Positions 1 through 64,000 of a stretch of 64,000 nt of DNA are shown in pieces. Every line of letters begins with the position of its first letter. Position 1 is the first letter of the stretch. The notes under the pieces were generated by a model. It did no database searches. It was given only the letters and a program-made list of their open reading frames with translations, and had not been told where the DNA came from. A program made the translations under genes and the position numbers. This DNA comes from Paramecium tetraurelia (Eukaryota): assembly GCA_000165425.1 (NCBI GenBank), contig CT867986.1, forward strand, positions 511,399 through 575,398, given 5' to 3'.

Positions 1-124
1 CAGCAAATGTTCTCTCGTAATGTTCTTGTCGAAGCTTTGTGTTCAATTTGCCTACATACTACTCCTATGATCTTCTTTGGTAGATTAATTGTTCAGAACG
101 GTTACGAGTAGAACTTTATATCAT
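1..124 (-). CDS. 5' end of a coiled-coil protein running off the window (possibly CFAP53/trichoplein-like ciliary protein)
   Basis: ATG at 124 gives MIQSSTRNRSEQLIYQRRSQEQYVGKLNTKLRQEHYERTFA in the ciliate code, preceded by an AT-rich leader. The family assignment is only a weak resemblance. Confidence 0.5.
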
Positions 125-713
125 ATTTAATTTAATAATTTTCTTTAAGACAAGAACTATTCACTCAGGTTGAGCAATTCACCCAATAATCAAATTTTGA
201 CACTATTCTCTCCTATCTTTATATAAAATTGGGCTAATGTGATTTTTTATTACTACTTATAATCAAAAGTTAAAGTTAGAATAACATTACCAATTTGTAG
301 AACTCAGTAACCGTATCTTCTCTAATACTTTATCATCTTATAATGAATGCTATAAAGCTATTTTTATCTCCTCATCAAAGTCTGAGACTATCATTTTAAT
401 TGCAATCTCTTCCTTCAATCTCTTTCATTAGCTAGAATATTCTATTTATGGATTCTGTCCCCTACAAACACTTGTGCTCAATTATTAAACATCTCAATTT
501 TTATGCATTAATCTTATCTAATTCATTATTATTTGCTAACGTAAGATTATCATTTTTATTTTCCACAGAAATAGACTTTTCCTGTTAAATAGGCTGAAAT
601 CTTAAGCATTCTTTTCATCTTACAAACTTTAATTATAAAGCAAAATTTAAGAGGTTCACTTAATTTACTTATTTCTTTTAAATTACTAAAAGTATTAATT
701 ACTATTTAAAATA

Positions 714-1201
714 ATGAATTAAGACTTAGATCAGAAGTCAATAGTATGAAAAGATTATCATAATAATAGGATTAAATAATAGACAAAAAGTTAGCTATTA
801 TGGAGGCTGAATATGAGCTGTTTAAGAAATACGACAATCCAAATTACAAAGGAGCTGACTATCCAATTGATTAAATTAATAATTAAAGCAATGATAATCA
901 ATAAAAAGAAAATGATGATGAAGAACAAGATCAAGGTAAAGATAAGGATGAAAACATGAATTTAGACGAAGATGATGAATTTTAAGAATATCAAGGCTAT
1001 GAAAAAATGGAAGAGAATTCTGATAAAGAAGAAGAAGATGATATAAATTATGATCAAGTAGAGCATGTCGATCCATTTGCTAAACCTTTAGATGTAGATT
1101 TAATTAAGAAATGCATGGCAGAAATCCATATGCCCACTCCTGCATGGGCTTAAAATTTATAAGGATGGGAATAAAGATTGAGTTAAATGAAATAGTTATG
1201 A
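714..1201 (+). CDS. Male-enhanced antigen 1 (MEA1)-like small acidic protein
   Basis: One ~26-nt intron (gtatgaa..aatag), an acidic middle, and a C-terminus DLIKKCMAEIHMPTPAWAQNLQGWEQRL resembling the MEA1 'M..I.LP..P.WA....W' motif. TGA at 1199-1201. Confidence 0.65.
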
Positions 1202-1225
1202 TAAGTTTTTAGAAAAACAAAAAAA

Positions 1226-3689
1226 TCAGTAACCAATAGTTGCTAATGTTACTAGCAATGTAGCACATGTTTCAGCCTTATTTTCATCCAAATCAAGATT
1301 ATCCAAAATAGCCATTTTTATATGCTACTTTCCCAAATCTTCTTAATGAGAACACAGTTTTGCTAGTTTATATAATTATTCAAAATGTTATCCTAATTTT
1401 ATTTCTAGTTTATCTCTCAAAATTCTAGAACCACTCTGGTTTCCTCGTTGAGGTTCTGGTTAGGATTTTGAAGTATTCACAATTTAGATTTATTCTGAGT
1501 TGCCTTACATCCAAGTATTTACTTGCTTTTTGGGATGTAAGGTATCGGTATTTTCTCTAAAATCTTCGCTTGAATCTTCTGAGTATATTCTAGATCCTTC
1601 AGAATCGTTATCTCCTTATGTTGGAGGCTCCTCTATTTTTTTAGGTTGTTCTGACTAAATATAATAGAATCTATATAATTACAAGCACATTCTTCAATTC
1701 ATTTATCATCTCTTTCATATCCTCTTCACTGTTTCTTTTTTTAATTACTTATGGTTTTTTTTAGAACGGATCCTTATATATGATTTTATAGATTTTTTTT
1801 TTATTTTTTTCTTCATCTGTTTTTGAAGTAGATGTCTTACTTGGTTGTTTGGTAGGTTTTTTCTAAGTAACATCAAATACTTAAAGCTAATTTTAGAAGT
1901 CAAATGCAGCAGTATCAACAGTTTGTTTGTTATTTTAAATTTATTATTATTCTTCTGAAGTTTAAAAGTCACTAATGGTAGTTTTGTCTAATAATTTCTA
2001 TTCTGGAGTTTCTGATATTTTTTCCAATTATTGTTATTATTAAAATACTAATTAATGCTATTAAGTTGTAATTATTTCTTCAGATATCTTCCTCTCTCTC
2101 TGTTTCTTAATAAATTATTCCAATAATTTAGGCTTGGCGTGAACTCTATATATCGGTTTGATAACTTCTTCTTCAGATTTTTATCCTAATTTTATTTTTT
2201 AGATTTAATCCAATTTAGATAATCCCTTAATATTTTTAATGTGAGGCTTATCTAAGACATTTTAAAAAAACTTAGGACTTCCTTATTCGCTATTTTTGGT
2301 CCCTTCTTCCAATATCTGATCAGAACCTTAAAAAGAATCAGGACTTTCTTTAGTTACAAATCTAGAGTTTTTTTATTTATGTGCAATTCCCAAATCTGGT
2401 GTTGATGGTTGAATTCGCTAACTAGGTAGCTAATATAATTATTATCGACTCGTTTGTTGTCTTGAAATTGGAGGTCTTTCAGGCTTTGATAGTTTAATTT
2501 CTGGTAATTTCCTAAGGTCAGTGTTTTTTCTTTATTTTTATTAACAGATAGGAGGACTTTTGATGCCAGGTAATTATTATTATTATTATTATTGTTATTG
2601 TTATTGTTATTGTTATTATGTTTAGTTTCTACTTTTTGGAGTCTATTCCGTTTGATCTACTTTAAGATCTTAATCATCTATTAATGGTATAGTGGTATCC
2701 GTTAATTGAATCTATTGATTATGTAAAATGGTATGATCAAATTCGCTTCTCTTCATGGTTTCAGATAGAAAGTTCTTTATTCTATTTGTGATGATTGGCA
2801 TTTTTAATATCTAATGGACATCTGGTCTTTTCTCAGGATTCACTGTCAGAAGTTAATTCACAAGGCTACCTTTGATTAATAATGAGTGTTGATTTACGTT
2901 CTCAATTATGACGAATAGTTATTTGAGATAGCTTAATACTGCCCACGAACTATTTTTAATGCTAGTGATGCTAACGAGTCTGCATTGAACGGAGGAGTTT
3001 TAGCACACATCTAAGATATAATTCTCTTGAATACTTCGTATAATATGACTCCCAAAGACCAAACATCACCTTTAAAACTATAAGGTTTGTTTTCTAGCAA
3101 TTCTGGAGCCAAATAATATGGAGTACCGACCATTGTATGTGCTTTGTCACGAGTGTTATCTAGCAATCTTGCAATTCCAAAATCTCCCAACCTTATCCTC
3201 ATATCCTTTGTAAGGAACATGTTTTATGTTTTAATATCTCGGTGAATGACTTTACGATCATGACAATGTTTGATTGCTAAACACATTTAAGTAAACCAAT
3301 CTAAAATTCTGGATTCTGGGATAGAACCTTCATAATTTTTAATCAATTGTGCCAGATCTCCTCCTATTTTGAATCAATTAATTATTATTTATACCCTCAG
3401 CATAATCCATTACAATACATAATTTCCCTTTGACAGTTTTGTAAACCTCTCTAAAGTTGATGATGTTGGGATGCTTTAGTTGAGCCATGATTCTAAACTC
3501 TTAATAGGTTTCCTAATCGTTTTAAATTCTCTTTACTTTTTTTTCCTCCTCACTTAAATACCTCATATCCATCTGCTTAATTACGCAAAGAGAATGATCT
3601 TTCAAGGACTCACACAAGTAGGCTTTCCCAAACGATCCTTATCCCAGCAAGCGAATTCTCTTGTAAACATCTGATTCTTTAGGTCTCAT
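1226..3689 (-). CDS. NEK: NIMA-related (NEK) Ser/Thr kinase with long Q/P-rich C-terminal tail
   Basis: [71 protein letters not shown]. Several ~25-nt introns. Ends LATIGY-TGA. Confidence 0.93.
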
Positions 3690-3833
3690 TTAATAAATTA
3701 ACTTAATATTTGATCGATAAGTTACACGACAATAATATGTAGCGAACAAAAAAATACATATACATCTATTATACTATACAAAGCGATTGGTTTATAATTG
3801 CAAATTATTAATATTAAGAATTCATTATTTTTT

Positions 3834-4533
3834 ATGTCTGGATCTATTACAAATTTTAGTTCGAATATACATTAAGTGCCTATTAAGGATTTGTTTAGCA
3901 ACTATCCAGACAATCAAAGTGAAGAATAGGAATAGAAAATCATTGAATAATTAACCTCTTAGCCTATTTATGTTAATTAGTAATTTGTAAAGGATTGGAT
4001 AGTTTTCACAAAAGATTTACTCAGAAAGTAACAGGAGGCACAGTAGGCAGAGACAAATTTATAAAATTTACAGATATTGTATCTGTAGGCTAAGGGTGAG
4101 CTAAAGGTAATTAATATATAAAATAATCAAGAGAAAAGAAATGTTTGGCAGTGCGACAACAGCCGAATTGTTAATGAGTTAAAATTTCAAGGAAAAATTA
4201 ATCACAGATAAACTCAAAAGCATATAGGAGTAGCTCTAAAAGAAAAAAGACGATGTTCCTAATTTGATATATGTAGATATTTTCGCCGCTAAAATTGAGA
4301 GTTAAGACATCTTAATATAAGCTAAAGAATTACTGGAATAATTAGAATAGTACAATACGGATTTATTAAATCGATCATAAGATCAAGAACTAAGTTTTCA
4401 ATTATTATCAACCGGTTCCTAAAACTTTTCAGATGAATAAACTTGGAGAATGAATTAGCAACAGCAGTAAAATTAAAGAGAAAACACAAACCCTGATTTG
4501 GGATCATAGAATGATTATACTATACAATCATGA
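3834..4533 (+). CDS. Hypothetical coiled-coil protein
   Basis: ATG 3834 (MSGSITNFSS), two short GT-AG introns, open to TGA 4531-4533 in the ciliate code. Confidence 0.65.
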
Positions 4534-4565
4534 ATTTAATTATTTATCTAATATATAAGATTATC

Positions 4566-7300
4566 TCACACACCTCCTTTATTTTAGATAGCTCCATGCA
4601 ATTCACAAAGATAGTCAGCATATGATTTTTCAAGTTGCTATTCGTCCTCAACCAATTTTGATTGTACTAAAGAAGCCTATGGAGAACTACCCATATGTTA
4701 TTATAAAATACTTCTAGCGAACAACTCTTACAGGAACATAAGTGCCACCTCTGATCTACTGTAATGATTCGATGATATTTTAGACTTTGGTGCTGTAATC
4801 AGTCTCAATTTTTGTAAATAATTCTATCGAGTTTAGTTCTGCAAAAGAGTTCACTCCAAATAGCTAATATTTGATGATTAAATTACATTCTATAATAATT
4901 ATTAATCTGCATTCTATCCGACATAAATATATATGAATTAGCTTGTATCTAAGAGGTAAATTCCGTCTGATTTTATTTTATCGATTGTGGTGGCAATATT
5001 GTGTGGCAATGCTGTCTTTTCTTCGTCAGTCATAGTACCCACATAATATTTGTCAGCCACAAGTTAATTATTAATGTCATGAATTGGGAACAGTTTAGGA
5101 TAAAAGAAATTATTTAGAAAATGCATTGATTGAGTCAAAACTAAATGAATTTCAAAGATTCTATTATCTATTCTCACATTTCCGTATTTCAGTAGATCAC
5201 GCTTTGATAGAGTTTATAAATAAAGAGGTAAGATTTTAATGGCTTCTGGTAAAATCAGCTATCCTGAAGGACTATTGCTCGAGCACTAAATTAAATATGA
5301 ATAATACATATTTTCGATAAGCATGTAAGATATTGACAACTGACTCGAATAGAGTTTGTCTAATTTGTTTAATCGGTTGAACCATGATGTTTGGTAGATT
5401 CTTCCTGCTTAGTAAGGTAGCAATGCAATCGACATCTCCAGTTTTGAAAATGTTGTGCCATGCATTGTTTCCACTGTTTTTATTAACAACTTACAATTGT
5501 AAATTGAACACTCGAATCACTCTCTGTCCTTATTAATTAGTGAATAATAATGCATATTAGATATAGGCTTCAGGATCCAATATCTTTTCCTCTTACTTCA
5601 ACATAATAGCAATGGATTGATCTGAATTTAGAGTAGACAATTCCAAATCTCTAACAGATATTTTTCCACCTCCAGTATAATAATCAAACAATATAATTCC
5701 TGGAGAAGTTCTGACAGTCATGATGAGATCATAAGCATAAGACCTTGTAAGGTTCCTATATAATGCATAATGTAATTCTGTTCCATTAATTTATTAGTTG
5801 TAATGAGGGTAAAAATAAATGCTGCCCCCAGTTAAATTTGAAACTGGAGAGACAGTAGCTAATTCAAAATTTTCATCGTTCGCTACAAATAAGTCAACTG
5901 AGATGTGATTCCTGAGACATGTTTGTCCTAACTTCACATAAGCTTGATCGTTAGGTTAATAAAACAACTTCTCTTAATCAGTACCGAATAATTTAGTGTC
6001 AGTTGGTTTTTATGGTAGTTTGCCTATTCCATATCTCGGTGCTGAACATCCAAAATACAATATACGTCCACTTCTGGGTTACATCAATTAGACTGCATTT
6101 GATAACACTGTTCCAACAGAAACAAGTTAATTTGCCTATTGAGTAATGGTTTCCCCAAACTTACTGAGCTTCTCTAACATATAATCAATTTTATCTCTGT
6201 CATTCTCTATGTTTAAGAATAGCTTCTCTGGTGGAAGTGGCACATTAGCTTCATCAATTTCACTAACTACTATTATTTAAGGTTCTCCAGTTAAGGTTTT
6301 AGGAATGTTATAAAATTAAATTTTTGAATCAAATGTTATAAATGCAACGTCTGTTTTATCTGGATATGGAATGGTATCCAAAATTGATTGAAGAGAGGAA
6401 ATCACTTAGGAGTACAAACCCTTAGCCACTGATATTTGAGTCAACTCTATACAGAACAATATCAAAGTGTTCTTAATCTCCTTTTTTATATAACTAGTAG
6501 GGGCTATAGATTTCATAACAACCTTTATTTAACTCATCTCTTTAAAATTTATCACCTCTTTAGTTTCCCTAACCCAACACACAATAATAATCAGGTGGCA
6601 CCTAATTCTTCATTTTACAAATGTTGCACACATAGATATTACCTCCTTAACCAAATTAAAAGTAAGGACTAACATATGCTTTACATCTCTAGCAACGCAA
6701 TGGTTCACTCGTAAATTCTACTTAAGGCAATTCTGATTCAAAAAGAGATGGTTCCATTAGTGGCTAAACAACGATACCAAATGGAATCTCTGTTTATTGT
6801 AGAATAGAGGGCTCATTTCCTATTGCATATACTGAACTTCTCATATATCTAGGACCGCAATTTCCTTCATCAAAAGTCTAATAAAATTGATGCACAGAAG
6901 GAGGGTGATATAAAGGGGCAGGAGCTGTTGAGAACCTCTTATAAATATTAATAAATACTATTAATACAGGATAGATTCCTCTGACTTTACATATGGTCTA
7001 GGAATCTAATCAACATCTATTTTTGATGGTTTTCGCTACTACTCTACCTATTATTGGGGAAATATTTATTAAGGTTAATGTGGTTGTTATTGTTGGTATT
7101 ATTATTGACCTGCATGTTATTATTATTATGCATTGTATTATTATTAATGATTATCTTGTTATGGCTATTAGTATGCATTTGCTTATCTTTATTGCACAGG
7201 AGGCTATTATATAGGTTATTCAGGTTCTCGATTGATTGGCTATTACTATTGAGTTCTTCTTAAATGAGGTGGCAGATCTACGTTCTTCCATTATTGAACA
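4566..7300 (-). CDS. SEC24: COPII cargo adaptor Sec24 (C/D-type); start codon unresolved
   Basis: Q/P-rich N-terminus, KIDVDQIPRPY, DEGNCGPRYMRSS, Zn finger LRCQRCKAY..VCNIC, YAYDLIMTVRTSPGI, and C-terminal SYADYLCELHGAIQ..TGA. Confidence 0.9.
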
Positions 7301-7348
7301 CGTAAAATTATTAATTAAATTTAATTATTTCATAAGTTATTTATAAGC

Positions 7349-10300
7349 TCATTCTTTGAATTCTTCTGATTTCTACTTTGAAACTTTAGCAGAATTAATA
7401 GCTAAAACAATTACAATATATATATACATAATGTCTTTTAGCCTTACTTATCATAGTCTCGATGTTATTTTGGATCATATGGCCATTTCTCTATAAGTTC
7501 TAATGGATTTTCTAGATAACTTCCTTAACCAAAATTGACTTTCAATCCATAAATTTTACCCTAAATGATAAAATCTATATAATACCCAAAATGAAGGATG
7601 ACCAATGTCATTGATGATATGTAAATAGAATTCATTAGGTATGATATGTTGTACAGAAAGCTCTTTTTTCTTGAGGTCCTTCTGGCAATAAAACGTATGC
7701 CCCCTTGCATGACCTTTTTCGTATCCAAAGTAAACAAATGTCCATTGGTTTTTTATTAATTCAAATGAATGGGAAACTGGTTCAAATAAAGGATCCTTTA
7801 TAGTGTATGTACTGGCCAACAATTCATCAGTTTTTGTAAAAACAGCAAGTGTGCGATCTCCTATGAATTTTTCATCCCCTGCTATATCTTGACTATTAGT
7901 AGTTAATCTCACTAATCCTCTAAAATCATTTTCCATTTCAGGTAATAAAACAGCTGTTTGATACCAAAAACCAAAGCTATATGAATGAACCTAAGACCTA
8001 TCAGCGAATTCATAATTGAGTTTATCCTTTTTAGTATCCATATCCTCCCAATTGGTTGTATCCATCATAGAAACAGGCCATACAAAATCATCAGCTTGTT
8101 GTGGAAAAACAGGTAGTGAGCGATGTAATTTATGTATCATCTCAACTACTTTTTGTGAGTCATTGATGAAGCTACCAGAACCTAAGAAAATCCTTGGATC
8201 AAAATACCAGCCATGAAATGCTTTGTAACCGAATTCACTTGCTCCCAATACAAAATGTGCATATCCAGTCAACACCTAATGGGTGACATCTAAAGTGAGA
8301 TGAGCTGCCTTCTATTGTTCTTTAAACAATATCATTCCATAGAACTATTTATTTTTATATGCAGCATAAACATAGGTCCATTCTCCTTCAATGTTCTCAT
8401 ATGGCAATTAACCATCAACAGCATTTGCTGGTTTAGATGCATCATAAGTACTGAACTCATAATTTCCATAAGTAAGAAATGCTGATAAAACTCTATTTCC
8501 TAATTCACTCTTATCTTAGTATTATCTTTTATTTGAGAACCTAAATATTGTATGCACATCCGATCTGTCAATTAATGTGGTAGGGAATGCAATCAGCCAT
8601 CTTGTCCAGACACCTACAGCATATTCATCAACAGATTCTGTCTCTTCTGTAAAGGTTACTTCTAATTTTTCAGGGGTTTGGATAATGTGACTCTCTTTTT
8701 CAGACCATAGATGTTTTTGATTGATCTGAATGTGTCTAAAGTTAGGTAAATGGTCTTAATATCCTTTCTTTAAAACATCCACAAATGCACCTTATCCATA
8801 TTAAGCAACCCATTTTTAAAGATCACCTTGGAATTTTCTTGAATGTGGATCCTTCCCAACATAAATACCAATGAAATGAGGCACAAAATGCTAGACTCCA
8901 TTAAAAATGACTGGTTTGTCTTCTGCAAATAGATGCAACAATGTGTGAATCTGACCTGCATCTTCATTATAAGCCATATAAATATACGACCAAGCCTTTT
9001 TTGATTCAATAAGTTCAACCTTTTCCTCCAGGAATTTCGCCTCATTCCAATCTTTAAGTCCTTTAAGAGTGTAGGTACTCAATTTAATTGTATCACCTGC
9101 ACATATCTAAGCATGTAATGCTCGATCTCCTTATAATTTACGATCATTCAAATGCTCTTTATCATTATTAGTTATTCTAAACAATATTTAACAATTAGAG
9201 TTTATCTCTCCTTCTTTTTTTACTTAAGTTTCTGAGATCTTAAACCAACCAGATATAGCATATTCACCCACTCCACTCCAAGTGTCTCCAGTGCTTTCAC
9301 TACCTTCATTATTGTCCCCTTCTCCAATCAACTATTATTAACCATGTTTCTGTTTGTGAATGTATTCTACTGTCAATTCTTAAGGCAAGGCAAAACTAGA
9401 GTCAATTGATTTTAATAGTTCTTCGCCGTCATTTATAAATGATCCAACTCCAAAATGAGCAGCTATTTATGTCAATAAACCTTAGAATGGAGATATTTCA
9501 TTTTCTCCTCCTAAAATCAAATTTACATAATCTCCAAGTGGTTTATGCAATAATTTCTCATTTGTAGCATACTTAATCTCCTCACCATTGAAAACAAAAT
9601 AATTCGCTTACTACAACTACCTCTTATAACCAACATAGATGTAGTGCCATTTACCTTCTAGGTTTGAATAGGGTATAGTGCTGATTTCATTTGGAGCATC
9701 ATCATTTAAATCATACGTACCAAATAAATAATTATCTAGAATAACATAAGCACTCAAAACCCTGTCTCCAATTGCAATTCTACCACTATCTCTTTCATCA
9801 TTATATGTGAGTCTGAAAATTTACATCTCTGTTGGAGTATGCCACTATCTCTCTGGCCAAGCTTATAAATATCTTGCCCATAAACCAACTGAGTATTCTT
9901 AAACGCTCTCTATTTATCTGTCTGGTTCAGCAAATGTAATTTTCTATCCCAATTTATCAGGGTCACTTGATACCAATGTTATTGTATCATCTGCTTCCCA
10001 ATCAAATTTACTATCAGAACTAAATAATTTTGGTGCTGCCAAATAAACTGAAAGAGTATGAAAATTGTCTTCTCTATAACTGCCATCCCCTATATTTAAA
10101 ATAACTTAGGCAAGTCTACTATCAAAGGGTTTGATCAAAGCATCCCTTGTTAAAAATAACCAATAGTTAGATGAAACTGCATGCAAAGCAACTTCTAATC
10201 CTTAATGCTCTTCTTCATCAGCCTATAAATAATAACTAACTTTCTCATTATGCTTTGAATATCCAAAGTACACAAAAGTCCATACCTCCAATTACTATGA

Positions 10301-13300
10301 TGGAATCTAAGCTTCATATGAATTTGATAAAGAAAATGGGTTTAAACTGTAAGTACTGAACTCTATGCCATCTGTATGAAATAGAGCCAAAGTCCTATCT
10401 CCTATTTTTTATGCATCTGCTAAGCTGTCAGGATTGGTGGATGTGAATCTATATATCAATTATTGTGTTTTGACTGACTATTTGAACCATCTAAACCACA
10501 ATTAGATGCTGTACTCTCTAGCCTCTTCATTTATATGGGTGATATGGTGTTCTTCTTCGATTGTAGCAACATCATGCTTTCCTATCAAAACTTCATAATT
10601 CTTTGTTGGTGATAGAGTATCTGGAATAGTGTCCTTATTTTTTATCCTTTGTAACAAACCTTATTTCGAGTCAACATAAGATCCAGGTCCCAAATTGAAA
10701 CGAATTGTTGTGATTTGACCATTGAATGTTGAATAATATTTTCCTGCATTACCTATAATTAATTACAAATAATCGTTTAATAATGAATGCATAACATCCA
10801 TCTAAATTCCAGAAGTAATTTATTTAAAATTGGAGAATGCCATTGCATGTCCTTGCGTTTATGAGATACGTTTATAACTGAAATAGAGATAGGTCCATTC
10901 ACTTTCAGATTCAATTTAATAGGGAATATCTCCTGCAACATTATTTGATTTTGTAATGACATCATATGTTGCAAAATGATATGAGGACTTTCCTAATAAA
11001 ATTAAAAGCACTCTGTCTCCTGGGGCATCAAAATCTTTGTAATCTCTATTAGTTGTTAATCTGCTCAATCCCATTAATTGTGGTCTGCTGTAAATTGTAT
11101 TTTTATTTGAGAAGTATTAAAATTTAACCCAATAACCATAACCATATTCACTGACACCATGTAAATGTAATTTATCACTTTGTTCAAATTCAATCTTTAA
11201 GGGAACATCTTTATTTTGGGATGAACACTCTAAGATAGTTTCTTCATTATGCGCTTCTTAACCAGCTTATTATAATTTGATGTGATCTGTTCCACTAATG
11301 AATCCAAAATGAACTTTGATATTTTCATTTTCATCAAAGCCACCTTCTCTAAAAGCGCCGTCTCCAACGTTAATCACCCATGTCTTAATTTAACCTATAA
11401 ATTTGGAGAATTATTGTTTCTCTTAAATTAATACTGAAAACACAGCTAAGTAAAAATGATTTACTTCTTCTTATCTGAATTCACTCTCTGTAAATGTGTA
11501 CTTCAAATACCCATATGTTTTTCTTAATGATTGAGAAAATCCATAATAAATATAAGTCCATTGATCTGCATATTCACCATATTATTCATCATGAGCAGCC
11601 AATTTATACTCTTCTTCATTTTGATTGTAAGTAATGAAAGTAAAGGCTTGATCTCCCCTTGTAATTTGTAAAGTTTCCTCATTTTTGCCATCCAAATCAT
11701 CTATTCTTTTTTAAGCCATAGTAATAAGATGAGCAATTTTTCCGGTTTTTAAAGGCCCATTCCATTTAACCCATCCTGATAATGCATATTCTTCAGCTCC
11801 TTGATACTTTTCGAATTCGAATTAGATTGGTTCTTCTTTAATTTATTGAGGAGCGCCAACTAATTACAATGTTTGTCTTGAAATTGGATGGATATAAGCA
11901 CTTTCTGGAAGAGAATTTTGAGTATATAATTTCAAAATATCAGTTGTTGAAATAAACGACCCTGGTCCAAAGGAGAAAGTAATCCTAGCCATTTCACCAT
12001 TGAATAATGGAGCAGCAGTTTTGCCAATTACGAATTCTACATATTCAAATAAAAAGTCATGATATGTATCAAAGCTGATTTCCTCTACTTCCCCATCAAC
12101 TCCATTTTGAACATATCCCTTGGCTAATCCTTTATCTACATGTCTCTTGTATCCAAAGTAAACATAATGCCAGCGACCTTCCAATACTGTGAATGGAAGT
12201 TCTTCCTTCTCTTCTAAGGTTTAAAATTCGTAAGAATCGGTTGTTAGTGCTATAGACAAAGTTGTATCCTTCGGCGTAGTTGGTCTGTTAGCATTTAATC
12301 TCACAAGTTTTCCATTAACCGAATCAATCACATACCCTTAAGTTCCCAATCTGGCTATATTATGGATTGGAGCTCTTTTATTCAAATATTTGGGCAATGT
12401 GCTCAACCATCTAGTCCACATTCCGAATGCATATTCACTTTATCCATTAATCTTCATGCCTTCATCATTGTGAATTATAATCTTATCAACAACATTTTCA
12501 GCAGAATCATATTGAACATATCTCGCAGAGGTTATGTCTCCACCAACATATGTCACAGGTTTACCCACTTAATAAACTGCCATTACTCCATCTCCATAGT
12601 TGAATGTCATTCCAAAGTCTAGTCCTTCTCTGTATGCTCCAGTTCCCAAATAAATACCAACATATCCAATCTTACCATTAAATGGAGATATCACATCATC
12701 GCCACCAAGAGTAACCATTAAATTATTTACTAATTTATGTTAGATCCCTTTAAATTAAATTTCTCCTACTTGTCCTGGCTTGATAAGAGCACCATATGCT
12801 CTACCACCATCATTATCATAGCCAAAGTATACGTAAGTCCAAATAAACTCTTAACTTTCAACTGTCTTTGATAAATATGATTATCCTTTTGCTTTACTTC
12901 CTTTAATTGTGTAAGTGTTAAAATAAATGGCACATTTTGCTCCTCCTCCGAAAGTATGATGCAATTCTAATGCTCTATCTCCTAAAACTCCTTTTCCTGG
13001 AGCTTTATTCTTGTTTGATCTTAAATTAACTATTTAAAATGTATTAGGTTCATCTACTTTAAGATCATCGATCCATCTAAACCATAATCCGACAGCATAT
13101 TCTTCAATAATTAATTATGATTCTTGTGGATCAAAATGGAATGACTCGCCCTATTCATTTCCATTGAAAGATTTTGGTTTCGTCAATATATTCTCATCAA
13201 TAACTGCAGGAACATTCTAAGGTGGATTACTCAAAGTCTTAAGCACTTCATCTAATGCATCATCCCCATCAATAAATGCTGGAGCATCAATATCATAAAA

Positions 13301-15546
13301 TATATTAGCAAATTAACCATTTAATCCATAATAATTCATGTGTTTACCTCCAAATATCATTTTTATATAAGAAGGAGGAATGTGAGTTGCATCAATTTCA
13401 ACTCTGTAAATTCCATTCCCTTCTCCATAGCTAGCAACATATCCTACAGCCTTTCTTAAAGGACTGCTATACGAGAACATCACAAAATACCACATTCCAT
13501 CCATATTCTCATCTAATACTACAGCCTTATCCTTAGTTTTTACCTTGTCACTTGTATCATAAGTACTGAACACGAATGAATTATCAAATAAAAAAATAGC
13601 TAAGGCTCTATCCCCATAAAATGAAAAATCATCAAATTCCTCATTAATAGTCATTCTTGAAAGGAAATAATACTCTCCCTCTTCTCTAGCATGCTCCTTA
13701 GTGCCATGCTCGCAATATCTCACCCAATATCCAAAACCATATTCAGATGAATCCTATAATAATGCTCTATCATTAAATTCAAACTATTCCGTAGCTTCTC
13801 CATCGAATTAAGAATCCTAATATTTTGTATTTACCGCAACAATTTTTCTTTCTTAAACCCTCCCTATATTAGCTTTATGTTTTGGTGGTTGAAAGGCAGT
13901 TGGTTCATTTACATCAATGTCTTCTCTTAATGATTATATTTTGAATGATCTCTCATCCTCAATTTATTATTATCTTAACTTCTTAGGGTCTTCTGGTTCT
14001 GTTTCTACTTCTTATTGCTTTTTACTACTTTCAGAAGTTTTCTACACTTTTGTAGATTAAATGGAATCAAACTTTTCTTCAACCTCAGTCTCTCCCTCTT
14101 GACTACTGTCAGAGTTTCTCTAAACTTTTGTAGATTAAATTGTATCAACTTTTTCTTCAACTTGAGTTTCTTCTTCTAATGGCTTATCACTACTATCAGA
14201 TGTTCTCTAGACTTTTGTAGATTATATTGAATTAACGTTTTCTTCAACCTGAATATCTCCATCGTCTGATTGATTTTATAATGGCTTATCACTACTATCA
14301 GAGTTTCTCTAGACCTTTGTAGATTAAACTGAGTTAAAATTTTCTTCAACATGAATTTCCTCTTCTTCTGATTGATTTTTTACTTCTAGTGGCTTATTAC
14401 TATTTTCAAAGGTTCTCTACACTTTTGAGGATTAAATTGAATTAAATTTTTCTTCAACTTAGGTTTCTCCTTCTCCTTAATTATTATTATCATTTGAAAT
14501 AATGTCATCGGACGAATGATATTCTTAATTATCTAAATCTTCGACTTTGAAAACTTTTACTGCTTATACGACATTTTCAGTTTCAGTTTCGGTTTTTTAA
14601 GACTCGGAATTTTAATTTTCATGATTATTCAAGTTATCCTCATCAGAATTCTTAACTTTTCCATCAATCTCATGCCCCAAAGCTATATATCTTTTGTTTC
14701 CTTTAGTTTCCTATTTTATATCATTAGACACATCCTTATTTAGTTGATCCTTTTATTTTTCCCGAATCAAATGATATGTTTCATGATCAATGTCATCAAT
14801 TAATGATTCTAAATCCTCTTCTTCAAAATAATAATATATTGTTTCTCCTGGCATTTCATCATAGTAAATAATGTCCTCTTCCGAATCAGGTTCATCTTCA
14901 AAAATTCTTCTTACCTTTTTGATGTCCTATTAGCAGAATCTCCTTAACGTTTTAAGTTATGTAACTTTTTATCTCAAATTTACAGTTCTCTGAACGTATT
15001 AACACTGATTCAAATATTGATATATTTGCTCCTAAGTCTATCTCAAATGAGCAATAATTTAATTTGCCAATTATATTTTCTCCTCATTTGCTACTATATA
15101 TTTTCATTATACTTTATGTAGCATTCAATTAGCCAACATATTCAAGAGCATCTTCAACTCTGCAGGCCGCCCACTTATTTTGAATAAAAATATTCTAAAG
15201 AGACTATTCAATTTTTTATTTTATTTCCACCAACATAGTTTAATGAATTACAGACATTGTCCCTTTCGCTTTCTCAACTATATTTATGATTGTATTGATT
15301 ATCGCTAAATCTTTTATCAATTATTCTCGATTATCAATAATATCTATCCATCTCTCTAATTCAGCAATGATGAAATCGAAATTAGCATGGCAACTCAAGC
15401 GAGAAACATCTATATTATATGCTTCATTGTAAGTCAGCCCTATCTAATTGTGCAAAAATACCTCGAGTTCGGAGCTCTGATGCTTCTAATTTCGAAGAAA
15501 TGGCTACAACGATCAATAGAATGAAAGTTATAAAGGTTTTCTTCAT
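7349..15546 (-). CDS. Giant secreted protein (~2,700 aa): signal peptide, helical N-domain, acidic repeat linker, ten ~215-aa ConA/LamG-like beta modules
   Basis: N-terminus MKKTFITFILLIVVAISS. Ten recurrences of EY(A/G/S)xxxWx(R/K)(W/Y/F)...GDRxLA...WxY(V/I)YF(G/S)Y...GG...FNG...GxG(A/S)(F/Y). 22-26-nt introns near both ends. No C-terminal TM segment. The fold is inferred. Confidence 0.85.
14030..14470 (-). repeat. Five imperfect coding repeats (~27-40 aa) in the acidic linker, core VEE(K/N)xx(S/T)(I/V)QS(T/S)KVQ(K/R)T
   Basis: The motif 'ttttgtagattaaat..ttttcttcaac' recurs near 14050, 14125, 14215, 14315 and 14425. Confidence 0.85.
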
Positions 15547-16476
15547 TTTAGAAAAAATATAAAATATATACCGTTTTTATTGGTATTAAATTTCATACTA
15601 CTCCAACCCTTAAATTCAGTTTCCCTTTCAACTATGAAAATTGCTGATTTTCGATTGAAATCTGATCACTTACTGTTTAATTTTAATAACGTCTTATGAA
15701 TTACAAACTTTAATTTCAGCATCATCATTAAAACTATAATGCGAAACTTTATCATAACTAATTTCTTAGTTGAAATGAAACAGAATTCTAATCAACAAAA
15801 TATTTGTATTAGTTATGGTTTAATTATTATACATCTAATAAATATCTTATTTGATTAATCTAGAGGTTAAATTTTCTTGTAGATTTAATGATTAAAATTT
15901 ATTTTGATTGGGAAAAATGTTAAAAATCAGCTTCTTAATTGCTTTGTTCAACTAAAATGATCTGATTTTACCCTTAAATTCTGTTTATCATCCAAAGATT
16001 TATTATAAGAATGTAAACCAAATATTTCTCATTTCTTAATTGCCATTGGCTTTGCATATAATTAATAATTTATTACTTTTAATTATTTATCAAGTAACCC
16101 TCTAGTTCTAAAAATAAAGCTAAATACAGCTTTTAGGAAAATATAATCCATTGAATATAATTAGTATTTGAATGAATTACTGTAAATTGATCCTCAAATT
16201 GTTGAACAATTTTTGAATAACTGAATATTTTAATATTTTATTTCAGAACATTGAAGGGAGCTTGAGAATAATATACACTCTTTTTTGATGATTAGTTAGA
16301 TTGATATTTTGATTTATGCTCAACAATTAAGCTTTCTGCCTTAATTAATTTTCATATTAAAAGATAAGAACTCCTAAAAATCTATGAATTTAGTTAGGCT
16401 TCTTTATTTTATTTTGATTTATGTTTATAATGAGTAAAATTAAAATAGTAAATAATATTTATAATTCTAATTAATT

Positions 16477-18045
16477 ATGTCATTCAAGAACACGTAGTAG
16501 TATAAAGATTAAAAGTTTACTAACCATCTCAACGATTGCGAAGCCATTTCAGAGATAAAGGTGAAGTTAGAGAATGTACCTGAAAATCCAGCTTAATTAG
16601 ATGATTAAGCAGCTGAACTCATAGAATCACAATCTTAAATAAAATTTTTTCTAGAAGAGCTTGATAATAAGCAATAGGATGAATTCTAATAGGAAATAAA
16701 AGATGATGAAGCTGAAGAATATGAGCCAATTCTTAATACTTAAACATAGGTTGATTAGAAATTGATATATTAACAATAACAACAATAAAAATAAAAGCAA
16801 ATCGAGACATTTCAATAGGTCAAAGAAAAATTATAAAGCAGGCAGACAGAGCCTCTCCCATCTGACAATAAATTAAATCAAGATATAATTTAAGATGATA
16901 TTGACATTTCTCAGAGTAAATTATGCAAAAGTTTGTTAAAGAACATAAATGACTAAGGAAATAATGAAGATACTGAGCTAATAGCTTAGCTTTATAGTGA
17001 ACTAAATGAAATGAGACAAAGAAATAAAGAAATGCAGATATAAAAAGACTTCTATTAATCTGAACTGAAAAGAGTGTAAGAGCAATATTAGAAAGATCTG
17101 AATAAATAGAAATAGATTTTTGAAAATGAAATAGCATCACTAAAAGCACAAATAAATTTAGCTAAAAAGGTAACAAAACAGGAGACATAAAATTTAACTA
17201 CAGTAACATTTTAAGAAAGATAAGTAATTTTAAAGGATTTAATGAATAAAATAAAAGATTAATAAGATAAAGTATAAGAAGGGCATTCGAATTTTAATGA
17301 AAAGCCTATTAATCACACGAAGCAAAATAATGAACCAATTTTAAATCCATAAACATAAAATTAAAAAGTACTTTAAGTTGTGGATTTAGAACATGAAAAA
17401 TTAAAAGACGTTGATAAGGCTTTGTAAAAGGAAGAACTATAGTAAGCGGACAAGAAAAAAAAAAATGCAAAATAACAGGAATCACCATAAAAATAAAAAA
17501 TTGCTGTCGAAAAATAAGTCAACCCACCTCCACCTAAAAAGTCTACAAAACAAGTTAGAAATACTAATCCTGAAATCAAATAAGATCAATAAAAATTAGC
17601 CCCATAAATGAAAGCAGAAAAATAAAACGAATCAAATAGAGATGCAATACTTAATAAACAGACCGCTGAAAACCCTGATGATTTTTTCAATCGTTTATCA
17701 AATCAAAGTTAATAAATAGGATAAGATTAATAGGTTGTTTTTTAAAATTAAAAAAATCAAATAAATCAAACAAAAGAAGATCACAAAGAAGAAAATTTAA
17801 ATTAGGCTGAACTTGAAACTTCTGAGAAGTAAAAAAAACAAGAGATTTTATAAAATCCTATCGATGACAATTTATTAAGTAATGAAAAGAACTCCTAATT
17901 GGCTCAATAGGATCCATTCTCTCAAAATCATAGCTAAATACAGAATCAAAATTCTGTAAAGGCATAAAAACAGATTCCCAAATAAAGGAGAATAAATCAG
18001 GGAGGCAATAGCATATAGAATGTTCCAAGTTCCTTGTTTGATTGA
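16477..18045 (+). CDS. Hypothetical Q/E/K-rich coiled-coil protein
   Basis: ATG 16477 (MSFKNTQQYKDQKFTNHLNDCEAISEIK), long frame with no TGA, ends NVPSSLFD-TGA. Confidence 0.75.
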
Positions 18046-18452
18046 ATCGAACATTATGAGTTTAATTATATATTAAAATATGATAAATAAATATAAATCA
18101 TACAATCAGTAATATTAATTTGAATGAGATTTTTCATAGAGCATCAATTTTCTTAAAACATTAATTAATAGAGTTTTAAGTCTCGACATTGAAATTTTGA
18201 AAGAATACATGTCTTATTTTTTCCCAAATTGTCCATAGATAAATTTTAAGAAGAATTGTTTTGGAAACAGTTTTAATTGAAATTCTAATTAGTTGAGTTC
18301 AAACGAATTCTAAAGGCAGAATATCAAATATTGATTGATTGATTAATAATAATAAATTTATCAGTATCAATCCCAAATGAAGTTATTTAAAATTTAAAGA
18401 TTCTTATTTATTGAAATAATGTAGAAATTGATATTAATGTAAAAAATATTAA

Positions 18453-21400
18453 TCACTTTTTTGATTTTTGAGAGTATGATCCCATTTTTTTAAATTATTA
18501 TGATATAATTTCTTTTTTTTAGGCAGCTAATTAATTGCTTGAATTTTAAATAGAACTTTATGATGCATTTTAACTTTAATTAACCTGAATTATTTAATAA
18601 TATTTACTGAAGGAACTTCTTATTATCTATTACTCTTTTGAGTGCTTTAGCTAGTGTTTTAACCACTTTTTTTTTTATCATCGCTTTGGTAGGAAAATTT
18701 TTGTTAAGCAGCACTAATTATTATTTTTATTTTTACTATTTCTATTAGGGTTAAGGACTAACTACAGTTTTGATGGTTGAGCTACGGGAATTCGATCCCC
18801 TAACTAATTATTAAGATTGAGGAAGTGAAGAAATAATAATGGAAGTAGATGGAGCTTATGTAGCTCTAACTGGTTAACCAGATTTGATTTAATTTTAAGA
18901 TAATTGTTATTGTTCTTTTTATGGAGTACTAGTGAATGAGTTTCTAAAATTGAGTTATTTTGGTAATATTTATGATTGAGATTTAACTAATGTCCTTGAT
19001 CCTTTTTCGTCAGGACTTAATTCTATAGGCTCAGCTTGTTGACCTTATTCTGGAATATGTTCCATTGCTTGAATTTTATTCTCAGTGAGCATTTAATTAT
19101 ATTTTATGATGTCATCCTCATTGAATTCTATGAAGGTTTTTAGCCTATGTTCATTGAGAGAAGCTAATCCACACCTCGTTCCAAATTTTTTTATTAATCG
19201 AATTGCCTTTGAGAATCTCTCATATTATTAACTAGTAAATATATATATTTTTTACTTTATATAGCAAAGTTCATCAAACCCTATTTTAGCATTAACTAAA
19301 ATCATTTTTTAAAGAAGTCTTTTTATGATTTTAATGCCCACAACGAAGTTAGAACTCATATTGTAATCTTAGTCTGAGAAAGGACTGGATGAACTTCTAT
19401 TGTTTTTGTCAGAACCAACCCTATTTCGCAGGATATCTTATTGGGATTATTTTTTACTATGATCCTTTCTTTCCAATTACTTTAAAAACATTTTATCTGT
19501 TTCAGATATATCAGAAATATTTGTTCTATTAATTATTGCTTGATCATCCATAAATTATTCATGTAATTATTGTTAAGCTTTATTTGTTCCTTGATTTTTA
19601 TTATATTATTCGTTAACATTCATTAAAGATTTAGATTTAGTTATTTATGTTTACTCTATAGCTTAAATTAGTGATAGTTATGAGGAGCTTGATTTACTTT
19701 TCTTAAGATTTGGTTCTTAATATTTTGGGATTTTTAATTAAACATTTGGGTTATCATTTGATTATATTATTTTTACATAATTTCCTTCTCTATTTTTACT
19801 AAAATCACAATTTTTATAAAATGCCAAAGATCGATTAGAGACTTTAATTCTACGAACTAAAGTTTGATCTTAGCCGAGCTGTTCCTTCAAATCTTCTCCA
19901 AAGAGTAATTCTTCGTCTTTATAGTTTTTTCTTGTAATTATTATTTTTTATTTGTTACCTTTTCCTTCTTTTACTACCTCCTCAATCATTTAGAAAGATT
20001 CATTCTTGCTTAAAATTCTTTGCCAAATGTTGCTGCTCTTTTCACACCAACCTTTTTTCATTAAATCTGATGGGGAATTTGACTCAGCAAGTTGTCTACT
20101 TAAAATTATAATATCCTCTTCCTACTCATATAAATCATCTCCAATCTCTGGATCTTATTTTGCTTCATTTGTTTTTCTTTGTAAGCGACGCTCTACCTTT
20201 TTTGTTTAAGGATTCAATATCAAAATTTCTTCCTCTATAGCCTTTAATTATTGTTGCTTTCTTTTTTCACTAGAACTAGCAAGAAACTTATCTGTTCTGG
20301 ATCCATCAAAATCCGGAACCCTTATACCTTAGCTATTCAACTCTTCATTAGATCGATATTATGAGTCTCTTTACTCCTAGCTGTCCTCATCAATTTAATA
20401 CATTTATCTCTTTATATTTATGTTTGCATGCTATTTAAAATATTCCTTTGGAGCATCAGTAACCTTTTTCCAACTTTATAAACTATCTATCTAAAATTAA
20501 TTTATAACCTTTCTTTATCTGATAATAAAACCATTAGGTTATTTTTCATTTAAGTTTTTTCCAATCTATACTTCTGTAATGTTAACCTATTTTTAAATAG
20601 CAAACAATTCTGTTTAACCTGATTTTTAATTTGCTACTTCCACAATTTCTTCTACAAATTAGTATGGGTTATAATCTAAATCAAGATTAGTAACAATCCT
20701 TCGACTTATTATTTGATTACCATCAGAATCCTATTCTTTTAACCTTTTTCCAATTTATCTATTTACATTGTAAGGAAACTTTAATTAAATTATTTCCATT
20801 TCATTAGTCTTAGGATTTAATATTTAATGTTCTTCTTCAAAATATTAAGAATCTTAATTAATTAATTATTTGGATAATGCTGAATTGCCAGTAGATTAAT
20901 CTCCAACTTTTTTTAGGATTCCTTAATCATCTTTAACCCATCCTTCTTATTTAAGAGCAGTTAAGGTTTAGTTATTTTAAATAACTTTTCTTGATAAAAC
21001 AAAACCTCCATCAGTTCTATTAATTTTGCTTTCACCATTTATAAAGGGTCTTCTTTCAACAATTAGCTTTTATTATCCATCCTTGTCAGTTAAAAGCACT
21101 TCTTCTTCTATATACTACTCTGGCTCCTATACTGATAGTTACTTCACTAAAGTTCCATTTTTTTATTTAATCCATCCTGTAGTAGAATTATTGTCAACTA
21201 TTTTTCTTGACAAAATTGTATTTCCTAAAGGATCTACTTCTTATATTGAGTCTCCCATAACAAGATTGTCTTAGATTTACCTTCTTAGAAATTTTCTTTC
21301 TAGTTAACCTGTTTCCTTATTAAAACTTAAAATTTCTTCTTCAATATATTTGGAAGGCTCAGATGAAGCTATCACTTTTTCCATCAATCCTTCTTTGTTA

Positions 21401-24400
21401 GTTATCCATCCTTCTTTTTTTTTTGTTTCTGAAGAGATATTGTTTGAAACAATTTTTCTAGAAACTACTCTATAGCCTTATTATTATTCATCTATTTCAT
21501 CACCAAATTAGGTTTTGTTATCCTCGATATAGGGTTTTCTTATTAACTTTCTCTCTTGTTTCCCAGTATTTTAGTTGACAATTAAAATTTCCTCTTCAAT
21601 GAATTATTTTGGTTCAGAAAGGCTTACTAATCTAGTAAGCCTGCCTTATTCAAACTTCCATCCTTCTTTTTATTATTATTTAATTGAAGATATATTATCA
21701 ATTATTTTTCTTGATAAAATTTATTTCCCTTCCTTATCGATTTCAGTTAGATTGTCTCCAGTTTTTAAATTTTATGAATTTGGTGACAATGGCCTTCTTA
21801 TCAATGTTCTTTCAAGTTGTTAAGTTTATGGATTCATGACTAAAATTTCTTCTTCAATATATTTAGTTGGTTCTGTTTCACATATTATTTACTCTAAATT
21901 TCCATCTTTTTTCTGTTGCCATCCTTATTAGTTTAAATCATCAGATGAAAATTAATTTTATATAATCCTTCTAGAAATAACTCTTTCACCATCCTTTCCT
22001 TACTCATTTAAACAATCTCCATAATTAACTTATTCGTTAATTTAATATACTGGTTTCCTTACTAATTTACGCTCTTGTTTGCCTGTTTTTGGATTGATTA
22101 TTATTACTTCTTCTTCAACAGAATTATTCAGGTTCCTCTTATGAAATAATTTTTTCAAGAGTACCATTTTATCCTTTTTGCCAATCTATTTGGACTTAAC
22201 TAATAGATTAAGAATTATCGACTATTTTCCTCGATAAAATTCTATTTCCATCTTTATCAACTTCATTTAAATTATTCCCCATTTATGAATTTTCTTTTGT
22301 CAAAGGTCTCCTTACTAATTTTCTCTGTAATCCATTTTCTCCATAACAAAGTACTTCTTCTTCGACATATCTTGTTGGTTCACTTTATGCTAGTTATATT
22401 TCCATTTGACCTTATTTTTGTTACCAATCTTTCATTTAATCCAAAGATTATTCATTTGAAATTATCCTTCTTGCAACTACTTTTCTATTACCATCACCTT
22501 CTTATAGGTTTTCTCCTATTTCGCCAATGTCTGATTGAGTCAAAGGTCTTCGGATTAATTTCCTTTCTTATTTCTAAGTTTTGGGATTTATTATGATAAT
22601 CTCTTCTTCTATATATGCTTCAGGTTCTTACTATGAAACTACCTTTTCTAAATAACCATTATTCGACTAAACCCAGGTTGAGTCCATTACTTTATTATTT
22701 TATACAATCTTTCTTGAGACAACTTTATTTCCATTTTAGTCTTTCTCTATAACTGCTCCAGTTTATAATTTGTTATCTTAAGGTAAGTAAGGTCTTCTTA
22801 CTAGTTTTCTTTATACATTTCCATCTTCGCCTTAAACTAATATTTCTTCTTCCACATATTTTACAGGTTCAGATTAAAATCTAATTTCCATATTTCCATC
22901 ACTATTTTTAACCCAACCTTGCTATTTCAAAGCCTGATTTGATTAATCATTTTAGACAATTTTTCTTGAAATTATTTATTTACCATTTCCTAAATTTTCT
23001 TCTAAATTCTACCCAAATTACAAAATATCTAGTTCTTCGTTATTCAGTGGTTTTCTGATAATTTTTCTCTCTAATTTTCCTGTCTTTGGGTTGATTTGAA
23101 TGATTTCCTCCTCGATAAATTATTCTGGTTCTTCAGAATTTAAAATGATCTCTTCTTATTTCCCAACATTCTACCATTATTGTTTGTTTGCTTTAGGTTA
23201 AAGATTAGACTCTATTTTACGTGAAAGCACTTTATTTCCATTCTTATCCACTTCATTTAACTAATCGCCTTCTTGAATCTTTCCTCCCAAATAAGGCTTT
23301 CTCACTAATTTTCTTTCCATCATTCCTGTTTTATTGTTAAATTATAAAACTTCTTCAGTAATATATTGAGAAGGTTCAACTCCTAAAGATTATTCGTAAT
23401 TTCCATCATTATTTTTTCTCCAGTTCGAAGAAGCTAGAGACAAATCGTTATCAACTATCTTTCTAGAAACTACATAACAACCATCACCTAAATCCTCCAA
23501 AAGTTCTTCTCCTTCTTATATATTCCCATCATCGTCCAAAGGTCTTCGTATAATTTTCCTTTCCTACTTTCCTCCTTATCTCATAATAATAACTTCTTCT
23601 TCAATAAATTAAGTTGGTTCTTAAATGGATAAGGTTTTCTCAAAATACCCTTAATTGTTTTTCCATCCTTCCTTCTCAGCTTACTATGTTGAAGTCGTAT
23701 TTTCAATAACTCTTCTTGCAAGAATCTTATTTCCATTTTAATCAGTTTCTTATATATTATTTCCCACATTCTAACCAGGTTAATACTATTTTCTGACTAA
23801 TTTTCTTTCCATGTTTCCAGTTTCTTCATTCATTACTAAAACTTCCTCCTCAATAAATTTAGCTGGTTCATTTTGAACTATGAGTTTTTCTAACTATCCG
23901 GTTTTTTAATTTTTCTTCCATTCACTTAAAGAGGTGTCATTTTAAACAATTCTACGAGACACTACCTTTTGGTTATTGCCTATTGATTCATTTAATTAAT
24001 CTCCAATTTCTTCTTCATTTTCATAAGGTCTTCTAACTAATTTACGCTCTTGTTTGCCTGTTTTTGGATTGATTATTATTATTTCTTCTTCAACAAATTG
24101 TTCAGGTTCCTCTTATGAAATAATTTTTTCAAGAGTACCATTTTATCCTTTTTGCCAATCTTTTTGGATTTAACTAATAGATTAAGAATTATCGACTATT
24201 TTCCTAGATAAAATTCTATTTCCATCTTTATCAACTTCATTTAAATTATTCCCCATTTATGAATTTTCTTTTGTCAAAGGTCTCCTTACTAATTTTCTCT
24301 GTAATCCATTTTCTCCATAACAAAGTACTTCTTCTTCGACATATCTTGTTGGTTCACTTTATGCTAGTTATATTTCCATTTGTCCTTATTTTTGTTACCA

Positions 24401-27400
24401 ATCTTTCATTTAATCCAAAGATTATTCATTTGAAATTATCCTTCTTGCAACTACTTTTCTATTAGCATCACCTTCTTGTAAATTTTCTCCTATTTCGCCA
24501 ATGTCTGATTGAGTCAAAGGTCTTCTGATTAATTTCCTTTCTTATTTCTAAGTTTTGGGATTTATATATGATAATCTCTTCTTCAATATATGCTTCAGGT
24601 TCTTACTATGAAACTACCTTTTCTAAATAACCATTATTCGATTAAACCCAGGTTGAGTCCATTACTTTATTATTTTATACAATCTTTCTTGAGACAACTT
24701 TATTTCCATTTTAGTCTTTCTCTATAACTGCTCCAGTTTATAATTTGTTATCTTAAGGTAAGTAAGGTCTTCTTACTAGTTTTCTTTATACATTTCCATC
24801 TTCGCCTTAAACTAATATTTCTTCTTCCACATATTTTACAGGTTCAGGTTAAAATCTAATTTCCATATTTCCATCACTATTTTTAACCCAACCTTGCTAT
24901 TTCAAAGCCTGATTTGATTAATCATTTTAGACAATTTTTCTTGAAATTATTTATTTACCATTTCCTAAATTTTCTTCTAAATTCTACCCAAATTACAAAT
25001 TATCTAGTTCTTCGTTATTCAGTGGTTTTCTGATAATTTTTCTCTCTAATTTTCCTGTCTTTGGGTTGATTTGAATGATTTCTTCCTCGATAAATTATTC
25101 TGGTTCTTCAGAATTTAAAATGATCTCTTCTTATTTCCCAACATTCTACCATTATTGTTTGTTTGCTTTAGGTTAAAGATTAGACTCTATTTTACGTGAA
25201 AGCACTTTATTTCCATTCTTATCCACTTCATTTAACTAATCGCCTTCTTGAATCTTTCCTCCCAAATAAGGCTTTCTCACTAATTTTCTTTCCATCATTC
25301 CTGTTTTATTGTTAAATTATAAAACTTCTTCAGTAATATATTGAGAAGGTTCAACTCCTAAAGATTATTCGTAATTTCCATCATTATTTTTTCTCCAGTT
25401 CGAAGAAGCTAGAGACAAATCGTTATCAACTATCTTTCTAGAAACTACATAACAACCATCACCTAAATCCTCCAAAAGTTCTTCTCCTTCTTATATATTC
25501 CCATCATCGTCCAAAGGTCTTCTTATAATTTTCCTTTCCTACTTTCCTCCTTATCTCATGATAATAACTTCTTCTTCAATAAATTAAGTTGGTTCTTAAA
25601 TGGATAAGGTTTTCTCAAAATATCCTTAATTGTTTTTCCATCCTTCCTTCTCAGCTTACTATGTTGAAGTTGTATTTTCAATAACTCTTCTTGCAAGAAT
25701 CTTATTTCCATTTTAATCAGTTTCTTATATATTATTTCCTACATTCTAACCAGGTTAATACTATTTTCTGACTAATTTTCTTTCCATGTTTCCAGTTTCT
25801 TCATTCATTACTAAAACTTCCTCCTCAATAAATTTAGCTGGTTCATTTTGAACTATGAGTTTTTCTAACTATCCGGTTTTTTAATTTTTCTTCCATTCAC
25901 TTAAAGAGGTGTCATTTTAAACAATTCGACGAGACACTACCTTTTAGTTATTGCCTATTGATTCATTTAATTAATCTCCAATTTCTTCTTCATTTTCATA
26001 AGGTCGTCTAACTAATTTACGTTCTTGTTTGCCTGTTTTTGGATTGATTATTATTACTTCTTCTTCAACAAATTGTTCAGGTTCCTCTTAAGAAATAATT
26101 TTTTCAAGAGTACCATTTTATCTTTTTTGCCAATCTTTTTGGATTTAACTAATAGATTAAGAATTATCGACTATTTTCCTAGATAAAATTCTATTTCCAT
26201 CTTTATCAACTTCATTTAAATTATTCCCCATTTATGAATTTTCTTTTGTCAAAGTTCTCCTTACTAATTTTCTCTGTAATCCATTTTCTCCATAACAAAG
26301 TACTTCTTCTTCGACATATCTTGTTGGTTCACTTTATGCTAGTTATATTTCCATTTGACCTTATTTTTGTTACCAATCTTTCATTTAATCCAAAGATTAT
26401 TCATTTGAAATTATCCTTCTTGCAACTACTTTTCTATTAGCATCACCTTCTTGTAAATTTTCTCCTATTTCGCCAATGTCTGATTGAGTCAAAGGTCTTC
26501 TGATTAATTTCCTTTCTTATTTCTAAGTTTTGGGATTTATTATGATAATCTCTTCTTCAATATATGCTTCAGGTTCTTACTATGAAACTACCTTTTCTAA
26601 ATAACCATTATTCGATTAAACCCAGGTTGAGTCCATTACTTTATTATTTTATACAATCTTTCTTGAGACAACTTTATTTCCATTTTAGTCTTTCTCTATA
26701 ACTGCTCCAGTTTATAATTTGTTATCTTAAGGTAAGTAAGGTCTTCTTACTAGTTTTCTTTATACATTTCCATCTTCACCTTAAACTAATATTTCTTCTT
26801 CCACATATTTTACAGGTTCAGGTTAAAATCTAATTTCCATATTTCCATCACTATTTTTAACCCAACCTTGCTATTTCAAAGCCTGATTTGATTAATCATT
26901 TTAGACAATTTTTCTTGAAATTATTTATTTACCATTTCCTAAATTTTCTTCTAAATTCTACCCAAATTACAAATTATCTAGTTCTTCGTTATTCAGTGGT
27001 TTTCTGATAATTTTTCTCTCTAATTTTCCTGTCTTTGGGTTGATTTGAATGATTTCCTCCTCGATAAATTATTCTGGTTCTTCAGAATTTAAAATGATCT
27101 CTTCTTATTTCCCAACATTCTACCATTATTGTTTGGTTGCTTTAGGTTAAAGATTGGACTCTATTTTACGTGAAAGTACTTTATTTCCATTCTTATCCAC
27201 ATCATTTAACTAATCGCCTTCTTGAATCTTTCCTCCCAAATAAGGCTTTCTCACTAATTTTCTTTCCATCATTCCTGTTTTATTGTTAAATTATAAAACT
27301 TCTTCAGTAATATATTGAGAAGGTTCAACTCCTAAAGATTATTCGTAATTTCCATCATTATTTTTTCTCCAGTTCGAAGAAGCTAGAGACAAATCGTTAT

Positions 27401-30400
27401 CAACTATCTTTCTAGAAACTACATAACAACCATCACCTAAATCCTCCAAAAGTTCTTCTCCTTCTTATATATTCCCATCATCGTCCAAAGGTCTTCGTAT
27501 AATTTTCCTTTCCTACTTTCCTCCTTATCATCGATAATAATAACTTCTTCTTCAATAAATTAAGTTGGTTCTTAAATGGATAAGGTTTTCTCAAAATATC
27601 CTTAATTGTTTTTCCATCCTTCCTTCTCAGCTTACTATGTTGAAGTCGTATTTTCAATAACTCTTCTTGCAAGAATCTTATTTCCATTTTAATCAGTTTC
27701 TTATATATTATTTCCCACATTCTAACCAGGTTAATACTATTTTCTGACTAATTTTCTTTCAATCTTTCCTGTTTCTTCATTCATTACTAAAACTTCCTCC
27801 TCAATAAATTTAGCTGGTTCATTTTGAACTATGAGTTTTTCTAACTATCCGGTTTTTTTTAATTTTTCTTCCATTCACTTAAAGAGGTGTCATTTTAAAC
27901 TATTCGACGAGACACTACCTTTTAGTTATTGCCTATTGATTCATTTAATTAATCTCCAATTTCTTCTTCATTTTCATAAGGTCGTCTAACTAATTTACGC
28001 TCTTGTTTGCCTGTTTTTGGATTGATTATTATTACTTCTTCTTCAACAAATTGTTCAGGTTCTTCTTATGAAATAATTTTTTCATACATTGTACCATTTT
28101 TTTTCCAATTTTATAAAGAAAACCTACTATCTATAATTTTCCTTGACAATACATAGTTGCCATTGTTATCTTTTTCTCTTAAATTATTCCCAACCTTTCC
28201 CTTGCATTATTCAATTGGCCTTCTTACCAATTTTCTAATCATATTTCCATTTTTACCCTTTATTAGTACTTCCTCTTCTACATATTATGTTGACTCTGCT
28301 TAAGAAATTTATAATTCATAATTGCCCTCTGGATTCTTCTGCCATTCTTTACCTTATTACCTTTTTTCATTCTTTTCTATAATTCTTCTTGCAACTACTT
28401 TTACACCAAGATTGCTATCTTCATCCAATTCTTCACTTATCTCTTGCAATTAATCATCAAAGAATGGCCTTCTAACTAATTTTCTCTCCTACTTTTTTGT
28501 TACCTAATTATAAATTATGATCTCCTCTTCTACAAATTAATCTGGCTCTGATTCTGATAATTTTTTTTATAAAAATCCTTCTTAGGTCAATAACCATCCG
28601 TCCTGTAACATTATTTTTTAAGATGGAGAATTATCTAATATTTTTCTAGAAAGTACTTTTACTCCTTTCTAGCTATACTCTTTATCCAGCTCTTTGGCTT
28701 TTTCTTTTTCTATGTATGGTTTTCGTATTAAAATTTTTTCTAATTTGCCAGTATCCTTATTAAGTCTTAATATTTCTTCTTGTACAAATTTTCCTAGAGT
28801 TTCACTTTAATCTTTGTTTACCTCTACCTGCTTTTATATACTTTAAAATGGATCATTTTTTTCTCTGGTTTTTTAACTGCATTCCATTTGATGAATTTAT
28901 AATTATTCAATACCAAGATTTCTTTCCAGCCTTTGCATGTTTTAAAAGGACCAGCCATCTGCTTTCATTTGAGTTAGAGATTCATTGTTCTCAACAAGTC
29001 TTCTGCTTTCAACAATATCGCCATTCTATTATTCTTCATTAATGCCTTCCCCCATGGTAAGAATTTCTGGTGTTTTTCTTATTTATTTTCGTAAAATGCA
29101 ATTTCCCTAAAAAATCTTTATGTCTTCTTCTAAATATTAAATAGGTTCGTTTACAGAAATAATTTTTTTATATTTATTGTTACTTGTTAGTTCCCAGCTT
29201 TAATCAATTATCCCATTAATAACTCGACTTGCAATTAAAATTTAATCTTTGCCTCTTACTGTATATAAATTTTCATCATTTACATATGTTGAGGAGTCCA
29301 AAATGATTACTTCTCTTATTAAAACTCTATCCTACTTCTGTCTATTTCTAAATAAAATTTCTTCTTCAAAGAATTTTGTAGTTTCATCAAACTTTTATAT
29401 TGCTGGAGAATTTAGGATAGGAGAGGCATTCAATATATTTTTAGAGTATTTTTTTTGTCCTACTATTCTGCTTTAACCATAATTGATTTCTTTATCTTGA
29501 GTTCCAGTTTCTCCAACTGATAAATCATCGGCAATGCTTTATCTTCTTTTAGAAATTGCATCCTCAAATACTTCCTCTGATTAATTCGATTATCGTTTTA
29601 AACCTTCTAGTTAAGATCTAACTGTCTCCACTTATTTATTAAGTTCTTAATCATATCTTCTTTCTTTATGAATAAATTCTTAAATTTTTTCTTTTTCTTA
29701 ACTATTAGCTCTGGGGTTTATCTCCTTTATCATTTATTTTATGTCCTATGCAGAGTTGCTTCTATTTGAGTATACTCTTTCCCTAAATTCAAATGCAATT
29801 TACGGGTAGTTGTACATAGAATTGATAGTAATTTGAATGTCCTAGATTAAAAGTCTCATCAAATTTGCTTTTTTAACAGGGGATTTTGTTCTACTTTCAG
29901 AATAGTTTACAAAAGAACGGGCTAAAGGTTGCTGCATATTTGGAGTACGAGATAAATATGATTTTGGGAGAACTGCAGATTGCTTTAAGGGTGTCATTGC
30001 TGATTTATGAGATTTTAAAACTATTGGCTAAGGAGAATAATATATTCTAGATTTTTATAAGGGTATTGCAATTTTATTTGGAGTGTGATTTATTTAATGA
30101 TTAATAATCGAGAGTTTTAATTAAGTCTCTTATTAATGTACTTCAGATATTGAGTATTATTATTAATAAACTTGAATTGAACTTGATATTCCTTTTTTTT
30201 ATGTCCCATCAAGAAAACGTGACTTATCAACAACAAAGCCTTAAATTGAGTTTAATGTAAATTTTAAAATATTTTGAGGTAAAATAGCAGAATGCATAGC
30301 TTTTTCTGCATTATCATATCGTATTTATTCATAAAGAGCCTTCATTTCGATTTACTCATTTTAATAAAGATTTGCTTTATCTATTTTTATAAATTGTTAT

Positions 30401-31270
30401 AATTCTGTTAAACAAAATAAGTGTGTATCATTTTAAGTAACATTATGAATTTTTAATCGAATATCCAGCTTTTTAATTAATAGTTCACTTAATACCAATA
30501 GATATATTTCATTTTTATCTAAATAATTAGGTTAATTATATACTTGTGAGCAAAAATGAATATTGATCGTTAGGCAAAATTTCAGAAATAACTAGGTGTT
30601 CATTTGTAAATTATCTGAATTTTTAAAGCACCCATTTCTAATTGCTATAAAAACTTTATTTAAAAGAATCCGATAGTAAAAATATGTTTGAAGATCCTAA
30701 ATTTTAAGTACATTGTAAAAAATACCATCAATAAGTAAAATGTAATCCCTTCCAGCGCAAATTTTATTAATTTTTATCTATAAGCTGTTTACAATTTATG
30801 GTATTTCTGAATTTCCAATTGGTGTTTGTCCCCATGTCCACAATTTTCCTGAATAATCTAGACCGCATGCAAGATGAGTGGAAAGAGACACCTATTTAAA
30901 ATCTGTAGCAATTCTACTAGGAATAGGTAAAAAGTATATCTTTGAAATTCCAAGAGTGCCATAATGATTCTTATCGTCTCCAAAAGAATACACCTACCCA
31001 GAATATGAAAGTGCTAATGTCACATTTTTGTTTGTTGTGATGTACTTAATTTTTTCATTCTTGAATGGTAGTTAATAAAAGGAAAGCTCATAGCTGATAT
31101 AATATAGGCACCCTGTTTCAGAAAGTATCTAAAATGAATTTAAGGAAAACCCTTTACAAATTTATCTCACCTTACCGAACTATCCTAACACATTGAATGG
31201 TTTATAAGTATTCTAATTTTTAAAGAAAGCTTACCTGCTCATCATCATAGATATACAATATATCATTCAT
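18453..31270 (-). CDS. Giant protein (~4,200 aa): N-terminal RCC1 propeller, ~35 x 82-aa repeats, Q-rich basic tail; four apparent frameshifts in the repeat array
   Basis: ATG 31270 plus a 22-nt intron. RCC1-like motifs TLALSYSGQVYSFG..YGTLG and HLACGLDYSGKLWTWG. Repeat consensus GxR(V/I)(V/L)SR(R/K)IV...W...G..E.....EP..(F/Y)(I/V)EEE(V/I)...NPKTG..ERKL(V/I)R(R/K)P. Ends SQKSKK-TGA at 18453. Confidence 0.8.
22061..28084. repeat. Near-identical tandem triplication of a 1,974-bp block (8 sub-repeats of ~247 bp each) plus a ~95-bp partial fourth copy
   Basis: The anchor 'actaatttacg' occurs at 22061, 24036, 26011 and 27989. The same antisense ORF recurs at 22285, 24259 and 26234 in the ORF track. 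Confidence 0.95.
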
Positions 31271-31293
31271 TTTTTAATTAATATAAAGTTATA

Positions 31294-32045
31294 ATGACAA
31301 AATTGAAAGTCCCTGCAAATGATCTTGATTATATAAACTCAAGACAATATTAGTCTTATAAAATCTTTAGTGAACTTCATTTTGAGGATTTCGAAGGGTC
31401 AGTGGCATCAAAATTAATTTCTTGCACAGAGTTTACATGCATAGAGATTTGATTAGAGTTTTGAGAGCTTTACTTATATGTTGGTTCATTTGAAAAATAA
31501 TGATAATCATTACCAGCTTATTGAGAATTTTAAATAAGAGCATCATAAAAGTCAAATTTTAGAACATACATATTTAGTAAATCATGAGGAGATACTCGTA
31601 AAGATATTTTTTGTGATGATAATTCGTTGATTATTGCATTTATATAGAGAGCATCCATCTTCGTGAAATAAAATCATAAAAGTAATTTGCTTAATCGATG
31701 CTAATCTATAAAATTTTTTGAAGCCTATAAATTTAAGCATATTCTAAGAATTTGAAGTAAGAAGTTCAATTTAAAGTATACAGAAGGTATCGATATATTA
31801 AAAAGAATAGCGAGTGATTTTAAATAGTATAAAATTAAAAAATTAGAATAATAAATTAAAAAAGTGCTTAGGTTGTTAAAAAAATTTCGACATAACCATT
31901 TTATTACATTATTAAGATAAATTATGGTATTAAAAAAATATGATTTTATAATATAGATGAATTTTTTTTGGAAACCTAATTGAATAAAACAGTATATATA
32001 ATATTAGACGATTTTAGGATTGTTTAATTCCTTTGATAATATGAC
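31294..32045 (+). pseudogene. Possible decayed gene remnant
   Basis: ATG 31294 (MTKLKVPANDLDYINSRQ) in a start-like context, then coding-like stretches broken by several TGAs and frame switches that I could not explain by introns. Confidence 0.3.
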
Positions 32046-32721
32046 AAAAAAGTTGTTTATTTTGGAATTTAAGAAAAAAATTCACAATCTTGAATTCTGT
32101 TTGTGTATTTTTAATTTAGAATGATAAGGCTTATAGTATGCCAGGGGAAAACAAATATTATTTTTTAGCAATATCTTATTTTTTTCAAATTGAACATAAA
32201 ACCTTACTTTTTGATTCCATGATAACCAAACACTCTCAATTACTTTAGTCATTCCTAAAATAGAAAAATTAATTTTTTTCTTTTTCTTCAAAAAGAAACA
32301 TAAAATTACTTTAAGCATAACCTTTAGGATTAATTGAATTAATTTTATTTCTTTATTATTCTTTATTGTTGAACTAATTCTATTAACTTTATGTAATTTT
32401 GTACCTAGAATTGTAAATTAGTAGGAAAAAGGATTATTTGAATTCATATTAAAATTTACAATATGAAACATGAAATAAATTTAATTAACAAATTATCAAT
32501 AAATTTTAGAAAATTAATCTTTTTTTTGTCTAAAATTATTACCATTTACTAAAAGGATATTTCAACCAAATCCATATTATCCAAACCTTAAAAATTCTTG
32601 CTTCTAAATTTAATATTGGAAATAGTTGAAAAAAAAATCCAGACAGTCAAAAAAAATTGCTTGTAGTTTCATATAAGAAAATAATGTAAAATGATGTGAT
32701 ATTTATATTTATTTATTATTT

Positions 32722-33629
32722 TCAAACTACAAATAATTACTGTTTGTTCTCTTAATATTTATGAGTGTAAAATTTAATTGTAGTATGTTTGGCCTTGAAT
32801 CTATGAGTTAAGGCATATACGTTAAAGGGACTATTTTTGTTTGTAGTTACACAAGCCAAATGATTTAAATTTACATGAGGTGGAGGGGACAATGAATTGA
32901 CATTGCTAAAAATTTAAATAAGGTGATCAAATATTTCTTGTTATGATATTTAAGGTTTAGCATCCTCAAGTTCCATTTAGCCTTATGGTCTAATGTCTTT
33001 ATTCCACATATTATTTAATCTTTTCTCTTTTTCCTGATGAATATAAATACTTTTACCTCTATATAATAATACTTTAGCAAATGAGGAGGCACTAGGGGGG
33101 CTTTATCATTAAAATTAAATTCTTAAATCACTTACTTTTGATTCTATATAATGGAATCATTAGGGGATTTCTCTGGCTTAAATTATTAACTTGATTCCAT
33201 TAATTCTTTAGCTTTATTTTCAACTTTAGTGGTATCTATCACATTATTAATATTCCGTGCTCATCAGCAGTTGTAGGATCATCTGGTGAGAATCGCCAAT
33301 CTCCATCTACAATAAACTTATAATGATGGATTCCTTTTGGTAAAGGTATCACTATGCTAAATTCTCCTCCTTTATCTCTTTATAATTAGTGAGTTGTCTT
33401 CCATTAGGAGAATGTGCCTGCCACAAATACCTTCTGTCCACCAAAATTCCATTTAAATTAAGTATTAACAAATTCTTGTTATGTTTATTCAATATCCTTG
33501 ATACTTTTAGCTGATTTGTCGCTCATTGATCTATATTAAGTACTGCTAATACCCTCCAGAGTTCATATAGTTAATGGCGTGTTCGTGCCTCTATGTTTCT
33601 GTAACTAATTTACTACTTTGAGATCCCAT
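32722..33629 (-). CDS. PRKAB: AMPK/SNF1 beta subunit (myristoylation site, glycogen-binding CBM48, ASC domain) with a 1-nt deletion at ~33254
   Basis: MGSQSSK, FKWNFGGQKVFVAGTFSQW, LPKGIHHYKFIVDGDWR, APLVPPHL, PPPHVNLNHL, THRFKAKHTT. Confidence 0.92.
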
Positions 33630-34557
33630 TAAAAAAAATTAATTATAAATCAAAATCTTCTTCCAATCCTCATTTTTGAGTGTAGAGAAATCTTCATTTG
33701 TTAATTTCCATTAAACTAAAATATATTAAGCAATCAATACTACATCAATACAGTATTCATCTTATTTTTGAAGAATCCTTTCTAAATCGAAATCTGAAAT
33801 TGCTGGTTCAAAATCATCCCCATCATTCTCAGTGTTCGATAAAGACTTTCCATATTCCTTTCTTCACTTTATCAAAAATTAATCAAAAGTTTAGCTAAAA
33901 TTAATATACTGCGATATAAGAAAGCTAAATATCTATTTAATAACGATTGCAATCCTATAAATAATATAAATTTATTGTAAACTAGATAATTTCCTAATAA
34001 CAATAAATAGCATTCCAATTTGGTTTAATAAATATTTCCCATTATTTTTGTATTAGGCGATAACCTTATAAAGTATTATTTAGTGTTTGAACTAAATTTT
34101 CAAAATGCCAATTATCAATCTTAGATGCAAAAACTGAGGATTTGAAAATCAATAATATTTTCAATAAATAGTTATAATTGATTCATTTATGGCAGACTTT
34201 ATCAGTTTTTCCTTGATACATTTTACAATACTCCTTTAGGAGAGGTAATGATTGAAATTTTGATTTTATGTTGTCGAAAAATTTATTATTATTTTATTCA
34301 ATATAAGTCTATAAATTAAACATTTACAGGTCCATCAATACAATTGAGAGAGAATAATTCAAAAGATTACAGATTAATGAGACTCTAGTAATTTGTTGCT
34401 ATATGCTTTTAACAATCAAATTTATCTATATTAGTTTTTTTAAATAGGGACAACTTTGATTTGTTGATTTGAGTAGTAATATAAGTTCAATTTGAAATTA
34501 TTTGAATCAATTGAAAATGTTATTGCATATTTATAAAATGTTTTTGTTTTTCTTATT

Positions 34558-35022
34558 TCAAATCAATTCAACAGAGTCTAATATGACTTTGCTTTCCTTA
34601 TTTGCCACACTAAGGAAAAGACTTAAATCACTAACATATGCTTTTGCCATTCTTGAGACATCCTTTTGAATTACAATGTAGCCTTTATTTAAGAAAATGA
34701 TTTACTTTAAGTTGGTATATTATTTTCTACATATTCGACTGCTTATCTTCCTTTCAAAGTTCTGCTTAAAGCTTGTTTTGCGCAATACCAATTGATATCA
34801 TGAATTTCTGCTCCAGCTAAATTCATAGCCCAAGTTTATTTGTTTTCTTTTTCTTAATCAAATTTTACATCTAACAGGATATGCCTTAAAAATTCTTTAA
34901 TAGTATGGGACTGGCCATTATGATGTTGACATCACTCTATCTACAATAGGTCTTTCATGGATAGGACCCCATAAAGCTCCAGAGAAACGTGCCACTGATT
35001 TACTATGAGCTAGACGAATCAT
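34558..35022 (-). CDS. Small mitochondrial protein, probably a ciliate-specific ATP synthase subunit (ATPTT-type)
   Basis: Two 23-nt introns. MIRLAHSKSVARFSGALWGPIHERPIVDRVMSTSQWPVPYYQRIFKAYPVR..GRQAVEYVENNI..MAKAYV resembles, from memory only, a Tetrahymena-specific ATP synthase subunit. Confidence 0.6.
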
Positions 35023-35622
35023 TTAATTATTAATATAATTAATTATATTTTTTTCTATTTTCAAATCCCACTCATCTAAATATTTATCATATTTGCTATC
35101 TTATCATTTGATTCCTCAAATTTAAATTAAAGAATGTGAGAATAAAATATCAAAGAAGAACTTATACTATTATTATATTAATTGTCAAGTTGTAACATGT
35201 AATCAAAACATTAAGTAATTAAAATCGAATGGCTAAATATAGTTTTTATCTTTCTATAGAAAAAAATAATTTAATTTAATTTTCTAGTGAACTAAACTAT
35301 GGCATCAAGATCTAACTTTATCCATTAAAATTGAGTTAGAGAATTGTTTTAATTAAATATTTGATAAGTCCCTATACTATTAATCTTGTTATTTAATTTA
35401 TTCTTAAGAAATTTACTATCTTTGAGCTTAAAAGAATAATAAATAAAAAAAGAAAGATTATAAACTCGTAAGTCAGTGATATAAGAAAATGGAATATATT
35501 ATTTATCACTATATTATATTATATACCATTTAATTCACTGGTTCTAATTTGGGATTGATATTTAATATTAATGTTTGAATGTTTATAATTTTTTTTATTA
35601 TAACCAAAGAATAGTTGTTCTA

Positions 35623-36307
35623 ATGTTTTAAACAAAGAAGTCGAATATAAAATTTACTATTGATAAGCAATTCTATGCATCCATCTAAAAAAATGTAACT
35701 GAAAATAAACCTGTTTAAGTATGTCCCTCTAAGTTTCCTGCGAAGAGTTAACAAGTATAGATTATAATTATGAATAGATAGATAAAACCGCAAATCCAAA
35801 GCTAAGGACAAAGCAATCAGAACCTATTTTAAAATAAATTCCATCACTCATTAATCAAAGAAAAATAAGCGATAATTAACAACTTCCAAATTCTGCAGAA
35901 TAGACAAAATGTTATGATGGCAATTCTTAGCTGATATAATAATTAATCTAAGAAAATATGAAACTAAAAAAATAAAACTTAGCCAAAGATTCAATCATTA
36001 ATTAATTGATAACAAATAATGACACATAAAAAGTTAATTTGTGTAGAGCAAGCACATCCCAGACTGAAAGAAATGCCCATAAATTGCTTAAGCAGTAGAA
36101 CAAGTAAAAAGATAACAAATATTTAGTCAGAAGACTGCGCGTAAGAGTATGGAAGAGCTATCCTCATTAGGATTTACATTTTGTAATACAGAGCAAAAAA
36201 ATTATTAAAAAGAATGTGAATAATTCTCTATTAAATCTTCAAAAAGTCCTGTTAAATTTCCAAAAGAATTTTAGATAATACCAAATCAAAAGAAGTTTTT
36301 TGTGTGA
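35623..36307 (+). CDS. Hypothetical Paramecium-type protein
   Basis: Open after removing two 23-nt introns. Short coiled coil (LIQENMKLKKQNLAKDSIINQL), LGFTFCN motif, ends KKFFV-TGA. Confidence 0.65.
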
Positions 36308-36381
36308 GTTTTTGTTAAGATTGGTTTCAATTAAGAGTAGTTAATAAAAATAAAATATTATATATAAAATTAAAATATTAG

Positions 36382-37604
36382 ATGGGCTCGTGTTGTGCAA
36401 ATACTACATAAGAAAAAGAATCTTTTACTGCTATTCCAGCTCCAATCTAAATAAGCAATGAAAATTTAGAAGTTAAAGAAACAACAAAAATAAAGGAGTC
36501 TAATGAAACTCCAAGTTCACCCATAAGATCAGAAAAAATCGATGTATAAATTGAAATTAAAATATAGCACAGGAAGAGAATTATGGAAGCATTAAGAGTT
36601 ATCGAGGAGTGTTGATTGAAAACACTAATGTATATATGCATTCTTTTAATAGTATAGATATTTGATGAACAATCCTCGCTTGCTCTGACTATATATAATT
36701 CTTTAGGTATTTATGTTAAAAAAATAAAGGTCCATTTCCATTTCCAATAATTAAAGATCAGACTCTTACTTATGCTGGTCCAGTTCAAATTGATGCAGGG
36801 TATTTCTAAAATAGATATTAGATCAATTTATCAGGGATAATGGTTAGATGGAAAAAGACATGGATTTGGAAAATACTTACATCCTTATGGATCAATTTAT
36901 GAAGGGGAATGGTATAACGATTAATAGTAAGGATATGGGAGAATTGTGCTTCCTAACGGGGATTAGTAAAATAATCAGTGTATAAAATAAGTTATGAAGG
37001 CTAATGGAAGAACGATAAGGCATGGGGAACCGGAAAATATGTTACGATAGATGGAACTACATATAATGGGGAATGGGTGGATGATAAATAACATGGAGTA
37101 AATAATGATATTCATAATGAGAAAGGAGTAGAAGAATGGAAAAATGGCTAAAGGTATGAGGGAGACTATTTAAATGGCTAAAAAACTGGATATGGCCTAT
37201 TTTTTTGGCCTGATGGTTCCAAATATGAAGGAGGTTTGCTTGATGGAATGCCTCATGGAGATGGTGAATACACATGGAAAGATGGAAAAAAGGTATATTG
37301 AGTATTCAAATTAGTATAAAGGGGAGTGGATGTTTAATCAAATGCATGGTTATGGAATTTATATTTGGCCTGATGGAAAAATATACAAAGGAAATGTAAT
37401 TTAAGGTTGCTACTATTTTAGTTTGAAAAAGATTAAAGAGAAGGAAATGGGGAATTGGATTGGTCGGATGGTAGAGTTTATAAAGGCAACTGGAAAAATG
37501 GTAAATAACATGGAGAAGGAGAATTTATTTATAAAAATAAAATCCGAAAAGGAGTTTGGTAAAATGGGCAGCCAGTAAAATGGAGTCATAGTGAATTATT
37601 ATGA
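36382..37604 (+). CDS. MORN-repeat protein with N-terminal dual acylation motif MGSCC
   Basis: About 10 YxG(E/Q)WxxxxxHGxG repeats (e.g. YQGQWLDGKRHGFG, YKGNWKNGKQHGEG). Many ~22-29-nt introns. Confidence 0.9.
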
Positions 37605-37713
37605 ATATAATGAATACTATAATATTTTAATGTATTCTTTCTCAATGTACGAGAAATTGCAAGTTTTTGAAGAATATTTTGATGAGATATATATATGATT
37701 ACTAATGTATATT

Positions 37714-38906
37714 TCATAATGTTCCAATATATACATTAACGTTGTAATTCAATTATTGTTAATCCATGGGCATTTTGATTTTAGCTGAGACAGAAAATGC
37801 AAACTGTATTTTTGTGGCATCCTTAATAATTAAAATGGCTTCAAACTTTTAATATTGTTAAACATCGCTTTCTATGTTGTCATTATTGAATGTAAAGTTG
37901 GGTGAGGGTAGATTCTTCACTGTTAATAATTTATATTATTCCAATATCTACTAATCAAGAGGTTAAAAGGAGTATTCCATGGCATTTTTAGTTTTATTAA
38001 ACATTTAAATCACTACTGACAATTCTGTTTTCTCCTTGTTCACATAAGATACTTTACCCACTTACAAATAAGGGGCATGATCATAGTGTAAGTTTTAAAC
38101 ACTATAAGCAAACTTTTTTGAGTTTTTTTCTGGCTGTAATGTAAAAATTAATTTTTAACATTTTCTGCATTTTCTATTTTTTCTGCTTAACAATCCTAAA
38201 GGTATCGGCAATAAAGTTGAAGATTATTATGATGGATTAAAGTCTTACAATTCGACTTATTTGTTATTTAAGTCTAAGTTATACCTTTATAGAACAACCT
38301 TTAGGTTTTTTTCTTTAGTCATCTTATCTATGTCTGCATTACTATAGTGAATTAAAGCTTCACTTTTTGTCCATGATTATGTTAATGATTTTAAGACATG
38401 TTTATTTTTTTATTGTTTCTTGATTAGGAAATTATTATTCTCTATACTTTTAATACGATTATATTGATCTTAGAAGTCCTTATACTCAGCTTCATATTCT
38501 TGTTTATAAGCATTATTAATTTTTGTGTAAACCTATTGAAAATTAGGATCAGTGACTCCAATTGTTCTGGTTGTATAAAAACAATATGAACAAGTGAATC
38601 CATAATTCTTCTCAGTGTCTATTTGTCTACGCAATACATTTTTGCAAACAGGACATTCAAAACAAGAACTACAATTAACAGTCAGATTGGATGTTTCGCT
38701 TGTAATTTGAACATCTCCACAATTTCTACAATAATAGCAAAATATTTCATTTGATGTACAATATCTACACATACTGTTTTGGCATCTAAGATGAACAAAT
38801 AATAATACGATAGACAACAATACATTTCCTCTTATAGAAACTCCCTTCCACATTCACATTGAATTAGAATTAGGGGTAATTTGGCTATCTTTTTGAATTA
38901 AAACAT
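37714..38906 (-). CDS. DCTN4: Dynactin subunit 4 (p62)
   Basis: Cys pattern CECG..YCCLSC..MCRYC..YYCRNC..CSSCFECPVC..CSYCFY, plus PLGLLSRKIEKCRKC. Confidence 0.8.
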
Positions 38907-38940
38907 TTTTATGAAATATTTATTTATTTGTTTATTAATA

Positions 38941-40064
38941 TCAAACCTTAATGTTTGAGAAATCTACGCTTTAAACAAGAGCTAAAGCTTATTCACTGAC
39001 TCCCAATTCTCTTGTGAATTCATTTTTAGTGTTGGTGTAGATGTCAGTCTCTTCAGCATAAGTGTTATTTTCCAATTCTAATTCGGCAGTGTATTATTTT
39101 TGATCGGCAGCTCTTTAGTCTCTAAATTCAACCATGGAATCGATTTTTTCTATTATAATAGATGTCATATTTACCATTGGTAGCAGTCAAATCAACGGTT
39201 GCTCTGTCAATTTATCTTCCGAATTCAGAGAACTCATCATCCAATTATTCAAGATAAGCTTCATGATCAATAACATCTTAAGCTTCTTGGGCTGTTAACT
39301 CATTGATTTAATCAACGACTGCATTTCTAAAATCATTAAGAGCATCAACGATAGATTTCAAAACATCTTGATTTGAAAAGTTTTAATTTGATGCTAAACT
39401 TATGAGTGCCTTGATCATTGGTGCCATTCTAGATCTTGATCTCAATTTATTTTCGATGTTTTTCAATGTATTTTAGAATCTCTTAATTTGGAGTAATGAT
39501 GGATTGGTCAAGGAAGCCAAAAGACTAAGAGCATCGTCAACTGAAGAAGTAGCATCATTCAATTCAGCAACTTAAGCTTCGAATGCATCATGCTCTTATC
39601 CTCTAACTAGGATAGCTTCATCATAGAGCTTTCTGTTTTCCTCTTAATATCCAATAACGGTATCAATTTTGCTTTAGATTTGACTTCTTCTTGGATAAAG
39701 TAAGTTGTCAAGAGTGTCTTATGTGTTGTTGACGTCTAAGAATATAATTTTGCTTAATACCTATAACAGCATCTTGAATGTCTTGTTCAAGACTAACAAC
39801 TAAGGCATTGTGTTCGTTTGTTCTCACTTGGAAATTGAATTCAAGTGTCTCTAATTCCTCCTCTAAGTCATTGATGAGTTCTTCGATAGCATCAATCAAT
39901 TCTTAAACTGGACCTCCTGCCATTGAGTGTAACTCAACCAAATGAAGTAGTGCACTTCCATATGTACTCTTTGCTAATTCAGCTTGGATTTTAGCCATGT
40001 TTCTTTCTTAAACTCTAGCTGTAAAGGCTACAGCAATAAGGGCAATCAGTATTATGGATTTCAT
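38941..40064 (-). CDS. TMP: Trichocyst matrix protein precursor (TMP / Grl-like)
   Basis: Signal peptide MKSIILIALIAVAFTA, pro-region ..ELHSMAG|GPVQELIDAIEELINDLEEE, acidic heptads, basic spacer SLLQIKRFQ. One short intron. Confidence 0.92.
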
Positions 40065-40117
40065 GAATTAATATTAATTAAATAAAAACGACTTTGCCTA
40101 ATTATCAATATCATAAA

Positions 40118-41314
40118 TCAATCACTAAATAATTCTGGTGTTTCTGGTGCTAGACAATCAGAATTCCAACATGTACTAACTCGTTTTGAAACATTTTCAA
40201 CCTTTTTACTTCTCGCATCTTCATAAAAGAAGTTTTGTTTGCTAACTTCTTACTGCAACTGTCTCTACTGTCTAAATTCATTTTCTCGCTTCACTCTCAT
40301 GAATAAAACAAAATTACCTTATATTTATGATTTAATCCTTCTTTTATAGTTCTTGTTGTCAAAGATGGACGTCGCATGAGGCTGTTTGTAATTATATCTT
40401 TGGAAGTTTGCTAGAATTTGCTAATTGGATTGGATTATTCATTTGATTTATTTATCATTAATGATTAGGTTCTTACTATTGTTTTTGAAGTCTACTAAGT
40501 CTAAGGAACTACTTAAGATATTTATTATGATATTTATTAGGATAATTGCTAAGACATATATTAAGAATCTTTTAAAGATTCTTTCTTCGAAATTTCATCA
40601 TCTTTAAATTGTTGAAATTTTCTTCGTTTTTCTGCAGATACTTTTTAAGTTTGTTTCTATTCCTCAAGATATCCAATACATTTTTACATATTTTTGCCTT
40701 TAAAAAATTTATTTAGGTAAGTTATGAATTAATTGTTCTTACTTTTACAATTTTATATTATGCATAAAAAGAAACTATCAGGTTTCATCTCATAGACTTA
40801 AGATTAAGTTTAAAGTAATAAGAATATCTTAATGAGATCACCTCCATACTTCTATTTGTAATCTACATTTTAGATTTCGAAATATTTTTTGCACTCAAAT
40901 TAGACTAAAATACATTACAATCTTAAAAGTGTTTATAATAAATACAAGTCAATCTAGAGATCTATTTTATAAATACTTAGTTTAAGTTAGAAAATGCCCA
41001 TGCTTAAAAATAGATAATTTCATTTTTTCTCAAATGACATGATTGAATTTCTTTAAAATCTATAATGTAGTCATCTGAAATTATTTTAGGATATAACATA
41101 AATCCGTCTTAAGTTTTTAATTTTATTGCCAAAGCCACAGCCAAATTTTTTAGTTCACAAAAATACTCTATAATTGATTTAATTCTCTCTTGCCTACCTT
41201 AAAATATACAATCTACTTATCAAGGTTATTTGCTCTTTCTGCTAATAAATCTAGTTGAGTATGAAGATAGTTAGGAAATGTTTCTAAGAGATAATTTTTA
41301 TTGTTAATACTCAT
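40118..41314 (-). CDS. Hypothetical protein with Q-rich C-terminal half
   Basis: ATG 41314 (MSINNKNYLLETFPNYLH), short introns, ends LAPETPELFSD-TGA. Some intron boundaries are uncertain. Confidence 0.6.
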
Positions 41315-41669
41315 TATTTATAATAATAATCTCAAATTTTCACTACAATCCATAAATTGTAGCTGTTTTATAATTTCAACCTCAACCTTATTCGAATAGG
41401 AAGACACAAAGAAGTTCAAAAAGCGATATTATTAAGAGAAGAGAAGATTTATCGTACAACACTTTAGCAATCAAAAAATCCTTGTTTTTATCTAAAATAT
41501 GAGTAACCTTTAAATTGTGCTACTCTTTTGAAATATAAATCAAGATGCTTTATTTGAAGCTAAACGTGTATTAATATAATCATTTATACTTGATTATAAG
41601 ATCACAATATTATTTTCTACAATTTTAGCATAATCTATAGATCTCGTTTATTTATATTATAATAATTTT

Positions 41670-42355
41670 TCATTTTTAGATTTCTTTCTCTTTTCCTTAT
41701 TTTACAACTTTTTAATCCTACTTATCTTTATTTTCATCCTTATTTTATTCATCCTTTGTTGCCACCTCATCAATCAATTTTTAGACTTTCATTATAGGTT
41801 TTTTGGTCACTACCGTAATTTGGAATGTTGTATAATCTTGTAATTCTGGACTGTAAAAGTTTTCTATTTATAATGTGAATTATCCATAAGTAGTAATTTT
41901 GTTAACCATAGACAACATATGATTTTTTGTGATCTATTGTAAATATGCATAATACTTGCAATTTGAACCTTTATTGAACTTCCTCGATAATTAATTTGTC
42001 ATCTATTGGGTCTTTAAGAAGACTTGGATTCGAAAATTTAGGAGGCCTAACAAATTCTAAATGGATTCCTGCAATTTTTTGTTAAAACAACTTGATATCC
42101 TTTCTTCTCTAGATTTTATTTTCTAACTTCTCTTCATCAAGATCGGGTAATAATCTATGATTGAAAATTGAATTCAAAGTACCTTCTTCTATATCCTGGC
42201 AGATTCTAATATGCCATGGCCATTGGAAAGAGATATTTCTCAAAAAATCCAGGTTTTACAATGCGTATTTCTCCTTAAAATCCTTGTACGCAATCTTTTA
42301 AAAAAAATATTTCCATTCTCTATTTTGAGAAGAAGTATTGTAAACCTCTTTTCAT
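41670..42355 (-). CDS. Mitochondrial ribosomal protein bL9m
   Basis: Presequence-like MKRGLQYFFSKQR, then MEIFFLKDCVQGFQGEIRIVKPGFFEKYLFPMAMAY, which matches the L9 N-domain pattern. Two short introns. Confidence 0.7.
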
Positions 42356-42400
42356 TAAATTTAATTACAGTATATTATTTATTGGATATTAATTTAAATT

Positions 42401-43942
42401 ATGGAAGGTATCATAACTTAATTTGGCATATTATTTCTACTGGCGGCTCTCTTCATTTTTGATGGGCTATTCAAATTAGTGCCATTATATGCAATCATAG
42501 CCGAAGTCTATTCATTATATTTGGATAGCTAAAAGAGAACACCTCAATAAAAAGAGTTGCTTAAAAATTAAAAATTGACTTGGCAAGAATTGAAAAAACA
42601 CGACAACTAATCCTCAGCCTATGTGGCAATCAAAGGAAAAGTATATGATGTTACCTCATTTTTGAACAGCCATCCTGGAGGAAGAGAATTTTTATTGTTG
42701 AATTGTGGAAGAGATGCTACTCTTGCATTTCAATCATACCATCCCTTTTCTGATAAACCTGAGAAATTACTCGAGAAATATTTGATTGGAGATCTTTTGA
42801 CGACTGAGTGGCCAACTTTCAAGCCAGACTCTGGATTTTATAAGGAATGCACAGAGAGAGTTAAGAAATATTTTTAGTCTAAAGGGATAAATCCTAAAAC
42901 TCCAACTCCAGGACTTGTCAGAGCAATCCCATTGTGGACTTGTTTCTTCTATACATTTTATTTAACATTTGTAAGTGATTCACTTGGCTTGACTAAAAGA
43001 ATTTTAATAGGCACCATTTTTGGTATTTTATAAGCATTAAATACTTTACATTTAATGCATGATGCATCTCATGGGGCTGCTGGAAATAATGAAAAATGGT
43101 GGTGGTTCTTTGGTAGACTTACCTTAGATTATATATCTGGATCATCTATGGTGGCTTGGTAGAATTAACATGTCGTTGGACATCATTAATACACAAATAT
43201 TATGGGATCAGATCCAGATATCCCTTAATTGAAAGAAGGAGATGTTAGAAGACTAGTCAAGGAATAAATTTGGAGTGCTATGTATAAATATTAACATTTG
43301 TACATGCCTTTTCTATATGGTTTATTATCACTTAGATCAAGATATTATGATGTTTTTGAAATATTTTTAAAGGAAACTGACGGTCCTGTTAAAGTTAATC
43401 CAATCTCTTTATAGGACAAGTTACGATAAGCCAGCAGTAAACTACTATGGCTATTTTGGAGATACTATTTGCCTGTTTAAGTTTTTGGAATGAGTTAATG
43501 CTAATTTTGGTTCCTTTTCATTTATGTGGAATTCATAACTGGATATTGGTTGGCTATTAATTTCTAGGTTTCTCATGTGTCTGATGAAGCTGAATTCTTC
43601 TATAATAATATGGATAAGGCAGTCAAAAATGGTACAAATGAACAATGGCCAATTGAATGGGCTGTTCTATAAATTAAGAGTTCAGTGGATTATAGTCATG
43701 GTAATTGGTTTATGACTTACCTATGTGGAGCCTTGAATTATTAAGTCGTTCATCATCTATATCCAGGAGTGAGTCAATACTTATATCCAGAAATAGCTCC
43801 TATTATTTTAGAGGTTTGTAAAAAATATAATCTTAAATATAACCTCCTTCCTGGATTCAAGGAAGCATGGAATGGTCATTTTAATCATTTAAAAAACATG
43901 GGTAAACAAAATAAATTTGTTGGTTTTGCCAAAATGGAATGA
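42401..43942 (+). CDS. Front-end (delta-5-type) fatty acid desaturase with cytochrome b5 domain, 513 aa, intronless
   Basis: b5 motif HPGG. His boxes HDASH, QHVVGHHQYTN and QVVHHLYP (Q-box typical of front-end desaturases). The frame is 1,542 nt and uninterrupted. Confidence 0.95.
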
Positions 43943-44242
43943 TTAATTCTATTTTAAAAAATAACAAAATTATTATATCGTTTAATTATACAATCTTATA
44001 TTAATAATATTATATAAGTAAATATTATTATTATTATTAAAGATTAACATTATATTTTACATTTAAAGTCTTGAAAAATACTTGAATATAAGTATAAATT
44101 AAGAATCTATTCATTCTTATTGATTTGGTTACGAAATTGTAAATAAGAATGGAAATAACATTCGTTTATGAATATAAACACTCATTAGAATAATGAATGT
44201 AGACTGTTAAAATACTTTAAATAAATTTTATTTAACAATTAA

Positions 44243-45687
44243 TCATTAGATCAAATTTTCATTTTCATCTCTAACTTTTGATGTTTGGTTCTACCATAAA
44301 GCATCAATTTCTTTATCATTTAAGTTTTTGGTTTCTTTTATAAATATCATAAAATAAACTGTTGCCACTCCCATCATGATTCCAAAGTAATAAAATGTAT
44401 AGCACATTCCAAATGAATCTCTTATGACAGGGAATAAGAATGTGATTGTAATATTGAATGACCATTAAAAGATGAGGGCTATAGTTAGGTAAATTCCAGA
44501 GAGAATTTCAGGTGTATAAAGAGGAATAATTGCTCCAAAAGTATTGAAGAAGACCCCAAAATATAAATAAATAGCGATTACTATGTAGACGACAACAACG
44601 GATTTTAATGTTGTATCATTATATTCTGAATTATCATTAATAGCCGAACTAATACCAGTACTGATTAAAACAGCAGCGAGAATTCCTGTTCCTATAATTA
44701 GGGGCATTCTTCTTCCATATTTTTAAGTCAATTAAGCACCTGTTGAATAAAAGATGAATTTGATAATACTCATTCCTATTGTCAATATTTATGCCACTGT
44801 TATCGTAGTAACTTACTAAAATATCTTAGTGGAATAGGAAATAATAGGAGTAATACCTGAATTAGAATAAAATATGTTAATCATAATTCCTAAAAATACT
44901 CTTGCATTAGGTAATGTTTTTTCTACATTCCTTTTGTTTACTAAATTTTCAAGATCTTATTTTAATTTTGATACATCCTCATCTTGATATAGATGTCCCA
45001 GAAATTCTTCTGCTGCCTAAGCTAATTTAAATACTAGCATATACCATTGCCTGACTATATTGAAAATATTGGAGATTCAAAGGGAAAATAAAATTTCAAT
45101 AAGAGACTCCTAGTGATACAGATAATTATAGGAGGCAAAAGATAAAATCTCCAGTAACTCATATCAACAGATGTCTATCCTTTGACATCTCTGAAACCCA
45201 AAGCCATAAACGATTATACAATTGTTCCTAGAGACAATCTACATATATTTAATATATACAAGACTAAGTTTTGCCCTCCCAAGACTCCATAAATTTGAGT
45301 AGGAATGATTTCTTTCAAAAACATTGGTGTCACTAAAGTTGTCAATCCACTACCAATTCCAGCAATCACTCGAAAAAATATAAAGGTATTATAGTTCTAA
45401 ATGTTTAATCCTGCAGTCCCAATAATCAGTAGTAAATCAATCAAATATAGCATTAGTCTTCTTGAAGTTGTTTTGACTATTAAAATTCCAATTACACATC
45501 CAACCAATCCACCAAAATTAAAGGAAGTCATCATCGCTCCCTCTTTAAATGATGAGTCTATATCAATCCATATTCTGATATGGTCTAAGGGACCATTGAT
45601 TATATAAGAATTATAAGCAAAACTAAATGTTGCTAGTGCAACACTATATGTCATAAGTAAACATTGTTAAAATGATTTATATGACAT
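44243..45687 (-). CDS. MFS sugar porter family transporter
   Basis: About 12 hydrophobic segments, SRRLML, FRVIAGIGSG, EIIPTQIYG, ESP, KYGRRMPLIIG, PLYTPEIL, KETKNLNDKEID. Confidence 0.9.
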
Positions 45688-46403
45688 TATATTATTAATT
45701 ATATTATTCACTTTACACTGTCACTATAATATACGCCATCCTAAATCCATTTAGCAACATAATTCCTAAAAGTAGTTCTAATACAAAGTTGGTACTCAAT
45801 AATAAAGTCCAGATATTTTATCATTATATAATCAATAAATTTAATACATATATGGACTACTTTTTAGGAAATGTTACATAAATATTTAAAACCATCTTAT
45901 TCTAGTAAGATTAACAATAGATTTTAGGGAATCATTCTAGTAAACCTTCATAAATTAGTTTTTTTCATAATTTCCATATTTTCCACCAAAAAGCACAATA
46001 TGGATTTATAATAGGTTTTTAGATATTAGCTTAATTTCAAAGCTTGATTTCTATGTTAAATTCACCTAAAAGGCTTGTCTCCATAAAAATAGTGATTAAA
46101 ATAGGGTTTCCCTTAATAAGGACTACCTCAATCTAAATCAAAAATTTAAGGTAAATTGCAGAAAAAAAGATCGTAAATTTATTTAATCTAAAATTATCAA
46201 TTTTTGTTGTCAATAAAAATCAAAAAGATTAATCAGAAAACAACTTTGTATCAGTTTTAAAAAGAGTTTTTAGATTAGGAAAGATTTTGTAAATAAGAAA
46301 AAGAGAGTTCATTTTATGCTGGTGTAGTTAGATTGCTGATTTTTCTTTACTCCGAATAATCTAAAATTTATAAAAAGAGTTATATATATATAATTATTAA
46401 ATT

Positions 46404-47535
46404 ATGAAAGTTAGAAGTGGTTGTTCCTAATATCCAAGTCTCTTACAAATATTCATCATAGTCTTTTATGTCTTAAACACTGTGATGACGTATATACATA
46501 TTATGATTCTCGAAGAACATGTAATATTATTATGTATTTAGACTGCACATTACATAATTTTCTCCATTTTGCTTTCAATTTCAGGTTATTTTTGTATAAA
46601 AACCACTATTTGTGATCCCACTGATAGTTATGTGATTTAATAATAAAAAAGTAGAGGGTATTTAGATTATTTAGCCTTTAGTACACCTTTTGATTACGAA
46701 GAACATCAACTCAACTAATTTTGTGAACTTTGCATAGCATATGTGAAGGAGACCACAAAACATTGTAAATAATGTAACAGGTAATTAACAACTACTATTA
46801 GATGTTGCGAAGACTTTGACCATCATTGTAGATGGATCAATAATTGTGTGGGAGGAAAAAATTATAAATAATTTATAGGAATGATCGTCTTTACGTTTAT
46901 CATCCTAATTTATTCAATTATTGTGAATGGCAGAGTGATAAGTTAATACAACAAATAGGAACTAGAAACCTTAACTGTAAATTTTCACTTTATGAAAGAT
47001 CTATTCTAAATATAAAAGGTCCCTACTAATAATCACCATAGTGTTGTTAGTTCTGGAAACAATTGCTTCACTGCTTCTCCTCTAATTAATAGTTTTTCAC
47101 ATATATCTTTGGAAAAAAGGTATTTCAACTTATGAATATATAATATAAAGGAGAAGTAAATAAGTTTAACCTTCCAATTTCTCAGAATTCAATATTATCA
47201 ATAATCAAGAGAGCAAAATGGATATTATTAAAAATAATCGAGAACAAGAAGAGCAATCAGTCGTGTTTAGAAAAGATAAGGAAAAACAGGCAAGCTAAAT
47301 TTATACGAATTCCGAATTGATGAAAAAGGATGAATCGCTTTGTTCTTCAAAGAAAAATAGTTAATCTATATTGTAAAAGCGAAAACTCACACAAGGAGAC
47401 AGTGACGATTCTCAAAAGGAAGGCGTTATCAATTTCTTTTCTTAACGAATCTAATCGAATGTAGATCTTAGATTACAAAGTCGCTAAATGAATACCATTG
47501 ATGTTAAAACACCTGAGATAACCCAATTTTAATGA
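46404..47535 (+). CDS. DHHC protein S-acyltransferase (ZDHHC1/11-like)
   Basis: CELCIAYVKETTKHCKQCNR|CCEDFDHHCRWINNCVGGKNY, GISTYEYI (TTxE-like), four TM segments. Confidence 0.93.
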
Positions 47536-47586
47536 ATGAATTACTTAAGTATAAATAATTAACAAAATTATTTTGGAAATAATTGA

Positions 47587-48550
47587 TCAAAATCTTTTCT
47601 CTATTAATGCTTGCTACCGCCAACTTTCGCTGAATTCATTCATTTAAGCCATAAATTCATCTTGGTAACCTTTAAGGACTTTGTTTTTAATAGGCTTTAG
47701 ATTGAGAGATAGACCTTTTTTATAAATTGGTTAATTTAACGTTGAAGGATCGACTAGTAATAAATTTACATGTTTACCAAATGGAAAGGAATCCTCTTCA
47801 GAACTATACTTAATCTGTTCATCGTATACTGCTTCATTCAAATCATGTTTAACTTTACAAGTCTCCACATTATCCTAAAATTATATCTATTTTTATAATC
47901 CAATAATTTTTTATTAATCTTTTTTTTTTAATCTCAAAGTATTTAAAATATGTTAAAAGTCTTCGCTCCTGGTTCTGTGTTATAATTGAATTGGACATTT
48001 TTATTTTTGTAATTCTTAATTTTTAGTTTCCAACTCTTAAATTAGATTTAGAACATGCTAGGATAGAGTATCAATATCAGATTGAATTTTGTTTGCCAAC
48101 AGTAAAAAACTTTTTTTTAATTCAGAAAAGAGAACTATTTTTAGGGGCTGTTCTCGTTGTTCCATTCTATCAAGAATTTGTAGAAATGAAGAGAAAGTGA
48201 ATTCGTTGTAATTGGCACATTCATTTGCTAAACTAGACTCAAGTACTTTACTTTAATGAGTAATACTCTTACATATTTTTCAAATCTTAAAAGCTTGAAG
48301 CATCTTCGCATGTGTTATATTAACGAATTCTTTTGGCTATTTTTTCTTTGATAGTCGAGACCACACTATTTTGATTAGGCGAATGCAATCCTTAACACAC
48401 AGAACTCACCAACCTCTAGTGTAATTGAGAGTAATGGTAGTTATTGGTTTTGGTAATTGATAGATTAGGACTGGAACGATGCAAGTTCTTCTACGATTAT
48501 CTCTGTATTTTACTAATAATCTAATCCAAATGAGATGTCTTATTATTCAT
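47587..48550 (-). CDS. Hypothetical coiled-coil protein ending GYQDEFMAQMNEFSESWRQQALIEKRF
   Basis: ATG 48550, frame open in the ciliate code to TGA 47587-47589. Confidence 0.7.
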
Positions 48551-48560
48551 TAATTTAATT

Positions 48561-50029
48561 ATGAGCAGATATCCATAAGTCTTTTTAGATTTTCAAATAG
48601 GTACTTAAGCAGCAGGGAGAGTTATCTTTGAATTGTTCAATGATGTGACACCAAAGACAGCTGAAAACTTCAGAGGACTCTGTACTGGCGAATATGGTAA
48701 TGTGGGTATGGCAAAAAAAACTAAAAAATTACATTATTTGAATACAAACGTGTTTAGGATAGCAGACAACATGTTGATTCAAGGAGGAGACATTATAAAC
48801 AATGATGGAACTGGGGTATAATAATTTAAAATTTTAGGGTGCTTCAATATATAGTTAAACATTCGTAGACGAGAATTTTTCAAGAAGACATGCCTGTGCA
48901 GGTTTGTTGTCTATGGCAAACAGAGGAAGGAATACAAATAATTCTCAGTTTTTCATTACTCTAAAGCCATGTCCCCATTTGGATGGAAAACATGTGGTAT
49001 TTGGATAGGTGATTGACGGCATAGAAGTAATCAAAAGAGTAGGTCAGGTGCCAGTTGATATGTAGGATAGACCAAGAATTCCAGTTATTATAATTAATTG
49101 CGGTGAGGTCTCAGAATCTAAAAATTGGTTGATTTGTGATCCTTTTAAAAAGGAGATTATGGATGAAATTCATAGAGATAGATTAAAGGCATTATATGGA
49201 TAAGAATATCTGGATGAGTTGGATAAGGAGGAAGAATAAAAACTATAGGCCTTGAATCCTGAAAAGTTTAAGTAATAAAGTCTAGAAAATGAGGAGGAAA
49301 GCAATAAGTAATTGTTGGTCGAATAGTTACTATAGAAAACAACAGAAGACTAGGAATAAGAAGATGATTCATAAGAAAATTTGGACTAATTTGAAGGCAA
49401 AAAATTTATGACGTAGAAGCATAAAGATAGGTATTTTGAATTAAAAAAGAAAATCCAACAATCTAAAGTATTAAATGACAAGGCAGTTTTGAATGAGGAA
49501 AGGTAAAATACTGATGCTTAATATGATAAAAATCTAAGAAAAGGAAAATATCTTTAGAAAAAGGAGGCGGAAAAATAAGAACTTCAATTCAAATAAATAG
49601 ATGAGGACAAGGATTACTTGAATAGAATGACAGTTAAACATGATGAGGAATAAGAGAAAAAAAAGGAGTATTTCGGGTGGGATGTATTTAATGAGGATGC
49701 TGTGTATAATGCTTATAAAAAAAGATGCACCACTTTGGCCAAGAATGAAGGAAAGTATAAGCAATAAATGGGTATTTAATTTTCATTAATCGTTAGAAAG
49801 CAATTAGGAATTTGTGCCTACGAATGAAGCTTTGGAGAGACTGAGTTCTGATATCACAAAATAATAGGATAGGAGAAAAGAGTTCTCAAGGAGAAGAAGA
49901 TTCAATGAAGATCAACCAGTGACTTACATCAATGAGAGAAATAGGATCTTCAATAAGAAGTTAGAGAGATTCTTTGGAGATTATGCTGCAGACATCAAAG
50001 CTAATTTAGAAAGAGGAACTGCATCTTGA
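48561..50029 (+). CDS. SYF2: Cyclophilin-SYF2 fusion (spliceosomal)
   Basis: Cyclophilin motifs: [55 protein letters not shown]2 motifs: [47 protein letters not shown]. Confidence 0.93.
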
Positions 50030-50084
50030 TAAAATTATATATTTTATTATACCATTAAGGGTCAAAAATTAAATAAATATCAAA

Positions 50085-51830
50085 ATGCAATCAACATCTT
50101 AAAGGAATCTCTTGCTGACTAGTCCTACTAAGTATCAAAATCCTATGAAATTCAATCAAACTCCAGACGACACAGGGAAGCAGAAACAATACTTCATCAA
50201 AGACAAGGAAGCCATGTTTGAGGAAATTCAAACTCTGAAACAAAGCAAAAACCAATTGTTCATCAACATAAAGAAGCTTCAAGCTCAGGTGCAATATTAC
50301 AAGAAGGAGGCTATGTACAAGGAAGAGAGCAGTCCCCTTAAAAGTTCATCCAGATTCAAACAATTGTATTAGGAGAGAATCGCTATTCTAGAGGTTAATA
50401 TAAATAAAATTCTAAGGAAGAAAATTCTAAATTGCATCAACAATTAGAGGAAATATAAGCTTTTGTGAGTTCGCTCAAAAATCCATTAAGTCAAACTAAT
50501 TTAGAACTCTTTAGTTTACAACTATAAAACGATAACCAACAACTGACCACATTGTTGGAGGACAAAGAAAATGAAAACCAGGAACTTAAGGTATTAGCAA
50601 TAATTATACTTAGAAAGCCAACAACAAATTAACGATCAAATGTAATGCCTTATAGATCCAACAAAATAAACTTAAAGCACTTAATAATTAATTATTATTA
50701 GAGATTAACGAATTGAAGAAAAAATAACATCAATATGAAAGTAGGATTTCCTAAAAAGATATTCCTAGAGTCGATGAAAAATTTTAAATTGAATTTGAGC
50801 AAACGAAATTAGAAATTAGAAAATTCTAACAATAGTTAAAACAACAAGAACAATCATTTACTAATCAATTACAATTAGAACACGAGAAGATAGAGAAATT
50901 AGAAAAAAGAAACAAAGAACTTTAAAAAACTGTTTCACTTCTTGAAAACAAATATGAACAAGAAAAAGTCAACTATCAACAATTATAATAATCGTAGAAG
51001 TTCATCAGGAGGACTGTGATTCTCAAAACAATTTAACCTGAAGAACCAGAAAAATATATTGAATAAGAAACAAAAATTAGAAAATTGGGTTCAGTCGAAA
51101 AAAGTGAAATTTTACATGTTGCCAAGAAAATTAAATTAAACCTAATAGCTTAATAAGTCTCATTAAAAAAAGTAGAAGAATACCTTCTTACTAATGAGAT
51201 TCTTACTTTATAATAATTAGAGGAGAATTTGAGTTGTCACATCTTTGGATTAGTTGAAGAAGAGGAGATTTCATAGTTAGCTGCATATTTGGCAGATCTT
51301 GAGAATGATGAAGTTGAAACTACAGCTCTAAGAGTTAAAAGTATATTTAAGAATTTAATGGAAAATTATACTATTTTGACCAATAATGAATTGTCAGCCA
51401 TCAATCAGAGCATTGCATTAAAACGAACTTAAATTAATGAATATTTAACAAAGAAACATCCTCAGATATTTTCAATTGGATCCATAAGTATTGATGTAAG
51501 ATTATTAATTAATACATTAAGCAATATTTGGATTCATTACAGAATCTAGAAATTTAATTTAACAAAAATGAAATCGACCATTTAGTAGCATTAATCACAA
51601 AGTACAATAGATCACCTAGAGTCTTATTGCAATAAATTTATGCTCCTTTCTACATTTGTAATGAACCCATTTCTGATGATGAGGAATCGACCTTTAATTA
51701 ACCTGTTGCATAATTGCATAATCCTATGTAATTGTCAGAAGATGAAGAATAAATGAGTGCTTTAGACATTAAAATGTGCAATTCACAGGAGTTAAGAAAG
51801 AAGAGTCATACTGAACTCCCTTAATTTTGA
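50085..51830 (+). CDS. Hypothetical coiled-coil protein
   Basis: ATG 50085, KDKEAMFEEIQTLKQ..heptads, three short introns, TGA 51828-51830. Confidence 0.75.
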
Positions 51831-51847
51831 TTTTTTATATATTTATA

Positions 51848-53708
51848 ATGGAAAATCGTTTAGAAAAAAATGTCAACAAATTGATTGAACGATACAAAAA
51901 AACTAGTCAGTAAATCGACTAGATGATCCAACCAGAGCAAATCGTTTCTCAACCAATTACTCTGTATCAGACTAGATCTCGACAAAGCAGAACCAATTTC
52001 AATGATGAGTAAATTCTAATCTTTACAGAATAGGGACAGTTCTTCAAGGGAAAAGAAGAATCATTCTATTGAACAGATTAGTAGACTAAGGGAAACCTTA
52101 AATGCTAAAGAATTGCAAGAAAAGGAAAAATAAGAAAGATTGAGAATTTTGAATAAAGAATTAAAAGTAAGAATCCTTTCTATAATTTAGATGACTCTTA
52201 AGGATTACATGCAAGCAAACAAGGATTTGGAAGTTAAAGTCAATCAAAGAGAAAAGCACATTAAATAATTAGAATTTGAATTAAAATCTATTTAAGATTC
52301 TTTTTCCAAAGTAGAAAATAATGTTAGGGAGAATAGATAAAAGTGTGAAGGTCAAGAAAAACTGATTGAGGAATTATAATAATAATGTCATGTTTCTCAT
52401 CAAAAATTGAAAGGGAAGAAAGATAAAATATAATTGTTAAAAGAATAGTTAAAATAATAAGAAGCGCAATTCGATGAGCAAGGCTAAAATTTTGGGAAAG
52501 AATTAGAACGAGTGTAAAGACTTTGTGAGGATTTTTCAACTGAAATGTATTTATTAATTTAATAGTCGTTAGTAAAAATTAAGAGGCTTAAAATAGGGAA
52601 TTGGAAGAGGAAAAAGTACAAATACTAGATGAAATCTAATAAAAAGAGGCATAAATTAGATATTTTGATTAGCTTTTGTAAGATTTTCAATTCAGGGATG
52701 AAGATAACTTAAAATAAATAGACTTTTTAAATTAAGATTTGCAATATTAAAAAGCTTAAACTTAATAATATATCATAAAATTTGAAGAATGCCAAGCCAA
52801 ATTACAATAAGTAACTGAAAATACATAAACAACAATATTAAATAATGAGTAAGAATCTAAAAAATAATAAGACCAATTTTAAGATATAATATTTAAAAAA
52901 AAAAAAAAAATCAATGAACAAAAACATAAGATTGAGTAACTCTAATAAAATATCTCTGATTTATAAAGAAAAGTAGACAATGATGACAAAAATAGATAAA
53001 TCCAAGAATATGATCTCAAAAAGTTGTAATAAATTAATAATGAACTCAAACAGATTAATGATTAACAAACATAAAAATTATACAATAATGAAGAGAAAAT
53101 TTAATAATTACTTTTAGAATTATCAGAATAAAAACAAATTAATTCAAATTTAATAAGCCAAAATAAATAAATGGAATAAAAATCTGACTAAGCTGAAATA
53201 ATTATTGAACAAGTAATATTATTTTATTATCATTAGCTTAAAGACGACATACAAAACTTATCAGATTCACTTATTTAAGTCTAAAATTACAATAGAAATC
53301 TTGAATAGGAACATCTTGATTGTAAATTATAGCATGAAAAATAAATGGATGAAATAGAGAAGAAAATTGATAATTTAGTTGAATCTGCTGCAAATGCTAA
53401 AGATGAACTTAAAGAATCTAAATAGAGAGAGAATGAACTTAAGTAGAAATTAAAGTAGTAGGAACTAGAGACAGATAAGTAATAACAAAAGTGTCAGAAA
53501 TACAAATTGCAATTAGAAAGTCTAAGACAAACTATAAAGAATGTAAGTAGATTTTATATTTTAGTTGGAAGATAAATTTAAATAGTATGATTGCTAGGCA
53601 TAATAAATTTAAATTTAATCTCAAAAATAAGAAGAAATGTAGAATTAATAAAAATTAAAAGTTTTAGAAGATATTTAATCATTAATCAAATTACATAGAA
53701 AAATATGA
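51848..53708 (+). CDS. Hypothetical long coiled-coil protein
   Basis: MENRLEKNVNKLIERYKK, Q/E/K heptads, about five short introns, ends KIKVLEDIQSLIKLHRKI-TGA. Confidence 0.75.
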
Positions 53709-53932
53709 TTATGAATATTAATATATATTAAACAAAAGTTCGTAAGCTTATTATATTAAATTAAACTGTATTTTATTTGTAAACATTACAATTTGACTTT
53801 CATTTTGATACTATATCAGACTTTAGATTATTAATCTGTCTTTTATGTACAATTAAAATTTTATACTAACATTACAGAATAAATCTTGGAATTTATTTTA
53901 TGATTAAATAATATTAAAATTACAAAAAGAAA

Positions 53933-54812
53933 ATGAACCCTTAGGATCATTAAAATCAGTTTATGCAAACCAACAGACCTCTATAAATTTTCCCTCAATG
54001 CATGAATCCCTGGTCTTATTAATATCCTCATGGTTACTCTCCATACTATTAACATCAGCAACTAATGTTTTATAGGTAGTTTATCCCTGCCGCTGTACCT
54101 GAAATGTAGCATACTCAAAAGCAGTAATAACAAAGGGTAGTTATCACAATTTCGAGTGATGAAGAGAAAGCGCCTAAAAAAACTTAGGAACAGCCTCCAA
54201 AACCTGTTATAGAAGCACCTCCTCAACCAAAAAAGCAGCCTAAGATCTTGGATTTGGATTAGTTGGAAAGTTAAGGAAAGGTGTATGATTACGAATCTTC
54301 TGACTCCCCTCAACTTCCAAGAAGAGTTTCAAAAAGTTTAAATTTTTAGAAGACAATGCGACAAATGCATTATGAATCATTCTAATCACCCAAGCAAAAG
54401 AAGAGGCCAATTAAAAATCGTAAGGAACCTACTCGCATTCAACCAAAGTTAGCGAAACAAGTTCAAATAGGAAGATAGCGCCAACTGATCGAATTCCCTC
54501 AATCAAGTGTAAAAACGCGTTTAATCAGGGTTTACACTAAAAATGAAGAGAAATGTACTTGATATCATATATTTGAGACAGTTTAGAAACTACTCAATAT
54601 TCTGTTATAGAATTTTCCAAATGCAAATGACGAAGACGTAGTAAGGATACTTAACTTTACTGGTAAATCCTACGAAAAAGCAATCAACTTTGTTTAGGAG
54701 AATGGGTTCCTAGTGTAATATTTGATCGAAAGTAAGAATAATTTAAAAATCATTTTTAGCATATTAGAATAATGTCTTATCTAGTGAAGAAGAATCAACA
54801 AATAAAAAGTGA
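53933..54812 (+). CDS. Hypothetical P/Q-rich, probably nuclear protein with a small C-terminal helical (CUE/UBA-like) domain
   Basis: MNPQDHQNQF.., VITISSDEE, basic KQKKRPIKNRK, FPNANDEDVVRILNFTGKSYEKAINFV. Two introns. Confidence 0.65.
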
Positions 54813-55177
54813 ATTTGAAAATATTAGATTAATATATATTTTAGTAGTTTTTAAATCCAATTTTTAAAATTGATATGTTCCATAATTTATTATTTAAATT
54901 AATTTATTGCGTCATTCACATACATTCTATATAACTAACTAATTACTATCTGCATTTTTAGTAAACTCTAACAGGATTTTCTACAGCATCTGTCTTCTTA
55001 TTTAACAAACATAGATTAGATGTACCTAATTTTAATTAAAAAATTAATAATTATACCAAAAAAGAACATTCTTTAATTCAAACAATATTAATATTTTTTA
55101 AAAAGATATGTTTATTTAAACATAAATTACTGGTTTATTATATCATGGTAAAAAATTTCAAATTATTAATTTACCCA

Positions 55178-56604
55178 TCAATGCTTATCTTATCCTTTAG
55201 CCTTTAACTACTTCGGAAGTGATTATAATCTCATTTCTTCGTCATACACTATTCTTTATGCTTATTCAAGATTTTGCAAACTTAAGGGTTAGGTTGGAAA
55301 GGATGCCACATATGGAGAAGGTATTTGAGTTGTTTCAATCATCTAATATTAAAAATCTAAATTACAAATTGATGGACTTTGCCCATTAAAATATTCCAAG
55401 GCATATTGGTATAGATAGTTGGTATATTATGATATGGAGATTTGGCTAAAAAATATCCTTCATTATTTCCTAAAGCTTCATAAAAGAAAGAAGATTTATT
55501 ATATTTCATATATTTAGTAATACAGAAAGGATAGCAGTCAGCAGGAATTTTGTATATTTATTCTATCATTCTTTCTAAGAATCCCCAATTAGTGTATTTT
55601 TTTATTTTCAAACACTTCTTTAAAACTTCTTTGTTTTGATCTAAATTTTAAATATACAAAGGACCCATTCCTATGAAGTTACACTGATTAGATTATTCAC
55701 AATCATTTGTAAATCGACCACAAGTGGAACAATATGCGTGATATTGATTTAATTATTTTTTACCATTTCTGACTGCTACACATAAAGTTAGATGTCCTAC
55801 TTAATTTGCAGTTGCTAATGTACAGATGGGTTCAATATGCTTTCCAAGATCATGTGCTACTTATTCGAATTTAGCAAGAGTTCCTTAAATAATAGTTTCA
55901 GAATTGGAAAATATGTCATTATGAAATAAATTGAGTTACTATTTAGTTTGTTTTCCAATCTATTTATTATTAGGAATGAATTATTAAATTGTATAGATCA
56001 ATAATCCACCATCAGTTATTGCCTTGAGAGCAGGCACTAACAATCCAAATGGTTTACGAAAGATATCTTCAATTTCAATCAAATCGAATTGCTTTCCTGA
56101 TAGAAATTCATATTTATCCATTTATACTACTTGTTGAGATTAAAGCCCATTCAGATTTAAAATGTAATTTGTGAAGTCTATAAAGTTTCTTTTGCTATCA
56201 CAAGCCACTGGATCGTAACTTAAATCCTAGATGTATCTAACCAAACGAGCAGTAGCTTAGTTACCTATTATAGCAGTTTTAGGTTTAGTTGAACCGAAAT
56301 AAGCTTCTGCCAAAATAAGATGCAAATCTCTATTAATTTTCATATTGATGCTATAAGGATAGTACATATCAGTTGAAATAGAGGGATCAAAAATTGATTA
56401 TGGATTAAGGTAATGATATTTCATATTTTCCTCGAGGGACTCATAAATATGAATTTTATTTTTGTTCTTCTCAAAAAACTCATTAGTGTAGAATTCTCGG
56501 GGAGGTGAATCAAATTGAATTAAATTTAAGTTTGGTTAATGTATTTTAATCATATTAGAATTAGCTTTTGTTTTGAGGATATTTTGGAGAAGAGTAGTTT
56601 TCAT
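55178..56604 (-). CDS. Divergent Trm1-fold (tRNA G26 dimethyltransferase-like) protein
   Basis: Ordered Trm1 landmarks: MKINRDLHL, FDLIEIEDIF..ALKAITDGGLLIYT, HIEPI, YCSTCG..C..C..GPLYIQNL. Confidence 0.7.
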
Positions 56605-56649
56605 AAATATTTGATATTTAATTACGATTATTTTATTAAGTGTAAAATC

Positions 56650-57641
56650 TCATTCTTCTTATAACCAGAACAATTGGCTCTTTTTCTGTGGATGGGCATA
56701 ACTGGATCTGTGACTTAGACATTATTGAACTTAAATTCTCGGATTCTGTAACTTAGAGGTGTTTCTTTTGATCTGTTAGTAATGAAATCTTGAGATTGAT
56801 TTCTTTCAAGTTACTTCATTTTTAATTTTGGTAATTTGAGGGTATCTTTTTTGAATTAGATGGTGTATCTGAATTCATCATTTAACTAAGAAATCGATAT
56901 GATCATTTTATTTTTTATTATAAAATAAAAAAAATCATTTCTTTTTTGAGAGTATTTATTGTTCCCAATTTAATGGAAGTGTTGGTAACTATTTCTCTGT
57001 ATCAGGCAATCCAGTAATGGCCTTTTCTAGTCTTCTTTCGAAATCCATAATTTCATCCAGGCCTAAATCTTCGCATTAACTGTATTATAACCAGTACCTC
57101 ATTAAATCAGAATGAGTTTTAATTTAGATAGTTTACTCTTAGTAAACCAGATCGCAACAATATTCTATCTTATTGTTTTTACTATTTTGGTGAGTTGTTA
57201 TTTTACTTTGCTTTGATTAAATTAACTAATTTCTCAACTCCCTCGCTTTCATAGTTATCCTTGATAGTCATTATCGTATCGTAAATTTTAGAATCGTAGA
57301 GTATTCTAGAGATGAAATTCTATTTATGATATTCACTCCAATTAAAGTTCAAAGAGAATTTCTTATAATTATTAAACTCTTTTCCAGCTGCACAAAACTA
57401 TTGCAAGTATCTATTCAATTATTCAACATAATAATGACACTACTCTTCACTATCACATTGATATAACTACATTTACTAGTGAACTTTCTTAATACAATAT
57501 CATTAATAATACTTGTAAATACAGATTCATAAATTTGTTCATGTGATTAGAAATGGTTGATTGATTTGCTCCATCTAAGATTTAGCTGTTCGTTTAGTAG
57601 CCCTCTCCCTTGAAATATATATTATTGAAAGTTTCTTCCAT
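56650..57641 (-). CDS. Hypothetical protein
   Basis: ATG 57641 (MEETFNNIYFKGEGY), 26- and 25-nt introns restore the frame, ends WLQEE-TGA. Confidence 0.7.
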
Positions 57642-58188
57642 TAATAATATATAATCAAATTAAAAACATATGTGATCATCATATGCTCAATTAATTAGAA
57701 TATTAAAATGAATAAGATATTAATAAATAGACGCAGAAGTGCATTACGTAAGGATTCAATTTATGTTATAAATTCAAAAAATGGAATTGAAACTTTCATT
57801 TTGTGAATATAATAGAATTATTGATACAGTTTTATAAATATGAAAAAAAAATGAGATATATACACTTATTTAAAGAAATTAAGGGTACTTACAATAAAAG
57901 ACTGATTCTAGTAACTTGAATTGAAATTGAATTTTAATAAATCTTGAAAATATAAATATTAATAGCACTTAAATCAATTTGTGAAGAAATAATAGTGGAA
58001 AAGAATTAAATAGCAATGAGATATGTGATATACGTTTTGAATTTTCATAATATTAGATTAACTACTTGTAATTTTATGAAAATATATTGCAAAATGAATT
58101 AGAATAAAAAGAAATTCCTTTTTTAATTTAATTTATTATCTGGAATTTAAATGAGACTTGACAATGTAATTTAAATATTTTATTATAC

Positions 58189-59922
58189 TCACTTTTATTA
58201 TTATTTATTTTACTTGTATATCAGTTCTTCTTTTTCAATCAAGATGATTGACTTGTAATATTTCATTAATTAATCATCATCTTAATTACCTTCTATTAAT
58301 CCAAATGTTAGGAACCCTTTCATAATCTATGCACTAATCACATAGCTTAAGTCACAACACAAGGGAATCATTAGCGCAATAGTTGAGAAACCACAACCGA
58401 AGAGTGAATTAACTAGTCCAATCATACATCCAATTGACCATCCAGAATACTTAAGAATAGATTCAGCTTATTAGTCTATTATAATAATTTTTATGATTTA
58501 TACATAATAAATAAACAATTTCCAAATCTTAAATGTTTAAAGCATCGATGCTCTCTTATAATTGATATGAAGCTATAGGTTAATTATTCACTTGATTTTG
58601 AGTCAAGTAAAATACTTAACGACCAAGTGACAGTGAAGTTAATAAAGATAAATCGTTCTCCCATTTATGAGCGACCGCAGGCTTTTTAATTAAATACATG
58701 AATTTAATCCCTAGGTTTTTTGGTGAATTAATTATTTGCTTAAAAGCCAATAAAGAGATTGTTCCAAAAGCTTCTAATGAATTTCTAATTTACATTAAAA
58801 TAGTTACTTTAAAATTTATAAACTTTGCTCTTTCTCCCATAACAATTGCTGTAATGTAAAAATGTATATGAAATAATCAGTGTACAATCTTAATATTTTG
58901 GATGCATAAACAAAAAGGCAAAATACAATAACTGCTAAGATGATTCCTAAAACGGATGTTTAATATTAACTATAAGCAGGTTAAGTTGAGTCTATTGAAC
59001 CATTGCTTAATGCTGCACTACGATTATATAATAATACTTACGTAATTGAATAATACATTAAGAAGAAGTTGATAACTACGAGAATTTGAATTACAGAGTT
59101 ATATCTTAATGTATATTGTCCAAGCTTCTTTCTTATTGTCAAAGAGATGTAACTTTTCAGTCTATATCCTTCCTTATCATTTTAATGATAACATTGTGTT
59201 ATAAGAGATCCTATAAATACTTTGATTAAAATCAATAGCATTATTGTATAGGTTGACTTAAGATTGAAAGCTTCTACTAAGATTCCAATAGATTAATAAT
59301 TCAACTATCTAGACTCTCCTGTTCTTTCTAATTTGTCCATATCATGAAAGTTCGACAAACGATATGCCATTACAATCGATAGCCACAATAAACCATATGG
59401 GTAAAAGTTAGTTAAGAATGAAATCATAAGAGATAAGTATTATCTGACCATTCTCTAGCCTATATACAATATTGAGAGTAAAAAGAATAGTCCAGTTATT
59501 AAAAATTCACAGTTTGATATCAAAGATTACGTAAAGTTGTTAAGTTTAGGTGTTTTCAAAGCAGGCATAACTTATGTTAATTAATTATACAAAGTAGGCA
59601 AGCAAGCATTATTGTCTAATTATATGATAATATATATAACATTCATCTGTGTTTAAAATATTCCCTGAGCAATTATCACATTGCAACTTTGTATCTCCTG
59701 TTTTTGGACATTCGTCTAAGCAAAGGGTTTTTGAAATATCTTTTAGATCAGGAAAATATATTAATTCACACTACTCTAAATATAGTCTGTAAATATACTT
59801 CCATCGCTCATTGGTTAGTTTATGGGACCATAACCAATGATGTTCGCGATTCCAAATATGGTTACATAAATGACTAGAGCTGCAATTGAAAATCCAAAGC
59901 AAGGTTTATCAGTTAATACCAT
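58189..59922 (-). CDS. Choline transporter-like (CTL/SLC44) membrane protein
   Basis: MVLTDKPCFGF + TM1, Cys-rich loop DG..CELIYFP..LCLDECP..C, then about 9 further TM segments. Confidence 0.75.
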
Positions 59923-60181
59923 TAGTATTTAAATTTTATATATAAAATATTTGTATTTGTTTATTTCAACCTTTTTATTGTAAAACAATGGATTTTGAAA
60001 TTATTTCTCCTAAATAGAAAAATATTTGAATTTAACATTATTTATTTAGATTTATGACAAAAAGTAGAAGATCAATAAAATATATCTTTTGATAAATAAC
60101 AATTGTCAAAAGAATTTAAAATTTCAGAAAGATAATAAATAAATTATTTAGATATGAAATAAATTACTAAATAAGATTTTT

Positions 60182-63100
60182 TCACATATATAGTACTTAA
60201 TTTTCTATTTTCAGTAGATATGTTAGAGTTTTATAAAAGCTATCCTCATTATACAATGCTTTAGGTGGTAGCAAATACACAAATTGCCTAATACCCCACA
60301 ACTTTTTTGTTACATATTAATGTATAAACCAAATCTAAGCTAAATTTATCAAAATTATGAAAAGGTAAAAGATTATAGAAATGGTTAATTTAACATTATT
60401 GCTATCAATTATTCCCTGTTCTACTGTTTATCGAACTGTGTCTACAAAATCATTTACTGCATCTATCATAAAGCTTTCAGATAACATATGATTCAATTGA
60501 AGCATTTAAGATGCAGATCCACTAATTTAATAAAGATCTATATTCTCTCTCAAAATCTAAAATAACTCTTAAGATGGCAATAATAATCCTTATTTCAGTT
60601 CTCCATTGTTAACTGTGACGCAGATATCTGGTTCATTGACGACTAAACACACATTGCTTGAAAATAGAATCTTTAATTCTTCTGAAACCGTTCCTTCTGA
60701 ATAAAGAATCTCTCCAAGAATGCTATTTGCTATCGTATAACTTTCATTAGTATATATAAAAAACTAAGCTGGATCTTCAGGATCAATAAAGGCTCTCTCA
60801 ACCAAATATTTATTACTTTGCAAAATGAAATTAGTTAAGCATGCTTCTGATAAGCTTTCTGTAAAAGTAATGCATTTTTAATAAATTGCCAATTTAGACT
60901 CTAAGTCTTAAATTTAAGATTTATCATTCATTCTAATAAGTAACAGAGTAATCAATGTTATAGTAAAGGAGATTAAATGAATTGTGAAAGTAAATTATCG
61001 TTTTAAATTCAACTATCCCTATACTTTAATAAACTTCTTGTTGTTATTATTATTACTATTATTGTGAGCATTAGAAGTTCCACTCAAATAGTTATTATTT
61101 TGTTTTTCTTCTTCCTCAGAATGGAATTTATCTCTTAAGGAGAAATGGTATTCATAAAGATCAAAATGCTAATTGATATATTATATATAAGTACATCTTA
61201 ATTAATTAATAACAATTAATTCACATGATTCAATTCGCTTGCAATTGCAGAATGCGAGATTTACTCTGAGCATCTTATGTATTTTTTACATAATTAGATA
61301 TATGAAAATTATAAGAGAAATGCTATACAGAAATAGACTACATACACAGCAATGAAACTAAAGGTAACATAGTCAATAATGTTATCTTGAGACCCTAAAA
61401 TTGAATAAATTTCATCAGTAAATCTAGTATTCAGTAGGGAATATGCATCTTTATATTTACTATACGATCTCAATAAATATAAGATTGACTTTAAAAATTG
61501 AAAACTATCAGCAAAATCGGTGATATGTAATGATCTTATCATATAGATTAACTAAAACAGAGCAGTCCATCCCTTGACTGTTTTGTCTACATTTTCAAAA
61601 ATATCCAATTATTCTAATTCTATTGTCGAAAATACTTCTCTAATAATTGAATTTTCTGAATACTCATCCATTTTAGTAGAAAATATTTCTATATTTCGAT
61701 CCAAGACTGTTTACAACTGCCCAAGTAAGGTAGCATTATATTCATAATACATACCATATTTTGATAGATTCTAGTCCAATTGAACGTATTAAATCATAGT
61801 CATGGATCCTTACAATGTTGCTCTGCTATAAGCAGTCATCGTAAATGCTTATAATATATATATGTTGCTTCTCATATTACTTTACCAATTAGCATAGAGT
61901 ATTGTACTTGCAGTTGTAAATCCTAGAATGGCAGTTAAAGAAAAGACATTGATGAAAAGGAGTGCATAAAGCAATTTAGGTTTAGTATTCATTTCAGAGA
62001 ACTTACGATAAAAATGAGATTTAACAAGAATCCTTTAGATTTCGCTTTGTTTCGACGAATTACTGCTGATACTATTGATATAGATTTATTTATGAGGTTA
62101 TTCTGGTGATTCAATATCCTTTTCACTTGAATCCTACTTCGATATCATATCATGATGATCACTGCATAAGAATTCCTGTTATTTTAAGGGTTGATTTTCT
62201 TATTCAACTGGGATCATTTAACTACGCAAAGTTATTGGATCTGGCTGAGAAGTGAATTGAGGAATCTCGTTATCTCCTGCACCAGGCATGATGTAATCCT
62301 TTAACTTGATACCTTCAAATTCAGAACTATATTCATCTAATGACTTTGATAATGGGGATTCATCAGAACAAACTGCTCCTAATTTATATGGGGATCTGAT
62401 TTTTAAAACATACACTTTAAAAACCATCCTATTCACTAGAGAGTAAGACATTTACACTTCCAAATCCAATTGAAATTTCGTCTCTTTGTCTAATATCATC
62501 TCAATGGAATCTTAGGAAACAGTGAAATGTTAAACCAATTTATTTGCTGTTGTTAATGTTCCAGATATACCATTTTCCTTTTAATACTCCTCCAAGTAAT
62601 GTTGCAATTAGGCTTCTAATGAATTAAAATTGGGTATAAATTAATTAATAGATTTACCTAATAATTTTGAGGGATTACTCATTTCAAAACATTCTAAAGC
62701 ATTATTAGTAATTCCCTCTATGTTTTATTTGGAATCCAAAAGAATAAATCCACTTAATCCATCCTATCTAATTCCTTACTTGATTTCCTTCATGAAACAA
62801 AAGGAGGGGAGAACATTTGATGAAAAATTAAAACTGATATCAATAAAGATTTCCAAATAACTCAAAACTCCTGGAGTTGCATTCTATGTTAATAAAGGTA
62901 AAGGTTATCTAAAAATCATAGGCCTATTTGTTATTACAAACATCTCCACCATCTCATCATGTGCCTTGATGAGACTAGGATAACAAAGTTGATCTAATGA
63001 TTTCACTTGTTATCGAAATTCTTCCTAAGTATAACCTACAAAAGAAGGAAAATTCTTTGAGAAATTAATGATTTCACCTCTCTTCATATGCGATTAAGTT

Positions 63101-64000
63101 AGATTAAGCAACATATATCCAACCTTATATGATTACTCCTCAGTTTTATAATAAAAAGATGGGTACTCAAAAAATTTGCTTTCCCTTGTATTGATTAAAT
63201 TGCATAGTTTTATAAATTGATCATAATTATTTGTAACTTCGAGACAATAAAGCATGTAGCAATACAAAGAGGTTCTTCCTGGTGAATATAAATTAAAATA
63301 TTCTAATTCTTTCTAGATCTTACAATTTTGTGTGTTTAATTGCAAATATAATTCTTCGAGTGACTCATAACTATGAGTTTCATCATTTAATTTTATGAGA
63401 AACTGTTTTTTGTGCTATAAATTGGCAAACACTAATTTCAACAAGCGATCCCTCTCCAATTCTGTGTACCTGTAATCTTCATATTTCAATGTCAACTCTA
63501 TTGATTGTCTAGTGATATCTTCTTTGAATCTATGTAGAATTTGATATTTCGAATAACTCTTCAGTAGCTCAAAAGCTAATCTCTGCTACAAAGAACTTCC
63601 CTTCTCCAATAAATGTTTTAAATCAAGTATTTACAATTAAGCCTAATAGCACTCATCAGAATTGCATAAAAACACTAAGATCTATATCAAATAGATAATA
63701 TTAGGATGTGCCTTACGTATTTCAGTTTAGAAGACTAACTTCGAGTAATCTCTTAGATATCTCATAATCAATTCAACATAAAATTGAATATTGAGTATTT
63801 TGAAATCATCATACATTCTCATTTCCTTAACTATCTCATATTTTTCTATTATCTTTCTCTTTTCCCCTTTTAAACCTCTGCAAAAACAATATTGATTATT
63901 ACAATTTTCAGTGTGAGTCCTCAACAATATGATACACACCATAAGAATCTTAGACCTCTCATTCTTTAACTCCACTCCAGAATTTCTGGTTAATACTCCA
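60182..64000 (-). CDS. 3' part of a large PAS-domain multi-pass membrane protein (TmcB/C-like ciliate family); 5' end outside window
   Basis: HTENCNNQYCFC, PAS-like KRGEIINFSKNFPSFVGYTQEEF..LCYPSLIKAHDEMVEMF, second GFILLDSKQNIEGIT, clustered C-terminal TM helices, ends QVLYM-TGA. Confidence 0.8.

What the first reader, a model, noticed from the sequence alone, without database searches (positions are those of the whole stretch)
18453..31270. Giant RCC1-headed protein built from ~35 copies of an unrecognised ~82-aa repeat
Seen: a 12.8-kb gene with RCC1 blades at the N-terminus, then a repeat from ~29400 to ~20400 with near-invariant G..(V/I)(V/L)SR(R/K)IV, W, EP..(F/Y)(I/V)EEE, NPKTG/GxxG and ERKL(V/I)R(R/K)P elements. 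Complementary acidic and basic strands joined by a NPxTG turn suggest stacked beta-hairpins. I cannot assign the repeat to a family I know, and it does not match the VPV-type alveolin/articulin repeats. Inference: an uncharacterised ciliate cortical or cytoskeletal scaffold or molecular ruler, anchored by the propeller, whose length depends on repeat count.
Basis: partly seen in the sequence, partly recalled or inferred. Interest (0 to 1): 0.8.

Follow-up and report, generated by a model that had tools for sequence, protein, structure and literature searches.

The report
Giant Paramecium protein with orphan beta repeat
This is a real, expressed Paramecium gene for a protein of about 4,200 residues, built from a weak RCC1-like head, about 41 copies of an 82-residue all-beta repeat that matches no described family, and a conserved tail; what it does in the cell is unknown.

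Summary
Window 18453-31270 (minus strand) is Paramecium tetraurelia GSPATT00004532001 (A0BD21), deposited as "uncharacterized". It has a partial RCC1-like head, a linker, 41 profile-detectable copies of an 80-87-aa repeat (31 strong, 10 degenerate) and a conserved ~420-aa tail.

- The core of the array is a 1,975-bp higher-order unit (8 repeats) present three times at 98.4-98.9% identity.
- The window's reading frame is broken at four 1-2-nt insertions.

Contigs from four public runs lack the extra bases at two of these sites. With all six bases dropped, 3,751 codons are open. Sibling-species orthologues are in frame. The breaks are therefore most likely reference errors, not decay.

The repeat matches no Pfam family, no PDB sequence and no solved fold. 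Named relatives come only from Paramecium, plus short unnamed environmental fragments. AlphaFold2 predicts charge-complementary beta-hairpins with confidence. Unit number is conserved: 41 in three orthologues, 50 in two paralogues.

My best reading is a two-ended structural tether or spacer. This is inferred, not shown. It is a new repeat family in a familiar kind of protein, of moderate interest.

The parts
18453..31270 (-). Whole coding region of GSPATT00004532001 (conceptually ~4,221 aa once the frame breaks are read through)
   Evidence: ATG and TGA checked. The length is my sum.
30730..31062 (-). Stretch with detectable RCC1-like similarity (about 2-3 blades). The whole head is roughly 30370-31270.
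   Evidence: PF25390 scores 37.9 bits (cut-off 150) and PF13540 23.5 (cut-off 22) on ORF residues 69-179. PDB hits to UVR8, HERC2, RPGR and RCC1 have E = 3e-4 to 1e-2. The extent of the head is inferred from the sequence.
30697..30725 (-). 29-nt GTA...TAG intron
   Evidence: An RNA-run contig (X17) lacks these 29 nt. DNA runs X3 and X5 keep them (table 4). Sequence read.
30519..30543 (-). 25-nt GTA...TAG intron. Together with the 29-nt intron it restores the frame.
   Evidence: Sequence. The X17 contig stops exactly at 30544 (table 8). Splicing itself was not seen.
31213..31234 (-). 22-nt intron of the deposited model (GTAAGC...TTAG)
   Evidence: Not tested with reads.
29413..30369 (-). Linker between head and array, with no family match
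   Evidence: Translation. No Pfam hit beyond noise. It is conserved at 38-40% identity with the paralogues as part of a ~530-aa N-terminal alignment.
28717..29412 (-). Three to four degenerate repeat units at the N-terminal side of the array
   Evidence: hmmsearch hits of 8.5-23.6 bits and 13-26 bits.
21004..28716 (-). 31 well-formed ~82-aa repeat units
   Evidence: 77-113 bits each. Alignments A1 and A4.
22100..28090 (-). Higher-order repeat: three tandem copies of about 1,975 bp (8 units, 658 aa) at 98.4-98.9% identity
   Evidence: A contig joint 28077->26100 ('goes back 1978') is seen in runs X3, X5 and X17 (table 5).
27853..27854 (.). Two extra T in the window (T8 instead of T6) that break the frame; probably a reference error
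   Evidence: Absent from the sister copies. 'Left out 2' in every covering contig of 4 of 4 runs (table 4).
27530..27533 (.). Two extra single bases (27530 and 27533) that break the frame; probably a reference error
   Evidence: Each is 'left out 1' in every covering contig of X3, X5 and X17; X20 does not cover the site (table 4).
24566..24566 (.). Extra A that breaks the frame; suspected reference error, tested only indirectly
   Evidence: No contig of the 4 runs shows an inserted base at the equivalent place, 26540, of the laid copy (table 4).
22121..22121 (.). Extra G that breaks the frame; suspected reference error, not tested with reads
   Evidence: Dropping it together with the other five bases gives one open frame of 3,751 codons.
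19744..21003 (-). About six degenerate repeat units at the C-terminal side
   Evidence: hmmsearch hits of -1.7 to 21.7 bits and 3-29 bits.
18453..19743 (-). Conserved tail with invariant blocks (IPKYQ; SDISETDKMF.KQLER; IEF.EDD.IKYN.ML.ENKI.AME; QFK.MGS) in an S/Q-rich context, interrupted by small introns
   Evidence: Six-sequence alignment across both paralogue groups. 35-36% identity over ~560 aa with the paralogues. No Pfam family.

Best explanation
This is an intact, transcribed nuclear gene of Paramecium tetraurelia for a cytosolic protein of about 4,220 residues.

**Shown**
- The protein has three parts: a divergent RCC1-like head, about 41 tandem ~82-aa units, and a conserved tail.
- The four frame breaks are most likely errors in the reference sequence.
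- The unit belongs to no described family. Its only named relatives are in Paramecium.
- Unit number is the same in orthologues.

**Predicted**
- Each unit is all-beta. An acidic strand (YIEEEV..) pairs with a basic strand (ERKLVRRP) across an N.xTG turn.
- A second hairpin follows (G..L.E.D..GN.VVSRKIV), then a less certain Trp-bearing segment.
- Consecutive modules have no fixed mutual orientation in the model.

**Inferred**
- The array is a long, semi-flexible rod or tether whose length is set by unit number.
- At an assumed 3-5 nm per unit, 41 units give very roughly 0.1-0.2 micrometre.
- The head and the tail dock its two ends to different partners, so the protein spaces or links two structures in the cell, most plausibly in the cortex or cytoskeleton.
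- The cellular site is not known.
For: **Identity**
- P0001 is 98% identical to the query ORF, and its 13 exact-match blocks map onto the window.

**Intactness**
- The window's extra bases at 27530/27533 are absent in all covering contigs of 3 runs. Those at 27853-4 are absent in 4 of 4 runs.
- With the six extra bases dropped, one frame has 0 stops in 3,751 codons, against 50 and 190 in the other two frames.
- P. pentaurelia and P. sonneborni orthologues carry the same three 658-aa copies in frame.

**Expression**
- An RNA contig spliced at the 29-nt intron exists, and RNA contigs lie over both head and array.

**Structure**
- The 3-unit model has pLDDT 77.2, with the hairpin blocks at 85-93.
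- The single-module model has pLDDT 81.4 and is all strands.

**Constraint**
- Residues are invariant across units.
- There are 41 units in each of the 3 orthologues and 50 in each of 2 paralogues.
- Head and tail are conserved at 35-40% identity between paralogue groups.
- I saw no signal-peptide-like N-terminus in the sequence. This was judged by eye, not with a tool.
Against: - No localisation, interaction or phenotype data were found.
- pTM is low (0.33 and 0.55), so the rod geometry is not predicted.
- The Trp segment is a low-confidence helix in one model and strands in the other.
- The head reaches only part of an RCC1 propeller by sequence, and it was not folded.
- Near-invariant surface charges could equally mean that each unit binds a ligand.
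- RNA contigs do not bridge 30178-30543.
- Contigs can drop minority variants. Site 22121 was not tested, and 24566 only indirectly.
- The 100% identity of copies within the orthologues could partly be an assembly effect.
Confidence: 0.42

Rival explanations
1. Multivalent binding scaffold. Each ~82-aa unit is a docking site for one copy of a partner, such as a small Ca2+-binding protein, a tubulin or filament subunit, or a nucleic acid. The array would organise about 40 partners in a row, as Sfi1-type repeats do for centrin.
For: - Charged residues that would lie on the strand surfaces are invariant or nearly so across units: R10, E48-E50, R63, R67.
- They also persist in paralogues and in environmental fragments. 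That is more conservation than a passive spacer needs.
- Giant ciliate proteins made of tens of partner-binding repeats exist (PMC9946354, listing and abstract start only; Gogendeau 2007, seen only as a reference).
Against: - No candidate partner is known.
- No Sfi1 or other binding-repeat family is matched.
- The charges are complementary within a hairpin, which is enough to explain their conservation.
Confidence: 0.25
2. Regulatory RCC1-like-domain protein. The head acts on a small GTPase or on a membrane site, as other RCC1-like-domain proteins do. The array only positions or holds it.
For: - The head's similarity to RCC1-family propellers is statistically significant (E = 4.6e-10 to PF25390; PDB hits).
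- Paramecium already has an RCC1-like-domain protein, Nd6p, that works in trichocyst exocytosis. I saw this title only in reference lists.
Against: - Only about a third of the propeller profile is matched, far below the curated cut-off.
- The head makes up under 8% of the protein.
- No GTPase link was found. Nd6p was not compared by sequence here.
Confidence: 0.12
3. Decaying gene. The four frame breaks are real, and the locus is a pseudogene or a set of fragments.
For: The window and the deposited model both carry the breaks. The model bridges them with non-canonical or coding 'introns' and out-of-frame stretches.
Against: - Two of the four breaks are absent from all covering contigs of independent runs, including an RNA run.
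- All four disappear when the bases absent from sister copies are dropped.
- Orthologues are in frame.
- The locus is transcribed and spliced.
Confidence: 0.04
4. Two genes: an RCC1-like gene and a separate repeat gene, wrongly fused.
For: No RNA contig bridges 30178-30543 in the two RNA runs laid.
Against: - After the two small introns, the frame stays open from the head into the array.
- One X17 contig runs 28618-30177, from the array into the linker.
- The N-terminal ~500-530 aa align as one block with P0004, P0005 and P0006, and 660-689 aa align with P0003 and P0007.
Confidence: 0.03

Closest known systems
RCC1-like-domain proteins with a long repetitive extension (for example RPGR; also HERC2, UVR8 and RCC1 as propellers)
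   Same: An N-terminal stretch is similar to RCC1 blades. It is followed by a long, highly charged repetitive region. The RPGR architecture is recalled from memory, not taken from a call.
   Different: Only ~120 residues match, below the Pfam domain cut-off. Here the repetitive part is an ordered 82-aa beta unit, not a low-complexity acidic tract.
Nd6p of Paramecium tetraurelia (RCC1-like domains, trichocyst exocytosis; Gogendeau 2005)
   Same: Same organism, and an RCC1-like domain in a large protein. I saw the title only in reference lists.
   Different: Not compared by sequence here. Nothing I saw says that Nd6p carries this repeat.
Giant ciliate cytoskeletal repeat proteins (Sfi1-like centrin-binding protein of the Paramecium infraciliary lattice; Spirostomum giant spasmin-binding proteins)
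   Same: Proteins of several thousand residues, built from tens of tandem units, lineage-restricted, and setting the geometry of a cortical network (PMC9946354, abstract start; Gogendeau 2007, reference only).
   Different: Those units are short, helical, partner-binding repeats (recalled). This unit is 82 aa, predicted all-beta, and matches no such family.
Alveolins, articulins and epiplasmins (charged short repeats of the alveolate cortex)
   Same: Charged, Val/Ile-rich, repeat-based proteins of alveolates.
   Different: No Pfam match to any such family at E<=1. The unit is much longer, with Trp, Gly and Pro landmarks.
Beads-on-a-string all-beta giants (titin-type Ig/Fn3 arrays, bacterial giant adhesin repeats, major vault protein repeats)
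   Same: Many small beta modules in tandem form a long spacer.
   Different: There is no fold match: best Z is 4.3, and a tetra-tandem adhesin repeat appears only at Foldseek E = 0.84. Vault_2 scores 17.3 bits, under its 23.6 cut-off, on one ORF only.

Membership tests
RCC1 / RCC1-like domain (PF00415, PF13540, PF25390) | Score at or above the curated Pfam cut-offs | tested here: inconclusive
   PF25390 scores 37.9-39.8 bits against 150. PF00415 scores 21.4 and 18.0 against 21.7. PF13540 scores 23.5 against 22 on the raw ORF, but 20.2 on P0001 and 23.2 on P0007.
RCC1 / RCC1-like domain | Seven-bladed closed beta-propeller | not tested
Sequence similarity covers profile positions 87-218 of 363 only. 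The ~300-aa head has room for about 6 blades; this is inferred from the sequence.
RCC1 / RCC1-like domain | Sequence similarity to solved RCC1-family propellers | tested here: met
   17 distinct PDB sequences match at E = 2.9e-4 to 1e-2, all UVR8, HERC2, RPGR or RCC1, over residues 62-182 of P0007. The match is weak and partial.
Any Pfam-A repeat or domain family (for the 82-aa unit) | A family matched by most units | tested here: not met
   15 units were scanned at E<=10. The first unit matched 0 families. 8 families were each hit by only 1 of 15 units, with best E = 0.0054.
Sfi1-type centrin-binding repeats | Pfam or profile match | tested here: not met
   Not among the Pfam hits at E<=1 for the four ORF pieces or at E<=0.01 for P0001, P0002, P0004 and P0007.
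Alveolin / articulin-type cortical repeats | Pfam match to an alveolin-type repeat family, or VPV-type short repeats | tested here: not met
   No such family appears. The consensus unit has no VPV periodicity.
Major vault protein repeat (PF17794) | Score at or above the 23.6-bit cut-off, recurring in units | tested here: not met
   17.3 bits on one ORF piece. Absent from the per-unit scan.
Any solved fold | Structural match clearly above background | tested here: inconclusive
   Foldseek gives 0 matches at E<=0.001 for either model. VIA-align against 48,161 chains gives a best Z of 4.3, with 0 chains at Z>=5. A weak match does not show that the fold is new.

The most novel reading that the evidence does not exclude
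The 82-aa unit is a previously undescribed all-beta module. The protein would be a molecular ruler or elastic tether about 0.1-0.2 micrometre long. Its fixed module number (41 in this lineage, 50 in the paralogue) would set a defined spacing in the Paramecium cortex. The near-identical 8-unit blocks would be kept uniform by gene conversion so that length is preserved.
Probability: 0.2. Interest if true: 0.7.

Novelty: new variant of a known kind. Interest (0 to 1): 0.5.

Why it matters
- Several fibrous systems of the Paramecium cortex have no known molecular components. This statement is recalled; I did not check it in a paper here.
- A conserved, expressed protein of ~490 kDa (my rough estimate from its length) is a concrete candidate for such a component. 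It has two distinct ends and a countable number of modules.
- It would also give a tractable test of length-by-repeat-number rules in a genetically accessible cell.
- The unit is a candidate new domain family for Pfam or InterPro, and a clean model for charge-paired beta-hairpins.
- Practically, the deposited gene model is wrong at five or more places, because the reference carries spurious bases in a near-identical tandem block.

Tried and rejected
**Searches that found nothing**
- Tandem Repeats Finder found nothing: the period exceeds 500 nt and the units are too diverged.
- No whole genome is held for this window.
- The ESM Atlas gave no usable hit.
- Earlier scan notes: none for this genome. 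One unrelated bacterial note shared 3 of 114 words.
- The tail searched among proteins of 621-2,000 aa gave no hit. That search also missed P0032, which carries the tail at 35% identity, so the blank means little.
- The profile search of 1.84 billion representatives gave 16 hits: 1 long Paramecium protein and 15 fragments of 30-121 aa. It did not list P0001-P0006 themselves, so its reach for giant proteins is doubtful. 'Restricted to Paramecium' therefore rests together and is provisional.

**Literature**
- No paper in the library holds GSPATT/GSPATP/GSPATG00004532001 or A0BD21.
- Supplements of PMC6819543, PMC3556005, PMC4124839 and PMC3091696 hold neither gene number. Some files were unreadable scans.
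- Supplements of the bioRxiv subcellular proteome of P. tetraurelia (10.1101/2025.04.24.650466; listing only) are closed. They may hold this protein's localisation.

**Ideas rejected**
- Programmed frameshifting or tiny introns at the breaks. The breaks are 1-2-nt insertions relative to sister copies, and they are absent from reads.
- The annotated 36-nt 'intron' at 28000-28035. It encodes the conserved turn, and an X17 contig covering 28005-28616 retains it.
- Copy number from contig depth. The tool states that depth is not a copy number.

**Limits of the read evidence**
- RNA cover is missing at 30178-30543 in X17 and X20.

**Not run**
Full report
**What is there**

Under the ciliate code the minus strand between 31270 and 18453 carries four long open pieces plus one 100-codon piece between them. 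The long pieces are 27781-31266, 24468-27527, 22115-24901 and 18367-22299. The short one is 27478-27780.

A database search identifies the locus as Paramecium tetraurelia GSPATT00004532001 / A0BD21 / XP_001423836. It is deposited as an unnamed, uncharacterised protein of 4,246 aa (P0001). Its sequence maps onto the window in 13 exact-match blocks.

The paralogues and the ohnologue start at this ATG, not at the upstream ATG of the deposited model.

The coding strand is strongly purine-rich over the array, with GC skew -0.31 to -0.38 and AT skew about -0.25.

**The repeat**

Splitting one ORF at the SR(R/K)(I/V) anchor gives units of 80-85 aa. A profile of these finds units from 29412 down to about 19750, with domain E-values down to 3.8e-36. 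In a second phase the units are 79-87 aa.

Fifteen different units are 38-83% identical to the reference unit. They share the following:
- invariant: R10, W26, G32, E42, E49, E50, R67;
- nearly invariant: I12, P43, E48, R63;
- consensus: G..V.SRKI..N..S.......W.....G..EK..S..EP.QYIEEEVL..N..TG..ERKLVRRP.........G..L.E.

In the frame-corrected reading there are 41 hits. Of these, 33 are near full length, and 31 are contiguous at 77-113 bits. The array region is 12% E, 9% K, 10.5% Q and 9% N, with net charge -49 over 3,220 aa.

**Higher-order structure and the frame breaks**

Windows 22100-28090 hold three tandem copies of a 1,974-1,978-bp block. Each block is 8 units (658 aa), and the copies are 98.4-98.9% identical to each other.

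Aligning the three copies shows 39 substitutions and four frame-breaking insertions, each private to one copy:
- G at 22121;
- A at 24566;
- two single bases at 27530 and 27533;
- TT at 27853-4.

These are exactly where the open pieces change frame. The deposited model steps over them with 20-32-nt 'introns', and after two of them it reads out of frame for a stretch.

I laid Logan contigs of four runs from four studies on 26100-31600. Two runs are guessed to be DNA, one is guessed to be RNA, and one is on record as RNA. The results were:
- The bases at 27530 and 27533 are missing from every covering contig of X3, X5 and X17.
- The TT is missing from every covering contig of all four runs.
- No contig shows an insertion at 26540, which is the place in the laid copy that corresponds to 24566.

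Contigs can drop minority variants. However, in X3 and X5 both forms of the copy-specific letters at 27136-27201 are kept as separate contigs.

Dropping the six bases gives one frame with no stop in 3,751 codons. The other two frames have 50 and 190 stops.

The P. pentaurelia and P. sonneborni orthologues have the three 658-aa copies exactly in frame. I conclude that the breaks are reference errors and not decay. I hold this with high confidence for two sites and moderate confidence for the other two. The conceptual protein is about 4,221 aa (my sum).

**Transcription and gene structure**

A contig of X17 covers 30544-31152 with 29 nt left out at 30696. The DNA runs keep these bases. The skipped piece is the GTA...TAG intron at 30697-30725.

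A second, 25-nt intron (30519-30543) restores the frame, and the X17 contig ends at its 5' edge. Introns of 22-29 nt fit Paramecium (general knowledge, recalled).

RNA contigs cover the head (30544-31152 in X17; 30747-31066 in X20), the linker and first repeats (28618-30177 as one X17 contig), and the array. Nothing bridges 30178-30543. One transcript is therefore likely but not shown.

The annotated 36-nt intron at 28000-28035 encodes the conserved turn, and an X17 contig covering 28005-28616 retains it.

**The ends**

*Head.* Pfam finds only partial RCC1-like similarity. PF25390 scores 38-40 bits against a cut-off of 150, over profile positions 87-218 of 363. PF13540 and PF00415 sit at the threshold. 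PDB sequences of UVR8, HERC2, RPGR and RCC1 match residues 62-182 at E = 3e-4 to 1e-2. I did not fold the head.

*Tail.* The last ~420 aa match no family. They share invariant blocks across both paralogue groups.

*Conservation.* Head plus linker is 38-40% identical between the groups, and the tail 35-36%.

**Relatives**

- Orthologues: P. pentaurelia, 3,943 aa, 88% identity, N-terminally short model; P. sonneborni, 4,219 aa, 80% identity.
- A second paralogue group at 42% identity: 4,860 and 4,851 aa, plus a 2,715-aa model.
- Fragments of further P. tetraurelia and P. pentaurelia copies (P0007, P0030-P0032).

Unit counts are 41, 41 and 41 in the orthologues and 50 and 50 in the paralogues.

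Within P. pentaurelia and within P. sonneborni, two block copies are 100% identical over 560 aa. Between species they are 88-92.5% identical. This suggests homogenisation, though assembly effects cannot be excluded.

Outside Paramecium the profile found only 15 fragments of 30-121 aa from unnamed sources. Their shortness fits ciliate DNA translated with the standard code; that is my inference. No named protein of another ciliate appeared. These searches have limits for giant proteins, as listed under Tried and rejected.

**Family and fold**

- No Pfam family recurs among the units.
- No PDB sequence matches the profile at E<=10.
- AlphaFold2 on three units gives pLDDT 77.2 and pTM 0.33. It places confident strands (pLDDT 85-93) at YVEEEV...RKLVRR and at G.NL.EV...ILSRKIV. 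The Trp segment is a low-confidence helix.
- AlphaFold2 on one module with 29 sequences gives pLDDT 81.4 and pTM 0.55. It predicts strands throughout, including the Trp segment at pLDDT 70-76.
- Foldseek finds nothing at E<=0.001.
- VIA-align against 48,161 chains gives a best Z of 4.3, below the usual background.

The overall fold and the packing of the modules are open.

**Function**

Nothing I could reach reports localisation, expression pattern or phenotype.

From the anatomy alone, I favour a two-ended structural tether or spacer (0.42). The anatomy consists of two different conserved ends, a long array of small beta modules, a conserved module number and a cytosolic-looking N-terminus.

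The rivals are:
- a multivalent docking scaffold (0.25);
- a regulatory role for the RCC1-like head (0.12);
- a pseudogene (0.04);
- two separate genes (0.03).

**Verdict**

The gene itself is already in the databases as a hypothetical protein. What is new:
- the unit is a well-defined, conserved, orphan beta repeat;
- the array has a homogenised 8-unit superstructure;
- unit number is conserved between species;
- the reference sequence and gene model need correction.

This is a new variant of a known kind of protein, the giant tandem-module structural protein. Interest is moderate.

Noticed in passing
window 22100-28090: The three 8-unit blocks are 98.4-98.9% identical within P. tetraurelia. 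Two copies are 100% identical within P. pentaurelia and within P. sonneborni, but 88-92.5% identical between species. This looks like concerted evolution of a 2-kb coding block held at three copies, unless the sibling assemblies copied one consensus.
   Followed up: partly
window 26255, 26440-26457, 31514 and other places in table 3: Several single letters of the window are not seen in any covering contig. For example, 26255 T is read as G in 4 of 4 runs, and 31514 C is read as A in both DNA runs. Some are sister-copy contigs laid on this copy; others may be further reference errors or strain differences.
   Followed up: no
window 31271-31489: The deposited model starts 73 codons upstream of the ATG shared by the ohnologue and the paralogues. 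The extension is probably not coding.
   Followed up: partly
window 7475-15070, minus strand: The neighbouring ORF of 2,531 codons has no Pfam family at E<=1e-4. By eye it carries its own large internal repeat, with recurring EYA.G.W.RW ... GDR.L ... STYD ... W.YVYFGY blocks. It is a second orphan repeat giant next door, also in a region of negative GC skew.
   Followed up: no
window 16285-18045, plus strand: A 586-codon Q/K/E-rich ORF with 72 TAA/TAG-as-Gln codons and no Pfam family. It lies just downstream of the giant gene on the other strand.
   Followed up: no
P0007 and P0031 (one 144-kb scaffold), P0030 (440-kb scaffold): The P. tetraurelia ohnologue of this gene is deposited as separate fragments. 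The N-terminal 1,096 aa end abruptly inside a repeat unit. The same assembly problem probably affects that locus.
   Followed up: no
window 20491-20508: An annotated 18-nt in-frame 'intron' (GTT...TAG) lies inside a degenerate unit. It is shorter than the other introns seen here, which are 22-29 nt, so it is doubtful.
   Followed up: no
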